Part shown: one piece after another, positions 1 through 64,000 of the stretch | Numbering within the stretch: the stretch's first letter is position 1 | How the letters are laid out: each line of letters starts with the position of its first letter | Assembly (NCBI GenBank): GCA_030679255.1 | Contig: JAUXTO010000025.1 | Span: 8,719 to 72,718, forward strand | DNA length: 64,000 nt | Source of the DNA: Candidatus Gottesmanbacteria bacterium | GTDB taxonomy: Bacteria > Patescibacteriota > Microgenomatia > UBA10105 > UBA927 | Direction: 5' to 3' | The notes under the pieces: model-generated | The model's database searches: none | Seen by the model: only the letters and a program-made list of their open reading frames with translations | What the model was told of the DNA's origin: nothing | Made by a program: the position numbers and the translations under genes

Positions 1-502
1 CAAAGGACGCAGCAAGGGCATCTTTAATCGGAATAAAATCTCGCCGGACCGCGCCTTGGGAAATAGCAAAAATTTCCTGCTCGGCTTTATCCAATATTTC
101 CCGGGCGCTTCCTTCATCTTTAAATGCCATCGTCGTCACGCGGGCGGCTGTTTCGATAAGCCGGCGTTTGGTAAAATGCTCCACGATGATACGAGCGTAC
201 TGCTCGGCATGGGCGCTTGTGGGGACGGTGTTGAGAAGTTCGCTCACATAAGTCGCCCCCCCAACGGCCTTGAGATTACCGGAGGTTTTAAGCGCCGCAG
301 TGAGCGTGACGACGTCTATGGGATCATGCGCTTCAAAAAGCGTCACCATTGCCGCAAAGATCATCCCGTGCTGATCATTATAAAAGTGTGCCGGGCGTAA
401 AAACTCAGCGACGTCGATCATGGCGTCTTTATCGATGAGCACAGCGCCCAGCACCGACTGTTCGGCGACAGAATCATGAGGAGGAACTTTGGGATCTTGC
501 AT
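1..502 (-). CDS. dnaB: Replicative DNA helicase DnaB, N-terminal part. Partial: the gene continues past the left edge of the window.
   Basis: An open frame on the minus strand has its ATG at 502 and runs off the window. The translation MQDPKVPPHDSVAEQSVLGAVLIDKDAMIDVAEFLRPAHFYNDQHGMIFAAM... is a typical DnaB N-terminal domain. The supplied ORF track misses it because there is no stop codon in the window. Confidence 0.85.
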   Translation of the reverse strand, partial: MQDPKVPPHDSVAEQSVLGAVLIDKDAMIDVAEFLRPAHFYNDQHGMIFAAMVTLFEAHDPIDVVTLTAALKTSGNLKAVGGATYVSELLNTVPTSAHAEQYARIIVEHFTKRRLIETAARVTTMAFKDEGSAREILDKAEQEIFAISQGAVRRDFIPIKDALAASF

Positions 503-507
503 AACTA

Positions 508-636
508 ATTTACAAATCTGCAAATGGCAAATCTGCAAATAAATGAGGAAATGTACAATGAATGATTAAATCATTTTCACAATTTACTCATTACGTCTTC
601 ATTTATTTGTAGATTCGCAGATTTGTATATTTGCAG
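508..636. promoter_or_regulatory. Iteron-like array of TTGCAGATTT-type motifs in inverted arrangement, in the dnaB upstream region
   Basis: aaatctgcaaat occurs twice on the left and ttgtagattc / gcagattt / ttgcagattt on the right. Five copies in total. Confidence 0.4.
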
Positions 637-639
637 ATT

Positions 640-1284
640 TCACTGGAGCACAACGACCTGCATCTCTTCCGGGAGTTTGTCGCGGGTGACAGAAAATTTG
701 GGCTGGGGAGAAACTTCTGTCTTACCCATCTCTTTAAGAAATGCGTCAACGCCGGAAAGCTCTGCAAACATTTTTTGATCTAAGCCAGGACGGTTATAAT
801 GCATGGGGATGACGATCGTGGGTTCGATCTCTCCAACGATTTTGGCGGCCACCGAAGCGTCAATCGTGTACACGCCCCCCACCGGGACGAGCAGGATATC
901 TACGCCATCCAGGCTATCCACATCTGCTGCCGTAAGTTCGTGGCCCAAGTCACCCAAATGGACGACGGACAATCCGTCTATTTCTATGCGATAGATGGTG
1001 TTTTTTCCCCTTTTCGCTCCCTTTTGATCATCGTGATAGACCCCGAGTCCCACCACGCCGACTCCTTTGATCTCATACTCGCCGGGGCCGGTGACAATAA
1101 ATGGATTACCTTCTACTAAACGCAATGCATTGTGGTCTTCATGTTGATGCGAAACGGTGACGATATCAGCCTCAACATGCTTCGGAAACGTGAGTCCGAT
1201 GTTGCTGCCATACGGATCCGTGACCACCGTCGCAGCTTTTCCGCGGAGCTTAAATGATGAATGTCCAAGATATGTTATGTCCAT
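640..1284 (-). CDS. Metal-dependent hydrolase of the MBL fold (UPF0173/YtkL-like)
   Basis: 214 aa, with HxHxDH-like SHQHEDH and a beta-lactamase-fold pattern (DPYG...HLGDLGH). Confidence 0.7.
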   Translation of the reverse strand: MDITYLGHSSFKLRGKAATVVTDPYGSNIGLTFPKHVEADIVTVSHQHEDHNALRLVEGNPFIVTGPGEYEIKGVGVVGLGVYHDDQKGAKRGKNTIYRIEIDGLSVVHLGDLGHELTAADVDSLDGVDILLVPVGGVYTIDASVAAKIVGEIEPTIVIPMHYNRPGLDQKMFAELSGVDAFLKEMGKTEVSPQPKFSVTRDKLPEEMQVVVLQ

Positions 1285-1315
1285 GCTTGCAATTTATACC
1301 ACTTTCTCCTATCCT

Positions 1316-1789
1316 ATGACAACTGCCGCTTTTACTTCAATGAATAAAGACGCAATGCTCGCGACCACGATTGGCCTCATACTCGGACTCACGATTGCCG
1401 GGGTTTTCATTTTTGGACCGGGGATTGCCCGGGCTATACCAAAGTTCTCGCTCCCATCGTTCTCGTTGCCAAAACCCTCGACAAAAACATCTCCCCAGCC
1501 CACAAGTACTCCGAAAGAATTTTCGGTTACCATAACCGCGCCGCTTGCTGATGCGGTAGAGCCTAAAAAGGATGTGGTAGTTTCAGGGCTTACCATTACT
1601 GGCGCCACCGTGGTCATTCAGGGACCTATCGACGAGGATGTCGTCCTGGCTGGAGAGGGCGGCGCCTATGCAGGACGGGTCACCGCTCTAGAAGGCAAAA
1701 ATGATATCACCGTGACGGCCTATGCCCAAAACGGAACCAAACAAGCACAGAGCTCAGTCACTATTTTTTATACCGAAGAAAATTTTTAA
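1316..1789 (+). CDS. Hypothetical membrane-anchored or secreted protein
   Basis: The ORF at 1157 overlaps the upstream gene, so the likely start is MTTAAF at 1316. It has an N-terminal TM helix followed by an S/T/P-rich linker and a beta-rich domain. Confidence 0.45.
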   Translation: MTTAAFTSMNKDAMLATTIGLILGLTIAGVFIFGPGIARAIPKFSLPSFSLPKPSTKTSPQPTSTPKEFSVTITAPLADAVEPKKDVVVSGLTITGATVVIQGPIDEDVVLAGEGGAYAGRVTALEGKNDITVTAYAQNGTKQAQSSVTIFYTEENF

Positions 1790-1790
1790 T

Positions 1791-2588
1791 ATGAAAAAAG
1801 TATCTCTCTATCTATTCACCATTTCCATGATGTCTCTTCTATTTCCATCGCCGGTGGCGTTGGCTGCACTAGCCACTCCGTCAGCCGCGCCAAAGGTCAG
1901 TACAGCAAGCGCGACCACAAAAAAAATTGAAGACCTCAAGGATCGATTGGCGACCAAGGTTGCCGAGCTTCGACAGACTTCCCGCCGTGCAATCGTGGGC
2001 ACGGTCAAATCTACATCGATCACGAGCTTTGTTGTAGAAACAAAAACGAAAGACATTAAAATCGAGCTTATGGATGAAATCAAAGTAATACAATATCTTA
2101 AAGGCAAACGAACGATTCTTACTGGTGAAGATATAGCCAAAGGTGATCTCGTCGCGGTCTTTGGGGAACACGATGCCACGCTGGACCTACTCAAAGCCAC
2201 CATCGTCGTGATTCAATCCCGAAGTCCCGAGCGTATTTCGGGCACAGTCAGTGCACGCGACGACACGGAGTTTACGCTGACCATTACCACACCACAAGGA
2301 CAAACGATGATGATAGATATCGAAAAAGCAACGAAAACACTCGCCTGGAATCGGGAGAAGAAAGAAATTATCAAATCCGGATTTTCTAAAATCACCGTCG
2401 GGGCTACTGTCCACATCGTAGGATTCCCCGTTCCCAAAAAAGAAAATCGGATGAGCGCCGACCGGATTCTTGACCTTGGCAATCTTGCCTCCCCCGCGGA
2501 TCTTGCGATTCCGTCTACACCGACCCCTACGGAAAAACAAGCATCTCCTTCGGCCGCAGCCACCAAGAAACCTACTCCAACCCCGTAA
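1791..2588 (+). CDS. Hypothetical secreted protein (signal peptide, P/T-rich C-terminus)
   Basis: Start chosen at MKKVSLYLFTISMMSLLFPSPVALA (signal-peptide-like). The C-terminus is PSTPTPTEKQASPSAAATKKPTPTP. Confidence 0.5.
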   Translation: MKKVSLYLFTISMMSLLFPSPVALAALATPSAAPKVSTASATTKKIEDLKDRLATKVAELRQTSRRAIVGTVKSTSITSFVVETKTKDIKIELMDEIKVIQYLKGKRTILTGEDIAKGDLVAVFGEHDATLDLLKATIVVIQSRSPERISGTVSARDDTEFTLTITTPQGQTMMIDIEKATKTLAWNREKKEIIKSGFSKITVGATVHIVGFPVPKKENRMSADRILDLGNLASPADLAIPSTPTPTEKQASPSAAATKKPTPTP

Positions 2589-2697
2589 AGGCCTGGCCTT
2601 AGCCTTGTTTATCCTGAGCTTGTCGCAGGAGAAGGCCTGGCCTTGAGACTGTTACGATTTGACCGTTCTATTCTCGGTATGCTATCGTATTACCATA

Positions 2698-3054
2698 ATG
2701 AAACAATCGAGCGATACTTCCTACCCCACCCCCGCGATGAAAGAACTTTTCCACGCAATACTTCGGATCAAAACTCCCGATGAAGCATCAAACTTTTTCC
2801 GCGACCTTCTCACCATTGCCGAACTCAAAGAATTTACCAACCGCTGGCAGGTCGTGAAACTTCTGTATGAAGGCATGACGTATGAAGCAATTGCCAAACG
2901 CCTGATGATTTCTACGGCGACCGTCACCCGAGTCACCCACTGGCTCCACCATGGAATGGATGGGTACAAAGCCGTGGCAAACCGGGCGTTTCTAAAAGGA
3001 AAATTAAAAGTCGTTGATCGTCATCCTCGGGCCCGAGGATCCAGTTCAATTTAG
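2698..3054 (+). CDS. TrpR-like protein of the YerC/YecD family
   Basis: DLLTIAELKEFTNRWQVVKLLYEGMTYEAIAKRLMISTATVTRV matches the YerC/YecD TrpR-related family. Confidence 0.65.
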   Translation: MKQSSDTSYPTPAMKELFHAILRIKTPDEASNFFRDLLTIAELKEFTNRWQVVKLLYEGMTYEAIAKRLMISTATVTRVTHWLHHGMDGYKAVANRAFLKGKLKVVDRHPRARGSSSI

Positions 3055-3644
3055 AAATTTGACACCATCTGTTTTCTAATAGGTTCATACTTCGTTTTCA
3101 CCTCTCCATCAACAGTAATCTTTGAAAATTGAGCAGGCAGAGGTTTTGCTGTATGCATACTCGGTCCATCTTGAAGATGAAAATGAATATGCGGCTCACT
3201 CGTGTTGCCGGTATTTCCGCACAATCCCAACAGATTGCCTTGTATCACGTGATCCCCAACCTTTACCTGAATAGAGTTATATTTGAAATGACATAGCACG
3301 CTGAATTCGCCGTTTTGGTGATCGATGATGACGGTATTGCCCACGCCCACCGCCCGATCGCGCTCGCCGGGCAGGACATCTATCGCGCCATTTATTACCT
3401 GAATAATAACGCCGTCGCCCGGAGCAATGACCTCCTCACTGTACACGTCATATTCTTCAAGTTTTTCTCCAGCTCCCGTATGCCCTCTTCTGAAATCATA
3501 CGCATATATCTGGTTCTTCGGCCCATCCCCACTCGCAAATTTTACATGATTATTCGTCTCTCCCGTTCGCCCACCATTACTCACCATCCACGTCCCCAAA
3601 AATGGAAGTACAAGTTTCGTTTTTGTTTGATAATCCATACCCAT
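3051..3644 (-). CDS. M23 family metallopeptidase (LytM domain)
   Basis: GNTVIIDHQNGEFSVLCHFKYNSIQVKVGDHVIQGNLLGLCGNTGNTSEPHIHFHL is the peptidase M23 signature (HxxxD...HxH). Confidence 0.85.
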   Translation of the reverse strand: MGMDYQTKTKLVLPFLGTWMVSNGGRTGETNNHVKFASGDGPKNQIYAYDFRRGHTGAGEKLEEYDVYSEEVIAPGDGVIIQVINGAIDVLPGERDRAVGVGNTVIIDHQNGEFSVLCHFKYNSIQVKVGDHVIQGNLLGLCGNTGNTSEPHIHFHLQDGPSMHTAKPLPAQFSKITVDGEVKTKYEPIRKQMVSNF

Positions 3645-4014
3645 AGTATACTTGGTACCGGTACGTAAATTTTTTCCGCATCACTAATCGCGGCCAAATA
3701 TCTCTCTTGACATCATCATGGTAACATGTTAACATGCTATTATTCAATTAATTAATCATTCTACACTTCTCTGTAGGAGTGTAGAAATTTGTCTATGAAA
3801 CTTTTCAATCAATCAAATCAATTTTCTTACAACCAAGCCGCTTCCGACGCGGCTTCTTCCGCTCGCTCCCCCCGCCATCATACCTACTCCTAATCATCCC
3901 CCGCGCGTCGCGGAGTTCTGAAGTTTTTTTCCAATTTTCATTTATCATTCGTAGATTTACAGATTCGTAGATTCATCATTTCTTCATAACTCCCCCACTC
4001 GCAGGAACACTATT

Positions 4015-4086
4015 GGTGGCTGTAGCTCAAAAGTAGAGCATCCCGTTGTGGGCGGGAGTGAGCGGGAGCGTTACCCGTCAGTCACC
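4015..4086 (+). tRNA. tRNA-His-like element (anticodon GUG, with G-1), non-canonical D- and T-loops. Either a genuine tRNA-His or a tRNA mimic in the his-operon leader.
   Basis: Hand fold: G-1 then acceptor GGUGGCUG/CAGUCACC (one G-U pair), D-stem GCUC/GAGC, anticodon arm UCCCG-UUGUGGG-CGGGA with GUG at positions 34-36, T-stem GCGGG/CCCGU. The 5' half is near-identical to E. coli tRNA-His (GUGGCUAUAGCUCAG...). The D-loop lacks GG and the T-loop is AGCGUUA instead of TPsiC. It ends 14 nt before the hisG SD (taaggagg). Confidence 0.45.
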
Positions 4087-4100
4087 CTAAGGAGGAATTT

Positions 4101-4979
4101 ATGACAGCAATAAACAACAAAAATCTAAAATTAGCGATGCAAAAAGAGGGGCGGCTGACCGAAGAAACGCTTGAATTTTTGCGTAAATCCGGCCTGGAAT
4201 TTGAAAGCTACAACCAAAGGCTTTTCTCGACATGCAGAAATTTTCCATTAGAGATCCTCTACGTGCGAGATGATGACATACCAGACTATGTAGCCTCCGG
4301 AACGGTTGATCTGGGGATCCTCGGACAAAATATACTCTCTGAGGAGAGACCGAAGGTAAAAAAACTCCTCAATTTACGTTTTGGGTTTTGTACGCTTTTT
4401 ATTGCGGTCCCAAAGGAATCACAGATCAATAATCTCTCCGATCTCAATGGCAAAACCATCGCGACAACCTACCCTAACTCTACCCAAAATTTTCTTCTAA
4501 AGAATAAAGTTGAAGCAAAAATAGTAACAATAAGCGGATCTGTGGAAATCACCCCTGCCCTTGGCGTAGCCGATGCCATATCCGACCTTCTCTCTACCGG
4601 AAGCACCCTGGCTCTGAATGATTTGCGGCCACTGACTAAAGTCTACGACTCCGAAGCCATACTCATCGCAAATGAAGAAAGTGTCGCATCCAAAAATAAA
4701 ATGATGCTCCTTAATAATCTTCTGACGAGATTTAAAGGAGTACTCTCAGCAAAAAATTACAAATATATACTGATGAGCGCTCCCGAAGAAAAACTCACGA
4801 AAATTAAAAAAATGCTGCCATCTCTTATTTTCCCCACGCTCGCAACGATTTCAAAAAATGGTTTTACGACGCTTCAAACCGTTATAAAAGAAGATGTACT
4901 TTGGGACATAACAGGCAAACTCAAAGCCGCAGGTATATCGCAAATCTTCGTATTGCCGATAGAAAAAATTATTTCGTAA
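4101..4979 (+). CDS. hisG: ATP phosphoribosyltransferase, long form
   Basis: 292 aa with HisG motifs (LAMQKEGRL, DIPDYVASGTVDLGILGQN) and the C-terminal regulatory domain. A strong SD sits upstream. Confidence 0.9.
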   Translation: MTAINNKNLKLAMQKEGRLTEETLEFLRKSGLEFESYNQRLFSTCRNFPLEILYVRDDDIPDYVASGTVDLGILGQNILSEERPKVKKLLNLRFGFCTLFIAVPKESQINNLSDLNGKTIATTYPNSTQNFLLKNKVEAKIVTISGSVEITPALGVADAISDLLSTGSTLALNDLRPLTKVYDSEAILIANEESVASKNKMMLLNNLLTRFKGVLSAKNYKYILMSAPEEKLTKIKKMLPSLIFPTLATISKNGFTTLQTVIKEDVLWDITGKLKAAGISQIFVLPIEKIIS

Positions 4980-4982
4980 AAT

Positions 4983-6280
4983 ATATGAACATCTACTCAC
5001 TCAGCGCCATACCGAACACTGTATATGACCGTGTCATGAAGCGATCATATGGATCCAGAGCGGACATACTCCCTCGCGTTCAACAAATTTTTGAAGATGT
5101 AAGAAAATACAAAGACCGTGCACTTTTCCAAGAATATGAAAAGCGATTCGGCTTAACTCCTTCATTTTCTTTAAAAATATCACGCAAGGAAATAAAAAGT
5201 GCGTATAAGAGGGTTGACTCGTCTCTGGTTCAAGCGCTCCAACAGATGATAAAAAATATTACCAAAGTAACTACGGCTCAGATGAAGTCAAAAACTGAGA
5301 CTGCAGTATCTACGGAAAAAGGGGTCAGAGCATGGCGGGAATGGAGAGCAATAGAAAAGGTTGGCCTCTATATTCCCGGCGGAAAAGCTGTGTATCCATC
5401 TTCAGTGCTCATGAGTGGGATACCTGCGATGGTTGCCGGATGCAAAGAAGTCATTCTCTGCTCCCCTCCTTCGGATAAAGGAAAAATTCCAGCGATTATC
5501 CTCGTCGCGGCAGATATGATCGGTATTTCAAATATTTACTCCGTAGGCGGCGCTTACGCGATTGCGGCGCTGACGATTGGCACAGAAAGCATACCAAAAG
5601 TCGACAAAATTATTGGTGCGGGAAATGCGCTTGTCACGACCGCTAAAATACTAGCACTTGAAACCACAAGTATCGATATGCCGGCAGGACCGTCTGAGGT
5701 ATTCATCATCGCAGACGAATCCGCAAATCCTTCCTACATCGCTTCGGATCTTCTGGCAGACGGCGAACACGGAGATGACTCGGCGTGCGTCCTCGTCACA
5801 ACATCATCTGATGTCGCCAAGAGCACGATACTTGAAATAGAAAAACAATTAATACACTTGCCTACTGCATCTCGTGTTCGCGAATCGCTAAGAAAGTACG
5901 GACTCGTTGCCGTTGTCAATTCTCTAGAGCAAGCAATCATTTTTGCAAATGACTACGCACCGGAGCACTTGGAAATTATGACAAAAAATCCAGTCGCGGT
6001 ATCTAAAAAAATTAATAATGCTGGCTCTGTTTTTATCGGAAACTATACATCCAAATCGGCAGGAGACTATGCTACCGGTGCGAATCACATATTGCCGACC
6101 GGTGGCATGGCAAAATCATATCCTCCTCTAGGTGTAGACGCGTTTGGGAAATGGATGCAGATCCAAGAATGCACAAAACAGGGCTTAAAAAATATTCAAA
6201 AAACAATTGAAGCCATCGCGACAGTGGAACAATTGCCAGCACACAAAAATTCTACATCAATACGATTTCAAAGTATATGA
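4983..6280 (+). CDS. hisD: Histidinol dehydrogenase
   Basis: HisD family motifs (GGKAVYPSSVLMSGIPAMVAGC, NHILPTGG). Start chosen at MNIYSLS just after the hisG stop. Confidence 0.9.
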
Positions 6281-7839
6281 ATAATCTAGTATTACAAAGA
6301 ATACGAAATATGAAACCATACGCGCTTCCAATCTCTGAGAGGCGTGCGTATCGTGGAATGCTGTTAGACTTTAACGAGCGCACAGTATCGACTTCTCCTA
6401 TCATCAAAAAAGCTATATTAAACCTATTGAAATCAGACACATTGCAGCTATACCCAGAATACGGTGGACTTGAGGTAAAGTTAGCGAAATATGCAGGCGT
6501 CGATTCAGATCAGATATTAATTACAAACGGATCTGACCAAGGGATTGATCTTGTATTTCGTACATTTACAGAAACCGGAGACACTGTCATCATTCCAACT
6601 CCCAGTTTTGCAATGTTCTCTCAGTCTGCTTGTATATCAGGAAATAAAATTCTCCGTCCTATGTATGCTAAGAAGAATTTGTCGTTTCCTCTCGATGACG
6701 TACTGTCAATGATAAATGGATCCATAAAACTCATTGTCCTCTGTAACCCAAATAACCCTACCGGCACAGCAGTGTCAATTGATGGTATTGAGCAAATTGC
6801 GCAGAGGGCACCTAATGCAATAATTCTTGTCGACGAAGCATATTTTGAATTTTCAGCACTTACAGCTGTTACGCTCATTGAGAAATACCCAAACATTATC
6901 GTAATACGAACACTTTCAAAAGCCTTTGGCCTCTCGTCACTGCGTATCGGCTATATTGTTGCATCAAAAAATTACATTAATGAGTTTTCTAAAATTCGAG
7001 GACCGTTTGATGTAAATATGATCGCATACACAGCTTCACTGGCAGCACTTGAGGACCTAAAAGACATGCAAAGGTATGTGAATGAAGTAATGAAAAAATC
7101 CAAGCCGATGATTGAAAAATTTTTCTTTGAAAACGATATAAGATTTTATGCATCTGCTGCTAACTTTATTCTTTATAAACCAATTCAAGAACAGGAAGAA
7201 AAAATATTAAGAGACAACGGCATCTTAGTACGTGCACAAGATAAAACTAATATAGAAAATACCCTTCGTTTAACTATAGGAACTATTGAACAGATGAAAC
7301 AATTCATAAAAGTTTACCGAAATAAGATATTGAAAAAATCGAAATCAATAAAATACGCGTTTATAGATCGCGACGGAACATTAATTTTTGAGCCTCAAGA
7401 TACATTTCAGATTGACAGCATAGAGAAGTTAAAAATTTTAGACGGAGTAATCCCTTCACTCAATAAACTCAGTAAGAAAGGGTACGAACTTATTATGGTA
7501 TCAAATCAGGATGGCTTAGGAACGTCGGCTTTTCCACTTGCAAATTTTGAAGTGCCTCAAAACAAAATGCTAGAAATTTTTGAGAAAAATGGTATTACAT
7601 TTACCAAAATATATATCTGTCCACACATGCCATCGGAAAGCTGTATGTGCAGGAAACCAAAAATCGGACTTGTAAAAAAATTTCTAAAAGTGAACCAGAT
7701 AGACAAGAATAACTCCTTTGTCTGTGGAGATCGAGAGACTGACAGACGCTTTGCAAAAAATATCGGAATCAAATATGTCTCTATGAAAACGAATGGAAAT
7801 TTTCAAACAGCTCTATCACAAGGAGGTATAATTGTATGA
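6277..7839 (+). CDS. hisC: Histidinol-phosphate aminotransferase fused to a C-terminal HAD-type histidinol-phosphatase domain
   Basis: The first ~350 aa are class-II aminotransferase (NPNNPTG, SKAFGLSSLRIGY). The C-terminal ~165 aa is a HAD phosphatase (FIDRDGTL, GmhB/HisB-N-like). The start is ATGA-overlapped with the hisD stop. Confidence 0.8.
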   Translation: MNNLVLQRIRNMKPYALPISERRAYRGMLLDFNERTVSTSPIIKKAILNLLKSDTLQLYPEYGGLEVKLAKYAGVDSDQILITNGSDQGIDLVFRTFTETGDTVIIPTPSFAMFSQSACISGNKILRPMYAKKNLSFPLDDVLSMINGSIKLIVLCNPNNPTGTAVSIDGIEQIAQRAPNAIILVDEAYFEFSALTAVTLIEKYPNIIVIRTLSKAFGLSSLRIGYIVASKNYINEFSKIRGPFDVNMIAYTASLAALEDLKDMQRYVNEVMKKSKPMIEKFFFENDIRFYASAANFILYKPIQEQEEKILRDNGILVRAQDKTNIENTLRLTIGTIEQMKQFIKVYRNKILKKSKSIKYAFIDRDGTLIFEPQDTFQIDSIEKLKILDGVIPSLNKLSKKGYELIMVSNQDGLGTSAFPLANFEVPQNKMLEIFEKNGITFTKIYICPHMPSESCMCRKPKIGLVKKFLKVNQIDKNNSFVCGDRETDRRFAKNIGIKYVSMKTNGNFQTALSQGGIIV

Positions 7840-8426
7840 ACCGAAAAGCAATAATAAGCAGGAAAACAAACGAAACTGACATTTCAGTAGACCTGAACAT
7901 TGACGGAACAGGAAAAAGAACTATAGATATACCGATAGGATTTCTAACGCACATGTTGGATCTATTGTCCAAACACGGCATGTTTGATCTTTCCATAAAA
8001 GCTCGCGGAGATACAAATATAGACGAGCACCACACGGTCGAAGACATTGGCATTGTCTTGGGCGAGGCGTTCGCAAAAGCTCTTGGGGATAAAAAGGGCA
8101 TCAGTCGATATGGCTTTTTTATACTCCCGATGGATGAAGCAGTGGCGACGGTGGCTGTCGATTTTGCGGGACGATATGCGTTTACGCTCGACTGTCCATT
8201 TTCCCGAGAAAAGGTTGGTGATTTACCAACAGAGCTCGTCTATGATTTCTGGGATGCATTTGCCCAAAACGCAAAGGTAAATTTATTTATCAAAGTCGAA
8301 AACGGCCGGAACGATCACCACAAAATTGAAGGGGTATTTAAAGCAACTGCCCGGGCAATACGTATGGCGTGCGGATGGGACGAGCGGGCAATCAATCAAT
8401 TACCATCAACAAAAGGAACGTTATGA
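7836..8426 (+). CDS. hisB: Imidazoleglycerol-phosphate dehydratase
   Basis: IGPD motifs (IDEHHTVEDIGIVLGEA, GRNDHHKIEGVFKA). Confidence 0.9.
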   Translation: MNRKAIISRKTNETDISVDLNIDGTGKRTIDIPIGFLTHMLDLLSKHGMFDLSIKARGDTNIDEHHTVEDIGIVLGEAFAKALGDKKGISRYGFFILPMDEAVATVAVDFAGRYAFTLDCPFSREKVGDLPTELVYDFWDAFAQNAKVNLFIKVENGRNDHHKIEGVFKATARAIRMACGWDERAINQLPSTKGTL

Positions 8427-9037
8427 TAACCATCATTGATTATGGATTGGGAAATATCGGAAGCGTGGCAAACACGCTTACGCGACTTGGCCAAACGTAC
8501 CAAATAAGCGCTGACCCAGCAGAGATCAGATCTGCTGATGTGCTGTTATTGCCGGGTGTCGGCGCGGCGGGGGTTGGCATGAAAAATTTACGGGATCGAG
8601 GGCTCGACGTTGCTATTCGACGTGCAATACAAAACGGAAAACCATTTCTTGGAATTTGCCTCGGTATGCAATTGTTGTTTGACTATAGCGAAGAAGCCGA
8701 TACTCCATGTCTGGGAATACTCAAGGGATCGGTGAAAAAATTTCAGCGCGAACGGAAGGTGCCCCAAATCGGATGGAATCTAGTAATTCCGGTCAAGACA
8801 AATCCGAATGCTGTGCGATTGTTTGCCGGCATTCCGGAAAGAAACGCGTTTTATTTTGTAAACAGTTATTACCCAATTCCGGCTGATACGTCAGTCGTTG
8901 CGGCGACAACCGAATATGGCGAGCAGTTTGCAAGTGTCGTTGCGATAAAAAATATCGTTGCGACACAATTCCACCCGGAAAAAAGCGGCGAAACAGGACT
9001 CAGATTGTTACAAAATTTTATAAAGGAGTATGTATGA
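8423..9037 (+). CDS. hisH: Imidazole glycerol phosphate synthase, glutamine amidotransferase subunit
   Basis: [15 protein letters not shown]..., GICLGMQ and a catalytic H near the C-terminus. The start overlaps the hisB stop. Confidence 0.9.
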
Positions 9038-9798
9038 CAACCAAACGCATTATTCCATGTCTGGATATGACGCAAGGAAAAGTGGTGAAAGGGATTCAAT
9101 TCGTGGATTTCCGGGATGCCGGAGATCCGGTCGTGCTTGCCAAAAAATACAGTGAAACAGGAGCGGATGAATTAGTATTTTTGGATATCACGGCCACGGT
9201 TGAAAATCGGCCAATTCTTTTGGATGTTGTGGAGAGAACGGCAAAAAATGTAACTATCCCTTTTTCCGTAGGCGGCGGTATCAGAACTATCGAAGATATG
9301 CGTCAAATATTACTAGCCGGAGCGGATAAGGTATCGGTAAACACTGGAGCGGTAAATAACCCTGCGCTCATTACGAAATGTGCCAACGCATTTGGCAATC
9401 AGTGTGTAGTACTGTCTTTAGATGCAAAACAGATGGCACCAGGACAGTGGAATGCTTTTATTAACGGTGGCATGAAGGATTCTGGTAAATCAGCGATTGA
9501 TTGGGCAAAAGAAGCCACGCGGTTAGGTGCGGGCGAAATTCTTCTGACGAGTATCGATCAAGACGGTACAAAAAAAGGATTTAATATAGGTCTTACAAGA
9601 GAAGTTTCTCGGAACGTATCCGTACCGGTGATAGCTTCAGGAGGAGCCGGGAAAAAAGAGGATTTTTTAGATGTGTTTGTAAAGGGTGAAGCGGACGCTG
9701 CTCTTGCCGCATCATTGTTTCACTTTAGCGAATTGACAATCAAGGAGCTTAAACAATATCTCAAAGAACAAAATGTCATAATACGGGAGGCTTTATGA
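9034..9798 (+). CDS. hisF: Imidazole glycerol phosphate synthase, cyclase subunit
   Basis: [17 protein letters not shown] and ASGGAG match HisF. No hisA lies between hisH and hisF. Confidence 0.9.
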
Positions 9799-10115
9799 AG
9801 AATGTAACGATAGATTTTAGTAAAAGAAATGGATTGGTACCCGCTATTATTCAGGATTTTCAAAGCGGAGTTGTTTACATGCTCGGATATATGAATAAAG
9901 AAGCGTTCGAAAAAACAAAGGAAACCAGTTGGGTATATTTTTGGAGCAGAAGCAGAGAATGTTTATGGATGAAGGGAGAAGAATCAGGAAATAAACTAAG
10001 AGTAAAAGAGATTCTTATTGATTGTGATAACGATACAATTTTAGTAAAGATCAAATTGGATGGAAAAAACGCGTGTCACACAGGCAATATAACATGTTTT
10101 AATACGAAATTGTGA
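9795..10115 (+). CDS. hisI: Phosphoribosyl-AMP cyclohydrolase
   Basis: 106 aa with GLVPAIIQD and CHTG motifs. Confidence 0.85.
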
Positions 10116-10122
10116 GGAATAT

Positions 10123-10422
10123 ATGACATTAGAAGAACTATATAAAATTATCAAAGATCGTAAAAAGAACATGCCAGCAGGTTCTTATGTCGCTTCTCTT
10201 TTTCGGGGCGATGGAGATCGCATTGCTCAAAAGGTGGGAGAAGAAGCAATGGAAGTGCTGATTGCGGCGAAGAACGAGAGTAAATTACGCCAAGTCGAAG
10301 AGTTTACCGATCTTTTCTTTCACGCGCTGATTCTCATGGCACAACTCAATATATCGCTTATCGATATTTCTCGTGAGTTATCCAGACGAAATAAATCAAA
10401 AACAAAACGCGTGATACAATAG
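10123..10422 (+). CDS. hisE: Phosphoribosyl-ATP pyrophosphatase
   Basis: 99 aa, MazG-like (EEAMEVLIAAKNE...FFHALILM). Confidence 0.85.
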   Translation: MTLEELYKIIKDRKKNMPAGSYVASLFRGDGDRIAQKVGEEAMEVLIAAKNESKLRQVEEFTDLFFHALILMAQLNISLIDISRELSRRNKSKTKRVIQ

Positions 10423-10427
10423 CCCAT

Positions 10428-11627
10428 ATGGACCTACTAAAAAATATAGACGCCCTTCTCATTACTAACCCGACGAATATCCGGTATCTCACTGGATTCG
10501 TCGGTGCGGCGCCGGAGGAGAGGGAAGCATACTGCTTGCTTACCAACTCTCAAACGTATCTCTTCATTAATGCGCTTTATACTGAATACGCAAATACACT
10601 TGTTTCACCATCTAAGCAAGGCAGTAATAATCCAATAATCCAATTCTCAAATAATCCAATAAAAATAGTCAAAATTTCCCGCGGGGAACCTTTTGCAAAA
10701 AAACTTGGTGATGTTCTGAAAAGGTCTCACCTTGCCAAACCGCAAGGTGAGACCTTAAAAGGAATTCGCCTCGGATTTGAAGAGAGCAACTTGACCGTCG
10801 CAGAATTCGAAAAATTAAAAAAAGAATTGCCCGGCATCACCCTTGTCCCAACACAAAACAGAATTGAAGAACTCCGGATGATCAAGCGCGATGATGAAAT
10901 CGAAAACATCCGACAGGCTGCAAAGATTACGGATCAGTGTTTTACCTATCTTACCACCATACTAAAACCTCGTGTTACTGAACTTGAAATCGCCTGGAAA
11001 ATCGAGTCCTTCATTCGCTCCCGCGGCGCGGGTCTTGCCTTCTCCCCCATCGTCGCGTTTGGCTCAAACACCTCGCAACCGCACTATTCACCAAAATCTA
11101 GCCTTAAAAGGTCTCACCTTTTAAGGCTAAAAAATCAAGATATTGTGCTACTGGATTTCGGCGCGAAGATTAACGGCTACTGCAGCGACATGACCCGCAT
11201 GGTGTTTATTGGCAAACCCGAGGCTGAATGGGTGAACGCTTACGAAACGGTTTCGAGAGCGCAAACCATGGCTCTCGAGTATCTAGCCTCAAGGCCTGGC
11301 CTTGAGGCTACGGGTGATAAAGTCGATCAGATCGCACGGGATATCATTGAAAATGCAGGGTTCCCTACCTATCCCCACTCTCTGGGTCACGGGGTGGGAT
11401 TGGATATTCATGAAGCACCACGATTGAGAACCAATCCTTCAATAAATTCAGAACAACCAGTTACATCCCGCGCTTCGCAAAGACTCATGCCCGGCATGGT
11501 CGTCACGGTTGAGCCAGGAATATATATCGAAGGACAGTATGGCGTACGCCTCGAGGATTTGATACTCTTGAAAGAAGACGGGATTGAATTACTATCAAAA
11601 TCAAATAAACATATCACTATACTTTAG
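10428..11627 (+). CDS. M24 family Xaa-Pro aminopeptidase carrying three in-frame palindromic-element insertions
   Basis: M24 motifs (DFGAKINGYCSDMTR, HSLGHGVGLDIHE, VEPGIY). Palindromic elements are embedded at 10717-10762, 11098-11130 and 11283-11310; one of them encodes KSSLKRSHLLRLKNQ. Confidence 0.8.
   Translation: MDLLKNIDALLITNPTNIRYLTGFVGAAPEEREAYCLLTNSQTYLFINALYTEYANTLVSPSKQGSNNPIIQFSNNPIKIVKISRGEPFAKKLGDVLKRSHLAKPQGETLKGIRLGFEESNLTVAEFEKLKKELPGITLVPTQNRIEELRMIKRDDEIENIRQAAKITDQCFTYLTTILKPRVTELEIAWKIESFIRSRGAGLAFSPIVAFGSNTSQPHYSPKSSLKRSHLLRLKNQDIVLLDFGAKINGYCSDMTRMVFIGKPEAEWVNAYETVSRAQTMALEYLASRPGLEATGDKVDQIARDIIENAGFPTYPHSLGHGVGLDIHEAPRLRTNPSINSEQPVTSRASQRLMPGMVVTVEPGIYIEGQYGVRLEDLILLKEDGIELLSKSNKHITIL
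10717..10762. repeat. REP-like family 1 derivative (extended palindrome around ggtctcacc / ggtgagacc)
   Basis: tgaaaaggtctcaccttg-ccaaaccg-caaggtgagaccttaaaagg. It lies inside pepP and is in frame. Confidence 0.7.
11098..11130. repeat. REP-like family 1 element
   Basis: ctagccttaaaagg-tctca-ccttttaaggctaa. In frame in pepP (SLKRSHLLRL). Confidence 0.8.
11283..11310. repeat. Family 1b palindrome (same outer arms, centre aaggcctggcctt)
   Basis: ctagcctcaaggcc-t-ggccttgaggcta. The same 13-bp core appears twice at 2587-2644. Confidence 0.7.
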
Positions 11628-11658
11628 ACTTTAAAATTAAAACGTTAAACTTTTTTCT

Positions 11659-12087
11659 ATGAATTGGCTCGGACTCTTACTCATCTCTATTACCGGTTAT
11701 GGCGTAAGCAATACGCTTGTCCGCTACTATTCTACCCGCATTTCTCCGCTTGCAGGGGCTATCCTTCTTTCGGCCGGCGCATTGGCAACCGCATTGGTTG
11801 TATTATTTATACAAACAATCACTGGCGGAAAAATCCCGACACTTGGAAAAGATACGGTCATCACCGGACTCTTATCCGGAATGTTTTTTACCGGAGCAGT
11901 ACTTCTGTTTAACACGACTCTTTCCAGAAGTGTACCGCTTTCCATCGCCGTCCCCATCCTCGTCGGTGGTATTGGCGTTGCGGGTGTCATCTCCGGAGTT
12001 GCCGTATTTCATGAATCATTGTCCGTCATGAAATTCATCGGCGTGAGCGTCATACTCGTGGGCACCGTCTTGCTTGCCAAAGGATAA
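11659..12087 (+). CDS. Small 4-TM transporter (SMR/EamA-like, DMT superfamily)
   Basis: 142 aa and highly hydrophobic, with four predicted TM helices. Confidence 0.5.
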   Translation: MNWLGLLLISITGYGVSNTLVRYYSTRISPLAGAILLSAGALATALVVLFIQTITGGKIPTLGKDTVITGLLSGMFFTGAVLLFNTTLSRSVPLSIAVPILVGGIGVAGVISGVAVFHESLSVMKFIGVSVILVGTVLLAKG

Positions 12088-12092
12088 CACCT

Positions 12093-13298
12093 ATGATCAC
12101 ACCACAAACACTCAAAGGATTTCGCGATTTCTTGCCGGCTGACGCGCTCAAGCGGCAATACGCCATCAACATCATTCGGCGTACATTCGAGTCTTTTGGA
12201 TTTGAGCCTCTGGAAACTCCCGCTCTTGAATACTTGGAAACATTTGCCGGCAATATCGGTGAGGATGAAAAATTATTTTTCAAATTTAAAGACCAGGGCG
12301 ACCGGGATGTGGCGCTTCGGTACGATCAAACGGTCCCGACCTGCCGTGTCATCGCCCAATATCCGGATAAAATATCCCTCCCTTTTAAACGCTATCAGAT
12401 CCAGACAGTTTGGCGGGCCGAAAAACCCCAGCGGGGACGCTTCCGTGAATTTTTGCAGTGCGACGCAGACATCTTCGGCGTTGACCACCGCGCGGCGGAC
12501 GGCGAAACGATTGCCCTCACGATCCAAATATTTAAAAATTTAGGGTTTAAAAATCCGACCGCCATCATCAATGACCGCGCGCTCTACCAAGGTGTCCCGT
12601 ATAAAGCAATTGTCGCGATAGATAAGCTTGCCAAAATCGGAGAAGACGGCGTTGTTGCCGAACTCATAAAAAAGGAATATACGGAAAAAGACGCAAGAAC
12701 ACTTTTAGATACCGTCAAAAACAGCAAACCCAACGACGCTCTCAAAACGATATTCGCGTTTCTTGATGCGTATGGCATGAAAGAACAGTATCGCTTTGAG
12801 CCCACGCTTGCCCGGTCGTTTAATTACTCGACCGGCACCATCTGGGAAATTGTCGATCCCGCCTTCACCGCCGGTTCCATGGCCGGATGCGAACGCTTTG
12901 ACAGTCTCGTCGGAAAATTCAGTAACCGAAACGTACCCGCTGTCGGGTTTGCCGTTGGATTTGACCGGACGATGGTCGCCATGGAAGAACTCGGGTTATT
13001 CCCCGCCGTCACGACGACCACCGCCGTCCTCGTTACAATTTTTTCGGAAAACTCGCTTGCCGCATCACAATCCATGACACAAACACTCCGCGGGGCCGGG
13101 ATTAACACGGATCTCTATCCGGATCCGAACACGAAACTCGAAAAACAACTCAAGTACGCCGATCGAAAAGGCATCCCGTATGTTGTAATTCAAGGGCCGG
13201 AGGAAGTCTCACGGGGCGTTGTAAAATTAAAAGACATGAAAGCCAAGACGCAAGTAGAAATGACGGTTGAAAAAATTATTCAAAAACTTAAATCTTAA
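12093..13298 (+). CDS. hisS: Histidyl-tRNA synthetase
   Basis: Class II motifs (GFRDFLP, RYDQTVP, RGRFREFLQCDADIFG) plus a C-terminal anticodon-binding domain. The anticodon-binding domain means it is not HisZ. Confidence 0.85.
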   Translation: MITPQTLKGFRDFLPADALKRQYAINIIRRTFESFGFEPLETPALEYLETFAGNIGEDEKLFFKFKDQGDRDVALRYDQTVPTCRVIAQYPDKISLPFKRYQIQTVWRAEKPQRGRFREFLQCDADIFGVDHRAADGETIALTIQIFKNLGFKNPTAIINDRALYQGVPYKAIVAIDKLAKIGEDGVVAELIKKEYTEKDARTLLDTVKNSKPNDALKTIFAFLDAYGMKEQYRFEPTLARSFNYSTGTIWEIVDPAFTAGSMAGCERFDSLVGKFSNRNVPAVGFAVGFDRTMVAMEELGLFPAVTTTTAVLVTIFSENSLAASQSMTQTLRGAGINTDLYPDPNTKLEKQLKYADRKGIPYVVIQGPEEVSRGVVKLKDMKAKTQVEMTVEKIIQKLKS

Positions 13299-13355
13299 TT
13301 TCATAAGGCCACCCCTTGCAAACGACAAGGGAGTGGCCTTGTAAGACTCCTGCCC

Positions 13356-14285
13356 ATGAATCATCGATACACCGCTTATTTTCTCCTTTTGATAGTCTCC
13401 ATCATCTGGGGCGTCGCCGGACCGGTCATCAAATTTACCCTCTCGTCATTCCCACCGATTATTTTCCTTACCTACCGTTTCGCATTAGCATCTGCTCTGG
13501 GTGCTACCCTTTGGGCGATCCGGCCGCCGCAGTTTCGACTTAAAGCCAATACGGTTCCCCATATTATTGCCCACAGCGTCCTTGCCGTCCCATTGGGCCT
13601 CGGCCTCCTTTTCTTTGGATTTGATAAAACATCCTCGCTCACCGGATCCGTCATATCCGCAACCGGTCCGATTATGGTGGCAATTGCAGGGATGTTACTC
13701 CTCAAAGAACACATCACGAAGCCGGAGCGTATAGGAATATTCTTGGCGCTCCTTGGCACGCTCATTATTACGGTAGGTCCGATGGTGGGAGGTAATGGGC
13801 ATGCGTTGATTTCAATAGAAGGCAATCTGCTCATCATCGTCTCGCTTGCCGCCGACGCGATCGCCACGGTGATCGCCAAAGTCTCGCTTCGGGACCGCGT
13901 ACCCGCGATAGTACTCACCAACATTTCTTTTATGATCGGATTTGTCTGCTTCCTCCCATTTCTCCTCTATACCTACTCAATACAAGAAATCGTGACGACC
14001 ATTGCAAGTGCCCCGCTTTCGGCTCACATCGGAGTCCTCTACATGGCGTTTATCTCGGGGACGCTCGCCTATACACTCCAGAAGCTTGCAATGAAAAGTA
14101 TTGAGGTTGGTGAAGTCGCCGTCTTTAACTACCTCTTCCCCATTTGGGCCGCGCCCCTTGCCCTCTGGTGGCTGGGAGAAAAAATCACCCTCCCCTTTGT
14201 GATTGGCGCCGCAGTGATCGCGACAGGAGTCGTCATTGCGGAGTATAAAAGAAGACAAAAACGGAGACAGAAAAGAAGAAAATAA
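13356..14285 (+). CDS. EamA/DMT family transporter
   Basis: 309 aa with 10 TM helices and an EamA repeat architecture. The C-terminal tail is RRQKRRQKRRK. Confidence 0.7.
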   Translation: MNHRYTAYFLLLIVSIIWGVAGPVIKFTLSSFPPIIFLTYRFALASALGATLWAIRPPQFRLKANTVPHIIAHSVLAVPLGLGLLFFGFDKTSSLTGSVISATGPIMVAIAGMLLLKEHITKPERIGIFLALLGTLIITVGPMVGGNGHALISIEGNLLIIVSLAADAIATVIAKVSLRDRVPAIVLTNISFMIGFVCFLPFLLYTYSIQEIVTTIASAPLSAHIGVLYMAFISGTLAYTLQKLAMKSIEVGEVAVFNYLFPIWAAPLALWWLGEKITLPFVIGAAVIATGVVIAEYKRRQKRRQKRRK

Positions 14286-14300
14286 CCACAGGTGTCGTAT

Positions 14301-14669
14301 CTACGCCACATCGGAGGTGATAATTTCATTCGTAAAATATTTTTGCTCGCATACATGCCAGGTTTGCAGCGTGCCCCCACGACCATTTCTATACTTTTTT
14401 GCTGTATTTTTACGATGTTCCATCCAATCCCTATCTAATACGTTACGATCATTTATTTTCAAAGTCGAACTTTTCCAACCACATGGATCATCGCTTCCAG
14501 TAGGTGCTATGCAAACAATCTGCATGTGCGTAGCAAGGTCGAATTGAGCGTCTGGTAATGCTATGAGTTTAGAAACGTCACTTGGTGTTACTACTACAGC
14601 TTCTTTCATAGATTTCCCGATCCAATGGGGCAAGAGCATGATCATACTCTCTCCCTGCCCAAAATACAA
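14301..14669 (-). CDS. Hypothetical protein
   Basis: 122-aa ORF of non-low-complexity sequence (DDPCGWKSSTLKINDRNVLDRDW). No recognisable family, and the start is uncertain. Confidence 0.35.
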   Translation of the reverse strand: MYFGQGESMIMLLPHWIGKSMKEAVVVTPSDVSKLIALPDAQFDLATHMQIVCIAPTGSDDPCGWKSSTLKINDRNVLDRDWMEHRKNTAKKYRNGRGGTLQTWHVCEQKYFTNEIITSDVA

Positions 14670-14690
14670 ATTGTATGCTATAATTCTTCC

Positions 14691-15002
14691 ATGAAGTCAG
14701 ACATACACCCCAAATGGTACCCAACAGCCGTCGTCTCGTGCCAGTGTGGCAATACGTTTACCGTCGGGGCGTCCAAGCCCGAGATCAAAACCGATATCTG
14801 TGCCAAATGTCATCCGTTCTTCACCGGCGAGATGAAATTCGTCGATGCCTTGGGCAGGGTCGAACGCTTCCAGAATAAACAAAAAGTCGGAGCCGCTATG
14901 GCCAATGCTGTCGCGGATAAAAAGAAAAAGAAAAAAGACCACGAAGAAGCCGCCCGAAACGCCCCGAAATCCCTCAAAGAAATGTTGATGGGACTCAAAT
15001 AG
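14691..15002 (+). CDS. rpmE: Ribosomal protein L31 with a K-rich C-terminal extension
   Basis: MKSDIHPKWYPTAVVSCQCGNTF...CAKCHPFFTG is the L31 signature. The tail is ~35 aa longer than usual. Confidence 0.85.
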   Translation: MKSDIHPKWYPTAVVSCQCGNTFTVGASKPEIKTDICAKCHPFFTGEMKFVDALGRVERFQNKQKVGAAMANAVADKKKKKKDHEEAARNAPKSLKEMLMGLK

Positions 15003-15148
15003 CAATCCAATTAAATTCCAAGCATCAAGTACCAAGCATCAAACAAACGAATACAAATACCAATATACAAACAATTCTCGTTATTACCGTTTATTTTCAT
15101 TTGATGCTTTGATATTGTTTGGTACTTGAATATTGGAATTTGGTGCTT
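15003..15148. repeat. Family 3 long imperfect hairpin element (accaagcatcaa ... ttgatattgtttg ... ggtgctta)
   Basis: Inverted arms of about 45 nt share ccaagcatcaa / ttgatgctt and aattccaa / ttggaatt. It lies between rpmE and prfA. Confidence 0.7.
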
Positions 15149-15862
15149 ATGAATAATGATATCACGATTCTCGAACTCCGTCCCGGACCGGGTGGTGATG
15201 AAGCCAAGATATGGGCCGGCGATCTCATGCGCATGTACACGCGCTACGGGACTATCATGGGCTGGAAAGTAGAGAGCCTTGATGATTTAGTTATCCGCAT
15301 ACGGGGAACAGGCGTATTTACTAAACTCCAATATGAGGCCGGCACCCACCGCGTCCAACGAATCCCGTCTACAGAGCGCCATGGCCGGATCCATACCTCT
15401 ACGGCAACCGTTGCCGTCCTTCCCGAAATTCCGGAAAATGAAGTCACCATCCGCAACGACGACCTCGAGTGGGATTTTTTCCGCTCAGGGGGCAAAGGAG
15501 GACAAAACGTCAATAAGGTGAGTTCGGCCGTCCGACTTCGGCATAAACCCTCAGGCATCGTCGTGGCCTGCCAAACCGAGCGGGACCAATTTCAAAACCG
15601 CAGCGTAGCCCTCTCGATGCTGCGGGCCAAACTCTGGGAACGGGAACTCCTTGCCCGAGAGCAGACGATGACGGAGCAACGAAGTGTGATTGGTCGCGGC
15701 ATGCGCGCGGAAAAAATCCGCACCTATAATTATCCTCAAAACCGCGTCACCGACCACCGCATAAACAAATCCTGGCACAATCTGGAAGATGTTATGAGTG
15801 GAAAAATGCAAAAGATTTCCGAAGTGCTCTCTACTCTCCTTGATTCCCCAACGTCACCGTAA
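15149..15862 (+). CDS. prfA: Class-I peptide chain release factor (RF1-like, PST and GGQ motifs) lacking N-terminal domain 1
   Basis: It aligns to E. coli RF1 from about residue 105 onward. RIPSTERHGRIHTSTATVAVLPE carries the PxT-type motif and SGGKGGQNVNKV the GGQ. No N-terminal domain-1 coding sequence lies upstream. The 5' end abuts the hairpin element at 15003-15148. Confidence 0.75.
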   Translation: MNNDITILELRPGPGGDEAKIWAGDLMRMYTRYGTIMGWKVESLDDLVIRIRGTGVFTKLQYEAGTHRVQRIPSTERHGRIHTSTATVAVLPEIPENEVTIRNDDLEWDFFRSGGKGGQNVNKVSSAVRLRHKPSGIVVACQTERDQFQNRSVALSMLRAKLWERELLAREQTMTEQRSVIGRGMRAEKIRTYNYPQNRVTDHRINKSWHNLEDVMSGKMQKISEVLSTLLDSPTSP

Positions 15863-17033
15863 TATCTTTTTCCTTCTCATCACGCCAGACAGTAAGCTTG
15901 ACGGAATCACCGACTTTTTTCTTACTAATCGATTTTGCCAAATCATTTTTATCATCAAGTTTTGTGCCATCAATTTTGGTTATGACATCTTCTGCTTTGA
16001 GTCCCGCTTTATCAGCCGGCCCTCCCTTTACCACTTCCTGCACATACGCTCCCTCGGGAATTTCGTTAAGGATCGCCGTTTGCCGAGGAATCATACGGTA
16101 CTGCACGCCAAGAAATGGGCGGTTAAACTGACCCGTCGCGTTAAAATTGGCAAGCGCTTCTTTGACCACGTTGATGGGTAGGGCAAATCCGATATTTTGT
16201 CCCTGCGCTGACACCGCCGTATTGACCCCCACCACCTGGCCCGCAGAATTAAGGAGTGGTCCGCCGGAATTACCGGGATTGATCGCCGCGTCCGTCTGGA
16301 TGACGTTATCGAGGCGTTCTGCCGATCCCTCAAAGGGACTGCCTGCGTCTATCCCCCGCCCCACGCCGGAAATGACACCGGTCGTCACGGTATGACGAAA
16401 CTCGCCCAAGGCAGTGCCAATTGCAATCGCCATTTGACCAACTTTTATTTTATCCGAATCCCCCAATTCCACAGTCGGCAGCTCTCGCCCTGATCCGTCA
16501 GCTGACGGAGAAGGGTCAATTTTTAGAATTGCCAAGTCATTACTCGGATCGCGGTAAATCTTCTTAATTTCATAGGTTTTGTCATCTTTCGTGATTACGC
16601 GGTACGTCGCGTCGGTCATCTCGACCACGTGTTTATTGGTGACGATAAGGCCATCGCTCCCCACAATGAAACCTGATCCAATATCCTGCTCAAATTTTTG
16701 GGTTTTACCGGGCCGCCGCTGAAACGGACTAAAGGGATCAAAAGGATTAAACTCGAGGATATCACCGATCCGCCTGTTTTGCGTGATGCCGATTGTGACA
16801 ACGGCAGGAGAGACTTTATCCACGACATCAATGACCACCGATTCCTCCGTCACGACTTTGACTTTTTCATCTTCTGGCAGTGTGATCGTTTTGGAAGTTG
16901 AAAATTGTGGCAGTTTGATGGAAAGATACTTTTCTAAAAACTTCCAGTTGAGGCCAAACTGGCCGGAGCTCACCACGGCACCGCTGATCAACGCCAACGC
17001 TGCTACACTGATAAAAAATTTCTGTAACTTCAT
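15831..17033 (-). CDS. htrA: HtrA/DegP family serine protease (trypsin-like domain plus PDZ)
   Basis: GSGFIVGSDGLIVTNKHVV and TDAAINPGNSGGPLLN, followed by a PDZ domain. An in-frame 16-bp palindrome insertion at 16486-16517 encodes DPSPSADGSG. Confidence 0.9.
   Translation of the reverse strand: MKLQKFFISVAALALISGAVVSSGQFGLNWKFLEKYLSIKLPQFSTSKTITLPEDEKVKVVTEESVVIDVVDKVSPAVVTIGITQNRRIGDILEFNPFDPFSPFQRRPGKTQKFEQDIGSGFIVGSDGLIVTNKHVVEMTDATYRVITKDDKTYEIKKIYRDPSNDLAILKIDPSPSADGSGRELPTVELGDSDKIKVGQMAIAIGTALGEFRHTVTTGVISGVGRGIDAGSPFEGSAERLDNVIQTDAAINPGNSGGPLLNSAGQVVGVNTAVSAQGQNIGFALPINVVKEALANFNATGQFNRPFLGVQYRMIPRQTAILNEIPEGAYVQEVVKGGPADKAGLKAEDVITKIDGTKLDDKNDLAKSISKKKVGDSVKLTVWRDEKEKDITVTLGNQGE
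16486..16517. repeat. Family 4 palindromic insertion (tccgtcagctgacgga), copy in htrA
   Basis: cgccctgatccgtcagctgacggagaagggtc encodes DPSPSADGSG. Confidence 0.75.
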
Positions 17034-17046
17034 ACGTTCCTCCTGA

Positions 17047-18330
17047 TTATTTTAATAACACTTCCACCGCTTTTGCAAGCTGCGCATCCGTAGTCGCCGT
17101 ATACGCATCATCAAGTTTTACCTCTATATCCGGCTTGACCCCCACTTTGGCGATCGTTTCCCCTTTGGGAAGAAGCCACTTGCCCGTCGTGATATGAAGT
17201 CCCGCCCCGCCACGCAGTTCCTGTGGTGTCTGGACGGATCCTTTGCCGAATGTGGTTTCCCCGACGATCGTCGCGCGTTTATAGTCCCGGAGTGCCCCTG
17301 CGACGATTTCAGCGGCCGACGCGCTGCCGCGGTTAACGAGGACGACGAGCGGAATATCCAAGAGCTTTCCTTTCTTGTCTACCGGATAATCCTGTTTCGT
17401 TCCGTCACTATTTTTTTGTGAGACGACTACTCCGCTTTTGATAAATTCGCTCGCGATAAATACTGAGCCGTCCAGGTACCCACCCGGATTATTCCGGAGA
17501 TCAAAGATGAGCCCGGCGAGCGGACCATTTGTGCGTTGTTTGTCCAATATCTCCGCCACCGTTTTATCCCAATCTTCATTACTATGGTCCCCAAACCGGG
17601 AAAGACGGATATACGCAACCATTTTGGATGCATCAAGTTTGGCGGCATCAGCAGTACCGGATATTTCTGTGATCTCACGTACCTTTTTCACCCAACTCTC
17701 GACCGATGGCACGAGAATGGTTTGGCGCGTGATCGTCATATCAACGGGTTTCTGGCTGTTGTCATGGAGAATATTCAGTTTGACCGATGTCCCGCCTACC
17801 CCGCGGATTTTCGTCACCGCCTGCGGTACCGTCCAGCCCACCGTGTCCACATCATCGACTTTCAAAATATAATCGCCGGGTTTGATACCAGCCCGCTCTG
17901 CGGGTGTACCTTTGAGTGGGGCGATCACAATAATCCGGCTATCTTTCATCCCCAATTGGGCCCCGATTCCTTCAAACTCACCAGCGAGATCCTCCTTCAC
18001 ATCTTTATTTTCTTTCGGGGGAAGGAATACCGTGTATGGGTCACCTGCGGAGGCGACCATGCCGGAGATTGCTCCCCATACCATCTTTTGGGTATCCAAT
18101 CCAGCGGCATCGATGTAGTAACGGAACATCCGCTGCCATACGTCCCAAAAAAGGGAAAAGTCGACCGGGGTCGTGTCTTTGGCAGATTCCTGGTTGATGA
18201 CGATCCGTTTATCCCCGGTGACAGAAACACCTGCTTTCCGCTGCCCTAAATTGTATCCGATGCCACCCGCGAGGATGAGAAACGCGAAGAGTATGACGTA
18301 TTTACGGATGGAGGAAAATGGCAGGGTCAT
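17047..18330 (-). CDS. ctpA: Carboxy-terminal processing protease (S41)
   Basis: S41 motifs (NPGGYLDGSV, TFGKGSVQ) and a PDZ domain. Start placed at MTLPFSS, because the ORF's first M lies inside a hairpin element. Confidence 0.8.
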   Translation of the reverse strand: MTLPFSSIRKYVILFAFLILAGGIGYNLGQRKAGVSVTGDKRIVINQESAKDTTPVDFSLFWDVWQRMFRYYIDAAGLDTQKMVWGAISGMVASAGDPYTVFLPPKENKDVKEDLAGEFEGIGAQLGMKDSRIIVIAPLKGTPAERAGIKPGDYILKVDDVDTVGWTVPQAVTKIRGVGGTSVKLNILHDNSQKPVDMTITRQTILVPSVESWVKKVREITEISGTADAAKLDASKMVAYIRLSRFGDHSNEDWDKTVAEILDKQRTNGPLAGLIFDLRNNPGGYLDGSVFIASEFIKSGVVVSQKNSDGTKQDYPVDKKGKLLDIPLVVLVNRGSASAAEIVAGALRDYKRATIVGETTFGKGSVQTPQELRGGAGLHITTGKWLLPKGETIAKVGVKPDIEVKLDDAYTATTDAQLAKAVEVLLK

Positions 18331-18331
18331 A

Positions 18332-18433
18332 AAAAATAAACGAATAATGGAATAATCTACTATACGAATAATAGAATAAAATTGCAATTCCTCATTATTC
18401 GCTTATTTCTTATTCGTTTATTCGCTTATTCAG
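18332..18433. repeat. AT-rich hairpin element (aaacgaataatggaataat ... attattcgtttattcgcttattc)
   Basis: Inverted repeat arms in the ctpA-rpsR intergenic region. Confidence 0.55.
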
Positions 18434-18434
18434 T

Positions 18435-18680
18435 TCAGGCTCTCACGACATAAGGCAAGAGCGCCATAAACCGTGCACGTTTCACTTCGCGGGTCACTGC
18501 CCGCTGATGGGTACTGCAAATACCCGTTCGCGCTCGGCCCAAAAGTTTACCGCGCTCGCTTGCAAACCGGCCAATCGCCGCAACATCTTTATAATCCGGC
18601 ACGGTTTTATTTTTACAAAAACCACAGTTGGTCGGTACCGGGCGTTCTTTTATCTGAAATCGGTTACTTCGTTTCATCAT
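18435..18680 (-). CDS. rpsR: Ribosomal protein S18
   Basis: CGFCKNKTVPDYKDV...RFMALLPY is the S18 signature. Confidence 0.85.
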   Translation of the reverse strand: MMKRSNRFQIKERPVPTNCGFCKNKTVPDYKDVAAIGRFASERGKLLGRARTGICSTHQRAVTREVKRARFMALLPYVVRA

Positions 18681-18791
18681 ATAGTTGCGATACCAATCTA
18701 CGAATGCATACTAATGCAACGAATAAAATCTCACGCTCTTCTTTATTCGTATCATTGGCATCAATTCGTTGATTCGCATCGGATCTGTTCG

Positions 18792-19340
18792 TTAAAACGG
18801 TATATCATCCGGATTGACTTCTTCTTTCCCCTCCGGTGGTTTCACGGTTTTCGTATCATCCGGTGCCTGCTTGACGCTAGGCTGAGCAACACTTTGTGTG
18901 GTTCCAGATGGCGGTGGTGTCGATATTCCGGCCGCACTCCCCGCATGACTACTGCCGCTTTCTGATCCTGTATCTGCGCTACTCACTTCTTCTCCCGCCG
19001 GACGGCGAGAGTCCAAGAGTATCATATCCTCGATAACCACCTCTGTCGTCGTCCGCTGACTGCCGTCTTGCCCGGTCCAGGCGGCCGTCCGCAGTCTGCC
19101 TTCCACATAAATCTTCCGGCCTTTGGTGAGAAGCTGGCTACAAAGCTCAGCAAGCTTGTTCCAGGCGACCACGCGGTGAAACTCAACTTCTTCCTTTTTT
19201 TCTCCTGCCTCCGTCGTCCAATACCGGTTGGTAGCCAGACCAATGGTGCAGACTGCCGCGCCGCTTGGCGTATACCGGAGTTCCGGATCACGCGTCAAAT
19301 TTCCGATAAGTTCAACCTTGTTTAAGCTTCGTGATGCCAT
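18792..19340 (-). CDS. ssb: Single-stranded DNA-binding protein
   Basis: OB-fold N-terminus (VELIGNLTRDPELRYTPSG) and an acidic C-terminal tail ending DDIPF. Confidence 0.9.
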   Translation of the reverse strand: MASRSLNKVELIGNLTRDPELRYTPSGAAVCTIGLATNRYWTTEAGEKKEEVEFHRVVAWNKLAELCSQLLTKGRKIYVEGRLRTAAWTGQDGSQRTTTEVVIEDMILLDSRRPAGEEVSSADTGSESGSSHAGSAAGISTPPPSGTTQSVAQPSVKQAPDDTKTVKPPEGKEEVNPDDIPF

Positions 19341-19341
19341 G

Positions 19342-19617
19342 TTATTTCACCGTCAACATAAATCGCAAATAATCCGTACCCATACGTGCCTCTTTTTCCA
19401 AATCCGCAGTTTTGAGTGTGCCTTCAATCGTGGCCAATACATAGATCCCCTCATTCATCTTTTTGATGGGAAAGGCAAGCGTTCGCTTTCCCCATACGGA
19501 AACGGCCGACACAACCCCACCGGCTTTCACCAAGAGTTTATTGATTAACTCCACTGCTTTCTTTTCCGTGACGTCCAAGTCCGGCCGGATAATGAGCATA
19601 AGTTCGTAGGTTTTCAT
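19342..19617 (-). CDS. rpsF: Ribosomal protein S6
   Basis: MKTYELMLIIRPDL... in the conserved rpsF-ssb-rpsR arrangement. Confidence 0.85.
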   Translation of the reverse strand: MKTYELMLIIRPDLDVTEKKAVELINKLLVKAGGVVSAVSVWGKRTLAFPIKKMNEGIYVLATIEGTLKTADLEKEARMGTDYLRFMLTVK

Positions 19618-19651
19618 GATCCGCCCATGATATCACGGCTAAATATAAATC

Positions 19652-20815
19652 TCAATTGCCAACTTTAAACTCCACCACATCCCCATCTTGCATCACATAT
19701 TCTTTTCCTTCACTGCGCACTTTTCCTGCCTCTCTCGCCCCTTTCCAACCTTTAAGCGCCACAAGGTCCGTATACGCGACGACATCGGCCTTGATAAACT
19801 TCTTTTCAAAATCCGTATGGATGACGCCGGCCGCCTGAGGAGCCTTCATCCCACGGGTAATCGTCCACGCGCGTGCCTCGATAGGTCCACAAGTTAAAAA
19901 AGAGATGAGACCAAGCATTTCGTATGCTTTGGCGATCAACCGGTCTAAGCCGGACGCTTCCAAACCCAATTCTTTGAGATACGCCTTTTGCTCATCTTCA
20001 GAGAGACTGGCCAACTCCGTCTCTACCTTGGCACTGATGCCTAGTATGTCATTCCGGCCATCCATGTCATTCCGGGCTTGACCCGGAATCCAGTCTTTTT
20101 TTTCGCTGGATCCCGGCCCGCTTCGACGTAGCGAGGCGAGCGCGGAGGCCGGGACGACAGAATCCGTTGTCAATTGTTGTTCGCTGACATTCGCCACGTA
20201 AAGAACGGGCTTCATAGTCAAAAGCTGCAAATCCCGAACGGCTTTCTGTTCTTCCGGTGGGAATTCGAGTGATGATGCTGGTTTACCGTTATTTAAGATC
20301 TGAAAAAGCCGTTCTAATAGTTCTGGTGGCAGTGCGCTACCATCCTTTTGCCGTTTCCCATTATCTTTTTGCCGTACTATCGTTTGCAAATCAGCCAATA
20401 TGAGTTCGGTCTCAATAATCCCGCGGTCCCGCTCAGGGTTGACGTCCCCGGCTACGTGGACGACGGAAGGATCATCAAAATAACGGATGACGTTGACGAC
20501 CAAGTCAACCTCACGGATATGAGAGAGAAATTTGTTCCCCAACCCTTCACCTTCTGAAGCACCTTTGACGAGTCCGGCAATATCCACAAATTGTACGGTC
20601 GCGTGGGTGAGCGGTGGCTTCACATGCTCTTCTCTCTCCACGAGCGTTGCTAGTGTTTCTAACCTTTTGTCCGGCACGGGAACCACACCGATATTTGGTT
20701 CTATCGTGGTAAACGGGTAATTTGCCGCCTCCGCGACCTGCTTTTTGAGGAGCGCATTAAACAGCGTACTTTTTCCAGCATTAGGAAGACCAACGATCCC
20801 TACTTTTAAATTCAT
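19652..20815 (-). CDS. ychF: Ribosome-binding ATPase YchF carrying an in-frame multi-hairpin element insertion
   Basis: [22 protein letters not shown]... with a TGS-like C-terminus. The insertion at 20048-20157 encodes ...SSEKKDWIPGQARNDMDG.... Confidence 0.85.
   Translation of the reverse strand: MNLKVGIVGLPNAGKSTLFNALLKKQVAEAANYPFTTIEPNIGVVPVPDKRLETLATLVEREEHVKPPLTHATVQFVDIAGLVKGASEGEGLGNKFLSHIREVDLVVNVIRYFDDPSVVHVAGDVNPERDRGIIETELILADLQTIVRQKDNGKRQKDGSALPPELLERLFQILNNGKPASSLEFPPEEQKAVRDLQLLTMKPVLYVANVSEQQLTTDSVVPASALASLRRSGPGSSEKKDWIPGQARNDMDGRNDILGISAKVETELASLSEDEQKAYLKELGLEASGLDRLIAKAYEMLGLISFLTCGPIEARAWTITRGMKAPQAAGVIHTDFEKKFIKADVVAYTDLVALKGWKGAREAGKVRSEGKEYVMQDGDVVEFKVGN
20048..20157. 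repeat. Family 2 multi-hairpin element (TIR gtcatYcc...gggaYgac), in frame in ychF
   Basis: gtcattccgggcttgacccggaatccag...ggatcccggcc...ggccgggacgac. It carries a partial internal duplication. Confidence 0.75.
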
Positions 20816-20896
20816 GTCAAAATTGTATCAGGAAACAGACTAATGGCATAGACTGATGTTGACATTGATCGAATTCTCAGTGTTTAATAGTAGCTA

Positions 20897-21568
20897 ATGC
20901 CTATAAATACGTTAGCTGACTATATTCGTAACGCAAAAAATCAAGGCTTGTCAGATGAAACGATTCTTAAAAACCTTAAATCTGCAGGGTGGAATGATGC
21001 ACAAATTTCCGAAATTTATATACCCTTAACTGCTCATCTTTCACCTCCATCCCCACCGACAGCTTCTACGCAAACGGCGTACAAAACTTCAAGCAACTGG
21101 GATGCATTTGAACACATCCTTCTATTTATCAGCCTGTATGTACTTTATACGTCTCTGGCACTCACTTTACACTTTTTTGTAGATAAATACGTAGTAACCA
21201 ACATAAACAGTACAAACTATGCTTCCATGATACAAAATTTCTATGGTCTATCACTTCTTCGGGGATATTTAGCTGCTCTAATTGTCTCATCTCCTTTATT
21301 TTCATTTTTTTTCCTAAAAGTTACGAAACGGACTCTTGCCCATCCTGAAATACGTAACCTTCCAGCAAGAAAATTCCTGATCTATCTAACTCTCGTCATT
21401 ACTTTTATTGTGTTACTGATAAATGTTATCTCGATTATATTTAATTTCCTTAATGGAAATGTGACGTTTAATTTCGTTTTACACTTTTTTACCACGATAC
21501 TTTTAAGTGCCACTATATTTACCTACTACCTCAATGAAATTAAAGAAGACAGAAAAACTTATGTTTAA
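20897..21568 (+). CDS. Hypothetical membrane protein
   Basis: A soluble N-terminal part followed by 4-5 predicted TM helices. No family recognised. Confidence 0.45.
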   Translation: MPINTLADYIRNAKNQGLSDETILKNLKSAGWNDAQISEIYIPLTAHLSPPSPPTASTQTAYKTSSNWDAFEHILLFISLYVLYTSLALTLHFFVDKYVVTNINSTNYASMIQNFYGLSLLRGYLAALIVSSPLFSFFFLKVTKRTLAHPEIRNLPARKFLIYLTLVITFIVLLINVISIIFNFLNGNVTFNFVLHFFTTILLSATIFTYYLNEIKEDRKTYV

Positions 21569-22595
21569 ACACTATATTGCTATTACGGTCCTCAACATTG
21601 TCGTCTTCTGTAGTATTGTTGCTGGATTTATTATCGGTGGGTCACCCACTGAACTCAAAGACATAGGATACGATACGACCCGAATAAATGCATTTACCCA
21701 AATTTTCTATGCTATAGAAAATTACTATAGAAGCAACAAGGCTATTCCAGAAACCCTAACTTTGTTGAATATCCAAGCTTCGATGCTCAAAGATCCCCAA
21801 ACTAGCAAACTTTATGTCTACACAAAACAAAATAATAGCAAGTACGACTTATGTACCATCTTCTCTACAGATTCTGAAAAAATGAAACAAAAATATACGA
21901 GCACTGCTATGCCTCTATTTGATTATCAGGCTGGAGCCACAGACAATACGCATAAAAAAGGGTATGACTGTATTTCCTATGACATGTCGAAAATAACGTC
22001 AAATATCCCTACACAACAACTACAACAGGATTCGAGGCAACTTGAAAATCAAGCGCTATTTGCTCTCAAAGACGCAACATTTGACGCGACCCCTAGAGAT
22101 GCAATAAATAGGGAAAATGGGTATACCACTTCCGGAAATATAAAACTATTGATCACGACCAAACTATCGAATATCTATGAAATCAAAGATAATTCCAAAG
22201 AGTACCTTGTGGCACTACAAACTACTATCATGTCTGACGGAAATTATGAAGAATTCAAAACAAGATGTTGGAATAAATCCAATAGTAATATATTCGGTTG
22301 TCACTATAATATACAGGACATAGACTTTGTATCCTCTACAGGAAAAAGCCTTCGAAAAAATCGTGAAGGTTCTGCTGACTATACCGTATCAAAAAATTAT
22401 GGAAACCTGTCGACCTATGGAGATTTCTCGAATAACAACAAAGATCTTTTTGGGGGAAGTCTTCTATTTTACGCACCGAAACAAGATTTTACAGATGATG
22501 GAAAACCTGTAAAATTCTATATTAAAAATTTTAACAAGGGCTGGGATACCATTTCTCAACCAAATGATATAGAGATATCCATTCTCATTAAATAA
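21561..22595 (+). CDS. Hypothetical N-terminally membrane-anchored protein
   Basis: Start chosen at MFKHYIAITVLNIVVFCSIVAGFIIGG (a TM anchor), followed by a large extracytoplasmic N/S/T-rich domain. Confidence 0.45.
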   Translation: MFKHYIAITVLNIVVFCSIVAGFIIGGSPTELKDIGYDTTRINAFTQIFYAIENYYRSNKAIPETLTLLNIQASMLKDPQTSKLYVYTKQNNSKYDLCTIFSTDSEKMKQKYTSTAMPLFDYQAGATDNTHKKGYDCISYDMSKITSNIPTQQLQQDSRQLENQALFALKDATFDATPRDAINRENGYTTSGNIKLLITTKLSNIYEIKDNSKEYLVALQTTIMSDGNYEEFKTRCWNKSNSNIFGCHYNIQDIDFVSSTGKSLRKNREGSADYTVSKNYGNLSTYGDFSNNNKDLFGGSLLFYAPKQDFTDDGKPVKFYIKNFNKGWDTISQPNDIEISILIK

Positions 22596-22680
22596 ACAAA
22601 TTCCCCAATAGAAGAATGAAAAATAGAAAACGGAAAAATCTAAAAGACGGAGATTTTCTATTATAATGCTACTACAAGGA

Positions 22681-22830
22681 TTCATCCGTCATTGGTACCC
22701 ACTCCTATATTTGGCACAATGGTCGTGAACAGGTAATTAGCCGCCTCGGCGACCTGCTTCTTGAGCAGCGCATTAAACAGTGTACTCTTTCCTGCGTTTG
22801 GTAGCCCGACGATCCCTATGCGTAAGTTCA
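22681..22830 (-). pseudogene. Duplicated 5' fragment of ychF (about 41 conserved codons followed by a stop)
   Basis: The minus-strand translation [43 protein letters not shown]... matches the intact ychF N-terminus at 20815. The DNA is diverged (roughly 75% identity by eye). Confidence 0.7.
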
Positions 22831-22907
22831 TATCGCGTGTATGTCGCGTGTATTGACTATCTTTTAAATTTTTGCTACTATGTTGTTATCACGATGACTG
22901 GACTAGC

Positions 22908-23441
22908 CTAAGGTTTCGACCGACCGCGAATGCCAGTCTTTTTTTGCTCTAAAGAACCTCGTAACAAATCTATACGCACGATATATTGCTTTTGGTTAAA
23001 TCTGCGAAGCAAACTTGAAAAATGATTTGAGGGTACAAGCACCTTTAATAATTTTCCTTTACTGTCCAAATGTTCTATTAAACAATGAAAATCCCCATCA
23101 CCGCTTATAATTATCGCTTGGTGATAATTTTTGTATTGAATCATCGTATGAAGCACCAGTTCCGCATCCACGTTTCCCTTGATAATCACTTTATCCATAA
23201 CGTGACGATACAATATAGGTTTGAAAATTAGAATATATCCACATTCTTGCAAATACGCGTATAAAGCCTCATTTCCATCTAGATGACCAATAAATAAATA
23301 CGCCTTGGTGATGGCGTATTTGTTACGTAAATATTGACGAAATTTACGCCAATCCAGTTTCCAGCCCTGGGAACGAATCCCTAAATTCAAATTTTGACTA
23401 TCAATGAACGCGTAGTTCGCTACCATTTTCACATTTTTCAT
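22908..23441 (-). CDS. NYN/LabA-like domain protein (PIN-like nuclease fold)
   Basis: AFIDSQNL...GNVDAELVLH...IISGDGDFHCLIEHL matches the NYN (DUF88) pattern. Confidence 0.65.
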   Translation of the reverse strand: MKNVKMVANYAFIDSQNLNLGIRSQGWKLDWRKFRQYLRNKYAITKAYLFIGHLDGNEALYAYLQECGYILIFKPILYRHVMDKVIIKGNVDAELVLHTMIQYKNYHQAIIISGDGDFHCLIEHLDSKGKLLKVLVPSNHFSSLLRRFNQKQYIVRIDLLRGSLEQKKTGIRGRSKP

Positions 23442-23467
23442 TTGATGTCATTATCCCACAAAAAACC

Positions 23468-24322
23468 TCACCGGGCCAGCCTATTGACGCTTGCCCAGTC
23501 TTTATGTCCGCTTCCATGAGACAGTGCGTCCGAGTAGATCTTCAGCACGTCATCAAGGAACGGGACATCCAACTCTGCTGCATATTGCTTGACGTAGGTC
23601 AGATCTTTGACAATCCACTCGATAGAAAACGAAATCGGATCAGCATCGTTGAAATATCGGTCCCGCGCGATTTTAGTTATCACTCCACCCGGACGCTCAA
23701 CGAGCGCTTCTGAAACTTTTTCCAGATCCATATGATGCGCTTTTGCCATCTTCATCGCAGCTCCGAACCCGACGATGTGCAAGGCTTGCATGAAATTCAA
23801 TATCAGCTTGTACCGCATGCCGCGACCAGCCTGCCCGAAGTAAAAAACTTTTTTTGCTATCGCATCAAAAACCGGCTGCAATCCTTTTATGACGGTTGGA
23901 TCACCTCCACAAAGCAAGGTTAACGTCCCGGTTTCCGCACCTATACGACCGCCGGTGAGTGGGATGTCACAGAATTGAAACCCTTGTTGTGCACACAGGG
24001 CAATGAGCTCATCGATCCATTGGACGGATAGTGTCGCGCTGGCAATGAGAATTTTCTTGGCCTCGGCTCCGGCGAGTATGCCGTCCGGGGACTTCCATAC
24101 GGCGCGTGAAGATTCGTCATTGGCCGTCACTTCAAAAATGACATCGGCGCTTGAGGCGACCTCTTTCGGGCTTGCCATCAGTGTGGCTCCCTGTGCGACC
24201 AACTCATCTGCGACTGAAGGAGTTCTATTCCACACGTAAACAGGAAATCCGTGTTTAAGGAAATTGATTGCCATCCCCCGACCCATGATCCCCAACCCAA
24301 CAACGCCAATCTTGAGACTCAT
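23468..24322 (-). CDS. NAD(P)-dependent oxidoreductase of the 3-hydroxyisobutyrate dehydrogenase family
   Basis: An N-terminal Rossmann motif (IGVVGLGIMGRGMA) and a HIBADH-family C-terminal domain. Confidence 0.8.
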   Translation of the reverse strand: MSLKIGVVGLGIMGRGMAINFLKHGFPVYVWNRTPSVADELVAQGATLMASPKEVASSADVIFEVTANDESSRAVWKSPDGILAGAEAKKILIASATLSVQWIDELIALCAQQGFQFCDIPLTGGRIGAETGTLTLLCGGDPTVIKGLQPVFDAIAKKVFYFGQAGRGMRYKLILNFMQALHIVGFGAAMKMAKAHHMDLEKVSEALVERPGGVITKIARDRYFNDADPISFSIEWIVKDLTYVKQYAAELDVPFLDDVLKIYSDALSHGSGHKDWASVNRLAR

Positions 24323-24458
24323 GGGGAAATTGTATCACGGGAAACTATAGTTAGAACATCCTTCATTGTAGTGTTCACCACACCCCGGGGCATGTGATAG
24401 TATTCCATGTCTGTCTAAGAATCTTGACTTATCAATCCTATAGTAGGATAATCCCACA

Positions 24459-25016
24459 ATGAATTATGAAGGACCTATTATTCGAAAATTGGCGTTGGAA
24501 TTGCATAATAACGTTGATTGGAGTACACACCCCTGTCATTTAGGCAACGGAGATTGTTGTGAGGAAAATGTACCAACAGGCGCTTACGATAGACATGTAA
24601 TTTATAATGCAATAAGAACAGGTAACATATCCCAGGTAGTTGTCGCTCAAGCTAAAGAAAGAGCTGCTCAAAATGAGGAATCATGCGGATTTTTTAATCT
24701 AGATACAAGATCTTGTGATGTCTATAATTTTAGACCAGCAAATTGCATTATTGCTGGCACAGGAGGATTTGTTAACGAAAAGTCTCATAATGCAATTGAG
24801 TCGGTATTTAAATACCGCCATACAGGCGAAGACGATGGAGTTGCAATAATGCATATGGGAACATCAATGTGTAGAGGCTGTCACAACAAACTAGCCAAAC
24901 AAGGAAAACGCATACGTGTTGCAATTATTGAAGCGTATTGCACTGTAATTGATGACTATCGTAATAATTCTGCAGAAATTATGAAAATAAATGATTTTAT
25001 TACTGAAATTAAATGA
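24459..25016 (+). CDS. Cys-rich protein, YkgJ/UPF0153-like putative Zn/Fe-chelating domain
   Basis: CHLGNGDCCEE...CGFFNLDTRSCDVYNFRPANC...CRGCHNK. Confidence 0.4.
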   Translation: MNYEGPIIRKLALELHNNVDWSTHPCHLGNGDCCEENVPTGAYDRHVIYNAIRTGNISQVVVAQAKERAAQNEESCGFFNLDTRSCDVYNFRPANCIIAGTGGFVNEKSHNAIESVFKYRHTGEDDGVAIMHMGTSMCRGCHNKLAKQGKRIRVAIIEAYCTVIDDYRNNSAEIMKINDFITEIK

Positions 25017-25167
25017 ATACCACCCATGCAGACGCCTACTTCACCAATGATGTCCCCCCACACCCCGAGGTATGTAATCCTCTGTAAACATACACTCGCA
25101 ATCTATCAATTTATCGGCAGAACGACAAAATAAAAGCAAAAAAAAGAGCTGTGATATAATCACAATC

Positions 25168-25488
25168 ATGATCAAAATTCCCAAATCAAATGCCATCGTG
25201 CATGGTCGTAAAGGACTCAAGGCGAGTTATTATCAACTGCCCGACGTGTTAAACGGTATGACTCTAGCCACCGCAACATTTACCAGTGAACATGGACAAA
25301 GTACGATCGGCGACCGGCCAAGAATCTATTATGTTGTAAAAGGAAAAGGGAAATTTATCATTAACGGCGAGACGGTTCTCGCGGCATCCGGCGATGTAAT
25401 CATCATCCCGCCGAAAGCTACCTACAATCTCTGGCCGATAGGGAAAAAAATCGAAATTTTCCTCATCTCCGAACTATTATCATTATGA
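25168..25488 (+). CDS. Cupin domain protein
   Basis: 106 aa with a small cupin beta-barrel pattern (GDVIIIPPKATYNLW). Confidence 0.55.
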   Translation: MIKIPKSNAIVHGRKGLKASYYQLPDVLNGMTLATATFTSEHGQSTIGDRPRIYYVVKGKGKFIINGETVLAASGDVIIIPPKATYNLWPIGKKIEIFLISELLSL

Positions 25489-26004
25489 ACGTCATCCTTC
25501 GGATGGTCACCTCCCTCAACGGCATCATTGCCAGAATCCATAATGAGGAAGATTTCATTTCCCATGATAGTTGGCTCGTATGGCTTGAAAGCGCCCGGGC
25601 AAACGGCTGTGTCATTTACGGGAGAAAAAACCTATGAAATTATCAAAACGTGGGGGCAGGAGTATTTAGACGATCTCAAGGGTATAAAGGTCATCATTGT
25701 TTCTACGAATAATAAATTCGAGGTCGGAGAGGGTTTTACGCTCGCGCAGTCACCTCAAGACGCGTTGGCGCAAGCGCGACACTTTGGCGTCAAATGCGTG
25801 ACGTTAACCGGCGGCTCTCACATAAACAGTTCTTTCGCGAAGCTCGGCCTCATTGATGAAGTCATTCTCAATGTAGAGCCCGTCATCATCGGCGAAGGAA
25901 TCCCGCTCTTTGCGCCAACTTTTTTTGATCTGAAATTAGAATTATTATCGATGACTCAGTCAAAAGGAAAAACAATCCAACTCCACTACAAAGTGGTGAA
26001 ATAA
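25485..26004 (+). pseudogene. RibD-C-terminal/DHFR-like reductase interrupted by a +1 frameshift in an A6 run
   Basis: Frame A from 25485 gives MNVILRMVTSLNGIIARI...VIYGRKNL followed by a stop. Frame B from about 25600 continues ...GEKTYEIIKTWGQ... to 26004. The two frames join at gggagaAAAAAAcc (25624-25629). Removing one A gives the canonical GRKTYE. Confidence 0.6.
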
Positions 26005-26010
26005 GAAGAT

Positions 26011-26271
26011 TTAATAAATATTTCCCCGGTAATCTATTTTCCGTACCCAAATCTCTTTTTGTTTTTCTAACACTTCAAATAGGGCGCGGACACTCCCGGA
26101 TCGTAAGCGATAAAACCCAGGTGTGCCGACGATCTTTTTAATATCAAGATTCTTGGAAAAGGGAACCGTCAATTGTTGTAATCTACGAAGGATGTTTTTT
26201 GTATCGTAAGAAGCCAAACGGGCGAGATTCTTCTCCGCCTGCTTCGTGAACAATACATTGTATGCATTCAT
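26011..26271 (-). CDS. RelE/ParE family toxin
   Basis: 86 aa with C-terminal ...GFYRLRSGSVRALFEV...IWVRKIDYRGNIY. It follows the antitoxin gene with no gap. Confidence 0.7.
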   Translation of the reverse strand: MNAYNVLFTKQAEKNLARLASYDTKNILRRLQQLTVPFSKNLDIKKIVGTPGFYRLRSGSVRALFEVLEKQKEIWVRKIDYRGNIY

Positions 26272-26538
26272 TTATTGATACTTTTTTACAATATTTCGTA
26301 ATGGAATCCCAACACCGCGGTCCTCTTCTGCCAATTCAGCAGCATCCTGTTCGTCCGTACGGTCTTCTGCCAGTTCACGAAGCCTCGCAAATTCACGCAA
26401 TGACAACATGACAGCCCGTGGGTCGGAATGTTGAAAAAGATACACAAATCCGAGTGAGTCCACGTCAGATAAAACCTTAAGAGGATCTTCCCGAAGATCG
26501 GTAATATTTTTGGTGTTTTGACGGGTTGGTAATAACAT
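26272..26538 (-). CDS. Phd/YefM-type antitoxin
   Basis: 88 aa with ITDLREDPLKVLSDV...RAVMLSLREFARLRE and an acidic tail. Confidence 0.65.
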   Translation of the reverse strand: MLLPTRQNTKNITDLREDPLKVLSDVDSLGFVYLFQHSDPRAVMLSLREFARLRELAEDRTDEQDAAELAEEDRGVGIPLRNIVKKYQ

Positions 26539-26569
26539 AAGGTTATTATGTATAAAAACCTAAGGTTTG

Positions 26570-27229
26570 TCAAGAGGCATCCAGTAGCGAAATAACATCC
26601 TTCATTTTTTCCGCAGTGATATCCGCTCCCCTCTGCTCATACCCCACCGGCAAATGCTGCCGGTAGCCGATGGTAAATAATTCAGCGGCTTTGGCAGAGA
26701 CAATTCCAGGATTGGAATCTTCAAGCGCGACGCTTTGTTTGGAATCGGCATGAAGAATTTTCAATAAATGGAGATATCCATCCGGTGCGGGTTTAGGTCG
26801 CAGTTCCTTATGAGCATTGAGGGATAACACCATAGTGAGGTTCTTCCGCCATGACAAACGACACAACACCTGCTCAATCCAATGCATCGGAGAGGAAGAA
26901 AGCAGGACGATTTGCCAGTCATGCGTTACGAGGTAGTCAACAAGCATGTCAACTCCTTCACTAATGCTACAGCGGTTATAGACGCGCATCGCCGCTTCAT
27001 CAGACTTCTTGTTATATTGATCGTGGGTTATCTTTGATCCCAAGGACTTGGCCTTTTGATAAATGTCTTCAATAGATACCCCGACCATGTCCCCGATCGC
27101 CAACGCAATGTCTTTCCCAAATAGCTTCACATAAAAATCCGCCTCGTCCTCAATCCATGATTTTTCGCTCGCGACAAGGACCCCGTCCATATCAAAGACA
27201 AATAATCGTTTTTTGGTCACACAATGCAT
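26570..27229 (-). CDS. HAD-IA family hydrolase (beta-phosphoglucomutase-like)
   Basis: FVFDMDGVLV is HAD motif I; the other HAD motifs are downstream. Confidence 0.7.
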   Translation of the reverse strand: MHCVTKKRLFVFDMDGVLVASEKSWIEDEADFYVKLFGKDIALAIGDMVGVSIEDIYQKAKSLGSKITHDQYNKKSDEAAMRVYNRCSISEGVDMLVDYLVTHDWQIVLLSSSPMHWIEQVLCRLSWRKNLTMVLSLNAHKELRPKPAPDGYLHLLKILHADSKQSVALEDSNPGIVSAKAAELFTIGYRQHLPVGYEQRGADITAEKMKDVISLLDAS

Positions 27230-27294
27230 TGTATCACGCGCGATGAACACACCGTATTGACATATAATTATATGTATAGTAATATGTTCATCAT

Positions 27295-27576
27295 ATGAAT
27301 ACCATTCCCGTCATCGCAACGGTAGCCGATCTCCAACGTCGATACCGGCCGCTTGTCGATGAATTGAAAGAAACCGGTGAACCCTTGGTCATAGTAAACC
27401 ACGGCGAGCCAGATATAGTCATCTTAGACCCGACTGTCTACAACGCGCAGGTTCACCGACTAAAGGAAATTGAAGAGGCCTATCTCCTCGTCACTCGCGA
27501 CAGAGCACTCGAGGAATACAAAAAAGGGAAGACGATAAAACTTGGCAAGAGTCAAAAGCTCATCGACCTACTGTGA
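27295..27576 (+). CDS. Phd/YefM-type antitoxin
   Basis: 93 aa with PLVIVNHGEPDIVILDPTVYNAQV. A toxin gene follows 4 bp downstream. Confidence 0.65.
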   Translation: MNTIPVIATVADLQRRYRPLVDELKETGEPLVIVNHGEPDIVILDPTVYNAQVHRLKEIEEAYLLVTRDRALEEYKKGKTIKLGKSQKLIDLL

Positions 27577-27579
27577 GAT

Positions 27580-27840
27580 ATGGATGTTGAACTATCGTCT
27601 AACTTTCTCAAACGCGCACGCCGATTGTCCGCGAAAGAAAAAGGAAAGCTCTCCGAATCTACTGAGTGGTTCCGGCGCGATCCTCATGATCCCCGACTCA
27701 AAACCCACGCGCTCACTGGTAAACTCAAAGGAATCTACTCCTTCTCCGTGACCTATGGGAAACGGGTAACGTATATGCGGGTAGACGAGCATACTGCCCT
27801 CTTCACCGACGTCGGATCGCATGAGGATGTATATCGATAA
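27580..27840 (+). CDS. RelE/ParE-superfamily toxin
   Basis: 86 aa with LKTHALTGKLKGIYSFSVTYGKRVTYMRVDEHTALFTDVGSHEDVY, the pattern of the RelE/YoeB-type C-terminus. Confidence 0.6.
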   Translation: MDVELSSNFLKRARRLSAKEKGKLSESTEWFRRDPHDPRLKTHALTGKLKGIYSFSVTYGKRVTYMRVDEHTALFTDVGSHEDVYR

Positions 27841-27885
27841 ACCCCAAAAAAAATTCACTTGACAGAAAATCGTCCTCGTGGAACA

Positions 27886-28311
27886 ATGGAGACAATGAAA
27901 AAGAAACCGGTAAATAATAGTTTTTTCATTTTTTTTGGCAGTGTCGCGTTCATCGTGACAGCGGTCGTCGCAACGGCAATCCTCAACCGCACGAGCACTA
28001 CTACAACCTCCCAGGATGTCCGTGCCCGGGCAAGTGTCACATCGCTCATGCGTCTGACGGCAATTGTCGAGTCTATCGATGAATCAAAAAGTTTGGTCAT
28101 CGTCAATGGATTACAGTTTATGGGAAGTACACCCGAGGGGCTGCAGAGCGTCGCAAGAAATACGGGAGGCCTTTGGACCGTAACGATTTCGGCAGGTGTC
28201 AATCTTGGTACACTTCGCCCCGGGTCCCGCGTAGAACTTCAAGTTAACCCGTCGTCGTTTAATATAGCACAGAAAAGTTTAACAGCTGCCGCCATTACTG
28301 TTTCGCGCTGA
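27886..28311 (+). CDS. Hypothetical membrane-anchored protein
   Basis: METMKKKPVNNSFFIFFGSVAFIVTAVVATAIL (TM) followed by a T-rich linker. The antisense ORF is less plausible. Confidence 0.45.
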   Translation: METMKKKPVNNSFFIFFGSVAFIVTAVVATAILNRTSTTTTSQDVRARASVTSLMRLTAIVESIDESKSLVIVNGLQFMGSTPEGLQSVARNTGGLWTVTISAGVNLGTLRPGSRVELQVNPSSFNIAQKSLTAAAITVSR

Positions 28312-29740
28312 TCCGTACTCCTTCCGGTGTATCTTCGATCATGTAGCCTTTCTCTTTAATTATTTTTCTCACCGCATCGGCATCTCCAAACTTTTTCTCC
28401 CGACGATATTCTTCACGCTGATCCGATAGATTTTGAATTTCTTCCGGAATTTTTTCCTGAGTCCTACGTCCTACATCCTGAGTCAATCTCAGTCCCAACG
28501 CTTCGTCAAAATCCAAAAGCAGATCATACTTATCGGTACTAGGAATATTGGACTTCGCGACTTCCCACGCGACGGCCAACGCTTGGGGCATATTAAGATC
28601 GTTCCCGAGCGCCTGATCAAACTTCTGTCGAAAACCATCCACCTTTTCCAATTTTTCATTTGATAATGTATTTCGATTGGAAATTGGAAATTGGAAATTG
28701 GACATTGCGGCGCGAAGCTCTCCTAATGCGTTCTGCGCGCCGGATAGCGCTTCCCACGTAAAATTCATAGGTTTTTTATAATGCGCAGTGAAATAAAAGT
28801 ATCGAAGTGCCAACGGATCAAATCCTTTGGCGATTACATCGTCAACCGATACGATGTTTGCCAAGGATTTACTCATTTTCGTGCCATCAATCATCAGGTG
28901 TCCGTGATGGATCCAGAACCGCACAAATTGTTTACCCGTCGCCCCTTCACTTTGTGCAATTTCATTGGGGTGATGGACGGCCATGTGTTCCGTGCCGCCG
29001 GTATGGATGTCGATTGTATCCCCCAGATACTTCATCGCCATCGCCGAACACTCAATATGCCACCCCGGGAATCCATCGCCTTTACCCTGACGTCCCGGAA
29101 TGGGAAACGGGCTCTCCCAGTGCATGACGTGATCCGCAAACCGGCCAACGCGTTTGAACCAAAGCACAAAATCCGCGGGATGCTTCTTTGCTTCGCCGGT
29201 GTTAATATCATCGCGTACCGCTACATTTTTCTCCTCAAGTTTTTGGCCAAATAATGAGCCGTATCCGGGAAACTTCGTCACGTCAAAGTACACCGCTTCC
29301 GGCGTATCGTAGGCGATGCCCTTTGCCAATAGTTTTTCGATGAGAGCAATCTGTTCAGGCACATGCTCAGTTGCCTTACATATTACGGTGGGGCGAAGAA
29401 TGCCCAGCTTATCCATCGAATCGTAAAAATTTTTGGTAAAAAACTCCGCTACCTCCCACACGGTCTTCCCTGTTTTCTTCGCTCCCTTTTCCAGCTTGTC
29501 CTCTCCCTCATCCGCGTCGCTTACCAAATGCCCTACATCCGTCACGTTTTGGACGTGGGTCACGTCATACCCGAACCGCGTGAGCACGCGACGTAGAATA
29601 TCATCACCCACATACTTTCTCCCGTGCCCGATATGAGTATAATCATAGACCGTCTGACCGCACGTATAGAACCCTACCTTTGGAGGGTGGAGAGGAACAA
29701 ATTCTTCAAGCTTTTTCGTAAGCGAGTTATAAAGTTTCAT
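28295..29740 (-). CDS. cysS: Cysteinyl-tRNA synthetase
   Basis: HIGH ([10 protein letters not shown]) and KMSKS motifs. A 7-bp tandem repeat x4 at 28676-28707 encodes [10 protein letters not shown]. Confidence 0.9.
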
Positions 29741-29800
29741 AATTATATTCTTGCTCCATTCTATCACGGAACGAACGAATCACCATCAACAATTGATGCA

Positions 29801-30067
29801 CTAATTTTTGTCACTCGTATCTGTCAGGTCAAGATTGTCTCCAAGCAACACTTCATCACGAAATACCCATGCGTGATAATGACAAAGAACCTCTTTCGCT
29901 GCTTCCTCACTGACTTCTCCCGTCTCATCAAGAATGTCCATATCATGCACATCTTTCACATGTCGCACGGCATTATTCCAACGATACAAAACTATCGGAG
30001 ATGGATTCACCAAATCACCATAAGCCTCAAGTATTTGAGCTGCCATGAGCTCTTTGTGTTTCGACAT
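29801..30067 (-). CDS. Hypothetical small protein
   Basis: Start chosen at MSKHKELMAAQ, which has a perfect GGAGG 7 nt upstream. 88 aa. Confidence 0.45.
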   Translation of the reverse strand: MSKHKELMAAQILEAYGDLVNPSPIVLYRWNNAVRHVKDVHDMDILDETGEVSEEAAKEVLCHYHAWVFRDEVLLGDNLDLTDTSDKN

Positions 30068-30087
30068 AGTTCCTCCCGCCCGTTCCA

Positions 30088-30115
30088 CAAAAAAACCCGC
30101 CGATTGGCGGGTTCG
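30088..30115 (-). terminator. Rho-independent terminator on the minus strand, downstream of the PaaX-like gene
   Basis: Read on the minus strand: cccgccaatcggcggg followed by ttttttt. Confidence 0.6.
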
Positions 30116-30262
30116 TCTTGTGATCCTAAGGAAATTATCCCATGAAGCACACAACACAAACTCCCAATCGGGAGGCCGTTGTGCAACAACAAGATACAAC
30201 GTGTTTCATATGATGACATGCATCCTACCATGACTGACAAGATAAAAACAAGAATCAAAAAA

Positions 30263-31090
30263 TCATGCTAATTTCCCTCCGGTCGGGAGTAGATTAGCAA
30301 CGTTTTGAAAATATGGCTTCACGCGGACGTACGCGATGTCTCCTTTCCATGCAGGCGGTAAAATGGCAAATGGAAGCTGCGGGTCATCTTTGAGGATAGA
30401 AAGAAACTGAACCACTGCCCAATGATCCACGCCATCATCGGTTTCATCAAGCCATGTTTTATATCGATCGTTGAGCGCTTCAAGGTTATAAACTCGGGAA
30501 ATCAGAGCATGGACGTCTTCTTCTCCCACCGCTCCATCTTTACCCACGTCAGAAACGATGATGGTGCCCGAAAGTCCCCGCTTTTGAACAAATGTACGGA
30601 TGAGATCAATCGGATTGTACGGTGTAATCCATACGGAATCCTGAAGCCTGCCACAACCAATGCGCTTGATGTACTCCCGCAACATATACCGATCATCAGC
30701 GCGCACCTCCGGAATATCGTAGGTGATCAGATGTAACCGTCCATCCCACACCCGGACCGCATCATACCGGGGAATTACTGAAGCTAAGCGCGCTTTTCCT
30801 GCCTCTGTAATCTTCGGCCAAGATTTGCGGCCGGTAGTCTTGGAAAGATACCCGTACCGCCGGGCGGTTATTATGGCATTTTTTATCACGTCGTAATTGA
30901 CCTCCTGCAAAAATCGATCGGCTGCTGTTATCGCGCGCCATGATTTACCATATGTACCAAACGGCATACTCAATTCCCCAAAGTACGCCATGACCCAGAG
31001 CGTCATATCCACGGCATGAGAAAATACACCCTCGGTGAGCGCTAAAGCCGCACGACTAACCACCCTAGAAATTCTTTTTTTCTTTTCCAT
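30263..31090 (-). CDS. PaaX-like transcriptional regulator domain protein
   Basis: GRLHLITYDIPE...GCGRLQDSVWITP resembles the PaaX C-terminal domain. The gene is flanked by two copies of a roughly 32-bp hairpin repeat. Confidence 0.5.
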   Translation of the reverse strand: MEKKKRISRVVSRAALALTEGVFSHAVDMTLWVMAYFGELSMPFGTYGKSWRAITAADRFLQEVNYDVIKNAIITARRYGYLSKTTGRKSWPKITEAGKARLASVIPRYDAVRVWDGRLHLITYDIPEVRADDRYMLREYIKRIGCGRLQDSVWITPYNPIDLIRTFVQKRGLSGTIIVSDVGKDGAVGEEDVHALISRVYNLEALNDRYKTWLDETDDGVDHWAVVQFLSILKDDPQLPFAILPPAWKGDIAYVRVKPYFQNVANLLPTGGKLA

Positions 31091-31409
31091 ACTCCCAACC
31101 TACGACTTTTTATAAATCTTGTCAATTTTCCTCCGGTCGAGAGTAAATTAGCATGATTTATAAAAGAACTACTACAGGCTTGACAAACTCTCTCTCTCTC
31201 TGTAAAATCCTCACTATAGGTCATACAAGCCCCGCTCTTTGCTGCGGATTTTTTGTTGATCTACCAGTCTTATTTGCACTTTGACAGGTTGCGGAAAGTT
31301 GAGCTCTTTTCAAAGGGCGAAATCCTGAGCTGAACCGAAGGAACGCTCCTCTTCTTTCCATTGGATAGCGTTTTTGGCATGCATTACTCGTGCCTGATAC
31401 GCTATCGCA

Positions 31410-31808
31410 ATGGAGATAGAAAAAATAAAAGTAAGCTTAAAAAAGGAGATTGCAATGAAACCAGGAACACAAGAAGCAACGGAATACGCACGAATCTACA
31501 ATATCGAACCACAAAAGGAAGAAGAGGCGGATGCTGACTTTCGCGGTCGCGTCTCAGGCGTTCTACGAGATCGAAATTTGATCATCGAAGCGCACGAAGC
31601 GTTCAACAATGAACGCTTTGACCAAAGCGACGATGTCATGACCGGCATCATGGGCGCAATGGCGCAAAAGTTGCAGAACGCTGACTACGGATCCGAAGGC
31701 GAACGGCAAGTCGATGATGACTTTGCCGCGGGCATCGTTGTCCAAGCGCCAAAAAAGGATGCCAGCATGGCACTCCTTTCGCTCATGCTCTTTGGAGACA
31801 AACGATAA
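31410..31808 (+). CDS. Hypothetical acidic protein
   Basis: 132-aa ORF with AGGAG before an internal MKPG start. No family recognised. Confidence 0.4.
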   Translation: MEIEKIKVSLKKEIAMKPGTQEATEYARIYNIEPQKEEEADADFRGRVSGVLRDRNLIIEAHEAFNNERFDQSDDVMTGIMGAMAQKLQNADYGSEGERQVDDDFAAGIVVQAPKKDASMALLSLMLFGDKR

Positions 31809-31917
31809 CAATTTTCCGCACCACCGTGCAAAACCCCCGACGAATTTCATTTGACTGACGCATATTTTGTGTCGACAACAGTCAAGTGACGTTCCCGGGG
31901 GTTTTTATTTATCCCCA

Positions 31918-32142
31918 TTACAACAGCTTCTGCAGGTCTTTTGGCATAAGATTAATATCAGTCAGAATGGATCGAAGTAATCCTCTGCCAATGTCACGGC
32001 CTGAGTGAAACGGTACGACCGTTGTCCGGCCGTCTGCATGCTTAAAAAAGAAATGGCTTCCTTCTTGGCGAATATTTATAAACCCTACGCGCTTCAATAT
32101 TTTTATCAGTTTTCGGGCCGTAAGCGTCGGCAATTGGGTCAT
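31918..32142 (-). CDS. hicA: HicA family toxin
   Basis: LIKILKRVGFINIRQEGSHFFFKHADGRTTVVPFHSGRDIGRGLLRSIL is the HicA signature. Confidence 0.8.
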   Translation of the reverse strand: MTQLPTLTARKLIKILKRVGFINIRQEGSHFFFKHADGRTTVVPFHSGRDIGRGLLRSILTDINLMPKDLQKLL

Positions 32143-32435
32143 ATGAATTGCGGTGCGGGGACAAATACATCGCGGATACCCACAAAACCAGATGCGTTCT
32201 TATGGGGAAAATCTATGCTGTCGCGATACTGTTGATCATTTTGTGCAACATCAAGACAGAGGCTAATTGCTTCCTCTATGTGCTCTACTGCTTCTTCGTA
32301 CGTATTTCCTTGACTATGACATCCGGGGATGGCCGGACAATCCGCAACGAACACACCATCTTCATCCTGCGTCATAATAACCTTAAAATTTAAGATATTT
32401 GTCATAGATATATACTCCTCAAGGCATTGTATCAT
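32139..32435 (-). CDS. hicB: HicB family antitoxin (UPF0150)
   Basis: DEDGVFVADCPAIPGCHSQGNTYEEAVEHIEEAI. It overlaps hicA by 4 bp. Confidence 0.8.
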   Translation of the reverse strand: MIQCLEEYISMTNILNFKVIMTQDEDGVFVADCPAIPGCHSQGNTYEEAVEHIEEAISLCLDVAQNDQQYRDSIDFPHKNASGFVGIRDVFVPAPQFI

Positions 32436-32482
32436 GCAACTACTCCGTTGACAAAATAACTATCTGGGCCTACCATGATCAC

Positions 32483-33343
32483 ATGACGACAAATTCATCT
32501 TCAAGCGGTATTTTATCATCTCTTACTTCATCGTTCCGTCTGATTAAAACAATCGCCCTTATCATCTTCGGTCTGTTCATCTTCCGTTCAACGCTCATCT
32601 TTGTCCCTGCCGGACACGTGGGCGTTGTCTACGACAGCGGTCGGGGCGTCCTTCCGCAATCGATGAAGGAAGGCCTCAATTTCGCAATCCCCCTCTGGCA
32701 AAAGATCACACTCTTTGATACCCGGCTCCAGGAATACACCATGTCTGCGTCGCCGGACGAAGGAGCGCTCCGGCGCGATGATTCTCTTGACGCGCCGACC
32801 AGCGACGGACAAACCGTCAAGGTAGACGCGACCGTCCTTTTCAAAGTCAACGGCGAGAAAGCACCGGAGATCCTGAAAACAATCGGTGAAGATTATGTGG
32901 ACAAGATTATCCGTCCCTTTAGCCGGAGCCAAATCCGCATGGTCATCAGCCGCTATACCGCTCCTGCTATTTACTCCGAGAAACGCCAGGAAGCGGAAAC
33001 CACGATGACCAAGGAGCTCGGCGACATGTTGGAAGGGAAATACTTGATTTTGGATAAAGTATTGCTTCGTGCAGTATATTTTTCCCCGGAGTACTCCAAG
33101 GCAATCGAGCAAAAAGTCGTCGCCGGGGAGCGCGTCAAGCAGGCAGAATATGAAGTGAAGGAGGCGACCCAACGGGCCCAGGCAAAGATAGCCGAAGCCA
33201 AAGGACTGGCCGAAGCACAAGCACTCCAAAAAGCATCACTCACTGCGGAATATCTACAACTGGAAGCCATCAAAAAGTGGGATGGGAAACTCCCCCAGGT
33301 GACCGGGGGTTCCTCACCATTCATCAATATTCCTTTGAAGTAA
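32483..33343 (+). CDS. SPFH/band-7 (prohibitin/HflKC-like) membrane protein
   Basis: An N-terminal TM helix, an SPFH core, and a coiled-coil A/Q/E-rich C-terminus. Confidence 0.8.
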   Translation: MTTNSSSSGILSSLTSSFRLIKTIALIIFGLFIFRSTLIFVPAGHVGVVYDSGRGVLPQSMKEGLNFAIPLWQKITLFDTRLQEYTMSASPDEGALRRDDSLDAPTSDGQTVKVDATVLFKVNGEKAPEILKTIGEDYVDKIIRPFSRSQIRMVISRYTAPAIYSEKRQEAETTMTKELGDMLEGKYLILDKVLLRAVYFSPEYSKAIEQKVVAGERVKQAEYEVKEATQRAQAKIAEAKGLAEAQALQKASLTAEYLQLEAIKKWDGKLPQVTGGSSPFINIPLK

Positions 33344-33841
33344 TTAGTCTTGTCGTACGTTTCTTCCGACTTCGGTCGTATTCTTTTTGGCTTTCATGCC
33401 GTACAGGTCCCCGCGCTTACGTTTGGATGAGACGGCGGCAAGTTGTTGCGTGCTTGCTTGTTTCTGCTGCTGTTTAGCAAGTTCTTTCTTTTGTTCGGCT
33501 TCCTGCACTTGCCTCTCCCACACGCCCGGCTCTTTCTGCTTTTGCCCGCCCCCCGCAAGTTGAGCAAGTGCCGCGCGGGCAACTGCTTGCTTAGCTTGTT
33601 GGTCTTTGGCTGCTTTCATCGGGTCAAGCGGTCCTTTTTCCCCGCTCTTTTGGTCTTGTCCAGCGGAGCTGGATCCCGCTCTGCGGGATTGCTGTGGCTT
33701 TTTACCCGATGATACCCCCAAGCTCTCCATTGCTTTCCCCACGACATCCTTGGGGACGGCAACCGCCTCGCGGATAATATTTTTCCCAAGCTCCCCAAGC
33801 TCATCCGTAAATGCCCCGATCATGCTTCCAGGGTTAGGCAT
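33344..33841 (-). CDS. Hypothetical low-complexity (Q/K/A-rich) protein
   Basis: A 165-aa ORF. It may not be a real gene. Confidence 0.35.
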   Translation of the reverse strand: MPNPGSMIGAFTDELGELGKNIIREAVAVPKDVVGKAMESLGVSSGKKPQQSRRAGSSSAGQDQKSGEKGPLDPMKAAKDQQAKQAVARAALAQLAGGGQKQKEPGVWERQVQEAEQKKELAKQQQKQASTQQLAAVSSKRKRGDLYGMKAKKNTTEVGRNVRQD

Positions 33842-33857
33842 AGTATTATTCGTTCAT

Positions 33858-33933
33858 GTCACTCCCGCGAAGGCGGGAGTCCAGAATTTTCTTGAATTGT
33901 TTAACACTGGATCCCCGCGTACGCGGGGATGAC
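33858..33933. repeat. Family 2 multi-hairpin element, intergenic copy in opposite orientation
   Basis: gtcactcccgcgaaggcgggagtccagaattttcttgaat...tggatccccgcgtacgcggggatgac. Confidence 0.75.
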
Positions 33934-33945
33934 AACACTAAATCT

Positions 33946-34248
33946 TCAAAATCCAAGTTGTGCCTTCGCTTCCTCCGTCATACGGTCCATACTCCACGGC
34001 GGCTCAAACGTAAGTTCTACTTCCACACGTTTGACGCCTTTCAATTTCCCAACCTCCTCGCGGATCGGGCCGGCAATCAAGTCAAAGAGCGGGCATCCGA
34101 TGGTCGTGAGCGTCATGAGAATCCGGATCGTGCCCACCTTTTTGTCTATCCCAATCTCATAAATGAGCCCCAGGTCCCAAAGCGACACCCCTATTTCTGG
34201 GTCCGGAATGGTCTTCAAAATTTTTTCTACTTGTTTTTGGGTAATCAT
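33946..34248 (-). CDS. DUF59/MIP18-family Fe-S cluster assembly protein (SufT-like)
   Basis: IPDPEIGVSLWDLGLIYEI...TLTTIGCPLFDLI...PPWS. Confidence 0.8.
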   Translation of the reverse strand: MITQKQVEKILKTIPDPEIGVSLWDLGLIYEIGIDKKVGTIRILMTLTTIGCPLFDLIAGPIREEVGKLKGVKRVEVELTFEPPWSMDRMTEEAKAQLGF

Positions 34249-34257
34249 ACAGAATAA

Positions 34258-34385
34258 GCACCAAGCATCAAATCACAAATTCCAAACAAATTCCAATATC
34301 AAAATTCTAAATTCTAAACGTTTTGAACATTGGTGCTTAAAACCTTGATATTGTTTGTAATTTGGTGCTTGTGATTTGGTGCTTA
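34258..34385. repeat. Family 3 long imperfect hairpin element, second copy
   Basis: gcaccaagcatcaaatcacaa...ttgatattgtttgtaatttggtgcttgtgatttggtgctt. It shares ttgatattgtttg exactly with the 15003 copy. Confidence 0.7.
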
Positions 34386-35036
34386 ATATTCCCTTCTCCC
34401 TTCCAACGCCCGAGACAAGGTAACTTCATCAGCATACTCGATATCCGCCCCGACCGGCAGACCACGGGCAAGCCGGGTAATATTGAGCTTGGCTGGTGGC
34501 TGACCCGCTTCGCCGGAGCTTGAGCGAGGCGAGTAGCTGATGGCTGAAAGCTGTTTTTGTAAATACATCGCCGTTGCTTCCCCTTCCATGTTCGGGTTCG
34601 TCGCAAGAATAATTTCCTTAATTCCTACGTCCTGAGTCCTCAGTCTTTTCAAAAGGTCCGCAATATAAATCTCGTCCGGTCCGATATTATTGAGTGGATC
34701 AAGCGATCCATGGAGGACATGATACAGGCCTTTATACTTTCCTGTTTTTTCAAACGCTAAGACATCCGTGGGCTGTTCAACAACACATATGATAGATGGA
34801 TCCCGCGTCGCATCGCTACAAATGCTACAAGGATCCGACTCCGCGACATTTTTGCATACTGAACACAAAACGGTGTTTAATCGAAGAGTCCGTAAGTTTT
34901 CCCCAAAACTCTCGAGCTCACTTTGCGGGACATGCAAAAGATAAAACGCAAGCCTCGTCGCCGACTTCGGCCCGATACCGGGCAGCTTTTGAAACGATTC
35001 GATGAGACGCGAGAGAGCTTTGGGTAGAAGTGCCAT
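34383..35036 (-). CDS. recR: Recombination protein RecR
   Basis: An HhH N-terminus (LPGIGPKSATRLAFYLL), a C4 zinc finger (CSVC...CSICSD) and a Toprim domain. Confidence 0.9.
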   Translation of the reverse strand: MALLPKALSRLIESFQKLPGIGPKSATRLAFYLLHVPQSELESFGENLRTLRLNTVLCSVCKNVAESDPCSICSDATRDPSIICVVEQPTDVLAFEKTGKYKGLYHVLHGSLDPLNNIGPDEIYIADLLKRLRTQDVGIKEIILATNPNMEGEATAMYLQKQLSAISYSPRSSSGEAGQPPAKLNITRLARGLPVGADIEYADEVTLSRALEGRREY

Positions 35037-35045
35037 ACTGCGATT

Positions 35046-35960
35046 TTACTTGATCATTGAAGCAATAGCATCCGCGATAAGTGGCGCGACAGAAATAAAT
35101 CGAAGCTTGGGAAACAATTTTTCTTTCGGCAATTGGATCGTATCCGATACGATAAGCGTATCAATGGGAGCCGTGGATAGTTTCTCCTTTGCCTCCCCGG
35201 CAAACACCGCATGAGAAGCAAGGACCGTGACGCTTGCGGTTCCGGCCTCTTTGAGAGACTCAGCGCTGTGAGCAATTGTTCCGCCGGTTGAGATGACATC
35301 ATCGATGATGACCGCGTCCATTCCTTTTACATTTCCAATGATTTCAAATGATTCGCTGGTATCATGCCGGTCCAAAAACCGCTTTTTTTCCATGACGACC
35401 ATGGGAACATCGAGCGCATAGGCCAGATTTCTCGCCCGTTTGACCCCGCCCACATCCGGAGATACCACGACCGGGCGGGCGAGCGATAATTTTTTGACTT
35501 CCTCGGTTAATACGTCCATGGCCGTCACATGACTCACAGGAATTTGAAAAAACCCGACGATCGCATCGTTGTGAAGATCAACCGTGATCACCTCTTTGTA
35601 CTTGCTCACCTCGATAAACTTGGCTATCACCCGCGCACTGACCGGTTCTCCAATTCGATGTTGCTTATCCTGACGGGCGTATCCCATATAAGGAATGACG
35701 GCAATCATATTGCGTGGTGCACTCCGCCTGATCGCATCCCCCATAAGGGAAAGCTCCATGACGTGCTCATCCATGGGGTACGAGAGCGATTGAATAACAA
35801 ATACTGTTTTATCCCGGACATCTTCCTGGATCCATGGGCGCAGTTCGCCATCGGCAAACCTGCTTAAATCCACCTTCCCGAGGGTCGTGTGGAGGAGTTT
35901 GGCCACTGCTTGAGCCAGAGGAATATTGCTCGAGCCGGAGAAGAGAAGAAAATCCTTCAT
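35046..35960 (-). CDS. prs: Ribose-phosphate pyrophosphokinase
   Basis: A PRPP-binding loop (VIIDDVISTGGT) and the N-terminal Prs domain. Confidence 0.9.
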   Translation of the reverse strand: MKDFLLFSGSSNIPLAQAVAKLLHTTLGKVDLSRFADGELRPWIQEDVRDKTVFVIQSLSYPMDEHVMELSLMGDAIRRSAPRNMIAVIPYMGYARQDKQHRIGEPVSARVIAKFIEVSKYKEVITVDLHNDAIVGFFQIPVSHVTAMDVLTEEVKKLSLARPVVVSPDVGGVKRARNLAYALDVPMVVMEKKRFLDRHDTSESFEIIGNVKGMDAVIIDDVISTGGTIAHSAESLKEAGTASVTVLASHAVFAGEAKEKLSTAPIDTLIVSDTIQLPKEKLFPKLRFISVAPLIADAIASMIK

Positions 35961-35965
35961 TACAA

Positions 35966-36682
35966 TTATCCTAACAAAGTTAGTACCCGCTCGTCCATGA
36001 GGGAATCCACGACCAGATCGGCGCCTTCCTTAACCAAATCATCATGCCCATGAGTCATTCCAGTTGCGACCCCGATGGTTGTCGCTCCCACATGCTTCCC
36101 GCATCGGATATCGTAAATTGTATCTCCAATGATGACCACGTCGCGCGGCACGAAGGATTGGGCAAAATACTTCGTGGCTTTGGCAACGGCGTGACGGGCG
36201 AGCTCATTCCTGTCGTTTACATCATCAGCAAATGCACCAAAAGAAAAATACTCCCGCATGCCGGCGTGATCGAGCTTAAACCATGCGTTGATTTCAATGT
36301 TTCCCGTGATAAGTCCCAAGGCATGATCGTTCTTCGTATACAGAAGTTGCACGAGCTCAAGCGCTGCAGGATGCGCATGGTACAGTATTTCACCGCTTTC
36401 TACAGACGCTTTTAGCGTGTCATGGAACACCTGTCGGGCTTTGGAAAAGTGAGCATCAAATACTGTGTCATCCGTGACCCCTGCATCGCGGGCAATCGAG
36501 CGCAATACATTCCGATCGACCCCTCCGTTGTAGCGGTGTGTTTCGATTTGAAAATCTACTTCTTTGCCGTATACCTCTTTTATCACCTTGCCGATGCGGT
36601 GTTTCCAGTGTTGGACACTGTTACTCGTCGTCTGGACGAGCGTCCCGTCGATGTCAAAGAGGATAAGTTTGTTCTTCTTCAT
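35966..36682 (-). CDS. HAD family hydrolase
   Basis: LILFDIDGTLV is motif I. Start chosen at MKKNK. Confidence 0.7.
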   Translation of the reverse strand: MKKNKLILFDIDGTLVQTTSNSVQHWKHRIGKVIKEVYGKEVDFQIETHRYNGGVDRNVLRSIARDAGVTDDTVFDAHFSKARQVFHDTLKASVESGEILYHAHPAALELVQLLYTKNDHALGLITGNIEINAWFKLDHAGMREYFSFGAFADDVNDRNELARHAVAKATKYFAQSFVPRDVVIIGDTIYDIRCGKHVGATTIGVATGMTHGHDDLVKEGADLVVDSLMDERVLTLLG

Positions 36683-37896
36683 GGGTGGTACGCGTTGAGT
36701 GCTTTTGTGAGGATATCGATGCATCGGATGATATCGGGGATGGATAACACGTAGGCAATACGGACTTCGTTTTTTCCTTTACCAGGTGTTGCATAAAACC
36801 CCGCAGCGGGAGCCACCATGACGGTTTCGGCCTGTCCTGATCCGTCAGCTGACGGAGAAGGATCTCGAAAATCCGTAAGGAGCCACTGACAAAAATGCTC
36901 GGCATCCTCAACCGGCAGTCCCACGATTGCGTAAAATGCGCCCTCAGGTTTGGGGATGGTGACACCCGGAATATGACGCAATCCTTCGTATAATACGTCC
37001 CGACGTTTTTCATATTCATCATGGACTTCTTGAAAGTACGACACCGGCACCTTCGTGAGTTTAGCAGCCATCAACTGGTCGATGAGCCCCGCCGAAAGCC
37101 TACCTTGCCCGATCCGTAAGACGCCTGCCATAATATCTTGATTGAGCGAGATGAGCGCTCCGATTCGCGCTCCACAGACGCTGTAGCGCTTCGACAGACT
37201 ATCCAGAACTATCGCGTGCTCAGGAATTTCCTGCATAAAGGAAAGAAGGGACACCTGACGGGCGCCATCATAGGTAAATTCCCGATATACTTCATCGGAG
37301 AGAAGAAACAGTCCATGCTTTTTTGCGAGCGCCACGAGTGTTTCTATTTCGCTTTTTGAATACACGGTGCCCGTCGGATTGTTGGGATTGCAATAAAGAA
37401 TAGCTTTCGTCTTTTTCGTAATCTTGCCCTCTATCACCGATTGCGCCGGCAAATGAAATCCGTCAGATAAATTCGTTGGGATTGGTACTAATTGCACACC
37501 ATTGACCGCCGCGTACGTATTGTAGTTGGCATAAAACGGCTCAAAGACGATGATCTCGTCACCCGGATCGGCAACGGCAAAAAGCGCCCAGGAAATTGCC
37601 TCGGATCCTCCGATGGTCACCTGGAGATGTGATGTATCGAGAAATATCGCCCCAAGTCCGTGGTAATAAATTTTTAATGATTCTAAAAGACTCGGCTCTC
37701 CCTGGGACTGACTATACCCCACGGGATTACGGTCCCAATCCCGTAGAACCTGGAGCATCACCTCCGGCGTTTTGATGTCCGGGTCGCCAATATTAAAATG
37801 GTACACCTTCACCCCTGCTTTCTTTGCCGCCGTGGCGTACGGCACGAGTTTACGGATAGGAGAGGCGGGAACGCTCGATAGTCTTTGAGATGTCAT
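36679..37896 (-). CDS. Class I/II (AspAT-like) PLP-dependent aminotransferase with an in-frame palindrome insertion
   Basis: NPNNPTG and SLSKRYSVCGARIG motifs. The insertion at 36831-36866 encodes DPSPSADGSG, the same peptide as in htrA. Confidence 0.8.
   Translation of the reverse strand: MTSQRLSSVPASPIRKLVPYATAAKKAGVKVYHFNIGDPDIKTPEVMLQVLRDWDRNPVGYSQSQGEPSLLESLKIYYHGLGAIFLDTSHLQVTIGGSEAISWALFAVADPGDEIIVFEPFYANYNTYAAVNGVQLVPIPTNLSDGFHLPAQSVIEGKITKKTKAILYCNPNNPTGTVYSKSEIETLVALAKKHGLFLLSDEVYREFTYDGARQVSLLSFMQEIPEHAIVLDSLSKRYSVCGARIGALISLNQDIMAGVLRIGQGRLSAGLIDQLMAAKLTKVPVSYFQEVHDEYEKRRDVLYEGLRHIPGVTIPKPEGAFYAIVGLPVEDAEHFCQWLLTDFRDPSPSADGSGQAETVMVAPAAGFYATPGKGKNEVRIAYVLSIPDIIRCIDILTKALNAYHP
36831..36866. 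repeat. Family 4 palindromic insertion, copy in the aminotransferase gene
   Basis: cctgtcctgatccgtcagctgacggagaaggatctc encodes the same DPSPSADGSG peptide. Confidence 0.75.
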
Positions 37897-38198
37897 AGAT
37901 AGGAATACTAGTGTAGTCGATTCCGGCGATTTTTTCACGCGCTATGTTATACTCGATTTTCATATGTCCCCTGAAATTTCGTGTAAAGATTGTATTCACT
38001 TTGATCGTAGGGACTCGGATACAAATTTTGTTTCCCCTGATGGTCGAAAAGGATTTTGCAGAATAAACAACGGATTATTATTAGGAGAAAGGGATGAAGA
38101 TAGTATTTGTCCTCCTCATCAACAGCTGTATTTTATTTCTGTAAAATCAATATTTTCAAACACGACGCCAGAATAAATGCGGTAATGTTTAATGGCAA

Positions 38199-39071
38199 CT
38201 ATAACTTCAGGCTTTTGAGGTAGTCGCGGAAGTCGCCATTCAAGTCTTTGTGCTGGAGGGCAAATTCGACGACAGTTTTAAGGTATTCAAGCTTGTTGCC
38301 AGTATCAAAATACTTACCATCTTTTATCTCGCAGGCGTATACCGGACGAGTTTTCATAAGCTGACGGATCGCATCGGTAAGCCAGATCTCATCACTTTTA
38401 CCCGGCTTGAGAGACTCGAGGAGCGGAAATATATCCGGAGTCAGCACATAACATCCATGGGCGGCTAGATTACTGGGAGCTTCCTCCGAGGTCGGTTTTT
38501 CGATAAGGCGCTTAATCTGCCAAATATTCTTTTCGATATTATTTGCGTCTACTATACCATAGCGAGACACGTCTCCCTTCGGTACCCGCACGGCAGAGAT
38601 CACCGGATCACCGTATTTTTCAAACACGTCTATACACTGACGCGTACGAGGTGGCGTGCTATAGATGAACTCGTCTCCCCAGATAGCCACAAACGGCTCG
38701 TTGCCGATTACTGGTTTGGCGCAGAGTACCGGCGTCCCGTTACCGTACGGTCCTTTTTGACGAACATAGATAAAGTTAGCAAGCGATGAGGTACGTTTGA
38801 CTTCTTCCAAAAGCTTTTCTTTCTTTTGCTGTTCGAGCATTTTGATGAGTTCAAAAGGATAGTCAAAGTGATCCTCGATGGATCGTTTGTGCCAACCCGT
38901 CACGATGACGATGTCCGTAATCCCGCTTGCAACTAATTCCTCAACCACATACTGGATGACGGGCTTATCGACGATCGGCAACATTTCCTTAGGCATGGCC
39001 TTCGTCTGCGGAAGAAAACGGGTACCAAACCCAGCGGCGGGTATGACTGCTTTATGAATTTTTGTAGACAT
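38199..39071 (-). CDS. galU: UTP-glucose-1-phosphate uridylyltransferase
   Basis: AVIPAAGFGTRFLPQTKAMPKEMLPIVDKP is the GalU signature. Confidence 0.9.
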   Translation of the reverse strand: MSTKIHKAVIPAAGFGTRFLPQTKAMPKEMLPIVDKPVIQYVVEELVASGITDIVIVTGWHKRSIEDHFDYPFELIKMLEQQKKEKLLEEVKRTSSLANFIYVRQKGPYGNGTPVLCAKPVIGNEPFVAIWGDEFIYSTPPRTRQCIDVFEKYGDPVISAVRVPKGDVSRYGIVDANNIEKNIWQIKRLIEKPTSEEAPSNLAAHGCYVLTPDIFPLLESLKPGKSDEIWLTDAIRQLMKTRPVYACEIKDGKYFDTGNKLEYLKTVVEFALQHKDLNGDFRDYLKSLKL

Positions 39072-39137
39072 AAATACTTAATTACCGTGCTTTCTATTCT
39101 ATCCGTGCTGTATTCTGTTTGTCAATTTGGTAGTATG

Positions 39138-40901
39138 GAAAGAGTCATGAAACGCATTCTTTCTCTAGCGATACTCGTAGGATTTCTTCTCTTTATTCCC
39201 AAGGCAGCCCTCCACGCCGAAGTTACCGGCCCGCCGGATATCACCACACGGGTTTCGCTGCCCAACTCCATAGATTTTGCCGAAATTGGAGAAAGAAACG
39301 GTGTCTCCTTTCTCTCCGGAATAAAACCTTTTTTTAATCCTACAATCGTCGGAGAAGTAGGATTTGAAGGAAGTTCGCAAAATAAACCCCAAGGCGACGT
39401 TCCGGTTGTATTTTCCTGGCTGGGTCCGCAGTTGAAACTAACCTATCCATTCCTGACCCCAGAGGCCATAGCCACGCGCATACAGCCGATCAATACGGAT
39501 TATACCTACACAACCACCTCAACCTTATGTCTTGCTTCAGATAATGATAATAAACAGGCATTTCCACTCAAGGAACGGATTGTCATGCCGGCGGAGGGAC
39601 TCTCTCAAACCATGGAAGCAGGCGTTATGCTCTCGGGGCTGCTTGCCCCGCAAGTTACCGTGACAAAAGATACCTATGAACACCTCAATGAACTCTTTCC
39701 AAATGTATTAGGATCTATCCTAAAAAATCCAGCCTGCGATCAACCGCCGCCTACTCGTGCTGTAGCCAAAGAGCGTGTTGGTGCTTCGTCTCCGGAAGAG
39801 TATACAGTTCCACCCGATAAACTTCCCGTATATTTATTTAACAAATGGATTTCATCTCTGCCGAAAATCGGCGCGCTATGCTCCGAAACTAACTGCAATC
39901 TCACGGCAAATCCCATGTTTGACCTTCTGCTCAAGACGAAGATACCCTACATCGGAGAGATTTCAAAAAATCTGATGAATGACCCGCTCGATCCGAATAG
40001 TAAGCAGGTCGGCGCTTTGGCAACATTTGTATCAGATAGGTTTTCTATTCAAAACCGGCATGGTGCAGTGACCAATCAAATTATCGAACAAACCATCAAA
40101 TCAAGCAGTGAACCGTTGAAAACTCCCATAAACTATGCACTTGCCAAAACCGCTCAAGATTATTATCAATTTACTAATTGCTCGGTCTACCCCGACTCGC
40201 TTCAGTCCACGAAACTCGACTACAGCTGTAACTTTTCTGAAAATGATGCGACTTCTGATAGGTCGCTTGCTGGTTGGTATACAGATAGTAAACCGCTTGA
40301 TTCAAACTTCTCCTCAAATGTCTTTCAACAATCTACGCAAGACGAGATCAGGCTAGCAACCGATCGCAAAATCCCCGCCTGCGTCTTGGAAGCCGTCAAA
40401 TATATCGAAACTGGTACGCAAACAGATTTTTCCGGCGCCTGCCCAGTGAACGAATGTAGTGCCGCCGGCCCCTATCAAGTCACGACGGGAGCGGCTCCCG
40501 CAAGTGGTGGCGGATGGGATACAAAATGCACTCAATGTCCAGGTCCGGATTGGAGTAAAGGTATCAAAGATTGCCCGGATGGATGGCCAGGAGATTGGCC
40601 AAAAAATCAGAGCAATCCTTCACCATGTAGCGATACAAAGGCTGCCGCGCGGCGCGCCGTTGAGATGCTCCAGGAAAAAGCGGTAATACGATGCGAAGTA
40701 CTAAATGAACAACCGACGAGAGAAGCCATCATTACTGCCGCCGGGAGTTATTATGGAAGTAATGAGCGAGTTGCCCGCCTCGGAGGCTGTTCATACGGAG
40801 AATTTGTCTACAAGCATTGCGATGGCTCGTATGTCTGCGGTACGAAAAATGTAGATCTTGGAGTAAAATACGAACAGTGTCAGGCAAAAAAGAAACTCTG
40901 A
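39138..40901 (+). CDS. Large hypothetical secreted protein with a Cys-rich C-terminal region
   Basis: Signal peptide MKRILSLAILVGFLLFIPKAALHA and a 588-aa body. No family recognised. Confidence 0.5.
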   Translation, partial: ERVMKRILSLAILVGFLLFIPKAALHAEVTGPPDITTRVSLPNSIDFAEIGERNGVSFLSGIKPFFNPTIVGEVGFEGSSQNKPQGDVPVVFSWLGPQLKLTYPFLTPEAIATRIQPINTDYTYTTTSTLCLASDNDNKQAFPLKERIVMPAEGLSQTMEAGVMLSGLLAPQVTVTKDTYEHLNELFPNVLGSILKNPACDQPPPTRAVAKERVGASSPEEYTVPPDKLPVYLFNKWISSLPKIGALCSETNCNLTANPMFDLLLKTKIPYIGEISKNLMNDPLDPNSKQVGALATFVSDRFSIQNRHGAVTNQIIEQTIKSSSEPLKTPINYALAKTAQDYYQFTNCSVYPDSLQSTKLDYSCNFSENDATSDRSLAGWYTDSKPLDSNFSSNVFQQSTQDEIRLATDRKIPACVLEAVKYIETGTQTDFSGACPVNECSAAGPYQVTTGAAPASGGGWDTKCTQCPGPDWSKGIKDCPDGWPGDWPKNQSNPSPCSDTKAAARRAVEMLQEKAVIRCEVLNEQPTREAIITAAGSYYGSNERVARLGGCSYGEFVYKHCDGSYVCGTKNVDLGVKYEQCQAKKKL

Positions 40902-40940
40902 CTTTACAACACCAAAGTATTTTGATAGGATTATCCCAGT

Positions 40941-40959
40941 AACCCCGGGAGGGGTTTTT
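40941..40959 (+). terminator. Rho-independent terminator
   Basis: aaccccgggaggggttttt is a GC hairpin followed by a T-run, just after the stop at 40901. Confidence 0.7.
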
Positions 40960-41092
40960 GATTAGTTAGTTAACGAATGAATTCCGATTCGCGAGTTTAC
41001 TAACTATCAATCCCGTACCAGCGCTCTTAGCGGGCGCGTCGGCTGTAAGCCTCCGATACGAAGGAAGCTTGGTACTGGGATATATAATTACT

Positions 41093-41311
41093 ATGCAAAC
41101 ACCTGCCAAACCGGGCCTTCCGACGATTGCCAACCCAGTACAATTTGTGCGGGAAGTGATCACGGAACTTAAGAAAGTTACCTGGCCGACGCGCTCCGAA
41201 GTCGTCAAGCTGACGGCCGTCGTCATTGCCCTTTCGTTCATCGTCGGTGCATTCATCGGCACACTGGATGTGACATTTTTGAAAATCGAAACGCTGTTAC
41301 TGAAAAGATAA
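41093..41311 (+). CDS. secE: Preprotein translocase subunit SecE
   Basis: FVREVITELKKVTWPTRSEVVKLTAVVIALSFIVGAFIGTLD. It lies immediately upstream of nusG. Confidence 0.85.
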   Translation: MQTPAKPGLPTIANPVQFVREVITELKKVTWPTRSEVVKLTAVVIALSFIVGAFIGTLDVTFLKIETLLLKR

Positions 41312-41313
41312 GT

Positions 41314-41904
41314 ATGGATACTCAACCAACCGCATCTCTGTCAGAAGTCTTAGCCACACCGGCGCCAATCGTGCCACCGGCCAATTCCAAATGGTACGTG
41401 GTCCACACCTACTCGGGGCACGAAAATAAAGTCGCAACAAATCTCCGGCAGCGCATCGAAACGATGAAGCTTGAGGCCAAAATCTTTGACATCATCGTCC
41501 CGACTCGAAACACCGTTGTTGTGCGCCACGGCAAAAAAGAAGACATCAAAGAAAAAATCTTTCCCGGATACATCATCGTCCGGATGGTCCTCGATGACGA
41601 ATCCTGGCTAGCCGTACGGACGACCCAAGGAGTGACGGCATTCGTCGGAGCCGGTAATAAACCGACGGCCATCTCGGAGAAAGAAGTTGAGACAATCAAG
41701 AAATTTATGGCGCTTGAAGCGCCCAAGTACAAAGCGGCATTTAGCGTCGGCGAAGCCGTCAAAATCATCGACGGCCCCTTCGCTGATTTCCTGGGATCGA
41801 TTGACACGATAGATGAGGCCAAAGGAAAAGTGAAAGTCCTCGTCTCCATCTTCGGCCGCGAGACCCCGGTCGAACTCGACTTCCTGCAGGTAGCTAAGCT
41901 CTAA
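41314..41904 (+). CDS. nusG: Transcription termination/antitermination factor NusG
   Basis: WYVVHTYSGHENKV (NGN domain) and a C-terminal KOW domain (GEAVKIIDGPFADFLGSI). Confidence 0.9.
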   Translation: MDTQPTASLSEVLATPAPIVPPANSKWYVVHTYSGHENKVATNLRQRIETMKLEAKIFDIIVPTRNTVVVRHGKKEDIKEKIFPGYIIVRMVLDDESWLAVRTTQGVTAFVGAGNKPTAISEKEVETIKKFMALEAPKYKAAFSVGEAVKIIDGPFADFLGSIDTIDEAKGKVKVLVSIFGRETPVELDFLQVAKL

Positions 41905-42338
41905 TGTTTATGCCTCTAGAACACCCCAAATATCCAGACTGGAATAGACTAGGCGTTCCCCCCGAACCAATGCCAAAGCATGATTATGAATTTTTTGACG
42001 GAAGTTTTTTTCAATTGCCCACCCATGACCCTAATTTTGAAGCTGACCATCGACAATGGGTTGAAAATCTTTCCCCAAAACATCGAGCGATATATGATGA
42101 ATATCTGCTAAACGTGAGGAATTGGGTAGAACAGGGTGAAAATGAATTACGAGCAATGCAAGATGCGGAATATGAAGCGTCCGGACTTGAAGCTGGAGTG
42201 AACACACCCCACGAGTTACAAGTAGCACGCAATCAAGCTATACTTTTTAAAACGTTAGACCAAATACGAACTGAAGCAAATGGACGTGAGGCTAATGCGC
42301 AATTAGAGGACTTTTTTCGTCACCGATCAGAGAGCTAG
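41904..42338 (+). CDS. Hypothetical protein
   Basis: A 144-aa ORF between nusG and rplK. No family recognised. Confidence 0.4.
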   Translation: MFMPLEHPKYPDWNRLGVPPEPMPKHDYEFFDGSFFQLPTHDPNFEADHRQWVENLSPKHRAIYDEYLLNVRNWVEQGENELRAMQDAEYEASGLEAGVNTPHELQVARNQAILFKTLDQIRTEANGREANAQLEDFFRHRSES

Positions 42339-42433
42339 CGTGTCCCCTGCCCGGATTGCAGGGGGAAATTTGATGATTCTCACAATCCTAATACCGTTAA
42401 CAACTTACAGTATATATCCGCTATAATACTAGT

Positions 42434-42658
42434 ATGTCTGAAAATGATGGACCAGAAGTGGTTATGGTTGAGGAAACAGATGCAGGATTAACAACTGATG
42501 CGATTAAGGCAATGAAAGATACAGGAAAAGTTGAATTTTATGCAGACGCAAGCGCAAAGCTTACCGGAAGAAAACAGGCTCAACTCCATACAAGAATGCC
42601 TTGGCTGAATCGTTTATTTAGTCGAGTAAAATTAAGACCTCCAGATGAAAATAGCTAG
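42434..42658 (+). CDS. Hypothetical small protein
   Basis: 74-aa ORF. Confidence 0.35.
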   Translation: MSENDGPEVVMVEETDAGLTTDAIKAMKDTGKVEFYADASAKLTGRKQAQLHTRMPWLNRLFSRVKLRPPDENS

Positions 42659-42963
42659 CCACCAATTTCCCGCCGGCGAGGACAATTTGCGCAAGGTTTC
42701 ATTTCACATGCCTCTTCCCATGCTTCGTCTGCAGTCGCTTTAATTTTTGCTGCTGCTTCACCTGTTTCTATAGCATTATTATGATCAATTGAATCAACAT
42801 TTTCTTCCCAAGTCTGATCAGCGAGTTCATTGAGTGTTTCTGCCCACCCTAAAGTGTTAGTTATGGCGCAACTCCCATTTACCGTAAATAAACAATGTGG
42901 TTCATTCGTCCCTCCAGCTTGCGTTGAAGACGCTTGATCGTTCATATACAGAAAGTATATCAT
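42655..42963 (-). CDS. Hypothetical protein
   Basis: 102-aa ORF, acidic, with C-terminal Cys residues. Confidence 0.35.
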   Translation of the reverse strand: MIYFLYMNDQASSTQAGGTNEPHCLFTVNGSCAITNTLGWAETLNELADQTWEENVDSIDHNNAIETGEAAAKIKATADEAWEEACEMKPCANCPRRREIGG

Positions 42964-43146
42964 AATTTCTATGTATTTCCTATAGGTCTATTGCATTAAT
43001 TTTCTGTCTCGTGCTATACTTCCACTACCACAAAAATGTGGGAGAGACCGGGAGAGGTTTCGGACAATCAGTATCATAAACTTCACTGATATTCTTCGTT
43101 TCCTCTTCCTAATAATTAAGTAGCTAACTAACCAATAACTATTTAT

Positions 43147-43572
43147 ATGGCAGTTAAAAAGATAAAAACAACGATCACGCTCCAGCTCAAAGCCGGAGAG
43201 GCAACGGCTGCCCCGCCCGTGGGGCCGGCTCTCGGACAGCATGGACTCCCGATCATGGAGTTTGTGAAGGCGTATAACGAAAAGACGGCCAAACTCAAAG
43301 GCGACATCATCCCGGCCGTCATCACGGTGTACGTCGACCGCACGTTCTCTTTCATCACCAAGCTCCCGCCGGTTTCGGCGATGATCAAAAAAATGCTTAA
43401 ACTCGATAAAGGCGGCGGCAAAGCAGGCCGGGAAGTGGCCGGTAAACTCACAAAAGAACAGCTCACTCAAATCGCCACCGATAAACTCGCTGATCTTAAC
43501 ACCGACTCTGTCGAAGCGGCCGAAAAGGTCGTCGCAGGAACGGCGAGGAGTATGGGAATACAAATCGAATAA
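43147..43572 (+). CDS. rplK: Ribosomal protein L11
   Basis: MAVKKIKTTITLQLKAGEATAAPPVGPALGQHG. Confidence 0.95.
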   Translation: MAVKKIKTTITLQLKAGEATAAPPVGPALGQHGLPIMEFVKAYNEKTAKLKGDIIPAVITVYVDRTFSFITKLPPVSAMIKKMLKLDKGGGKAGREVAGKLTKEQLTQIATDKLADLNTDSVEAAEKVVAGTARSMGIQIE

Positions 43573-43639
43573 AGTCTTCAGTCGTCAGTCTTCAGTCATC
43601 AGATAATCTGATAGCTGATAGCTGATAGCTGATAGCTGA
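43573..43639. repeat. Tandem and palindromic repeats in the rplK-rplA spacer
   Basis: agtcttcagtc appears twice, tcagataatctga is a palindrome, and gatagct appears four times. Possible L1 leader structure. Confidence 0.6.
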
Positions 43640-43643
43640 AAAC

Positions 43644-44510
43644 ATGGGAAAAATCAGAGTCGCCACACTGGGCGATGAATCAGAAAAGGAACAAAAACGC
43701 AGGGCCGATGCCCGGCGCCAGACCAAAAAAAGCAAGAAAGCTAAGGTCGAAGGCGTCGGCATGAAGGGCGGCGAGCGCGTGGCGGTCGTCGAAGGCGGAG
43801 ACATCAACCCGGAGTTTAAAAGGCTTGTGGCAGAAGTGGAAGCAGGATCCGCCTCCGCCGACGCTACGGCGGGCGAAGCAAAGAAAAAAAAGGAAAGGAA
43901 AGCGAAAGTCCGTTCTAAACGCTACAAGGAAGTGGCAGGGATGGTCGATAAAACCAAACTCTATCCGCTGACCGACGCCGTGGCCCTCGTCAAAAAAACG
44001 AGCGTCACGAAATTTGACGGCACCGTGGAACTCCATATCAATCTCAATCCCATGAGCTTGGGCGATGCCAAAGGCGACTACCGGGGATCAGCAAGTCTCC
44101 CTCACGGCACGGGCAAAGAAGTAAAGGTGGCGATCGCCGACGATGCGCTCCTTACGAAAATCGAAGCCGGAACCATAGACTTTGACGTCCTGGTCTCCCA
44201 CCCCTCTATGATGGCCAAACTTGCTAAATACGCCCGCGTATTAGGTCCCAAAGGCCTCATGCCCAATCCAAAAAACGGCACCGTATCGCCGGATCCGGAA
44301 AAACGAGCTAAAGAACTCGCCCACGGACAAGTTAATTTCAAAGCCGAACCAGGGATCCCGATCATCCACATGGGGATCGGCAAGGTGAGCTTTGAAGATA
44401 CGAAGCTGATCGAAAATATTCAGGCTATCCTTACGGCAATCGGAACCCATAAAATATCCCGCGTGACCATCGCCTCCACCATGGGGCCGGGCGTCAAGTT
44501 GCAACTGTAA
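43644..44510 (+). CDS. rplA: Ribosomal protein L1 with an ~90-aa K/E/A-rich N-terminal extension
   Basis: The canonical L1 begins around KLYPLTDAVALVKK, followed by GKEVKVAIADDALLTKIEAG. Upstream lies a charged extension. Confidence 0.9.
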   Translation: MGKIRVATLGDESEKEQKRRADARRQTKKSKKAKVEGVGMKGGERVAVVEGGDINPEFKRLVAEVEAGSASADATAGEAKKKKERKAKVRSKRYKEVAGMVDKTKLYPLTDAVALVKKTSVTKFDGTVELHINLNPMSLGDAKGDYRGSASLPHGTGKEVKVAIADDALLTKIEAGTIDFDVLVSHPSMMAKLAKYARVLGPKGLMPNPKNGTVSPDPEKRAKELAHGQVNFKAEPGIPIIHMGIGKVSFEDTKLIENIQAILTAIGTHKISRVTIASTMGPGVKLQL

Positions 44511-44534
44511 GCCATTCTCCCGTACTATAGACCA

Positions 44535-46103
44535 ATGGTCCCTCTTTTCGTCTCTTTGTGGAATAAGATGCTCTACGCGACACTCCTATTCCGGTTAAGA
44601 CTTCTCAACGTCCACGACAGTACTATCCCGATAGATGAACCCGGCGTCATCGTTATACAAATTGATGGATTGGGCCATGACGTCCTGGTTCAGACCATGA
44701 AACGTGGAGCCGCCCCGTTTCTCCGATCACTCATACGTCGAAATAGATATACATTCGGCTCATACTTCTGCGGTGTCCCGTCTATTACGACTGCTGTAGA
44801 AGCCGAACTCATCTTTGGAAAAAGTGACCAAATCCCCGCCTATAGTTGGTTTCACCGCAAACTCGGTAGATTTATCCGGGGAGACACGGCAGGTCAAGCC
44901 AAACTCCTGGAAGAAACAATGTTTGCCGGGGTCACCCATCCGCTTATCAAAAACGGATCAGGGATCGCGAGCGCCTATTCGGGACGCGCAACGATGACGA
45001 ATATCTCCCCGCAGTCACAGGCCGAAAAAAGCCAACTCCATCGCTACGTACGCCTCCGGATGCTCCTCGTTCCGCTTCTCAATCCGTTCCGCTTTTGGCG
45101 TATGATTCTCGTTCTTGCCGGTTCCGTCATAGTTATGATAGTCCAAGCAATAAAAAATAAATCAAAAACGCTCTTTTGGGATGAATTTTGGACCCTCGTT
45201 ATCCGGTTATTCCTCTGTGATTTAGCGGTGGCTATCGCCGTTAATGATCTTTGGCGCAAAACACCGGCACTGTTTATCAATCTTTCGCTTGTGGATAAAG
45301 TGAGCCATACGCATGGTATACGCAATCGTATTGTCTCCCAGTCTATCCGCCTCATCGACCTCTACTGCAAAAAGCTCTACGACAGCGCGCGGGTGGCCAA
45401 ACGCAAGTATCAATACATTGTCCTCTCCGACCACGGACAATCCCCCGGGATTCCATTTGAAACCATCACAGGGGAAACACTTCCTCAGCTTGTCAATCGC
45501 GGGATAGGTGATGACGGCCCCAAAACCCTCCTCACCTATGGCAATGAGGATACACTCGCTCAAAATAAAACATCTGATACGATCTTTGCTCTGCCCTCAA
45601 GTAGTATCGCGCATCTCTATTTTTCCCGTTGGTTACCCGACCAAGCTACCCGAGAAACGATCGAAAAATACTTTCCCAATCTCATCCCCACGCTTATGAC
45701 TCACCCCGGCATCGGATGGATCATGGTGAAAAATAATGACGGGACGACCACTCTTCTCGCACAAAACAATGCGTCCGCGACATTTCAAAAAGGAGCCATT
45801 TCTTCCGTACACGGTAAACCGATAAATCTTCCGGATGCAAAATTACTTCTCTCAGCGCTCGCACGGCTTTCGACGTGCGACAATAACGGTGACCTCGTCC
45901 TTTTTGGGGGGAAATACGGCAATGCGTGGGCCTCCTTTGAACCCTACATTGGCACGCACGGCAGTTTTACCGGAGAGATGGTCAAACCTTTTCTGTTGAC
46001 CAATGACCCCAAATTGAGTACACTCCTCACAAACGGCGCCTCGTACCGCGATTTGTTTAAAAGGATTCGGGAGATGAGAGGAAAAAAATCAGATATTGCG
46101 TAA
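44535..46103 (+). CDS. AlkP-superfamily membrane protein (type I phosphodiesterase/nucleotide pyrophosphatase-like) inserted between rplA and rplJ
   Basis: VIQIDGLGHDVL and VLSDHGQS metal-ligand motifs, plus internal TM helices. Confidence 0.5.
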   Translation: MVPLFVSLWNKMLYATLLFRLRLLNVHDSTIPIDEPGVIVIQIDGLGHDVLVQTMKRGAAPFLRSLIRRNRYTFGSYFCGVPSITTAVEAELIFGKSDQIPAYSWFHRKLGRFIRGDTAGQAKLLEETMFAGVTHPLIKNGSGIASAYSGRATMTNISPQSQAEKSQLHRYVRLRMLLVPLLNPFRFWRMILVLAGSVIVMIVQAIKNKSKTLFWDEFWTLVIRLFLCDLAVAIAVNDLWRKTPALFINLSLVDKVSHTHGIRNRIVSQSIRLIDLYCKKLYDSARVAKRKYQYIVLSDHGQSPGIPFETITGETLPQLVNRGIGDDGPKTLLTYGNEDTLAQNKTSDTIFALPSSSIAHLYFSRWLPDQATRETIEKYFPNLIPTLMTHPGIGWIMVKNNDGTTTLLAQNNASATFQKGAISSVHGKPINLPDAKLLLSALARLSTCDNNGDLVLFGGKYGNAWASFEPYIGTHGSFTGEMVKPFLLTNDPKLSTLLTNGASYRDLFKRIREMRGKKSDIA

Positions 46104-46211
46104 AAGTTAGTATCTCTGCTATACTTGTCATTATCCTAAAGACCGTAGGTGGAGCCAAGCGACATCCCGAGCGAACGCGAAGGACCTCCATAAATCCTAC
46201 CGAGGGAACAT

Positions 46212-46724
46212 ATGGCTACACAAAAGAAAATCGATACCGTTACTCTCCTCAACGATAAAATCTCCCGTGCTAAATCCATGGTATTCGTCGACTACCGCGG
46301 CCTCAAGCATAAACAGATGGAGGAACTCCGACGGACGCTCAAAAAGCACCAAGGAGAGCTCACGGTTGCCAAAAACCGGCTCCTCCTGCGAAGCCTCTCG
46401 GATAAAGCCGAGTCACTCAAATCCGTCCTCTCCGATACCACCGCGACCCTATTCGCTTACGCAGACGAAGTTGCCCCGCTCAAAGAACTCCTGAAATTCC
46501 TTAAAGTAGCAGGGTTCGGAAAAACGAAGGGTGGACTTCTTGGCAATGCAGTGCTTACCGACGCAGAAGTGACGAGGCTTGCGGTACTCCCCACGCGGGA
46601 CGTCCTATTAGGAAGATTGGTCGGGCAACTTAATGCACCGATTCAGGGCCTCCACTATGCGTTATCTTGGAATATCAACAAGTTCGTGTGGGCGCTCAAT
46701 GCGATTCAATCTAAAAAGAACTGA
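46212..46724 (+). CDS. rplJ: Ribosomal protein L10
   Basis: Typical L10 N-terminus (KAMVFVDYRGLK...). Confidence 0.9.
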   Translation: MATQKKIDTVTLLNDKISRAKSMVFVDYRGLKHKQMEELRRTLKKHQGELTVAKNRLLLRSLSDKAESLKSVLSDTTATLFAYADEVAPLKELLKFLKVAGFGKTKGGLLGNAVLTDAEVTRLAVLPTRDVLLGRLVGQLNAPIQGLHYALSWNINKFVWALNAIQSKKN

Positions 46725-46741
46725 AAGTGAGGTGAGTTATT

Positions 46742-47131
46742 ATGGCAAAACTAACAAAAGATGAAATTATGAAGGCGGTAGAAGAGATGACCGTTTTGGA
46801 ACTTTCCGATTTGGTCAAAGCTTTGGAAGAAAAATTCGGCGTATCCGCAGCCCCAGTGGCAGTCGCAGGCGCGGCAGCACCGGCATCAGCTGACGCAGGT
46901 GAACCAAAAGAGGAACAGACGGTCTTTAATGTTATGCTTTCAGAAATGGGCGCCAACAAAATCGGCGTCATTAAAGCAGTCCGTGAACTCGTCCCGACGC
47001 TCGGACTTCAGGAAGCCAAGACTCTCGTTGAGTCAGCTCCAAAAGAAGTATTAACGGGTGTCAATAAAGCGACGGCAGAAGAAGCCAAGAAAAAACTGGA
47101 GACAGCCGGTGCTAAGGTAGAACTCAAATAA
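46742..47131 (+). CDS. rplL: Ribosomal protein L7/L12
   Basis: Ala-rich hinge and C-terminal domain ([13 protein letters not shown]...LKEAKDLVE-like). Confidence 0.95.
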
Positions 47132-47329
47132 CAGATAGCGCAAGAAGAAGTGCCGTGGCAGTTTTCGAGTCATCGAGAAAATACTGCCGCGTGCATCCCG
47201 TATGAGCGCTCTTTCACGGCGAGGACGTAGACCTCGCGAGAAAGTAAGCTTCATACGGGGCCAAGAAGAAACTGGAAACGGCAGATGCGAAAGTTGAATT
47301 AAAATAATCAGTTATTTATTTTCTCTATA

Positions 47330-47368
47330 AAAAATCCCGATGACTATCGGGATTTTTTATTATCTAGC
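47330..47368 (+). terminator. Rho-independent (bidirectional) terminator
   Basis: aaaaatcccgat-gact-atcgggatttttt is a perfect 12-bp stem flanked by A/T runs. Confidence 0.7.
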
Positions 47369-47989
47369 CATCCTGGGGCATCTGAGGGGTCCTAGTGAAA
47401 ACGACGAAACCTGGCGCTCTAGGATAGGCAGTGCTAATAAGAATTTTACTCATGAGAGCAAAAGCCAGGCTTTTGGAAGATCAAAGCCTGGCTTTGAAGG
47501 ATCGATAGCGCTCTCCGGCCTCTTCTGCCAACCTACTGTCTATTGACTCATACTCTAGGCTGATCGAGTTTGATACACTCTGGCACGTACGGGAATGACG
47601 CGGAAGTTAGGTAATGACGTATAACGAACAAACTCTCCATTGCAAGTTGGGACGAATTCTCATAGTGAACATATTTACTGTTCATAAATCGCTAGCTTCA
47701 AATTTTCCGGGTATTTTCCGTCTCCAATACACATTTCTGTTTTCTAAACTACTAAAGGACGTTTATCGTAACGCAAAATCTTCCACAAACACTGAAAGGA
47801 TAGTACGGGTAGACAAATTCCCTACCCTTCCATAAATGATAAAATATTCGGCTTTTTCGCACACGTCGCAAAAATAATTCCCGAATGAACAAGTTATCCA
47901 CATTGCATCTCTTTGATCCCTCTTGACTTTGTTTGACCCCAGGTGTACTGTTACGACTGATATCGATACTGTCCAGAAAGTGAACTCCT

Positions 47990-48190
47990 ATGTCTCTCGG
48001 TGATGAATGGCCAGAACTATTAACCGTCCGTGAAGTCGCAAAAATACTGCGCGTCTCGCCTCTTACCATCAAACGATGGGGTAAACGCGGGAAGCTCCCA
48101 GCAATCCGCATTAACTCTCGCGGGGACCGGAGATACAAAAAGGAAGCCGTGATGTGGCTTTTGGGTATGCAACAAAAGGGCGCGTTATAG
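47990..48190 (+). CDS. Excisionase/MerR-family HTH DNA-binding protein
   Basis: LLTVREVAKILRVSPLTIKRWGKRGKLPAIRI matches the HTH_17 pattern. Confidence 0.6.
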   Translation: MSLGDEWPELLTVREVAKILRVSPLTIKRWGKRGKLPAIRINSRGDRRYKKEAVMWLLGMQQKGAL

Positions 48191-49093
48191 CGCTACATGC
48201 TTTAGTATTTCTGAGGCAGAAACCGGATCCACGACATTCACATTAAGCCCCGTCCCCAACTCAAACCCTGCGCGGTGGATGAAACGCGGGATGATGCGGA
48301 TATACCAATTTACTCCGTGATACATATAAAAATTATAGCCAAAGGGCATCTCTGCATGATGGATAACTGACGCAGGATCATCATATACGGCCCGCACCCG
48401 ACGGAGCGCCTTCTGAAGTACCTCTGCTAAATCCGGGACCTCCTCATCCGTCAGATCCCCAAACTTAGTGCCTACGCCTTTGGGAGCAATCCAGACTTCG
48501 TAGGGCCACTGAGAAAAATCAGGACAGTAGGTACGGTAATACGTATTCTCTTCGACCACATTGGCCAACGGCTCACGGGAAAGGGTATCAAGATTTATCT
48601 GGCGCGGGACAACGACAAGTTGGCTATGCGGATGATTGAGGCTTGCTCCCGCGTGGAGACCGTGATTGCAAAATATCATCACCTGCCCGGTATCCTGATG
48701 CGTCCGGTAGCGCTGCCTGTAGGTCTCCATCACGCGTACAACCTGATCAAGAGGAAGATCTTCTAAATCTTTTTGATCATCCGTACTATGGATGATCACT
48801 TCATGGATATCGGTGATCGGATAGAGGTTGGGTACCACGCGCACGAGCCATCCCGGACCGTCTTTGACGCCTTCCCCAATCCGGAAGACTTCCGGAGGAG
48901 TAACGCTTTCATTACCCGGACAGAATGGACAGACATGGGTTTTAACCGGAGTGGCATCATCGGGCTTGCCCGCCGACCTGTCCACCGAAGCCTCGGCGGA
49001 GGAGGAAGCTTCAGCGAAGGTGGGGCGTTTAGTCCGGCTTGGCGCAATCACTACCCACCGCTGCGTTTTGACATCAGGAACGTATTTGGCCAT
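48185..49093 (-). CDS. galT: Galactose-1-phosphate uridylyltransferase (HIT family)
   Basis: CPFCPGNE and HPHSQ motifs. Confidence 0.8.
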   Translation of the reverse strand: MAKYVPDVKTQRWVVIAPSRTKRPTFAEASSSAEASVDRSAGKPDDATPVKTHVCPFCPGNESVTPPEVFRIGEGVKDGPGWLVRVVPNLYPITDIHEVIIHSTDDQKDLEDLPLDQVVRVMETYRQRYRTHQDTGQVMIFCNHGLHAGASLNHPHSQLVVVPRQINLDTLSREPLANVVEENTYYRTYCPDFSQWPYEVWIAPKGVGTKFGDLTDEEVPDLAEVLQKALRRVRAVYDDPASVIHHAEMPFGYNFYMYHGVNWYIRIIPRFIHRAGFELGTGLNVNVVDPVSASEILKHVAL

Positions 49094-49118
49094 ATACTCA
49101 CAATACTACCAATATCCA

Positions 49119-50270
49119 TTATGAAAGGAATTGTGTGACAATTGCAAGTACTTCTTGTTTTTGTACTTCTGTAACCACCACTTCCACGATTCCCTCCTCG
49201 GGCCCGCCTGCAACGCTATGCGTACCCGTCTGCAGCGATGCAGCAGCTTCGGGCAGGGCATTGCGGGCAGGCTGACCATAATAAAGAATACTTCCCAATG
49301 GAGCGTATTGGATGACCGGTAGGACTAAGAGGTCTTCTTCGCCGTTCACGATGATGGCGTGATGCGTATCTCCTGGTCTTACTTTTCTGGCAAGCGCTGC
49401 TTGTATTGCCACCACGGCATCACGACTAATAAACCCCGGTCCACTATGCAAAAATTTAGCCTTAAAAGGTGAGACCTTTTGAGGCTGAAGTCTGTTTACT
49501 ATTTCCGGGAATGGTTTCCGGCCTACTTGGCCATCAATGACGGCCAAGCACGGCATGACGCCGAGATCCAACACGGTCTTCGTCGATAAATCCCCGACCG
49601 TTATGACGAAATCGTGTTCGTGTGACCGTATCGAGACGTCTATCGCTTTTCCACGGAGAATCTTCCCCATCGGCTTGCCGAGCGCGGCGCGCAGCCTCTC
49701 CGGCATGATGAGTCTCCCGTCCCCGTCAATCTCTCCCTTTCGCAGCCGTGTCGAAGAAATCGGCTTTCCATCCTCGGCCGGTACGATCGGCACTTCGATG
49801 AGCGCGAGCGGTGACAGGGCCAGGCCCTGTCTGAGACCATTGATACGCTCTCCGGTCGAACGGTTCTCATATGTGACAATGAGCGCAGTGAGATCCCTCA
49901 TGCTCGCCGCAGGTTCGTGAGGATCAGAGATCGGGATAATGGTCGTCCGATTGAAATATCGTCGCTTGTGCAACCATGCTATGAGATAGCATTTCCTTTC
50001 TTTATATGTGCTTATTTTTTTTTGAATTTGCACATTGGGATTTGTTTGGTCATTGGGATTTGGAAATTGGGATTTATACTTTACAACAAACTCGTCTGTT
50101 GTCAGCCCGATAGTCACCCGCTCGCCTACCCGAAATGCCTCAGATAGAATTGATCGGTGCCCCGCGTGGAGCCCGTCAAACGTCCCGGCGACGAAAATGT
50201 GGTGATATAAATAATCTTTTAGAAGTTTATTATTAAGGATAGTCACAGAGGAATAATACAATATGATCAC
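49119..50270 (-). CDS. Fusion: archaeal-type phosphopantetheine adenylyltransferase-like (HxGH) N-domain plus a DUF359/dephospho-CoA kinase-like C-domain
   Basis: The N-domain has FVAGTFDGLHAGHRSIL...IGLTTDEFV. The C-domain has VITVGDLSTKTVLDLGVMPCLAVIDGQVGRKPF. It hosts a 10-bp repeat block at 50032-50075 and a REP-like element at 49447-49478. Confidence 0.5.
   Translation of the reverse strand: MIILYYSSVTILNNKLLKDYLYHHIFVAGTFDGLHAGHRSILSEAFRVGERVTIGLTTDEFVVKYKSQFPNPNDQTNPNVQIQKKISTYKERKCYLIAWLHKRRYFNRTTIIPISDPHEPAASMRDLTALIVTYENRSTGERINGLRQGLALSPLALIEVPIVPAEDGKPISSTRLRKGEIDGDGRLIMPERLRAALGKPMGKILRGKAIDVSIRSHEHDFVITVGDLSTKTVLDLGVMPCLAVIDGQVGRKPFPEIVNRLQPQKVSPFKAKFLHSGPGFISRDAVVAIQAALARKVRPGDTHHAIIVNGEEDLLVLPVIQYAPLGSILYYGQPARNALPEAAASLQTGTHSVAGGPEEGIVEVVVTEVQKQEVLAIVTQFLS
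49447..49478. repeat. REP-like family 1 element
   Basis: ttagccttaaaaggtgagaccttttgaggct. In frame in the PPAT/DPCK-like gene (QPQKVSPFKA). Confidence 0.8.
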
Positions 50271-50307
50271 GGGAACAACAATTCTGCATTAAATTATCTG
50301 TCGCTGT

Positions 50308-50610
50308 TTATTTTTGACTGAATTCAAATAAAGATACTTGCGCAGCCCTTTGAGGAAATGCTTTTGGGTTTTTTAAGTAATCAAGATAATGATCTGGATA
50401 ATTATGCAATGCATAAAGAACCATGTGAACTCCATGAAGACGCTCTAAATCCTCTAGTTGAAGTTGGGTAATTTCAATTCCAAATTCTTTACAAAAATGT
50501 CCAGCATCTGTGGCAACGGCTTTATCTATTTCTTCCTGAATAACATGTACATCTCGAGGGCGTGGAATTCCCTGTTCTACACGTTCATTCAAATCTACTG
50601 CTTGTGGCAT
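50308..50610 (-). CDS. Hypothetical protein
   Basis: 100-aa ORF. Confidence 0.35.
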   Translation of the reverse strand: MPQAVDLNERVEQGIPRPRDVHVIQEEIDKAVATDAGHFCKEFGIEITQLQLEDLERLHGVHMVLYALHNYPDHYLDYLKNPKAFPQRAAQVSLFEFSQK

Positions 50611-50676
50611 AGCACTCCCCTTTCATCGACAAAGTCCACCAAAAAAGAGTCTATTTTTATGTGTTATACTCTCTCT

Positions 50677-51396
50677 ATGACACAAAGTCTACAGGAGATT
50701 GCTGCTCACCTTGATCTTGCCAACCACCACGCCGGCGCCACAGCGGAGGATGTGAAGGAAGTCTGTGCAAACGTCATCAAATACGGCTTCAACGGCGCAT
50801 TCGTGAATCCCTGTTATATCAGCCTTGCGAAAGCAGAACTTGGTGACCGCGCCAAAGTCGGAACGGCATTTTCTTTTCCACTCGGACAGGATACATTGGA
50901 TATGAAATTATTTGCCACTCGCGAGGCGATCAAACTTGGAGCCGATGAACTGGATATTGTACCCAATAATGGGCTACTCCTCACCGAAAGTGGCTTTGGA
51001 CAGTACCGTGATGAACTCCGTGTGATTGTCGAGGCGGCCCATGAGGCCAGGGCGGATATCGTCGTAAAATTTATTATCGAAACAGGACTCTTCCTTGAGG
51101 GTGACGTGTCCGCATCAATAGATGAAAAGGATCGGGGAGAATTTCTCATTAAACGGTCTGCTGAAGCAATACTTGCCAGTGGCGCAAACTTCGTAAAAAT
51201 CTGCTCGGGGATGGGCAAACGCGGCGCGAGCCTCAATGACGTACGTCTCGTGAAGGAGGCTATCGGGACGGCCCCCATTAAAATCAAAGTCGCCGGCGGG
51301 ATTGATACCATTACAGAAGTTCGCGGATTCCTAGATGCCGGTGCCCAGAGAATCGGGACTTCAAAAGCCGTGGAGATCGTGGAGCAAATAGTCTAA
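50677..51396 (+). CDS. deoC: Deoxyribose-phosphate aldolase
   Basis: Start chosen at MTQSLQEIAAHLD. DeoC pattern (FVNPCYISLAKAEL...GADELDIVPN...KVAGGI). Confidence 0.8.
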   Translation: MTQSLQEIAAHLDLANHHAGATAEDVKEVCANVIKYGFNGAFVNPCYISLAKAELGDRAKVGTAFSFPLGQDTLDMKLFATREAIKLGADELDIVPNNGLLLTESGFGQYRDELRVIVEAAHEARADIVVKFIIETGLFLEGDVSASIDEKDRGEFLIKRSAEAILASGANFVKICSGMGKRGASLNDVRLVKEAIGTAPIKIKVAGGIDTITEVRGFLDAGAQRIGTSKAVEIVEQIV

Positions 51397-51397
51397 G

Positions 51398-52039
51398 TTA
51401 TTTCCCCTGCAATGCCTCTATCGTTGCGTCTATACTTCCCGGATCTTTAAGAAGCATATCTGCAGAAATGACGATCCTTGAGACCCCGACGTCGACGAGG
51501 AGCGAAGCATTACGTTCATCGATATTTCCCTCCGCTACGATGGGCAAATCCGGATAATGATGCCGGATGGACTTCATCTTTTCCATGGATTCGGGCAGAA
51601 ATGGCGCATCGGCGACCCCAGCCTCGACCGTCATGACAACGACCAGATCGACGGTCTCCAAAAATGGCTCAATCGCGTCAATTTCGCTCGCTCCATCCAG
51701 AGCCAATCCCACCTCGACGCTTTCTATCTGGGCATCTTCCATGAATTGCCGGGGATCGGCCGCTTCGACCTGGGCGATGATGCGCTTAAATCCTGCGTCA
51801 ACTAAGGGTTTGAGGTACTTGACGGGATTATCGACCATCAAGTGGGCTTCAAATGATATGGTAGGGTGGGACACAATGACCGCTTTTAACTTCTCGATAT
51901 CCATGATGGTGGCATCCGGCACCATCGTACCGTCAGAGAGATCAATTTGGATCCAGGGAGCGTGAGGTGCTAATTGATTTGCCTGACTGGCAAGGACGCC
52001 TTCATCATTGGTAAATATCGCGGGAGTGACAACAATCAT
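51398..52039 (-). CDS. rpe: Ribulose-phosphate 3-epimerase family protein
   Basis: IQIDLSDGTMVPD...HLMVDNP is the RPE TIM-barrel pattern. Confidence 0.7.
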   Translation of the reverse strand: MIVVTPAIFTNDEGVLASQANQLAPHAPWIQIDLSDGTMVPDATIMDIEKLKAVIVSHPTISFEAHLMVDNPVKYLKPLVDAGFKRIIAQVEAADPRQFMEDAQIESVEVGLALDGASEIDAIEPFLETVDLVVVMTVEAGVADAPFLPESMEKMKSIRHHYPDLPIVAEGNIDERNASLLVDVGVSRIVISADMLLKDPGSIDATIEALQGK

Positions 52040-52092
52040 GTTCTCTACGATACGGGTTTTCTGCTCGCCAGGTCAAGAGGGAAAATCCAGAC

Positions 52093-52473
52093 TTAGCGGA
52101 ACGTTTGGAGAGATTCGGAGAGTTTGGCGTATTTATCATCGATCCCACGAAATGTTTCATCGTCCATACTTCCCCGCCCCCAGGCAACCGCCAGGTGGGT
52201 ACGAGTTTTAGCCACTTGCCCCACCGCTTGCATCATGAGATCACGGCCTACGCGCCGGTCTGCCCGCGTCAGGCTGTCGGCAATCGTCGCCGCGACATTT
52301 TGTGCGGATGAAAGCAATCCTTCAATCACGTCGTTATCATGAGATTGGCCCTCTTCGGAACTATCAAGCATCTCATGTATATCCATGAGTGCCACGTAGG
52401 ATTCCTGCCAAAGTTTATGTTCGTGAAAGTTGATCATAAAACGATTATAATCGTTCTCACGCATGAAATCCAT
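52093..52473 (-). CDS. Four-helix-bundle protein (23S rRNA intervening-sequence protein-like)
   Basis: Start chosen at MDFMRENDYNRFMINFHEHKLWQESYVALMDIHEML. The N-terminal ~66 aa of the longer ORF look non-coding. Confidence 0.45.
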   Translation of the reverse strand: MDFMRENDYNRFMINFHEHKLWQESYVALMDIHEMLDSSEEGQSHDNDVIEGLLSSAQNVAATIADSLTRADRRVGRDLMMQAVGQVAKTRTHLAVAWGRGSMDDETFRGIDDKYAKLSESLQTFR

Positions 52474-53635
52474 CCCCTTTTGGAATCCCCTGCCCGAGTA
52501 CGAGAAAATTGCGACCGAAGTGCATACGGCAATCGCCCGCGTCCTCTCCTCGGGCACGCTCATCCTGGGGCCGGAAGTCGCAGCGTTTGAAACATCCTTT
52601 GCGCAATACATTGGCTGCCGGTATGGTATTGGGGTGGGTAATGGGACGGATGCCATCATTCTCGCCCTCAAAGCGCTCGGAGTGGGTCAGGATGACGAAG
52701 TGATTACCGCCGCCAATACAGCTATCCCCACCGTCGCGGCAATCATGGCGGTTGGTGCAGTACCCAAGCTCGTTGACGTACTCCCTGATTCCCTGCTTAT
52801 GGATCCCGCCAAACTTCAAGGCGCCATTACAAAGCGTACCCGCGCAATAATCCCCGTCCATCTCTACGGACAATCGTGCGATATGGACACGATTATGAAG
52901 ATCGCAACATCCAAAAAGGTATTCGTCATCGAAGACTGCGCGCAGGCGACGGGGGCCGAGTATAAGTCAAAAGTCTCCGCCAAAGGCGGACCAGCCTATG
53001 GCCGGAAAAGTCGAAAGTCAAAAGTTGGTTCGATGGGGAGTATCGCAACATTTTCGTTTTATCCGACCAAAATCATCGGCTGCTACGGCGATGGGGGGAT
53101 GATTACGACCAATAATCCCGCTCTTGCCAAGCGGGTACGAAGTTTACGCATGTATGGCACCGAGGGAACGTACAACGCTATAATCGAAGGAGGAATTAAT
53201 TCACGACTCGATGAACTCCAGGCTGCCATCCTATCTGTCAAATTGAAAAACATCAAACGCTGGATCAAGGAGCGGCAACGTCTCGCCCATCGCTACAATC
53301 AGGGTCTCAAGAGTACACCACTTATTCTTCCGTCTCAGCCTCAAAAGGTCTCACCTTTTGAGGCTAATTCCCATGTTTTTCACCTCTATATCATCCGACA
53401 CACGAAACGCATAGAAATTCAAAAATATTTAAGAATGCACGGTATCGGCACGGCTATCCACTACCCGGTCCCCATCCACCTTATGCCCGCGTACAGCAAA
53501 TTAGGATACGAAAAAGGAGATTTTCCCGTCGCCGAAGGGGCGTGTCATTCTGTGCTTTCGCTTCCGCTCTATCCGGGGCTGACTGACGACGATCAGGATC
53601 GTATCATCAATGCGCTTCGCGCGTACTTCAAATAA
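52463..53635 (+). CDS. DegT/DnrJ/EryC1/StrS family sugar aminotransferase with an in-frame REP-like insertion
   Basis: IPFWNP...GNGTDAI...SFYPTKIIGCYGDGGMITT. The element at 53336-53367 encodes SQPQKVSPFEAN. Confidence 0.85.
   Translation: MKSIPFWNPLPEYEKIATEVHTAIARVLSSGTLILGPEVAAFETSFAQYIGCRYGIGVGNGTDAIILALKALGVGQDDEVITAANTAIPTVAAIMAVGAVPKLVDVLPDSLLMDPAKLQGAITKRTRAIIPVHLYGQSCDMDTIMKIATSKKVFVIEDCAQATGAEYKSKVSAKGGPAYGRKSRKSKVGSMGSIATFSFYPTKIIGCYGDGGMITTNNPALAKRVRSLRMYGTEGTYNAIIEGGINSRLDELQAAILSVKLKNIKRWIKERQRLAHRYNQGLKSTPLILPSQPQKVSPFEANSHVFHLYIIRHTKRIEIQKYLRMHGIGTAIHYPVPIHLMPAYSKLGYEKGDFPVAEGACHSVLSLPLYPGLTDDDQDRIINALRAYFK
53336..53367. repeat. REP-like family 1 element
   Basis: cagcctcaaaaggtctcaccttttgaggctaa is a perfect palindrome. 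In frame in the DegT gene. Confidence 0.8.
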
Positions 53636-55069
53636 TCATGACGATCCTTTGACAAGATCTTGATATAACGCCAAATACTCTTTCGCACTCCTCTTCCACG
53701 AAAAATCCTGCCGCATCGCCGTCTTGACCATGCTATGCCAGGTCGTCTTGTCATTCCATGCCGCCATTGCCCGTTCCATCCCCACAATGAGCGCCGATGC
53801 CGTGTATTCTGTAAAGACAAATCCCGTGACACCATCATGGACGGAATCAGCAAGCCCTCCTGTTTTGCGGACAAGAGGAATAGTCCCGTAGCGCATCGCA
53901 ATCATCTGCGTCAACCCGCATGGTTCAAATTTGCTGGGAATAAGCATGATGTCTGCCCCGGCGTAAATGCGTTTGGCAAGCCGCTCATCAAAGGTATGAG
54001 TAAATGAAATAGTATGGTGTTTGCGAGCGAGTTGGATAAATTCCTGGATCAATGATTTTTGTCCCGTACCCAGGAGTGCGAGCTGGTACTGGCCATCTGG
54101 GATAGCAGCAATGGCTTTGGCCACTAAATCCAACCCCTTCTGACGGCCTTCAAACCGTCCGACGAACCCAAACAAAGGCACATCCAATTCGGGCAGGTGT
54201 AATGAATGCTGTAATGATTTTTTGATTTCAGCTTTGGCAGCGATCACCGTGGTTGCGCTATACGTCCGGGGCAGTTCTTTGTCCGTCCGCGGATCCCACG
54301 CATCACTGTCTATGCCGTTGAGGATGCCACGAATACGGTCTCCCCTCCGGGTAAACACATCCACCGTACTTTTTCCGTGCTTCCCTGCCATAATTTCTTT
54401 AGCGTAGGTCGGAGACACGGTCGTCACGCGGTCGACATACTCCATCCCTTCTTCCATAAGCCGAATTGCGGGGCCCAAAGGTGTCTGAAATATATGCAAC
54501 ATGGACTGCGGAATTCCAAGCTTTAACGCGATTGAGACCCCGCTTTCTCCGGTATAGAGAAGATTATGAATCGTCAGGATCGTTTTGGCCTGCTTCGATT
54601 GGATCGTCTCCTCATGCCGGTGGTGTCCGACTTTCGTGTGTTCGCCGACCAAGAGCGGAATGAGCGCCGTATGCCAATCCTGACAATGAACGATATCGTA
54701 GGGCCCGCCCATCGTATCCTGGGAATACAAATAGAGTTGCGTGACGGCTTTGGAAAAAAAGGCAAACCGCTCGACGATCTTCTCGCCGTCATATTGGTTG
54801 AGGATCGGATGCCGGAAAAGATACACCGGTACTTTTGTCCCCGGAAGGGTGGTGCGAAAAATAAACACGAGTTCGCGCCGGCGGTCATAATCAAGGGCGA
54901 GTTGGCCCACACAAATGACATTCTTTGTAGACATGGACTCATAAAACGGCATCGCGATGGCAATCGCGACCCCAAGCCGCGCAAGGGCCGCAGGGAGCGA
55001 ATAGCTCACGTCAGCCAGTCCCCCGCGTTTATAAAGTTTTGTGACTTCACTCGTGACAAAAAGAACTTT
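53636..55069 (-). CDS. glgA: Glycogen/starch synthase-like GT5 glycosyltransferase
   Basis: MKVLFVTSEVTKLYKRGGLADVSYSLPAALARLG. The ORF track's first M is a GTG inside the REP element; the true start is probably the ATG at 55069. Confidence 0.75.
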   Translation of the reverse strand, partial: KVLFVTSEVTKLYKRGGLADVSYSLPAALARLGVAIAIAMPFYESMSTKNVICVGQLALDYDRRRELVFIFRTTLPGTKVPVYLFRHPILNQYDGEKIVERFAFFSKAVTQLYLYSQDTMGGPYDIVHCQDWHTALIPLLVGEHTKVGHHRHEETIQSKQAKTILTIHNLLYTGESGVSIALKLGIPQSMLHIFQTPLGPAIRLMEEGMEYVDRVTTVSPTYAKEIMAGKHGKSTVDVFTRRGDRIRGILNGIDSDAWDPRTDKELPRTYSATTVIAAKAEIKKSLQHSLHLPELDVPLFGFVGRFEGRQKGLDLVAKAIAAIPDGQYQLALLGTGQKSLIQEFIQLARKHHTISFTHTFDERLAKRIYAGADIMLIPSKFEPCGLTQMIAMRYGTIPLVRKTGGLADSVHDGVTGFVFTEYTASALIVGMERAMAAWNDKTTWHSMVKTAMRQDFSWKRSAKEYLALYQDLVKGSS

Positions 55070-55105
55070 CATAAATCTAGCCTTAAAAGGTCTCACCTTT
55101 TGAGG

Positions 55106-55843
55106 CTAATCTTCATCAATTTCTGCTTTTGCAATATACCGAATACTTTCAACTTCAAAATCATAATCCTGTATCTCGACAAACTCTTTATATGACTGTA
55201 ATCCCGTTTTCGCTTTAGAGAAATAAGAAAGAATTGTCTTTGGCTTCACCCACTCTTGATGAATCTCTCCCAGGTAATTGGGATACGATGACGGTTGTAA
55301 CCGCAATATTTGAGATCGCTTTTTTGGATCTAGCCTTAAAAGGTGAGACCTTTTGAGGCTAAACGGATTACGGTGGATATATCGGGATACATGAAGAAGC
55401 TGCGCGTCATTAGTAATCAAGACTGCCTTATACGTTCCTTGAAAGACAGACCCTACTCGCTTGTGCCGGCTGTTTTCATACATCGTAAACCGAGTCATCA
55501 CAGATTGTACAAATTCACTCATGTCTGACTCCCCTTTTTGCTGGAGAAGAAAATGGAAATGATTGGGCATCAGGCAATAGGCCAAAAGATCAATCTTACC
55601 AGTAAAATTCTTTAGTCGAAGCTCTCGTGCTGCTACCCCACGTTCTTTATAGGAAAGGGATTCCTCTGACGCCATCTCCCGAAGTTTTTTTTCATCTTTT
55701 GGACGTAATGCGGTTGCAATATAAGAAAGGAATACTCGATAATCCTGATCATCAATGAATATATCCGCTTTATTCACTCCTCGATTATAGACATGATACA
55801 CCCCATCAGAGACGTACGATTTGATGATATTTTTGGCAGGCAT
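55106..55843 (-). CDS. REP-associated tyrosine transposase (RAYT; IS200/IS605-like HuH Y1 transposase), with a REP copy inserted near the catalytic Tyr
   Basis: YHVYNRGVNKADIF, HuH MPNHFHFLL, and RYIHRNP (the Y motif). SLKRSHLLRL is inserted immediately after NPF, via the element at 55330-55362. Confidence 0.8.
   Translation of the reverse strand: MPAKNIIKSYVSDGVYHVYNRGVNKADIFIDDQDYRVFLSYIATALRPKDEKKLREMASEESLSYKERGVAARELRLKNFTGKIDLLAYCLMPNHFHFLLQQKGESDMSEFVQSVMTRFTMYENSRHKRVGSVFQGTYKAVLITNDAQLLHVSRYIHRNPFSLKRSHLLRLDPKKRSQILRLQPSSYPNYLGEIHQEWVKPKTILSYFSKAKTGLQSYKEFVEIQDYDFEVESIRYIAKAEIDED
55330..55362. repeat. REP-like family 1 element inside the RAYT gene
   Basis: ctagccttaaaaggtgagaccttttgaggctaa. 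Confidence 0.8.
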
Positions 55844-55906
55844 GCCATCAGTATGCGCGAAGTGATAAAAAAATACAATAGCCTTAAAAGGTGAGACCTT
55901 TTGAGG

Positions 55907-57031
55907 CTAAGTCTTCAAAACCTTCTGATAGACTTTTTCGTAACCCTCGACCATTTTCTCTACGGTAAAGTTTTCCTCGACATGCCTCCGGCAAGCGGCG
56001 CGGTCGATTTCTCCGATGCGTTTGACGGCTTCGACCAGCCCCTCTACCCCACGTTTTTTGATGACCCACTTCCCGTCTTTATTGGTAGTATTGGTAGTAT
56101 TTGTCTGATTTGTAGTATTGGTAGTATTATCATTTGGTTCTACGATAAACCCCGTCACTCCGTCCTTGACGATTTCAGAAACTGACCCCCGGTTGTAGGC
56201 GATGACCGGCGTCCCGCACGCCATGGCCTCAATCATCACGAGCCCAAACGGCTCTTCCCAGTGGATGGGGAATAGGAACGCTTTCGCATTACCTAAAAAA
56301 TCATACTTCAACGGACCAATCATTCGATCTAATAGACGAATCATCGCGCCATCAACTTCAGCGTTTATGCGTTTCAGATATGCTTCCTGGCCCTTTTCCT
56401 CAAAACCAACAAGCGTCAGCACGTCTCCAGTTTTTTTTGCCGTCATGATTGCATCAATTGCCCCTTTATTTTCCGAAAAACGTCCCATCCAGGCTACATA
56501 CGATGGTTTCTGTGGATGGAAAACAAATGGAACGTTTAAAGCGTCAATACCGTTGTAAACTACGCTCGAGAAATGGATGTAGGGCAACGCTCGTTTGGCG
56601 CCTTCGGATAATGCTATAAAAAATTCATGAGGAAATCGTTCGAATACTTTCTGTTCCCGCATCGCAAAATTAGCGCCGTGTGTGGTTGAAACGACGGGTG
56701 GACGAACCGCATGGATATAGGGTAATAATACGTGCTCTATATGACTATGTACGATATCAAACTGACCGAGCTCCGGAACTATTTTTTCTGCATACGCATG
56801 CTGAAGCGCAACACTTTCACGATCAAATAGTGATCGACCGGATTCTTTGAGCGATGGGCCACTAAAGCGCAGCAATACACGCGGAAACACTGACTTATCC
56901 GGAGCAAACACCGTAACCGTGTGGCCTCTCGCCTTGAGCCCCAAGGTGACATCCCGCACCACGGCTTTTATACCGATTGCCTTCTCAGAATCAAACGCAG
57001 ACCAATTGGGTAAAATTTGCGCAACGTTCAT
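55907..57031 (-). CDS. GT4 family glycosyltransferase
   Basis: EEPFGLVMIEAMACGTPVIAYNRGSVSEIV. An internal TNTTNQTNTTNTTN stretch comes from ttggtagtat repeats at 56081-56129. Confidence 0.85.
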   Translation of the reverse strand: MNVAQILPNWSAFDSEKAIGIKAVVRDVTLGLKARGHTVTVFAPDKSVFPRVLLRFSGPSLKESGRSLFDRESVALQHAYAEKIVPELGQFDIVHSHIEHVLLPYIHAVRPPVVSTTHGANFAMREQKVFERFPHEFFIALSEGAKRALPYIHFSSVVYNGIDALNVPFVFHPQKPSYVAWMGRFSENKGAIDAIMTAKKTGDVLTLVGFEEKGQEAYLKRINAEVDGAMIRLLDRMIGPLKYDFLGNAKAFLFPIHWEEPFGLVMIEAMACGTPVIAYNRGSVSEIVKDGVTGFIVEPNDNTTNTTNQTNTTNTTNKDGKWVIKKRGVEGLVEAVKRIGEIDRAACRRHVEENFTVEKMVEGYEKVYQKVLKT

Positions 57032-58188
57032 GCTGTAAGTAACTTCTCATATACTGCTTCGTGATCCGTTACCATGCGCGAAATAGTAAAATGTTCTTCA
57101 ACGTGGCGGCGGCATGCCATACGGTCAATCTCTCCGATGCGCTTCACGGCTTCAACCAGTCCTTCAACCCCTGTTTTTTTTATCACCCAACTCCCCTTAT
57201 TCCTCCAAGCTCCCGTTTCATCCGGATCGATGATAAAACCCGTAACACCATCGTTTACTATCTCCGCTGCACTTCCCCTGTTATACGCGATGACCGGTGT
57301 CCCACACGCCATCGCTTCAATCATGACCATTCCAAATGGCTCTTCCCATCGTAGGGGCATGATAAATGCCTTGCCTTTTTTTATAAAATCTGATTTCTCT
57401 TTCCCGGCCAGATATCCTGACAGACATACGGATGTTCCGTCGATATGAGGCGCTATTTTCGTATCATAAAACTCCTGCGACTGATTACCGCGTATTGAAC
57501 TCGTTGCGACATGGAGTGGCAATCCTGCGGCGTGAGCCACCTCTATAGCAATATCCGCGCCCTTATCTTCCATGACCCTGCCGAAGTAGATGAGATGATT
57601 ATCGGGGGTAAGGTCGACGTCATATTCATCCAAAGCCAAACCATGATAAATTGTTGCTATAAAATTCATTGGGATTATACTGTGTCGCTGCGAATCGCTG
57701 ATTGATAGATAGTTGTGATGCAAAAACCGGTGATAACGAAAATACTCAAGGGTCGTTGGCAACTGAGGGAGCGGATCGTGGATGGTGTAAACGGTCGGAA
57801 ATGACGTCAATTCATTAAGGTAATGCGCACCAAAATCATGGTACGAGTGAATGATATCAAGCTTCCCATCTCGCGCATCGTTGTATGCTTTCAAAGTTAA
57901 GTCATACTCAAAGTCCCTTTTAAGAATTTCAAAAGCTGCAAACTTTTGCTCCGCTGCTTCACGGTACCGGAATTGATAATAATACGGGTCATGCGCGACG
58001 AGCTCACTGTCTCCACTGACAAGTTGAGCTTTTGTGACAACTTCAGAAGCAGAATAAAAACGTACCGTATGACCTCTGTCTACTAAAGAATCAGCTAATT
58101 GAATCGCAAGAGGAAGTGGGGCAAATATTCTCCCCTCTCCGTATCTTTTTGTGGCATAAATGGAAGGGAGGAGCATGCCGATTTTCAT
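57028..58188 (-). CDS. GT4 family glycosyltransferase, a tandem paralog
   Basis: EEPFGMVMIEAMACGTPVIAYNRGSAAEIV. The C-terminal ~50 aa are near-identical to the neighbouring GT4. Confidence 0.85.
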   Translation of the reverse strand: MKIGMLLPSIYATKRYGEGRIFAPLPLAIQLADSLVDRGHTVRFYSASEVVTKAQLVSGDSELVAHDPYYYQFRYREAAEQKFAAFEILKRDFEYDLTLKAYNDARDGKLDIIHSYHDFGAHYLNELTSFPTVYTIHDPLPQLPTTLEYFRYHRFLHHNYLSISDSQRHSIIPMNFIATIYHGLALDEYDVDLTPDNHLIYFGRVMEDKGADIAIEVAHAAGLPLHVATSSIRGNQSQEFYDTKIAPHIDGTSVCLSGYLAGKEKSDFIKKGKAFIMPLRWEEPFGMVMIEAMACGTPVIAYNRGSAAEIVNDGVTGFIIDPDETGAWRNKGSWVIKKTGVEGLVEAVKRIGEIDRMACRRHVEEHFTISRMVTDHEAVYEKLLTA

Positions 58189-58193
58189 AATGC

Positions 58194-59153
58194 TTATATT
58201 GTAGCACGAGCAGGAGCGAAATTTTTTTGAAGATATCGCGACAATATTCCGTTTCCCATTTTTGCTTGAGCCCTCTCAAGATCATCTTGAGTTGGTGGTG
58301 TTATACCATCCCAATCAGCAATTGCTTTTTCGGCAACCATCCTGAGATCGGGACCACCTGACCAATGTTCCAGGATGTGACGGGCTTCCTCAAGCTTCAT
58401 CGTCGGGAGCGTTACCGGACCGGTATCGGGAATATAGACATGAAAATAGCTGTAGGTCTCTATTTTTTCGTCATCACGTGCAATATCTGGCCTGTGTAGT
58501 CTTTTTTCTACCTTTCTATTCTCGACAAACCCTCTGCTCGAGATCCTTCCTTTTTCCGCGTCATCTTCACGCAGCTTAAGATTGGCCGCCCAATTGCCGC
58601 TATTATGAATTTCTCCGGTGCCCCCCATAAGTGTTTGCACCCCCAAGGCAATGGCAACTCCTTCTGCAGATTGATGTATATAGGGCTGTTCACTGCCCCT
58701 CACAACGGTTTGCCATTGCCGAGCATAACCCTTTTTTGGACTAACGACAAAATGAAATCCCTTGACATGGGGTTCTTTTTTGATAAGAACAAGATCAAAT
58801 GCATCATTTTCCCACAATTTATAGGCATGTCCGAGCACTTCAAAAACGTCCTTTCCCATTGGTTTATCTCCGTACGAGTCAAACAACGTGAGGTCTCGGG
58901 CATACGATTCCCACTTTGGGAGATACTTTGTGAATAATCGTCTCAGATTAGTAAAGTCGTACTGTGTTTTCTCAGGATGTATGGGTGCAACCATTCGATT
59001 GATCGTATCAACAGGCCGCCGCCATGACGCGGTATTGAGATTCCTGCCATAGATAGACACCTGAGTACCATTTTTTTCTATTCGGGTATTCGCCCACGGC
59101 TCGGTCGTTACCCCGCTTTCTGCAATCGCTTTTGCAACGCCAAGTCCAACCAC
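58194..59153 (-). CDS. Hypothetical protein, possibly a HIT-like nucleotidyltransferase or phosphorylase
   Basis: 319 aa with His-rich motifs (GHAYKLW, FHVYIPDTG). Low-confidence family call. Confidence 0.35.
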   Translation of the reverse strand: MVGLGVAKAIAESGVTTEPWANTRIEKNGTQVSIYGRNLNTASWRRPVDTINRMVAPIHPEKTQYDFTNLRRLFTKYLPKWESYARDLTLFDSYGDKPMGKDVFEVLGHAYKLWENDAFDLVLIKKEPHVKGFHFVVSPKKGYARQWQTVVRGSEQPYIHQSAEGVAIALGVQTLMGGTGEIHNSGNWAANLKLREDDAEKGRISSRGFVENRKVEKRLHRPDIARDDEKIETYSYFHVYIPDTGPVTLPTMKLEEARHILEHWSGGPDLRMVAEKAIADWDGITPPTQDDLERAQAKMGNGILSRYLQKNFAPARATI

Positions 59154-59326
59154 AAAACGTTGAACTATTGCCTTGGGGATGTATCCTGCCCATGAAGTCC
59201 CCTTACGACAACGTGCAGACCTTCTTTGAGTGGAATGTTGGGCGGATTAGGAAAAATTACTTCAGTCGTTTTTCCGACTATCGGATGCACAATACCATGT
59301 TCTATACCATTCATGAATGCAGTTGT

Positions 59327-60496
59327 TTAACTTTTTTTACTGAATTTCTCATAGATATGGACAAACTTCCTCCCGATGATCTCCCACGAAAATTTTTCCT
59401 CTGCAATCCGCCGGGCATTCTCGCCCATTTTCAGGCGCAACGGCTCATTATCGAGTAATTTATTTACTTTCTCCACAATCTCCTCGCTATTTCTCGCGCG
59501 GATAAAGAGTCCGTTGACGCCTTCCTTCACTGCGAGTGGGATTCCGCCTTTGCGCGTCACGACGACCGGCGTGTTACACGCCATCGCTTCTAAAATAACT
59601 AGCCCCAAGGGCTCATCCCAGACGGACGGCGCGACGAAGACATCCGCCCGCGAGTAGTACGGCACGAGCTTTTTGACACCAGCCCCCAAGTGCCCCACCC
59701 AGTGGACGTTGGTCAGACCCAAATTCTGCGCTTTCAGCTTAAGTTTCGGCAGTTCCGGCCCGTCGCCTAGGATGACGACCTCTCCATGGATGCGTTTAGC
59801 CGCCCCGATGAGAAACTCGACCCCTTTATACTTCGTGATCTTGCCGGCAAACACAACCACCGGTTTCCCATGAAGGTTCAGCTCGCGATCGACTTGCGCA
59901 GCACCCGACTCACTATAGACAAATTTATTGATATCCACACCCCCCGGGATCACGCGGCATTTTTCATGAAAGTATCCATGGAACACCCGCAGGAACCAAT
60001 CGCGCGTGTAGCCGCTATTGGGAATGATGCGCGACGTGCGATACATCGAATAGTACGTGGCTCTGCCATACCGCCGGTCTTTCTCGATCGTCGGAAGTTC
60101 CGATCCGTGGATGGTCGTAATGAAGTTGATGCCGTACATATCCTTCACAAACGCTGCCGCCCAGGTGAACGGAAACGCGTGATGGACGTGGATGATGTCC
60201 GGATGAAAGTCTTCGACTGCTGTAATAGTCGCATCAAGAAATGTTTTATATATAAGCGCTACCTCAACGTTCGTCAGCTGCGTATAAAATTTACAATCCG
60301 GCCACTCCGGGTGTCCGGTGAAGGCGACGGGGAACGGAAGTTTCACCGTATAAAGTTTCGCTTTATCTATCGGCCGGTCATCAGGAGCGAGAATGGCGAC
60401 TTTATGCGTCCGCCCTACCACAGAAGCCAAATGCCGGGCATAGGTCCCCGAGCCGCTCCCCCAAAAAGGAAATGTCTGTAAATAAAGTATGCGCAT
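59327..60496 (-). CDS. GT4 family glycosyltransferase
   Basis: LGLVILEAMACNTPVVVTRKGGIPLAVKEGVNG. Confidence 0.85.
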   Translation of the reverse strand: MRILYLQTFPFWGSGSGTYARHLASVVGRTHKVAILAPDDRPIDKAKLYTVKLPFPVAFTGHPEWPDCKFYTQLTNVEVALIYKTFLDATITAVEDFHPDIIHVHHAFPFTWAAAFVKDMYGINFITTIHGSELPTIEKDRRYGRATYYSMYRTSRIIPNSGYTRDWFLRVFHGYFHEKCRVIPGGVDINKFVYSESGAAQVDRELNLHGKPVVVFAGKITKYKGVEFLIGAAKRIHGEVVILGDGPELPKLKLKAQNLGLTNVHWVGHLGAGVKKLVPYYSRADVFVAPSVWDEPLGLVILEAMACNTPVVVTRKGGIPLAVKEGVNGLFIRARNSEEIVEKVNKLLDNEPLRLKMGENARRIAEEKFSWEIIGRKFVHIYEKFSKKS

Positions 60497-60614
60497 TGGT
60501 TATGATTATACACGAGCTCCCACCCCGCGGGCTAGAAGGGATCATACGAACCGAGATTTGCATAATGATGCAAAACCTACTCCGGATTGCTATAATAGCC
60601 CATCTTGTATTTCT

Positions 60615-61256
60615 ATGTGGAATCCCAATTGGTTACGCCCCTCCCCAATTATTGACCATATTAAAAACCAATATCGGACTGGTCTTCGCCCGGATGGGTG
60701 TTTAGGATATCACGGTACAAGCATACAAACACTCCAGAATGTATTAGAGACTGGTGTCGTACCTGGAGTCACTGGAAAAGAAAATCCGACACGTTTCAAC
60801 CGTCCGCATAACGGCGATCTGTATTTCTGGCCATCAGATTACGAAGAATTAGATCAAAATGCTATTGCCCTCGCGGCTTCATACGCTACGGCGATAGCCC
60901 AAAGCCATGCTTTATTACAGCTTCTGAAGCTTGATGCAACACATGATACATACGCCAGAGCAGCACGGAATATATTACGTGATTCTCCTGAATTTCAAAA
61001 TGAATATATGGAAATGTTAGGAGTATCTCTGGACCCATCAGCGCTACAAGAATATATGCGACAGGCAATGCAGTATAAAGGCGTGGTAATAGGAATTAAC
61101 TCATATGCACAACTCAAGTATCATGTCGTTGATGTAGAACCTGACGATGATGGTTGCCGACTGGAAACGAATGGTGAAGGTCTACCGTATCATTTCATCC
61201 ACGGAATTGAGGCAATGGGTCCGATGGAACGGGAATTTCTCGATACACTCGCGTGA
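60615..61256 (+). CDS. Hypothetical protein
   Basis: Start chosen at MWNPNWL. No family recognised. Confidence 0.35.
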   Translation: MWNPNWLRPSPIIDHIKNQYRTGLRPDGCLGYHGTSIQTLQNVLETGVVPGVTGKENPTRFNRPHNGDLYFWPSDYEELDQNAIALAASYATAIAQSHALLQLLKLDATHDTYARAARNILRDSPEFQNEYMEMLGVSLDPSALQEYMRQAMQYKGVVIGINSYAQLKYHVVDVEPDDDGCRLETNGEGLPYHFIHGIEAMGPMEREFLDTLA

Positions 61257-61402
61257 CTCTGTATATCTCCACCTAAATCTCCACCTCCAGTGTGGCAGAA
61301 CCTCGCCAGCTATTATCTCTTCTTGTCTTGTATGTTGCAACCCGCGACCGCATTTTGCAATGGACATATGGAATAACCCCGACCATACTTGACAAAACAT
61401 AA

Positions 61403-61846
61403 TTAAAACTTTTCATATAACACCACGGCATCCCGTTTGACATTTTGCATAAATATACGATATTCAGGAGAAATATCGCCCACGCCATCCGGATCCTTGT
61501 ACACCTCCGGACGAATAAAATGAAACTCACACGGTAAAAATTGGGCATGCTGCCCCTTTTTATACCTAGCACGCCTCATGATTTCAAAAATGGCATCAGT
61601 GAATTCGCCAGGATCATCGGTAACGAACCCAATGTCAGTATCCGAACACTCATACTGAAATATACTGTATTTTGCCTCCCCACGCGCTACAGATCCAAAC
61701 AATACGATCTTGACGACTTTGGGGCATTTATTTCCTACGCCAGCTGCGGCTTCGGTGAGTGTCTCCGTTATCCACTCATAATCATCAGCAGTTAAATCCC
61801 ATTCTGAAATGTTGCCTGATGAATCCCTCCATTCGCTGATTCCCAT
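61403..61846 (-). CDS. Nucleotidyltransferase-domain (Pol-beta/MNT superfamily) protein
   Basis: VVKIVLFGSVARGEA...SDTDIGFV is the NTase motif. Confidence 0.65.
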   Translation of the reverse strand: MGISEWRDSSGNISEWDLTADDYEWITETLTEAAAGVGNKCPKVVKIVLFGSVARGEAKYSIFQYECSDTDIGFVTDDPGEFTDAIFEIMRRARYKKGQHAQFLPCEFHFIRPEVYKDPDGVGDISPEYRIFMQNVKRDAVVLYEKF

Positions 61847-61991
61847 TCGGAAATTATACCCTATAGCATATTAATTTCAAAATAACCCCGTCCATACTTG
61901 ACAAAACGTGGTGTGAGAGAGGCTATCCAGAATATTATCCGATCAACCGAACTCATATGAATCGTGAAACAAATGCTATATACTGTCCGAG

Positions 61992-62426
61992 TTGCGAACT
62001 GAGACTATGGGATTATTCGAATACCTCCATAATATATGGTCATCACCAGGGGACTCGATACGAGATCCCCTTGATATAATAATTCAAAATGCTCAACCAG
62101 ATGAACTTGAGTCTCTTCTCCCACAGTTGTCTGGGAGATCCTGGAAGGAACTACAAAAACGATTCGAATATTTATTTATGAGTACTGAAATAGCGGAACA
62201 CGGACGTATTGCTGACGCTCTAGAATTATGTGAATATACGTTGATGCTACAAATATTAGACGACCCGGATGCGCCGCCACAAGTTCGACGAGAGGCTGAA
62301 AAGTTCGCTCAACAAATAAAAAAATTGAATAAATATTATGCGCTTAAATTACCAGAACCAGATGATGAACGCGCATGTATAGTGGTGAACGGTGAAACCT
62401 TGTTTATCGATGATATATTTTTATAA
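61992..62426 (+). CDS. Hypothetical protein
   Basis: 144-aa ORF. No family recognised. Confidence 0.4.
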   Translation: MRTETMGLFEYLHNIWSSPGDSIRDPLDIIIQNAQPDELESLLPQLSGRSWKELQKRFEYLFMSTEIAEHGRIADALELCEYTLMLQILDDPDAPPQVRREAEKFAQQIKKLNKYYALKLPEPDDERACIVVNGETLFIDDIFL

Positions 62427-62449
62427 CAGTACGTCAAGAAAACAATGAT

Positions 62450-63430
62450 TTAGCTTCGCCAAGTTTGACTTGACGAAGCTAGCTTTTTCCCGAGCACCAG
62501 CCAAAGGAATTGGAGCAACCGTAGTTGTCTCCCAAACCGCCAAGGTTCAATGACCAGCCGCCAGAGCCACTCGAGGCCAAGCGATCGGAAAAAATGCGGT
62601 GCGCGGGGCACTCGTCCGGCAATGATGTCAAAACTGCCGCCGACGGACATGAAAACGATGCTTTTCCTGTCATCCCGGGCTTGACCCGGGATCCATTCTT
62701 TTTTCTCTGGATTCCGGCTCAGAGGCCGGAATGACAAAATATGGGCAAGCTGCTCTATAAAAAATTCCTGCTTCGGTGCCCCCAACCCCACGAAGACGAT
62801 GCATATCCTTGTTTTTCTTATCTTTTCAATAATATCTTTCGTGTATTGGTAGTATTTGAGTATTGTCCCGCTGCTGTTTCCGATATTTATTGGATTACAG
62901 CAGCGTGGATCCCGCTTCGCGGGAGTAGCATTTGACATTGGTAGTATTGGCATTTCCTCCGGCTCCTCCGCCCACCCCACCAACCCCGGATACTTTATTT
63001 TCAGTTGCCCGAGCGCCTCCTGCGCCACTCCATCTCTCCCGCCGATGAGCGCGACCGGCCAACCCTTTGCCGCGGCCATCGCCACCAGATCTTCCATAAA
63101 CTCCACACCGGGGATTCTTTGCAAACCTATGTCCTGAGTCTTATGTCCTACGTCCTTCCCAAGAAAACGCAGCGCGGCGACAAGACCTATCCCGTCCGGG
63201 ATTGCCACATCAGCACCATTAAGGATCTCAGCAAAATGTTTATCGGTTTGCGCGGCGATGATCTGTTCCGGATTCGGTGTGACAATAACGAGGGGTTTCC
63301 GGTTTTTATTGGATAATTGGATAATTGGATAATTGGATAATTCTAAGTACTTCCGTACATGTTCTACTATTTCATCCTTTGGACTCGCCGTCACCGATAT
63401 TCCGAGTATTTTTGTTGATGCCAACTTCAT
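62450..63430 (-). CDS. WecB/TagA/CpsF (GT26) family glycosyltransferase with in-frame repeat insertions
   Basis: LVIVTPNPEQII...DVAIPDGIGLVAALRFLG...GLGAPKQE. The element at 62669-62735 encodes EKKEWIPGQARDD. An 8-bp repeat x4 sits at 63309-63342. Confidence 0.7.
   Translation of the reverse strand: MKLASTKILGISVTASPKDEIVEHVRKYLELSNYPIIQLSNKNRKPLVIVTPNPEQIIAAQTDKHFAEILNGADVAIPDGIGLVAALRFLGKDVGHKTQDIGLQRIPGVEFMEDLVAMAAAKGWPVALIGGRDGVAQEALGQLKIKYPGLVGWAEEPEEMPILPMSNATPAKRDPRCCNPINIGNSSGTILKYYQYTKDIIEKIRKTRICIVFVGLGAPKQEFFIEQLAHILSFRPLSRNPEKKEWIPGQARDDRKSIVFMSVGGSFDIIAGRVPRAPHFFRSLGLEWLWRLVIEPWRFGRQLRLLQFLWLVLGKKLASSSQTWRS
62669..62735. repeat. Family 2 multi-hairpin element, in frame in the WecB/TagA gene
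   Basis: gtcatcccgggcttgacccgggatccattcttttttctctggattccggctcagaggccggaatgac. Confidence 0.8.
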
Positions 63431-63491
63431 AGTAATTGTTCTGTTGGTAGTATTTGTAGTATTTGATTATTTGATGATTGGTAGTATTACT

Positions 63492-64000
63492 TTATCGTTT
63501 ACTGATGCTCCTCTTATAAAGTTCAATATTCTCAAGAGCGACCCCGGTGCCGCGTACGACACAAAGAAGTGCGTCTTCGGCAACATGACAGGGCACCCCC
63601 GTCATTTGAGTAAGAAGTTTATCCATATTGCGCAGTGTAGACGTTCCTCCGGCCATAACGATACCTTTATCGATGATGTCTGCCGCAAGCTCCGGCGGTG
63701 TTTCCTCAAGCGCGGATTTGACGGCCCCAACGATGAGCAGAAGTACCGGCATGATGGCCTCCGTGACCTCGCCGCGTGTGAGCTCAATCATCCGCGGCAT
63801 ACCGGTGTAGAGGTCCCGCCCCCGGACTTCAATGCTATCCTGATTTGTCATCCCAGGCTTGACCTGGGATCCATCTTTCTGGACCCCAGCCTTCGCTGGG
63901 GTGACATCGGGATTGCCCATCGCATCCCCAATCGTCACTTTGATCGTCTCACTCATCCGTTCGCCGATAATCAGATTAAATTTTTTCTTTACAAAACCGG
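63492..64000 (-). CDS. mreB: Rod shape-determining protein MreB, C-terminal part. Partial: the gene continues past the right edge of the window.
   Basis: EVRGRDLYTGMPRMIELT...IVMAGGTSTLRNMDKLLTQMTGVPCHVAEDALLCVVRGTG. The element at 63847-63905 inserts in-frame and encodes VTPAKAGVQKDGSQVKPGMT. Confidence 0.85.
   Translation of the reverse strand, partial: GFVKKKFNLIIGERMSETIKVTIGDAMGNPDVTPAKAGVQKDGSQVKPGMTNQDSIEVRGRDLYTGMPRMIELTRGEVTEAIMPVLLLIVGAVKSALEETPPELAADIIDKGIVMAGGTSTLRNMDKLLTQMTGVPCHVAEDALLCVVRGTGVALENIELYKRSISKR
63847..63905. repeat. Family 2 multi-hairpin element, in frame in mreB
   Basis: gtcatcccaggcttgacctgggatccatctttctggaccccagccttcgctggggtgac. Confidence 0.8.

Follow-up and report, generated by a model that had tools for sequence, protein, structure and literature searches.

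The window analysed here, a stretch of 64 kb of Gottesmanbacteria DNA, carries two copies of a short palindromic element, one inside a protease gene and the other inside an aminotransferase gene. The genes and features discussed below are as follows.

15831–17033, minus strand: host gene 1, an HtrA/DegP-like serine protease of 400 aa with Trypsin_2 and PDZ domains
16488–16515, plus strand: copy 1 within the HtrA-like gene, a two-tier hairpin of 28 nt, CCCT-GA-TCCGTC-AGCT-GACGGA-GA-AGGG
16488–16517, minus-strand reading: copy 1 peptide, DPSPSADGSG
16494–16509, no strand assigned: copy 1 apex, TCCGTCAGCTGACGGA, in place of the 7-nt loop GCCTGCC of the closest relatives
36679–37938, minus strand: host gene 2, a PLP-dependent class I/II aminotransferase (Aminotran_1_2), an ORF of 419 aa with a GTG start
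36835–36862, plus strand: copy 2 within the aminotransferase gene, a two-tier hairpin of 28 nt, TCCT-GA-TCCGTC-AGCT-GACGGA-GA-AGGA
36835–36864, minus-strand reading: copy 2 peptide, DPSPSADGSG
36841–36856, no strand assigned: copy 2 apex, the same 16-nt palindrome, in place of the orthologs' 7-nt loop GCTTGCC (ACTTGCC in P0122)

Within the window, 26 identical bases, CCTGATCCGTCAGCTGACGGAGAAGG, are common to 16489–16514 and 36836–36861, and the 16-nt palindrome that they contain is perfect at 16494–16509 and 36841–36856, as the initial annotation had described its core. That annotation placed the repeat at 16486 and 36831; the sequence is present, but the positions are off, the 25-mer ctgatccgtcagctgacggagaagg starting at 16490 and 36837. 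Its reading of both copies as DPSPSADGSG in frame on the minus strand is borne out by the ORFs at 15831–17033 (Trypsin_2 and PDZ) and 36679–37938 (Aminotran_1_2). With up to 3 mismatches allowed, the palindrome occurs 3 times in the window, where 0.24 occurrences would be expected, a count reached in 0 of 100 shuffles; the occurrence at 38353, which has 3 mismatches, appears to be due to chance. An imperfect extension brings the palindrome to 28 nt, with arms that are 86% complementary (16488–16501/16502–16515 and 36835–36848/36849–36862), and the outermost hairpin pair is C..G in one copy and T..A in the other, complementarity being kept in both.

As single-stranded DNA, copy 1 folds with an outer stem of 4 bp, which a 2x2 GA/GA internal loop separates from an inner stem of 6 bp capped by an AGCT loop; its folding energy is -8.5 kcal/mol (z -2.3), and copy 2 reaches -7.6 kcal/mol. 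A strong symmetric hairpin forms on either strand, and the GA-bracketed 16-nt palindrome contains the CGTCA tag of the family on both strands. Copy 2 also has a tag, TGTC, before the hairpin (36833–36836, overlapping the stem) and a tail, ATCTC, after it (36862–36866); copy 1 has no tail and no tag, with TCGC instead of CGTC or TGTC. A search for diverged copies (TCCG..CGGA-type hairpins) in the window and other Gottesmanbacteria loci returned just the two known copies and one in locus L119, and Rfam gave zero matches over the whole window at gathering thresholds. Other hairpin repeats of the window share a GTCAT...ATC architecture.

Resident hairpins and loop exchange

The deposited aminotransferase product has 405 aa, with a start then near 37896, and the insert forms residues 345–354 of that product. 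Among the 120 orthologs listed, 79 have an empty site (FRD-NN-ETVM) and 41 a filled one with PSASSGQA-type peptides, and PSPSADGSGQA occurs in the window protein only. At the DNA level, P0122 and P0146 read GAT CCT TC[G GCA AGY] TCA GGA CAR, and P0123 is empty, GAT^CAA; P0122 and P0123 are 91% identical and differ here by a clean 18-nt indel. The HtrA insert forms residues 173–182, a site at which 109 of the 120 orthologs listed have three residues of the 'ASG' type alone and the closest relatives among the matches listed (88–93% identical) have PSAGSGRE. In the sense of the gene, P0003 reads GAC CCT TC[G GCA GGC] TCA GGG CGA GAG and the window GAC CCT TC[T CCG TCA GCT GAC GGA] TCA GGG CGA GAG. 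In the ortholog alignments proposed in the initial annotation, the decapeptide is absent from the orthologs of both enzymes.

Relatives already have an 18-nt in-frame hairpin core at both sites, TCCTGA-loop-GAAGG in the aminotransferase and CCCTGA-loop-GAAGG in HtrA, which on the coding strand gives PS-xx-SGQ (PSASSGQA and PSAGSGRE, respectively). In both window genes, the 7-nt loop of this core has been exchanged for the same 16-nt palindrome, a change of +9 nt, or three codons and three amino acids, that keeps the frame. Simple insertion into the loop was considered and rejected, as the palindrome does not contain the 7-nt loop as a subsequence and the change is therefore a replacement. The initial annotation's picture of a unit of about 30 bp simply inserted into each gene accordingly gives way to that of an older 18-nt hairpin, common to relatives, whose 7-nt loop became a 16-nt palindrome. 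The exchange also separates hairpins of different strength, the short-loop form having -1.4 to -4.5 kcal/mol and the two-tier palindrome form about -8 kcal/mol. With parsimony as the one basis for polarity, the short loop would be ancestral and the palindromic apex derived.

At these sites, the resident core is present or absent among close relatives, with at least 29 changes of state at the aminotransferase site and at least 9 at the HtrA site on neighbour-joining trees, which fits the earlier suggestion of a mobile or recombinogenic element. No target-site duplication was found, the 18-nt indel lying between GAT and CAA without a duplicated flank, and this sets the hairpin apart from MITEs as defined by TIR plus TSD. 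In another lineage and a different sample, the 16-nt apex at the same HtrA site is a homologous one, GCCGCCAGCCGGCGGA, in which a T:A pair has become C:G by compensatory change. In one aminotransferase ortholog (L136), the loop of the hairpin holds a second, nested hairpin. Both cases are evidence for turnover of the apex at a given site.

In the AlphaFold model of the aminotransferase (pLDDT 91), the insert lies in coil between helix 332–341 and strand 357–360. The HtrA model, which is only moderate (pLDDT 69), places the insert in coil after strand 167–172, with residues 178–181 below pLDDT 50. The HtrA gene and the same 20-mer occur also on a Logan contig of run SRR13727518 (L001), and the identical 405-aa aminotransferase is on record from both NCBI and Logan.

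The apex module in other genomes

The central 20-mer of the element, hereafter the module (GATCCGTCAGCTGACGGAGA), was found in at least 118 stretches of other genomes from about nine phyla, against about one expected by chance, in an exact-match search, so that its letter-for-letter identity across phyla partly reflects the mode of search. The initial annotation had allowed that only two copies might exist, which fails in view of these many others. An apex module common letter for letter to distant phyla points to either horizontal spread or a strongly constrained recognition site. At least eight stretches each come from a Vicingus MAG (JAVHRO01) and an Acidobacteria MAG (QHZO01) and at least five from a Bacteroidales MAG (JAQUBO01). 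The module is not confined to MAGs, being present also in isolates that several laboratories have in culture (Draconibacterium, Maribellus and Seramator). Viral contigs had no exact match to the 20-mer, which leaves carriage by phages unsupported. An Agrobacterium locus (L054) with 27 nt matching copy 1, in a coding context of RLIRQLTEKGL, was judged to be the single expected chance match.

Elsewhere, the module forms the tip of longer hairpins, most commonly in the context TGTCAT-stem-[module]-stem-ATCTC, and TGTCAT...ATCTC brackets 9 of the 10 metagenome matches to the 26-mer. Full-length relatives of copy 2 read TGTCATCCTGATCCGTCAGCTGACGGAGAAGGATCTC, of the form TGTCAT-CCTGA-palindrome-GAAGG-ATCTC. 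The 5' AT of this stem is absent from both window copies, which are three bases (CAT) short of the full-length form; the absence of CAT removes from the reading frame the stop codon of ...GGA TGA C. The outer stem is variable and covarying: of 105 distinct copies, 67% have a complementary first flanking pair, as compared with 37% after shuffling.

GTCAT head and ATC tail are both present in 40 of the 105 distinct cross-phylum copies, GTC[AG]T lies no more than 12 nt upstream in 43 of them, and about 60% sit in hairpins without a GTCAT head. The module also caps terminator-like stems, Neomarinimicrobiota CAGCCCC/GGGGCTG stems and long genome-specific repeats of Vicingus and Bacteroidales. It occurs bare, with no outer stem, in frame in MsrA, class I aldolase and ArgRS of other Patescibacteria and in a Patescibacteria fragment with a class II aminoacyl-tRNA synthetase anticodon-binding domain. 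Because so many copies have no GTCAT head and several in-gene copies have no outer stem, the module is not strictly tied to the CGTC class. On one contig (L133), a canonical copy with a short loop occurs together with the variant that has the palindrome, and other GA-bracketed inner hairpins of similar shape, e.g., TCCCGAGTAATCGGGA, belong to the same repeat class.

Most copies in other genomes are intergenic, with clear mid-gene cases concentrated in Patescibacteria, and the same DNA is read in four frames, as LLRQLTD, IRQLTE, DPSADG and SPSADG, with DPSADG[DE] recurrent in several Patescibacteria enzymes. The initial annotation had left it undecided whether the element tolerates or selects coding contexts. 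The predominance of intergenic copies and the concentration of mid-gene ones in Patescibacteria suggest tolerance. Selection is not supported, since just 17 of 121 copies are within open frames of 150 aa or more, several of these N-terminal or spurious. In another Gottesmanbacteria genome, the element adjoins the stop codon of rpsR. Across ten element-bearing loci, Rfam at E <= 1 gave two Acido-Lenti-1 matches, both in L038 and neither overlapping the element.

Three Bacteroidota loci (L110, L015 and L016) have a single-domain Pfam GIY-YIG gene of 83–107 aa less than 100 nt from the module. In L015 and L016, hairpins lie on both sides of this gene, which is the published NTS-ssnA-NTS layout, and the two flanking hairpins share the outer stem and differ in the apex. 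The L015 gene occupies 4907–5227 of its locus (Maribellus luteus XSD2, NZ_QWGR01000005.1 near 397,000), and the hairpins there are GTCATTTCGAC-[20-mer]-GGAGAAATC and the neighbouring GTCATTTCGA-AGGAGGTACGACT-GAGAAATC. A regex search followed by jackhmmer on six-frame ORFs found no GIY-YIG gene in the window (64 kb) and none in a further 45 kb or so of Gottesmanbacteria DNA; by regex and jackhmmer, the element-bearing loci contain four in all, one of them degraded. The GIY-YIG proteins fell into no specific NCBIfam family and had no sequence relative in the PDB, and no other module-associated gene was seen.

Relation to known hairpin repeats

Small GIY-YIG nucleases, named Ssn, bind and cut Ssn-related motifs (SRM) as single-stranded DNA (Chenal et al., 2025; PMC11893778). 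The Neisseria Transformation Sequence (NTS), CGTCATTCCCGCGMAVGCGGGAATCYRG, has a (C/T)GTCAT head, a stem that opens with AT and an ATC(Y) tail, and its loop may vary, and even be extended, with cleavage retained (PMC11893778). The full-length form described here, TGTCATCCTGA[16-nt]GAAGGATCTC, follows the same plan of head, stem and tail and occurs in many phyla, and in L015 and L016 hairpins with the module lie beside a small single-domain GIY-YIG gene that has a hairpin to either side. It differs in its two-tier stem, GA/GA internal loop and 16-nt palindromic apex. Moreover, NTS is rarely intragenic (2%), whereas the window copies lie in frame in enzymes, and Patescibacteria are not among the main-text examples (PMC11893778), nor was an Ssn gene seen in this window. 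The published SRM search expression matches six other places of the window and neither copy, the hairpin being too long. Downstream of copy 2, ATCTCG fits the NTS tail ATCYRG; GTCAAT, at copy 1, does not.

The CGTC-tagged REPs, divided into families CGTC-1 to CGTC-4 (Di Nocera, De Gregorio and Rocco, 2013; PMC3733652), offer a similar comparison. Features shared with the full-length form are the terminal CGTC or TGTC tag, complementary AT at stem positions 1–2 and a short unpaired tail, together with a distribution over several phyla and a documented presence inside genes and sometimes within other palindromes (PMC3733652). The complementary AT opening (GTC-AT...AT-C) is found in the full-length relatives and in neither window copy. 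The published families have 8–9-bp stems, 4–5-nt loops and a CCA tail (PMC3733652), whereas the window copies have 4 bp, GA/GA, 6 bp and a 4-nt loop in place of a single stem; those families come from five phyla, Patescibacteria and Acidobacteriota not included, and a conserved apex module is not described for them (PMC3733652). The initial annotation had regarded the element as a separate third family; the full-length form instead has the GTCAT...ATC plan of the other window repeats and of the published CGTC-REP and NTS-SRM repeats (PMC3733652; PMC11893778).

Elements inside genes are known also from Rickettsia, whose intragenic RPE-4 and RPE-6 have been equated with CGTC REPs (PMC3733652). 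The Rickettsia palindromic elements (Ogata et al., 2000, 2002; summarised in PMC10969869 and PMC3733652) are selfish palindromes that occupy in-frame positions in conserved genes unrelated to one another, in a host with a reduced genome, are missing from orthologs and are placed where the fold tolerates an insert. The window element is likewise an in-frame palindromic repeat in unrelated conserved genes that is absent from orthologs, and both inserts fall in modelled coil, which would be compatible with the fold. The host phylum is different, the fixed-site insert described here changes its apex over time, and, compared by description, RPE-1 is summarised as about 100–150 bp in contrast to the inserts of 18–39 nt seen here, the window element itself having 27–30 nt. 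The element is probably a variant of a known repeat class that appears to behave like the Rickettsia elements.

GTAG REPs and BIMEs are short hairpin repeats for which mobilisation in single-stranded form has been proposed, by a dedicated small enzyme, RAYT, whose gene lies between two repeats. The present repeats resemble them, in L015 and L016, in having a small enzyme gene between hairpins and differ in that no GTAG lies beside either window copy and in that the gene encodes a GIY-YIG nuclease, not an IS200/IS605-type tyrosine transposase. For the CGTC class, we know of no demonstration of transposition. In the literature searched, the exact palindrome had zero matches, GTCATTCCCGCG matched the Ssn paper (PMC11893778), and no paper combined 'repetitive extragenic palindrome' with any of the CPR names searched.

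Interpretation and significance

We consider it probable that both copies are hairpin-forming interspersed repeats of the CGTC/TGTC-tagged REP class, which includes Neisseria dRS3/NTS and SRM, with a swapped loop. An alternative that we regard as unlikely is that the GA-bracketed palindrome is an autonomous cassette homing into, or overwriting, the apex of any resident hairpin, its link to CGTC and SRM repeats being incidental. The palindrome does cap unrelated hairpins, with the GTCAT/ATC context in just 40 of 105 copies, and stands bare and in frame in other Patescibacteria enzymes; the hairpins flanking the GIY-YIG genes of L015 and L016, alike in outer stem and unlike in apex, and the nested loop insertion of L136 point the same way. 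However, neither a target-site duplication nor a loop remnant is present, the window loop was substituted rather than interrupted, other GA-bracketed inner hairpins such as TCCCGAGTAATCGGGA make the palindrome look like one allele of a variable apex, and no gene besides GIY-YIG is associated with it. It is similarly improbable that such a cassette, as a second layer of selfish DNA inside REP-like repeats, propagated itself across at least nine phyla, overwriting resident hairpin loops by nicking of the extruded single strand and template switching, and was repeatedly re-copied into fixed in-frame sites of essential Patescibacteria proteins. A role of the hairpin as RNA, i.e., as a structural or regulatory element of the mRNA, or as an operator that a dimeric protein would bind in duplex DNA, also seems to us unlikely: many REPs are argued to act as RNA downstream of genes (Di Nocera et al.; PMC3733652), the symmetric hairpin is strong on both strands and one copy adjoins the rpsR stop codon, yet placement in the middle of two enzyme ORFs makes a terminator or operator unlikely, Rfam gave no match in the window and just the two non-overlapping ones in ten loci, and Ssn acts on single-stranded DNA, not on RNA or double-stranded DNA (PMC11893778).

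Both window genes use the same peptide frame, and DPSADG[DE] is repeated in several Patescibacteria enzymes, as might be expected if DPSPSADGSG or DPSADG (D-x-S-x-D-G) were under selection as a protein motif, for instance a surface loop that binds metal, with DNA identity secondary. We nevertheless find this very hard to credit, given that 26 of 26 nucleotides are identical between unrelated genes while adjacent synonymous positions differ, that two differing flanking codons keep the outermost hairpin pair complementary, and that the same DNA is read in four frames and is mostly non-coding in other genomes. The initial annotation's reading as a palindromic DNA repeat, in frame in two conserved enzymes that are unrelated, is upheld; the element is not a conserved protein motif. 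Nor is there much to commend an artefact of assembly or library preparation, such as a hairpin or chimera formed at an existing weak hairpin. Carriers are mostly MAGs, and palindromes are known to trouble polymerases and assemblers, but the HtrA DNA occurs in an NCBI MAG and a Logan contig and the identical aminotransferase in NCBI and Logan, isolates cultured in several laboratories have the module, each replacement is exactly +9 nt and in frame, and a covarying homolog occupies the HtrA site in a different sample; we give this explanation almost no weight.

If the copies are loop-swapped REPs of the CGTC/TGTC class, the swap may have come about by short-patch copying, through gene conversion or template switching on an extruded hairpin, from another genomic copy that shares the CCTGA and GAAGG arms; within the window, where just two copies are visible, no such donor copy was found. 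Spread and maintenance would proceed through single-stranded DNA transactions with a putative Ssn-type nuclease. The encoded peptide would have no function of its own and would be tolerated as a surface loop, its frame presumably kept by the 18- and 27-nt inserts being multiples of three, with frame-breaking versions purged.

The significance of the two sites lies partly in timing, as the partner enzyme of CGTC/NTS hairpin repeats, Ssn, has been known only since 2025. Among close relatives, the two in-frame orthologous sites form a natural experiment in which the hairpin is absent, has a short loop, carries the 16-nt palindromic tip or is nested, a pattern of site states that can be used to address the direction and mechanism of change. 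They also extend 'protein-coding palindromes' of the Rickettsia style to the Candidate Phyla Radiation. For annotation, such inserts account for short low-complexity loops of CPR proteins, including PSASSGQA, DPSPSADGSG, ILLRQLTDQD and others. Both host enzymes of this Gottesmanbacteria (CPR) genome are of an essential type.

Two near-identical hairpins in conserved genes

A palindromic unit repeated in frame within htrA and an aminotransferase gene had been reported in the initial annotation, and the observation itself is confirmed: a 26-nt stretch, CCTGATCCGTCAGCTGACGGAGAAGG, is present in two identical copies at the two sites named, although the exact starts had been placed 4-6 nt off.

Copies and host genes
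16489-16514, read on the minus strand: copy 1, in ORF 15831-17033 (-), an HtrA-like protease of 400 aa with Trypsin_2 and PDZ domains
36836-36861, read on the minus strand: copy 2, in ORF 36679-37938 (-), a PLP aminotransferase (Aminotran_1_2)

The core of both copies is, as described, a perfect 16-nt palindrome, TCCGTCAGCTGACGGA, with two exact occurrences in the window; when up to 3 mismatches are allowed, the count rises to 3, where 0.24 would be expected, and 0 of 100 shuffles gave as many. Around this core an imperfect palindrome reaches 28 nt, and its outermost base pair is complementary in both copies (C..G in copy 1, T..A in copy 2). Both ORFs encode DPSPSADGSG from the same frame, as had been claimed. 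Folded as single-stranded DNA, each copy forms, on either strand, a 6-bp inner stem that is capped by an AGCT loop and set on a 4-bp outer stem across a 2x2 GA/GA internal loop. Both copies come from a 75,078-bp contig of a Candidatus Gottesmanbacteria (Patescibacteria) MAG; both host proteins are also recorded in Logan assemblies, including a contig (L001) that carries the same HtrA gene with the same 20-mer, GATCCGTCAGCTGACGGAGA.

Loop replacement and turnover at the two sites

Where the window HtrA reads PSPSADGSGRE, three residues, as a rule ASG, stand in 109 of 120 orthologs; PSAGSGRE is the form in its closest relatives (88-93% identical), and PSAGSGQA-like peptides occur in a few more distant orthologs. 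The aminotransferase site is empty (FRD-NN-ETVM) in 79 of 120 orthologs and holds D-PSASSGQA-E or close variants in the remaining 41. The ortholog alignment suggested by the initial annotation finds D-PSPSADGSGQA-E in the window only, among the 120 aminotransferases compared.

DNA at the two sites, gene sense, in the window and in ortholog genes (P numbers); the differing part is in parentheses
Aminotransferase, window: GAT CCT TC(T CCG TCA GCT GAC GGA) TCA GGA CAG
Aminotransferase, P0122 and P0146: GAT CCT TC(G GCA AGY) TCA GGA CAR
Aminotransferase, P0123, empty: GAT^CAA
HtrA, window: GAC CCT TC(TCCGTCAGCTGACGGA)TCA GGG CGA GAG
HtrA, P0003: GAC CCT TC(G GCA GGC) TCA GGG CGA GAG

It follows from this comparison that an 18-nt hairpin core was resident in frame at both sites before the swap; on the other strand it reads TCCTGA-GCTTGCC-GAAGG in the aminotransferase and CCCTGA-GCCTGCC-GAAGG in HtrA. 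In the window lineage, the 16-nt palindrome appears to have taken over from the 7-nt loop in both genes, with a gain of 9 nt and 3 residues in each and with the outer, site-specific bases retained. Simple insertion of the palindrome is ruled out, since the 7-nt loop is no subsequence of it, and the change was therefore a substitution. Because the majority of filled orthologs carry the short loop, parsimony suggests that this loop is ancestral at both sites. The short-loop versions fold at only -1.4 to -4.5 kcal/mol, compared with -7.3 to -8.5 kcal/mol (z about -1.7 to -2.5) for the two window copies.

The sites are also polymorphic among relatives. Filled P0122 and empty P0123, which are 91% identical outside the site, are set apart at it by a clean indel of 18 nt, and the flanks are not duplicated. 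On neighbour-joining trees, filled and empty states change at least 29 times in the aminotransferase and at least 9 times in HtrA, and the nearest neighbour has the same state in only 80 of 120 cases versus 55% expected at random, these figures being inflated by tree error. The distribution is nevertheless clearly patchy, a pattern that fits recurrent gain and loss or else allelic exchange. At the same HtrA site, another Gottesmanbacteria genome (P0056, L135) has CCCCGA-GCCGCCAGCCGGCGGA-GAGGG, in which GCCGCCAGCCGGCGGA is homologous to the 16-nt apex and carries a compensatory C:G in place of T:A, and in the aminotransferase P0222 (L136) the loop of the first hairpin holds a nested second hairpin. 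Given these two cases and the turnover at the sites, the apex of the resident hairpin is a hot spot of change.

The 18-nt and 27-nt inserts both preserve frame. In the AlphaFold model of the aminotransferase (mean pLDDT 91), the insert falls within coil that joins helix 332-341 to strand 357-360; in that of HtrA (mean pLDDT 69), it comes after strand 167-172, with residues 178-181 below pLDDT 50.

A shared hairpin tip and its repeat class

The 20-mer GATCCGTCAGCTGACGGAGA occurs in at least 118 stretches of a species-representative genome collection, where chance would give about one match (596 Gb, both strands), and it is identical across phyla. The viral contig collection holds no exact match to the module.

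Stretches with the 20-mer among the matches listed, grouped by record title
Bacteroidota, including cultured Draconibacterium, Maribellus and Seramator: 56
Patescibacteria: 23
Acidobacteriota: 11
Neomarinimicrobiota: 7
Balneolaceae / Rhodohalobacter: 7
Gammaproteobacteria: 5
Verrucomicrobiota / Kiritimatiellae: 4
KSB1, Chlorobiota, unclassified: 1 each
Agrobacterium, Ilumatobacteraceae: 2, probable chance coding matches

Elsewhere the module is the apex of a longer hairpin with a variable, covarying outer stem: among the matches listed, 67% of 105 distinct copies have a complementary first flanking pair (CG 30, TA 28, GC 12), versus 37% when shuffled, and a GTCAT head and ATC tail occur together in 40 of the 105. 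A metagenome scan with the window 26-mer returned 10 matches, nine of them TGTCAT-CCTGATCCGTCAGCTGACGGAGAAGG-ATCTC. Other same-class hairpins in module-bearing loci likewise have GA...GA on either side of an inner part that varies and is in some cases a small hairpin of like shape (e.g., TCCCGAGTAATCGGGA), and one contig (L133) holds both a palindrome variant and a canonical short-loop copy. Some genes contain bare copies that have no outer stem.

The module can be read through without a stop in four of its six frames, and all four are in use across genomes (DPSADG, SPSADG, IRQLTE, LRQLTD). In the frame used by copies 1 and 2, a full-length head would end the protein with ...SG-stop (GGA TGA C), and an ORF in L130 does have this C-terminus; in-gene copies lack the three head bases that would give this stop. 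The initial annotation had proposed a small mobile or recombinogenic element that tolerates or selects coding contexts, and here it was only partly right. Selection is not supported: just 17 of 121 cross-phylum copies among the matches listed fall within open frames of 150 aa or more, several of these being N-terminal or spurious, and the coding copies fit tolerance in compact genomes better. Clear mid-gene copies come from Patescibacteria in nearly all cases (MsrA, class I aldolase, ArgRS, and a fragment with a class II aminoacyl-tRNA synthetase anticodon-binding domain); others are in DprA and GrpE on metagenome contigs (L128, L133) and in one MacB-like permease of Thermoanaerobaculia.

The element is best read as a hairpin repeat of the CGTC-REP / NTS-SRM kind, with a behaviour resembling that of Rickettsia palindromic elements. 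The class architecture runs from a (C/T)GTC tag through a stem opening with AT and a hairpin to an ATC tail. CGTC-tagged REPs, as defined by Di Nocera et al. (2013; PMC3733652), include Neisseria dRS3 and the intragenic Rickettsia RPE-4 and RPE-6. The Neisseria Transformation Sequence (NTS) is CGTCATTCCCGCGMAVGCGGGAATCYRG, and the broader set has been named Ssn-related motifs (SRMs); loop identity is non-essential and the loop can be extended (Chenal et al., 2025; PMC11893778). Small single-domain GIY-YIG nucleases (SsnA, cd10448) bind such hairpins and cut beside them, on ssDNA only, and ssn genes typically have the motif on both flanks (PMC11893778). Three Bacteroidota loci have a single-domain Pfam GIY-YIG gene (83-107 aa) no more than 100 nt from the module. 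Two of these (L015 and L016) are orthologous and have GTCATTTCGA-AGGAGGTACGACT-GAGAAATC on one flank and, inverted on the other, GTCATTTCGAC-[20-mer]-GGAGAAATC, which is the published ssn layout with a common outer stem and differing tips. A Magasanikbacteria contig carries a degraded GIY-YIG gene; none was found in the 64-kb window or in other Gottesmanbacteria DNA amounting to about 45 kb.

The published SRM expression has six matches in the window, four of them clear NTS-like hairpins (e.g., TGTCATCCCCGCGTACGCGGGGATCCAG at 33907-33934), and matches neither copy 1 nor copy 2, whose hairpin is too long. For this reason, and because copy 1 has neither tag nor tail, we place both in a new two-tier variant of the class, as derived forms and not as canonical SRMs. 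Both the 16-nt palindromic tip common to several phyla and tip replacement at fixed in-frame sites of Candidate Phyla Radiation proteins seem to be undescribed in the literature searched.

Perhaps the tip was swapped by short-patch conversion or template switching, for which another copy with CCTGA/GAAGG arms would serve as donor, and processing of ssDNA by an Ssn-type nuclease may underlie the spread and turnover of the element, the encoded peptide being presumably a passenger. Each strand of the palindrome contains CGTCA (TC-CGTCAG|CTGACG-GA), which may be a cleavage or joining site, and two loci (L036 and L084) have partial tandem duplications joined at CGTC.

Three further loci deserve mention. 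Another Gottesmanbacteria MAG (L119, 6688-6722) has the 20-mer in the context CGTCGTCCTGATCC...GGAGAGAGGATCA between rpsR and a CtpA-like protease gene, its tail overlapping the rpsR stop codon. A Prolixibacteraceae contig (L038) combines a tandem array of palindrome-bearing hairpins with two Acido-Lenti-1 RNA matches outside the element (3-47 and 1720-1764; 39 bits, gathering score 37). In Agrobacterium leguminum (L054), a 609-aa open frame encoding ...RLIRQLTEKGLKALKATDEDL... contains, at ~838-857, CCTGATCCGTCAGCTGACGGAGAAGGG, which matches copy 1 over 27 nt; we take this as the one chance match expected, its 7 extra matching bases being a curiosity.

Other hairpin repeats in the window

Several further repeats were noted, with gene products read from sequence and hence putative.

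Other hairpins and related segments
20048-20093: two adjacent GTCAT-type hairpins (GTCATTCCGG..., TGTCATTCCGGGCTTGACCCGGAATCCAG), in frame in ORF 19652-20815 (-), 387 aa, putative YchF/Obg-type GTPase, encoding ...KKDWIPGQARNDMDGRNDI...
62668-62696 and 62706-62735: oppositely oriented SRM-type pair, in frame in ORF 62450-63430 (-), 326 aa, putative WecG/TagA-type glycosyltransferase, encoding LSFRPLSRNPEKKEWIPGQARDDRK
63846-63906: two back-to-back SRM-type hairpins in ORF 63492-63956 (-), putative middle of MreB, encoding ...GNPDVTPAKAGVQKDGSQVKPGMTNQD...
33857-33884 (+), TGTCACTCCCGCGAAGGCGGGAGTCCAG, and 33907-33934 (-): intergenic, oppositely oriented, near-canonical NTS-like pair, nearly identical to the Neisseria NTS consensus
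10712-10740, 11100-11128, 49458-49486, 53337-53365, 55079-55107, 55332-55360, 55880-55908: separate family AGCCTTAAAAGGT(CTC/GAG)ACCTTTTGAGGCT
2613-2629: CCTGAGCTTGTCGCAGG, short-loop CCTGA...GAAGG relative with one mismatch to the searched consensus, in a 154-aa open frame
31324-31349: CCTGAGCTGAACCGAAGG, another short-loop relative of the CCTGA...GAAGG hairpin
34383-35036 (-): 217-aa ORF, putative RecR, with low-complexity segment SPRSSSGEAGQPPAK

Judging from the ORF listing, the ATG at 63956 is immediately preceded by a stop codon, so the putative MreB gene could be split, or have a frameshift, at the edge of the window. In the separate family the loop is inverted in some copies, and six of the seven copies lie within open frames of 219-410 aa, reading SLKRSHLLRL or QPQKVSPF[KE]A. 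The gene syntenic to the putative RecR in a related contig (L122) has RecR Pfam domains, and the SPRSSSGEAGQPPAK segment is similar to peptides that a further kind of hairpin repeat encodes, for example SPRGEAGK in the L128 DprA.

Follow-up and report, generated by a model that had tools for sequence, protein, structure and literature searches.

The CGTC-tagged REPs were defined by Di Nocera, De Gregorio & Rocco (2013, BMC Genomics 14:522; PMC3733652) as repeats with a CGTC tag that is often TGTC (or, as a variant, CCTC), a stem of 8-9 bp with A-T pairs at the first and second positions, and a CCA tail. Their loops are 4 nt long in family 1, 5 nt in families 2-4, and longer in some members; head-to-head dimers predominate, heterodimers are common, and dimers lying within genes encode 20-30 residues (PMC3733652). 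They were reported in five phyla, mostly in Alphaproteobacteria, no dedicated transposase is known for them, and the superfamily takes in Rickettsia RPE-4 (CGTC-4) and RPE-6 (CGTC-1) as well as Neisseria dRS3 (CGTC-1) (PMC3733652). Palindromic elements carried in frame by housekeeping genes are the classic observation made for the RPEs of Rickettsia, whose genome is reduced. In Neisseria, the dRS3 units (ATTCCC-N8-GGGAAT) are intergenic and form clustered arrays, which phages or IS elements use as target sites. Here we describe four repeat copies from a 64,000-nucleotide stretch of DNA (the window) of Candidatus Gottesmanbacteria, a member of the CPR/Patescibacteria, and compare them with these systems. 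The YchF protein of the window matches a Candidatus Gottesmanbacteria protein at 100%.

Repeat architecture and class assignment

Each of the four copies (Table 1) consisted of two GC-rich hairpins in inverted orientation, flanking a spacer that was T-rich on the + strand. An earlier note on this DNA had placed four copies at about these positions and had described two GC hairpins around a T-rich spacer; both observations held, with the tags extending the spans slightly. The copies were bounded by TGTCAYYCC...GGRRTGACA, and what had been taken for separate 8-bp inverted termini proved to consist of the tag and, from each hairpin, the outer part (one half) of the stem. The basic unit was a palindrome of 27-29 nt made up of a TGTC tag, an 8-bp stem, a loop of 4-6 nt, the complementary stem, and a CCA tail. 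The 8-bp stems of the window units were ATTCCGGG, ATCCCGGG, ATCCCAGG, ACTCCCGC, ATCCCCGC, ATTCCGGC, and ACCCCAGC. In generalized form, the unit starts with a (T/C)GTC tag and ends with a CCA tail, and a stem of 8-9 bp, ATTCC-like in its outer five pairs, encloses a short loop. A structural scan for perfect units, defined as [CT]GTC, a mismatch-free 8-bp stem, a loop of 4-6 nt, and a CCA tail, returned 7 in the window versus 0 in 200 first-order Markov simulations of the window. The eighth unit, the right-hand one in ychF, departed from this pattern in having a stem of 9 bp and a structured loop of 28 nt.

The tag was TGTC in 8/8 window units, and the tail was CCA followed by G or T in all eight; over all loci, TGTC occurred 253 times and CGTC 138 times. 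Stems started with AT or AC in the seven perfect 8-bp units and with GT in the 9-bp unit, and the C found at the second stem position in two of the eight is a minor deviation from the definition of CGTC-tagged REPs. The loops comprised GAAG (twice) and GTAC at 4 nt, CTTGA (three times) at 5 nt, CTCTGA at 6 nt, and the single 28-nt loop. All four copies were head-to-head dimers, with the tags on the outside, of two unlike units each, and the same build was seen in three other loci (L019, L141, and L142) and in many genome loci. CGTC units were also found singly and in tandem, outside dimers. When the copies were folded as single strands, z-scores ranged from -2.8 to -6.0 versus shuffles, and the predicted structures were either two local hairpins or one long hairpin. 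The inner part of the stem differed between window units, with each change compensated on the opposite arm. This pairing was also measured in 410 units from all loci, which were chosen by tag, outer stem, and tail only so that the inner triplet was left free: the triplet, of which there were twelve types, was perfectly paired in 395 of them compared to 146 with shuffled partners.

Because these features agree point by point with the published definition, the four elements are very probably head-to-head heterodimers of CGTC-tagged REPs. They differ from the published ones in their CPR/Patescibacteria host, in the 6- or 28-nt loops of some units, and in their short spacers (6-26 nt). CGTC-tagged REPs elsewhere are mostly intergenic, whereas the copies in these CPR loci were mostly intragenic. 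As with the Rickettsia RPEs, palindromes lie in frame within unrelated housekeeping genes; the classical RPE-1 type, however, is about 100-150 bp long and of unrelated sequence, and the host here is not an alphaproteobacterial endosymbiont. The window units share the outer stem ATTCC/GGAAT with Neisseria dRS3, but they form isolated dimers, three of them inside genes, rather than intergenic arrays. The kinship of the window family with RPE-4, RPE-6, and dRS3 is taken from the statement in PMC3733652 and not from alignment. The same two-unit arrangement is present in the consensus of Rfam RF02748 (FtrB, Francisella sRNA B), which holds GUCAUUCCCGCGUAGGCGGGAAUC plus GAUCCCCGUGUCAAGCACGAGGAU. At gathering thresholds, no Rfam family matched the window, and at E-value thresholds the only match was a weak one to FtrB, given by the mreB and tagA copies, with scores of 27.5 and 23.9 bits versus a gathering score of 66. 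Unlike FtrB, the matching window copies sit in coding sequence, and production of an sRNA is not implied.

Table 1. Repeat copies, their host genes, and the transposase gene in the window
Feature	Position	Strand	Details
ychF host gene	19652-20815	-	387 aa
Whole ychF copy with tags	20047-20159	+	remnant plus complete dimer
Remnant of older REP unit in ychF	20047-20064	+	TGTCATTCCGGCCATCCA; encodes MDGRND on the - strand; assigned by homology to ortholog unit
Complete head-to-head REP dimer in ychF	20065-20159	+	T-rich spacer
ychF dimer, left unit	20065-20092	+	TGTC-ATTCCGGG-CTTGA-CCCGGAAT-CCA
ychF dimer, right unit	ends 20159	+	9-bp stem GGCCGGGAC/GTCCCGGCC; 28-nt structured loop
Intergenic head-to-head REP dimer	33857-33934	+	26-nt spacer
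Intergenic dimer, units			ACTCCCGC-GAAG-GCGGGAGT and ATCCCCGC-GTAC-GCGGGGAT
FeS_assembly_P gene	33946-34248	-	
Family-1 palindrome	55078-55108		
RAYT-like Y1 transposase gene	55106-55843		
Family-1 palindrome	55879-55909		
WecG/TagA/CpsF glycosyltransferase host gene (tagA)	62450-63430	-	326 aa
Head-to-head REP heterodimer in tagA	62668-62736	+	69 nt, 23 codons
tagA dimer, units			ATCCCGGG-CTTGA-CCCGGGAT and ATTCCGGC-CTCTGA-GCCGGAAT
mreB host gene, C-terminal part only	63492-64000	-	runs off the window
Head-to-head REP heterodimer in mreB	63846-63906	+	61 nt; 6-nt spacer
mreB dimer, units			ATCCCAGG-CTTGA-CCTGGGAT and ACCCCAGC-GAAG-GCTGGGGT

Host genes and orthologous insert sites

Three of the copies were carried in frame and stop-free by ychF, tagA, and mreB, in agreement with the earlier note, which had also quoted the insert peptides correctly. 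The window is approximately 90% coding, as estimated by greedy ORF tiling. All four copies had the same orientation on the + strand, and the three host genes are all on the - strand; the mreB copy, described before as lying in the other orientation, in fact has the same one and is read in a different frame. For each copy, only one to four of the six frames were open, which implies that the in-frame, stop-free copies are a selected subset and that insertions must be filtered by selection. The fourth copy was intergenic, as had been stated, between two - strand genes; it lies 11 nt past the FeS_assembly_P stop and 15 nt ahead of the next - strand ORF. An intrinsic terminator was ruled out for this copy since no T run follows the element, and no promoter or terminator signal was present.

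When 120 orthologs of each gene were aligned, all three host sites were found to be hypervariable in length, spanning approximately 7-45 residues in YchF, 0-45 in TagA, and 2-60 in MreB. In YchF, the insert lies in the G domain, between its NVSE and SAK strands, where the protein has 42 residues versus 20 in Haemophilus YchF. The dimer encodes residues ~220-250, and residues 222-254 had a pLDDT of <50 in the AlphaFold model. This copy had been treated as one element but is a composite, in which a complete dimer is preceded by an 18-nt remnant. The remnant is homologous, with an internal deletion, to TGGATTCCGGCTCGGRGGCCGGAATGACA at the same place in two orthologs (L018 and L019). The closest ortholog (L018, 75% identity) had one unit at the site and L019 had a complete dimer; the window gene has a complete dimer unlike that of L019, plus the deleted remnant of the unit common to both orthologs. 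The presence of a remnant together with a different, new dimer shows that this site was hit or remodelled more than once.

The mreB copy encodes VTPAKAGVQKDGSQVKPGMT. At this site, in what we take to be subdomain IIB, Geobacillus MreB (7zpt) has only the 3 residues that separate its residues 222 and 226, and the window protein has 23. Five relatives with mreB-tagA synteny had no such dimer in mreB and carried other low-complexity inserts instead. In the mreB gene of a closer relative (L196, 71% identity), this site carried a copy read in the same frame, but its stems were mismatched and its tag was missing, indicating that copies can decay. A single case of an mreB gene apparently split at the insert site (P0326) was rejected, as the 113-aa fragment resulted from a scaffold gap of N with duplicated flanks.

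The tagA copy encodes LSFRPLSRNPEKKEWIPGQARDD and adds approximately 22 residues after the GAPKQE helix; in the AlphaFold model these form a coil (pLDDT 64-79) between helix 220-233 and strand 259-262. This insert was present at the same codon in at least 13 orthologs with 45-58% identity. Six lineages (the window and L141-L145), a biased sample in that they were picked by a recognizable insert peptide, shared one heterodimer type at the same codon and in the same orientation and length, between flanks with 59% amino-acid identity. The stems were invariant across the six, with variation in the loops and in the 12-nt spacer, and one lineage (L143) had a compensatory change from GGG/CCC to GGA/TCC. 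At codons with an invariant amino acid in the six lineages, third-position identity was 96% in the insert versus 44% in the flanks, and the flanking synonymous sites were saturated. Invariant stems amid saturated synonymous sites are not predicted for purely selfish or neutral DNA. The earlier view that the element is tolerated inside coding sequence holds insofar as conserved genes carry it in frame; for the tagA copy, "merely tolerated" may say too little.

All six tagA spacers were A-rich and 12 nt long, whereas the spacers of the same heterodimer in other genes varied widely in length and sequence, which favors common descent of the tagA copies. In other TagA orthologs, the site was empty or had decayed or unlike content, and in a neighbor-joining tree of 120 TagA proteins the carriers neither clustered nor clearly scattered, a pattern that did not separate one gain from several. 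Orthologous tagA copies resembled one another more closely than did the paralogs inside the window genome, an argument against within-genome homogenization.

At all three sites, many orthologs had peptides derived from the same or related repeats, starting with V-I-P or S-F-R and ending with N-D or D-D; these starts and ends correspond to GTCATTCC and GGAATGAC. The presence of insert peptides in orthologs, which the earlier note had named as a refuting outcome, was in fact observed, in at least 13 for TagA and as related peptides at the YchF and MreB sites. The repeat nature of the DNA is not refuted by this; rather, the insertions are shown to be old, recurrent, or both.

Distribution beyond the window

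The 27-mer GTCATYCCNGGCTTGACCNGGRATCCA was present in at least 120 loci of one-genome-per-species contigs and in 17 IMG/VR loci (viral contigs), some of which had 6-10 copies in the same orientation. Hosts among the matches listed included Alpha-, Beta-, and Gammaproteobacteria (with Coxiellaceae, Legionellales, and Rickettsiales), Binatia, Nitrospirota, Chloroflexota, Armatimonadota, Bacteroidota, Calditrichota, Zixibacteria, Cloacimonadota, Fibrobacter, Campylobacteraceae, Eubacteriales, and two CPR groups, and many of these listed matches were heterodimers built alike. The exact tagA-type heterodimer was found in 51 copies in 49 metagenome loci, where copies were picked by exact stem match. 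For 41 of them, at least 25 open codons lay on both sides, and they fell in at least 22 unrelated protein families. They were read in both orientations and in several frames. Pfam confirmed as hosts GlmS, RadA, TopA, LeuRS, ArgRS (two copies), Tgt, PheT, PheS, GHMP kinase, and POR (2-oxoacid oxidoreductase). The sense strand was the A-rich strand in 39 of the 51 copies, suggesting that a Lys/Glu-rich loop may be better tolerated than a Phe-rich one. Third-position conservation in GlmS and RadA was left out as independent evidence because these copies had been chosen by exact stem match, and a crude test for spanning open frames in high-GC genomes was judged unreliable and also left out.

This kind of element is already known and is not a new mechanism. 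What is new is the CPR host, Candidatus Gottesmanbacteria; the heterodimer in frame in so many unrelated families, with a high intragenic share in these CPR loci and a range of essential genes among the hosts; the deep orthologous conservation at tagA, the ychF remnant beside a dimer, and the decayed copy in the mreB relative; and the spread of one unit far wider than the five phyla reported in 2013. In the literature searched, REPs were not connected with Patescibacteria by any paper, but this amounts to no more than absence of evidence. The Rickettsia-style occurrence of in-frame palindromes in housekeeping proteins is extended by these data to the candidate phyla radiation, and in-frame copies appear common in these CPR loci, in YchF, TagA, MreB, GlmS, RadA, TopA, several aminoacyl-tRNA synthetases, and Tgt.

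Mobility, selection, and competing explanations

We put at roughly 80% the probability that the copies are CGTC-tagged REPs and that selection has filtered where they persist, the two taken together; our confidence in any particular mobilizing enzyme is far lower. We infer that the dimers are non-autonomous hairpin repeats that spread, or once spread, in trans by means of an enzyme not encoded beside them. In a gene-dense Gottesmanbacteria genome, copies would persist mainly where selection allows, that is, in frame, stop-free, and in surface loops that already vary in length, and use of the A-rich strand as the sense strand would make the spacer encode Lys/Glu. The data show that occupied sites are reused or remodelled, as at ychF, that some copies last over deep divergence with intact stems, as at tagA, and that others decay, as in the mreB relative.

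A candidate for such an enzyme is the RAYT-like Y1 transposase encoded in the window (Pfam Y1_Tnp, E 1.5e-8), which was detected with L141 proteins and missed by tblastn with approximate E. coli RAYT and IS200 TnpA probes. If it acted on the dimers in trans, they would be REPINs, with which they share the arrangement of two inverted REP hairpins that can fold as one long hairpin and the presence of a RAYT-like gene in the genome; relatives have up to three Y1 paralogs within 20 kb beside tagA. We nevertheless regard this as improbable. The tag is TGTC/CGTC and not GTAG, and the best NCBIfam match of the Y1 protein, to REP-associated tyrosine transposase, scored 50.6, below the cut-off of 80. 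The gene is flanked on both sides by the palindromes of family 1 (TAGCCTTAAAAGGT-NNN-ACCTTTTGAGGCTA), from which the present family is distinct, as had been claimed. Each of the three Y1 paralogs of L141 is likewise flanked by its own palindrome, so that none of the Y1 genes in the window and L141 was flanked by CGTC-type units, and approximately 1.5 Mb around CGTC units from many phyla contained almost no Y1 genes and gave no systematic association. This agrees with the lack of a dedicated transposase for CGTC REPs (PMC3733652). The description "MITE-like palindromic element" is right as to a multi-copy palindromic repeat, and the class can be given more precisely as a head-to-head dimer of CGTC-tagged REP units; neither a target-site duplication nor a parent IS was seen. 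That the copies are a classical IS-derived MITE, moved by cut-and-paste through a DDE transposase recognizing terminal inverted repeats, is very unlikely in spite of such repeats, the small size, and the many copies. The T at position -1 (35 of 38 distinct insertions) and the A at +1 (36 of 38) could be read as insertion at a TA dinucleotide, but both belong to the tags, and none of the 38 insertions had a target-site duplication. In addition, what look like termini are tags, each belonging to a hairpin unit that is complete in itself and is also found alone or in tandem, and neither the window nor 196 loci contained a longer, autonomous element sharing these ends. As regards mobility in general, no copy was found to be present in one genome and absent from a near-identical one.

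The main rival to the reading as selection-filtered REPs is that selection keeps the dimers inside genes because they function in cis as DNA or RNA structures. They might, for example, offer a conserved host factor a site to bind or cleave, or tune translation or stability as an mRNA structure, and their wide spread would then reflect function and not selfish transposition. The tagA heterodimer, held at one codon and orientation in six lineages with invariant stems, variable loops and spacer, a compensatory change, and strong third-position identity, speaks for it, as do the greater similarity of orthologous than paralogous copies, the occurrence of one 27-mer across many phyla, and the heterodimer in the FtrB consensus. 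We nonetheless consider it unlikely. Ascertainment was by insert peptide for the orthologs and by exact stem match for the metagenome copies. In many TagA orthologs the element is absent or the site has decayed or other content, in the L196 mreB copy the stems are mismatched and the tag is lost, and the copies lie in unrelated host genes and reading frames with no terminator or promoter signal. A related and equally tentative proposal is that the heterodimer is a sequence-specific, structure-dependent element under nucleotide-level purifying selection in essential CPR genes and recognized by a very widely conserved factor, either the mobilizing enzyme or perhaps a host protein making use of the hairpins. 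If true, such a factor would explain why one 27-mer ranges from Proteobacteria to Chloroflexi, CPR, and phage-like contigs. Selection on the peptide itself, as a conserved motif functional in the host proteins, is likewise very unlikely. The motif SFRPPSRNPEKKxWIPGQARDD does recur in TagA orthologs, GlmS, PheS, ArgRS, and GHMP kinase, but at least five combinations of frame and orientation serve to read this DNA and give unrelated peptides (VIPASEPES.., CHSGLRAGIQ.., CHPGLDPGS.., VIPGLTRDP..), a use of multiple frames that disfavors a protein module. The AlphaFold models are moreover disordered or coil at the insert, and conserved synonymous positions are unexpected under protein-only selection. 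Misjoining of repeats into the genes of a metagenome-assembled genome is hardly credible. Repeats do disturb assemblies, as the MreB fragment with its N gap illustrates, but the same in-frame insert at the same codon was present in independent NCBI, ENA, and JGI assemblies, and the frames were intact on both sides of it.

CPR genomes offer many orthologous, datable copies with which to test the mobility of CGTC-tagged REPs, what moves them (a question since 2013), and selection on their hairpins. A literature search for the insert peptides returned no match; peptides such as DWIPGQAR or DGSQVKPGMTNQDSIEVR would mark the insert. For annotation, the repeats account for many of the unusual loops of low complexity and of the "hypothetical" peptides found in CPR proteins (such as VIPAKAGIQ, WIPGQARDD, and KPGMT), and for length differences between orthologs.

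Further copies of the repeat unit and its likeness to FtrB

A 27-mer, the sequence of one CGTC-type unit, is present in 6 to 10 copies per contig in viral-labelled contigs (loci L003, L008 and L017; IMG/VR contigs 3300025714_000452 and 3300003667_000196), where the copies lie between genes in one shared orientation and some are in tandem, with an inter-unit distance of 21 to 22 nt. Five copies occur in tandem with a period of 47 nt in one Armatimonadota genome (L066, 5493-5707). Additional CGTC-type units are also present in three related candidate phyla radiation (CPR) contigs.

The mreB and tagA copies (63828-63928 [-] and 62645-62773 [-], respectively) both match the Rfam family FtrB (Francisella sRNA B) below threshold. 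Because the FtrB consensus has the same two-unit arrangement as the CGTC REP heterodimer, this sRNA family looks, from sequence, like a transcribed form of that heterodimer.

Features in the window and in related contigs
Feature	Location	Strand	Context
CGTC-type dimer	L141, 4035-4104		Within Peptidase_M16 gene
CGTC-type single unit	L018, 9772-9798		Within Peptidase_M24 gene
CGTC-type dimer	L019, 5559-5625		Between ssb and rpsR
Loop peptides encoded by further short repeats	Window, about 62860-62970; 63303-63342		Within tagA; also in YchF, TagA and MreB orthologs P0015, P0020, P0040, P0003, P0010, P0125, P0131
RAYT-like Y1 transposase gene	Window, 55106-55843	-	Within 55078-55909, family 1 palindrome on each side
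Other family 1 palindromes	Window, 11099-11129, 49456-49488, 53335-53367, 55331-55361
Truncated duplicate of YchF N terminus (49-aa ORF)	Window, 22682-22831	-

Other repeats in variable loops and an MreB artifact

In the CPR proteins YchF, TagA and MreB, the variable loops that carry the REP units also contain peptides encoded by further short repeats. SNYPIIQLSN derives from ATTGGATA tandems, and the same set includes NPTNLTNPTNE, LTNLQSDKLT, SLRGASLRATRQS...IASPSERSRND and VILSKSEGS...PQND. A second insert in TagA of the window, likewise of low confidence, spans roughly residues 156 to 190.

A 113-aa "MreB" database fragment was traced to a scaffold gap (an N run with duplicated flanks) at about 2890-2985 of locus L195, just downstream of the MreB variable site; the fragment is an assembly artifact, and a split mreB gene was rejected for this one case.

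The RAYT-like gene and a ychF duplicate

The palindromes bordering the RAYT-like (REP-associated tyrosine transposase) gene belong to family 1, the other palindrome family of the window (TAGCCTTAAAAGGT-CTC/GAG-ACCTTTTGAGGCTA), and together with the gene they are a REPtron for this family. The related contig L141 carries three RAYT-like paralogs within 20 kb, each with its own bordering palindrome.

The DNA of the 49-aa ORF is approximately 79% identical to 20678-20818, and the intact ychF lies 2 kb away.

What the first reader, a model, noticed from the sequence alone, without database searches (positions are those of the whole stretch)
20816..22830. Two-gene insertion flanked by intact ychF and a diverged duplicate of the ychF 5' end
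A 150-bp minus-strand fragment at 22681-22830 encodes [43 protein letters not shown] followed by a stop. This repeats the first ~41 codons of ychF, which starts at 20815. The roughly 1.9 kb between them carries two hypothetical membrane or secreted protein genes. A gene-end duplication bracketing foreign DNA is the footprint of site-specific integration, or an integrated-element remnant, targeting the ychF 5' region. The roughly 75% DNA identity suggests the fragment came in with the element rather than by recent duplication.
Basis: seen in the sequence. Interest (0 to 1): 0.6.

Follow-up and report, generated by a model that had tools for sequence, protein, structure and literature searches.

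The report
Scar of DNA insertion at ychF start
A dead 150-base copy of the start of the ychF gene, with two low-GC foreign genes between it and the live gene, is a scar of foreign DNA insertion at the ychF start, a site where relatives of this Gottesmanbacteria genome repeatedly gain DNA, some through a serine recombinase.

Summary
Window 22685-22834 (-) repeats the first ~50 codons of ychF (19652-20815, -) at 79% DNA identity. The two copies differ almost only at synonymous sites (dN/dS 0.04, dS ~1.4), so they come from two different functional ychF alleles, not from a local duplication. The fragment is now decaying: it has a +1 frameshift and changes at invariant residues (P34L, E39V).

The 1.87 kb between the copies is 35% GC against ~50% in the flanks. 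It carries a DUF5671 membrane protein gene and a membrane-anchored partner gene. This pair is found elsewhere only in low-GC CPR contigs and never beside ychF.

Relatives lack the segment. However, ten other ychF loci from CPR relatives carry ychF 5' stubs upstream of ychF, and 15 loci have a large serine recombinase (LSR) gene whose 3' end overlaps the ychF start. The ychF start is therefore a real integration hot spot.

The window has no recombinase and no LSR-type junction, and its stub ends at nt ~156 rather than nt 17. The most likely cause is one-ended homologous recombination anchored in ychF. Which copy is the immigrant is unresolved. I rate this a new member of a known kind, of moderate interest.

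The parts
19652..20815 (-). Intact ychF (387 aa), the live copy. It carries an in-frame ~30-aa repeat-derived insertion in its variable loop.
   Evidence: ORF and Pfam MMR_HSR1 plus YchF-GTPase_C. It is identical to an NCBI Gottesmanbacteria MAG protein.
20816..20896 (.). 81-nt divergent intergenic region (35% GC). It holds the native-type ychF promoter, an extended -10 box TGATACAAT about 8 nt before the ATG, and presumably the DUF5671 promoter.
   Evidence: A promoter-like site lies on the - strand at 20849..20822. The motif GTTTCC-TGATACAAT matches L085 (GTTTCCCGTGATACAAT) and the stubs of L011 and L088.
20897..21568 (+). Cargo gene 1: DUF5671 family multi-pass membrane protein (223 aa), 34.5% GC.
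   Evidence: Pfam PF18920 at E 2.8e-12, 47.1 bits against a cut-off of 28.4. Homologues of 47-51% identity occur in L081 and L082, always followed by the ORF3 homologue.
21534..22595 (+). Cargo gene 2: N-terminally anchored protein (353 aa as annotated by NCBI; an alternative start at 21561 overlaps the DUF5671 stop). It has a conserved ~145-aa N-terminal domain (long helix plus beta-sheet) and a variable C-terminus. GC is 35.7%.
   Evidence: One search finds only 5 homologues, at 38-40% identity over the N-terminal 43%. The structure model is confident only for residues 1-145. No significant fold match was found.
22596..22674 (.). AT-rich spacer (29% GC) between the end of ORF3 and the end of the ychF fragment. 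The non-homologous junction lies at about 22672-22682.
   Evidence: Sequence and three-frame translation. No further ychF remnant was found by tblastn.
22675..22834 (-). ychF 5' pseudogene stub covering codons 1 to ~52. It has a +1 frameshift at codon 45 and P34L and E39V in the invariant NYPFTTIEPN motif.
22835..22907 (-). NYN-to-ychF intergenic region of the 'NYN type', conserved upstream of intact ychF in L088, L174 and L201. It contains a tandem 10-11 nt duplication.
   Evidence: Alignments.
22908..23441 (-). NYN (LabA/DUF88-like) gene. It is the upstream neighbour that fixes the stub's original context. The cassette from ~22860 to 23479 is ~96% identical to L088.
   Evidence: Pfam PF01936. 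The protein is 98.9% identical to L088's. The gene is low in GC in relatives too.

Best explanation
The fragment is the decaying stump of a second, once-functional ychF allele. Together with the live gene it brackets a low-GC two-gene cargo: a DUF5671 membrane protein and an anchored partner protein. The arrangement is a scar of foreign DNA insertion at the 5' border of ychF, a recurrent gene-flux hot spot in Microgenomates (CPR). This particular scar was probably not made by a site-specific recombinase. I propose that DNA from a related genome recombined through the conserved ychF 5' coding region or its flank at one end and was joined illegitimately at the other end. This is homology-facilitated illegitimate recombination, giving 'gene-start displacement'. 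The event cut one ychF allele at about codon 52 and left a complete gene beside it.

Shown by the data: two xenologous alleles; pseudogene lesions in the stub; foreign composition of the cargo; absence of the segment from relatives; recurrence of stubs at this gene only; and LSR elements at the same site in relatives.

Inferred: the recombination mechanism, and the direction of the event. I put about 60% on the stub being the resident allele and the cargo plus the new 5' end being incoming, and about 40% on the reverse. Nothing in the window suggests the segment is still mobile.
For: (1) The two copies differ at 23 of 44 codons, 19 of them synonymous only. dN is 0.057, dS is 1.40 and the ratio is 0.04. 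Both therefore evolved as working genes in separate lineages, and truncation is recent relative to their divergence.
(2) The stub has a frameshift and changes at residues that are invariant in all relatives.
(3) The insert is 34.9% GC against 49.7% in the flank. The DUF5671-ORF3 pair sits in L081 and L082 at the GC of those genomes (0.29-0.35), so it was acquired from a low-GC donor.
(4) The nearest relatives share the order cysS - o27859 - [variable] - ychF - rpsF - ssb - rpsR - ctpA - htrA, and none has this insert. L085 has HAD-phd-relE directly next to ychF.
(5) Same-strand ychF 5' stubs lie upstream of ychF in L008, L011, L015, L019, L020, L030, L086/L087, L088/L200, L089, L106 and L201. 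The codon pattern gives 63 hits against 1.9 expected in 2.04 Mb. Control genes give 1 weak hit in 146 tests, against 9 in 160 for ychF.
(6) Stub end points vary: about 17-20, 41, 63, 84 and ~156 nt. The same NYN cassette is bracketed by an 18-nt stub in L088 and an 84-nt stub in L201, so the joining is not at a fixed core.
(7) The L086 stub is 90% identical to the 5' end of its sister L084. The intact L086 gene is 80% identical over nt 13-63 and matches L084 exactly from about nt 61 to 120. This shows displacement of a resident 5' end by an incoming one.
(8) ychF alleles are visibly mosaic, with a type switch at about codon 50, where the window's stub ends.
Against: No donor or parental sequence is available, so microhomology at the illegitimate junction could not be examined. 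Relatives prove that a dedicated recombinase does act at this gene, so a decayed site-specific element remains possible. The direction is ambiguous: the intact gene's promoter and first 132 nt resemble the nearest relative L085 more than the stub does (84.1% against 74.2%; neighbouring genes are 76-81%). That fits the stub being the immigrant. The closest sampled relatives share only 70-75% YchF identity, so there is no true presence/absence comparison within a species. Read-level support for the junctions could not be checked.
Confidence: 0.55

Rival explanations
1. This is the remnant of a site-specific integrative element. An element with its own integrase carried a ~150-nt mimic of the ychF 5' end, integrated at a core near codon 50 and restored the gene. 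It later lost its integrase, leaving only two cargo genes.
For: The ychF start is a proven recombinase target in relatives. LSR genes overlap the ychF ATG in 15 loci. The L008 and L019 elements (8.7 and 6.9 kb) are delimited by stubs. The reconstructed L008 attP has an 11-bp perfect inverted repeat centred on ychF nt 16.5. L011, L020, L088 and L089 look like decayed versions without the LSR. LSR pipolins in ychF and a pneumococcal prophage next to ychF are published (PMC11551731, PMC6375853).
Against: There is no recombinase in the insert or within ~10 kb, and no LSR homologue in the 64-kb window. No LSR-type element-end motif is present. The stub ends at nt ~156, not ~17. The 3' edge of the repeat has no identical core: the longest identical run is 14 nt and lies inside the repeat. 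At 1.87 kb, with genes that elsewhere are ordinary chromosomal neighbours, the insert has no element hallmarks.
Confidence: 0.25
2. The direction is reversed. The DUF5671-ORF3 pair and the intact ychF were resident, and an incoming island (...HIBADH-NYN-ychF') that ended inside the donor's ychF was joined illegitimately just past ORF3. On this reading the fragment is the immigrant.
For: The intact gene keeps the native-type promoter and a 5' end closest to the nearest relative L085 (84.1% against 74.2% for the stub; third positions 61% against 43%). L085 has relE directly upstream of ychF, so everything from 20816 to 26010 is extra in the window. The NYN cassette next to the stub is ~96% identical to L088 although core genes are ~70-75% identical, so it was exchanged recently.
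Against: Wherever polarity can be read in relatives (L086 against L084; L088 with its stub next to the conserved neighbour o27859; L008 and L019), the stub is the resident allele and the DNA between stub and gene is the newcomer. The DNA between the copies is the compositionally foreign part here as well. The 132-nt comparison is statistically weak, and the stub carries extra pseudogene changes.
Confidence: 0.4
3. The arrangement is a metagenome assembly chimera that joined two co-occurring strains inside ychF.
For: The source is a MAG contig. The closest relative's contig (L083) breaks at ychF codon 5, so this locus does trouble assemblers.
Against: The stub carries a frameshift and two changes at invariant residues upstream of the junction, so it is a pseudogene and not a slice of a working gene. 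The two copies share no identical run longer than 14 nt, too short to mislead an assembler. Equivalent stubs occur in many independent assemblies, and L088/L200 is the same arrangement from two samples at 99.96% identity.
Confidence: 0.05
4. The fragment arose by local duplication of the ychF start, or is a conserved functional small ORF or leader peptide.
For: It keeps an ATG and an open 49-codon frame on the same strand as ychF.
Against: Synonymous divergence is saturated while dN/dS is 0.04, which a non-functional local copy could not produce. The upstream DNA is not duplicated. No relative has this ORF, and stub lengths and tails differ in every genome. No Rfam family matches the region.
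Confidence: 0.02

Closest known systems
Homology-facilitated illegitimate recombination and gene-end displacement arrays (Rhs C-terminal displacement; Vibrio T6SS effector-immunity arrays; PMC5361080, PMC3240628)
   Same: Incoming DNA is anchored by a conserved gene segment and joined without homology at the other end. The displaced piece of the resident gene is left behind as an orphan. Successive events stack up. Junction positions vary between events.
   Different: Here the displaced piece is the 5' end of a housekeeping GTPase gene, not the 3' toxin end of a polymorphic toxin gene. The cargo is unrelated to the anchor gene. The mechanism is inferred from scars only.
LSR integrative elements that target ychF (LSR-encoding pipolins of Actinomycetota, PMC11551731; the LSR elements found here in L008, L019 and 13 other loci)
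   Same: The target gene is the same. The window shares with the L008/L019 elements a displaced same-strand 5' stub and low-GC cargo absent from relatives.
   Different: The window has no LSR, no element-end motif and a junction ~140 nt away from the LSR crossover. The CPR LSR elements rebuild the ychF start from within the 3' end of the LSR gene, and the window's ychF instead has the native promoter and start.
SXT/R391 integration into the 5' end of prfC, with a replacement promoter and 5' coding sequence (from my own knowledge, Hochhut and Waldor 1999; not checked here)
   Same: An insertion into the 5' end of a conserved translation-associated GTPase-family gene is tolerated because a substitute 5' end keeps the gene intact, and a displaced native 5' piece is left at the far side.
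   Different: SXT uses a tyrosine integrase with a short identical core and is a ~100-kb conjugative element. Here no integrase or core is present and the insert is 1.9 kb.
Pneumococcal prophage between dnaN and ychF (PMC6375853, PMC8637289)
   Same: A mobile element sits immediately upstream of ychF with its integrase gene next to ychF, and it affects ychF expression.
   Different: Its attB is intergenic. No ychF 5' duplication is reported in the abstract or the passages I read. The host phylum and integrase differ.

Membership tests
LSR integrative element at the ychF start (as in L008/L019) | A large serine recombinase gene (Resolvase + Recombinase + Zn_ribbon_recom) abuts and overlaps the ychF ATG | tested here: not met
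   tblastn of the L019 LSR against the whole window gives only chance hits (E >= 0.59). Pfam on all neighbouring ORFs finds no recombinase.
LSR integrative element at the ychF start (as in L008/L019) | The junction lies at ychF nt ~16-18 and is followed by the conserved element end (CGTTACAACGCTCCAACTTTTG in L008 and L011) | tested here: not met
   The stub runs to nt ~156. The motif is absent from the window even with 3 mismatches allowed.
LSR integrative element at the ychF start (as in L008/L019) | A displaced ychF 5' stub lies on the same strand upstream, with low-GC cargo between stub and gene that relatives lack | tested here: met
Integrase-mediated element that restores its target gene (SXT-prfC type, tRNA-island type) | An integrase or recombinase gene lies inside or next to the bracketed segment | tested here: not met
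   The part of the 75-kb source contig outside the 64-kb window could not be read.
Integrase-mediated element that restores its target gene (SXT-prfC type, tRNA-island type) | An identical core sequence lies at the boundary where the two repeat copies stop being alike | tested here: not met
   The last 24 nt of homology are only ~58% identical (my count of the sequence). The longest exact run (14 nt, CTGTTTAATGCGCT) lies in the middle of the repeat. Pseudogene decay could have erased a core.
Homology-facilitated illegitimate recombination / gene-end displacement scar | The two copies of the anchor segment come from different lineages, not from a local duplication | tested here: met
   dS 1.40 and dN/dS 0.04. 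The upstream regions are unrelated.
Homology-facilitated illegitimate recombination / gene-end displacement scar | The non-homologous junction falls at different positions in independent events | tested here: met
   Stub lengths are 17-20, 41, 63, 84 and ~156 nt. The same NYN cassette has stubs of 18 nt (L088) and 84 nt (L201).
Homology-facilitated illegitimate recombination / gene-end displacement scar | Short microhomology between donor and recipient at the illegitimate joint | not testable with these tools
   No donor or pre-insertion sequence exists in any collection searched. The best ORF3 homologue is 40% identical and the best YchF is 75%.
In-situ tandem duplication followed by decay | The copies diverge neutrally (dN/dS near 0.5-1) and include the flanking non-coding DNA | tested here: not met
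Pfam DUF5671 (cargo gene 1) | Score above the Pfam gathering threshold | tested here: met
   47.1 bits against a cut-off of 28.4, E 2.8e-12.
Type IV pilin-like protein (cargo gene 2) | A prepilin peptidase site (G/FTLxE) and the pilin fold | tested here: inconclusive
   I see no canonical cleavage motif by eye in the N-terminus (MFKHYIAITVLNIVVFCSIVAGFIIGGSP). The model shows a long N-terminal helix plus a beta-sheet at pLDDT 70-90. The best pilin hit, 4noa, has E 3.5 and is not significant.

The most novel reading that the evidence does not exclude
In Gottesmanbacteria and related Microgenomates, the first ~20-160 nt of ychF act as a shared landing pad for two routes of gene flux. The first route is a family of large serine recombinase islands whose attP lies partly inside the recombinase gene's 3' end and rewrites the ychF start codon region. 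The second is recombinase-free cassettes (NYN; DUF5671 plus its partner) that travel attached to a ychF 5' segment and are inserted by one-ended homologous recombination after DNA uptake. Each event would leave a displaced gene-start stub, so the stubs form a readable record of serial insertions. The window's 150-nt stub would be one entry in such a record.
Probability: 0.35. Interest if true: 0.6.

Novelty: new member of a known kind. Interest (0 to 1): 0.42.

Why it matters
The result identifies the ychF start as a specific, recurrent site of gene gain in an uncultured, small-genome lineage (CPR Microgenomates), where mobile elements and routes of gene transfer are poorly known. It gives annotators a rule: short ORFs beginning MNLK(V/I)GIVG upstream of ychF are displaced gene starts, not genes. 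In relatives it also yields concrete, testable attB/attP predictions for a new clade of large serine recombinases, which is of practical interest as integration tools. For the window itself the feature is an inert scar. Its value is as a marker that 20816-22674 is acquired DNA and that recombination between diverged ychF alleles occurs in this lineage.

Tried and rejected
1. Exact-protein look-ups of the window's ychF and ORF3 returned no contig, so the source contig beyond the window could not be read.
2. The GTDB genome scan and the JGI metagenome scan with ychF found no relative above 66% identity. The large protein database gave at most 75%. A true within-species presence/absence test was therefore impossible.
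3. GC3 along ychF shows no step that would reveal a crossover point.
4. Sliding identity to relatives shows mosaicism but no clean donor/recipient boundary.
5. The structure of ORF3 is confident only for residues 1-145, and Foldseek against the PDB gave nothing significant. NCBIfam gave nothing for either cargo protein or for NYN.
6. Two IMG/VR scans with the LSR, once as a single protein and once as a 10-sequence alignment, found only distant recombinases (<=32% identity). The ychF-targeting LSR islands are therefore not evidently phages.
7. Rfam found no RNA family in 18000-28500.
8. The promoter/terminator scan was at background level. The hairpin after ORF3 is weak and I make no claim about it.
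9. I first thought the low-GC NYN gene was part of the same insertion. I rejected this because NYN is lower in GC than its flanks in every relative.
10. Hits of the ychF N-terminal pattern at the start of HIBADH genes (L010, L013) are false positives caused by the similar Rossmann N-terminus.
Full report
OBSERVATION. The intact ychF gene lies at 19652-20815 on the minus strand. It encodes 387 aa with Pfam MMR_HSR1 and YchF-GTPase_C domains. A local DNA alignment gives 118/150 identical positions (78.7%) between 20670-20818 and 22685-22834. The repeat finder reports 141 nt at 79% and self-blastn gives E = 2e-28. Similarity starts 3 nt before the ATG, and the DNA upstream of the two copies is unrelated. 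After one extra G at codon 45 the fragment still reads VPMTDESL against VPVPDKRL in ychF. The homology therefore fades out at about codon 52, near 22675. No other piece of ychF lies between or beyond the copies.

WHAT THE TWO COPIES ARE. Over the first 44 codons, 23 codons differ. Nineteen of these differ only synonymously. dN is 0.057, dS is 1.40 and dN/dS is 0.04. A dead local copy would have gathered amino-acid changes as fast as silent ones. Both sequences must therefore have spent nearly all of their divergence as working ychF genes in different lineages, and the truncation is recent by comparison. The fragment is now decaying. P34L and E39V hit the NYPFTTIEPN motif, which is invariant in every relative inspected. 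It also has a frameshift, and its last eight codons are degraded. Local duplication and a 'conserved small ORF' are both excluded.

WHAT LIES BETWEEN THEM.
- Composition: 20816-22681 is 34.9% GC against 49.7% for 15000-20815 and 51% for the HIBADH gene beyond.
- Gene 1: a DUF5671 membrane protein at 20897-21568 (PF18920, E 2.8e-12).
- Gene 2: a translationally coupled second gene at 21534/21561-22595.
- Gene 2 homologues: only five in 5.8 billion proteins, at 38-40% identity over the N-terminal 43%.
- The pair elsewhere: in two of those contigs (L081, L082) the same DUF5671-plus-partner pair sits among ordinary housekeeping genes, far from any ychF. There it has the GC of its host genome, 0.29-0.35.

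The pair is thus a normal CPR two-gene module that reached this genome from a low-GC donor. The partner's N-terminal 145 residues model as a long helix packed on a beta-sheet (pLDDT 70-90). This is a pilin-like topology, but no fold match is significant, so I leave it as an anchored extracytoplasmic protein of unknown function.

CONTEXT AND RELATIVES. The window belongs to a Candidatus Gottesmanbacteria MAG. The closest sampled relatives share only 70-75% YchF identity. They share the gene order cysS - o27859 - [variable genes] - ychF - rpsF - ssb - rpsR - ctpA - htrA.
- None has DUF5671-ORF3 near ychF.
- L085 is the nearest relative on both flanks (rpsF 87%, rpsR 90%, phd 86%). It has HAD-phd-relE directly before ychF. 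Everything from 20816 to 26010 in the window is therefore extra relative to L085.
- No integrase, transposase or LSR lies in that stretch or within about 10 kb on either side.

A RECURRENT HOT SPOT. Searching each related locus with its own ychF N-terminus revealed more stubs. They are on the same strand, upstream of ychF, and most carry their own promoter.

| Locus | Stub length or end point | Distance or insert |
|---|---|---|
| L086/L087 | 63 nt | ~240 bp insert |
| L015 | ends at nt 41 | stub starts 142 bp upstream of the intact ATG |
| L030 | ends at nt 41; perfect ~60-nt direct repeat | ~1.5 kb insert |
| L088/L200 | 18 nt | ~0.7 kb upstream |
| L011 | ~17 nt | ~1.1 kb upstream |
| L020 | ~20 nt | ~3.1 kb upstream |
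| L089 | ~18 nt | ~5.7 kb upstream |
| L008 | 17 nt | 8.7 kb upstream |
| L019 and L106 | ~17-30 nt | 6.9 and 1.9 kb upstream |
| L201 | 84 nt | ~0.7 kb upstream |

A codon pattern for the ychF start gives 63 hits in 2.04 Mb of loci where 1.9 are expected, and every extra hit is upstream on the ychF strand. The HIBADH starts of L010 and L013 are look-alikes and are false positives. The same search for rpsF, ssb, rpsR, ctpA, htrA and cysS gave one weak hit in 146 tests, against 9 in 160 for ychF. The phenomenon is therefore specific to ychF.

A RECOMBINASE AT THE SAME SITE IN RELATIVES. In L019 the 6.9 kb between stub and gene ends with a 542-aa protein with Resolvase, Recombinase and Zn_ribbon_recom domains. 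Homologues of this LSR lie immediately upstream of ychF in 15 of 165 loci, with the last 30-55 nt of the recombinase gene overlapping the ychF ATG. These include the Gottesmanbacteria L008, L009 and L012. Three copies are cut off by a contig end or are remnants (L091, L106, L016), one is frameshifted (L112), and in two the alignment stops short of the ATG (L012, L097). In some loci the element supplies a lengthened N-terminus, MSSSGLRVGIVG or MSRVLSIGIVG (my reading of the sequences). The 8.7-kb L008 element carries the LSR, a Ser/Thr kinase and a Schlafen/AlbA_2 protein and is lower in GC than its flanks. Joining the left half of L008 attR to the right half of attL reconstructs an attP with an 11-bp perfect inverted repeat (CAAAAGTTGGA / TCCAACTTTTG). 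The repeat is centred on ychF nt 16.5, exactly where the stub's homology stops. L011, L020, L088 and L089 keep related element-end sequence but no LSR. Site-specific integration into the ychF start is thus real in this clade. ychF is already published as an LSR-pipolin site in Actinomycetota (PMC11551731), and a pneumococcal prophage sits next to ychF (PMC6375853, PMC8637289). I found no paper linking LSRs and CPR.

WHY THIS SCAR IS PROBABLY NOT AN LSR SCAR. Four observations point away from the LSR.
- The window has no LSR homologue.
- It has no element-end motif.
- Its stub is ~156 nt long rather than 17.
- Its live ychF has the native promoter and start (GTTTCC-TGATACAAT-N8-ATGAATTTAAAAGT, compare L085), so it looks like an unoccupied site.

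The stub's upstream DNA is the right flank of a NYN gene cassette. That cassette (window ~22860-23479) is about 96% identical in DNA to L088, and the protein is 98.9% identical, while ychF is only ~73-78% identical between the two genomes. In L088, L174-176 and L201 the same flank precedes an intact ychF. The stub was therefore once the start of a working ychF downstream of NYN.

The NYN cassette is itself bracketed by a displaced ychF stub of 18 nt in L088 and of 84 nt in L201. In L088 the inserted DNA begins inside the last codons of a HIBADH gene. The same cargo with arbitrary left ends and different stub lengths is what one-ended homologous recombination predicts, and not what a recombinase with a fixed core predicts. 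ychF alleles are also plainly mosaic. L086 matches L084 from about nt 61 at least to nt 120, but not before nt 61. Its stub is 90% identical to the 5' end of L084. Two allele types switch at about codon 50, where the window's stub ends.

MECHANISM PROPOSED. DNA from a related genome was taken up, paired with the chromosome through the conserved ychF region or its flank at one end, and was joined without homology at the other end. This is homology-facilitated illegitimate recombination, described experimentally in Acinetobacter, Pseudomonas stutzeri and S. pneumoniae. It has been invoked for Rhs and T6SS 'displacement' arrays (PMC5361080, PMC3240628). The result is one truncated and one complete ychF with foreign DNA between them.

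The steps that the data show are:
- two xenologous alleles;
- decay of one of them;
- foreign cargo;
- polymorphism among relatives;
- a hot spot specific to ychF;
- variable junctions.

The recombination pathway itself is inferred, because no donor or pre-insertion allele exists in any collection searched.

DIRECTION. By analogy with L086, L088, L008 and L019, the stub is the resident allele and the DNA between stub and gene is the newcomer, bringing a fresh 5' end. Against this, the intact gene's first 132 nt are 84.1% identical to L085 and the stub only 74.2%, where neighbouring genes are 76-81%. That fits the stub having arrived at the tail of an incoming HIBADH-NYN-ychF' island. I put this at about 60:40 and regard it as open.

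OTHER RIVALS. An assembly chimera is unlikely. The stub's lesions lie upstream of the junction, the copies share no exact run longer than 14 nt, and the same kind of scar appears in many independent assemblies. A decayed integrase-borne element with a long ychF mimic remains possible (about 0.25), because the site is a proven recombinase target.

VERDICT. For this window, however, it is an inert scar without a recombinase, best explained by recombination between diverged ychF-linked segments. The wider pattern is the more interesting result: a ychF-start hot spot in CPR served by an LSR family that rebuilds the gene start, plus recombinase-free cassettes. Novelty: new member of a known kind. 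Interest: 0.42.

Noticed in passing
L008:8398-10044, L019:8431-10059, plus L009, L012, L018, L104, L105, L112, L121, L143, L153, L091, L097, L106, L016: A clade of large serine recombinase genes sits directly upstream of ychF, and the 3' end of the recombinase gene overlaps and supplies the ychF start. The L008 and L019 islands (8.7 and 6.9 kb) carry Schlafen/AlbA_2 and kinase genes. The reconstructed L008 attP has an 11-bp perfect inverted repeat centred on ychF nt 16.5.
   Followed up: partly
window 22860-23479 (NYN gene 22908-23441, -): The NYN/LabA-like gene is ~96% identical in DNA to L088/L200 although core genes are only ~70-75% identical. The family has 7851 database hits below 1e-30, at 73-99% identity among the 120 listed, from diverse CPR lineages. 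It is lower in GC than its flanks in every genome checked. It repeatedly lies just upstream of ychF (L005, L088, L174-176, L201), but also between argH and a B3_4 gene (L168-173). It behaves like a frequently exchanged cassette.
   Followed up: partly
window 20040-20117 (inside ychF) and 62668-62718: ychF carries an in-frame insertion (…DWIPGQARNDMDGRND…) made of a palindromic repeat (GTCATTCCGGGCTTGACCCGGAATCC). The repeat recurs at 62668-62718 at 87% identity. Relatives have similar repeat-derived peptides (VIPAKAGIQ, WIPDQVGND, GFRLGGRND) in the same variable loop of YchF.
   Followed up: no
window 11094-11130, 49457-49493, 53337-53368, 55073-55109, 55331-55362, 55879-55914: There is a family of ~32-nt perfect hairpin repeats (TAGCCTTAAAAGGTCTCACCTTTTGAGGCTAA), found in both orientations. 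They are likely terminator-like or REP-like elements.
   Followed up: no
L201:1321-1404 and 1420-1460: The scars are nested. An 84-nt ychF stub is followed by a second ychF-type promoter (TGTTACAAT-N6-ATGAAG…) that is fused to the start of the NYN gene, then NYN, then the intact ychF.
   Followed up: no
L083:1 (GCA_016218205.1, JACREO010000006.1): The contig of the closest relative (75% YchF identity) ends at ychF codon 5, next to the LSR crossover position. This may reflect population heterogeneity at this site, or it may be chance.
   Followed up: no
window 19652-20815 compared with L083-L089: ychF alleles are mosaic. Two sequence types for codons ~50-75 (LERLAQLVEQDEHVKPPL against LQKLAEITKEEEKMDKLPPL) are shuffled among close relatives, and the central helical domain of the window's gene is L083-like while its ends are L085-like.
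   Followed up: partly
window 24459-25016: A CxxCxxCC (PF03692) gene has 36% GC (GC3 0.23). It forms a second low-GC islet inside the 5.2-kb variable stretch between relE and ychF. The stretch also holds cupin, RibD_C and HIBADH genes, none of which has a counterpart in the nearest relative L085; HIBADH recurs only in L010 and L013.
   Followed up: no
window 22834-22856: A tandem duplication of a ~10-11 nt unit (TCGCGTGTAT on the + strand) lies just upstream of the stub's ATG. It is absent from the homologous flank in L088.
   Followed up: no
window 55907-57031 and 57028-58188: Two adjacent minus-strand genes are diverged tandem paralogues, 70-76% identical in DNA over ~290 nt.
   Followed up: no
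L010:9104-9130: A weak 9-aa match to the rpsF N-terminus (NKLYEFVKL, E 0.3) lies between NYN and HIBADH. It could be another displaced gene start or chance.
   Followed up: no
L001, L002, L008, L010, L013, L016-L021, L023, L024, L028, L030 (GTDB record titles): Several contigs titled 'uncultured Gammaproteobacteria', 'Pseudomonadales' or 'Pseudobdellovibrionaceae' rank among the closest YchF matches to this Gottesmanbacteria window, and many share its ychF-rpsF-ssb-rpsR-ctpA gene order. The record names look wrong.
   Followed up: no
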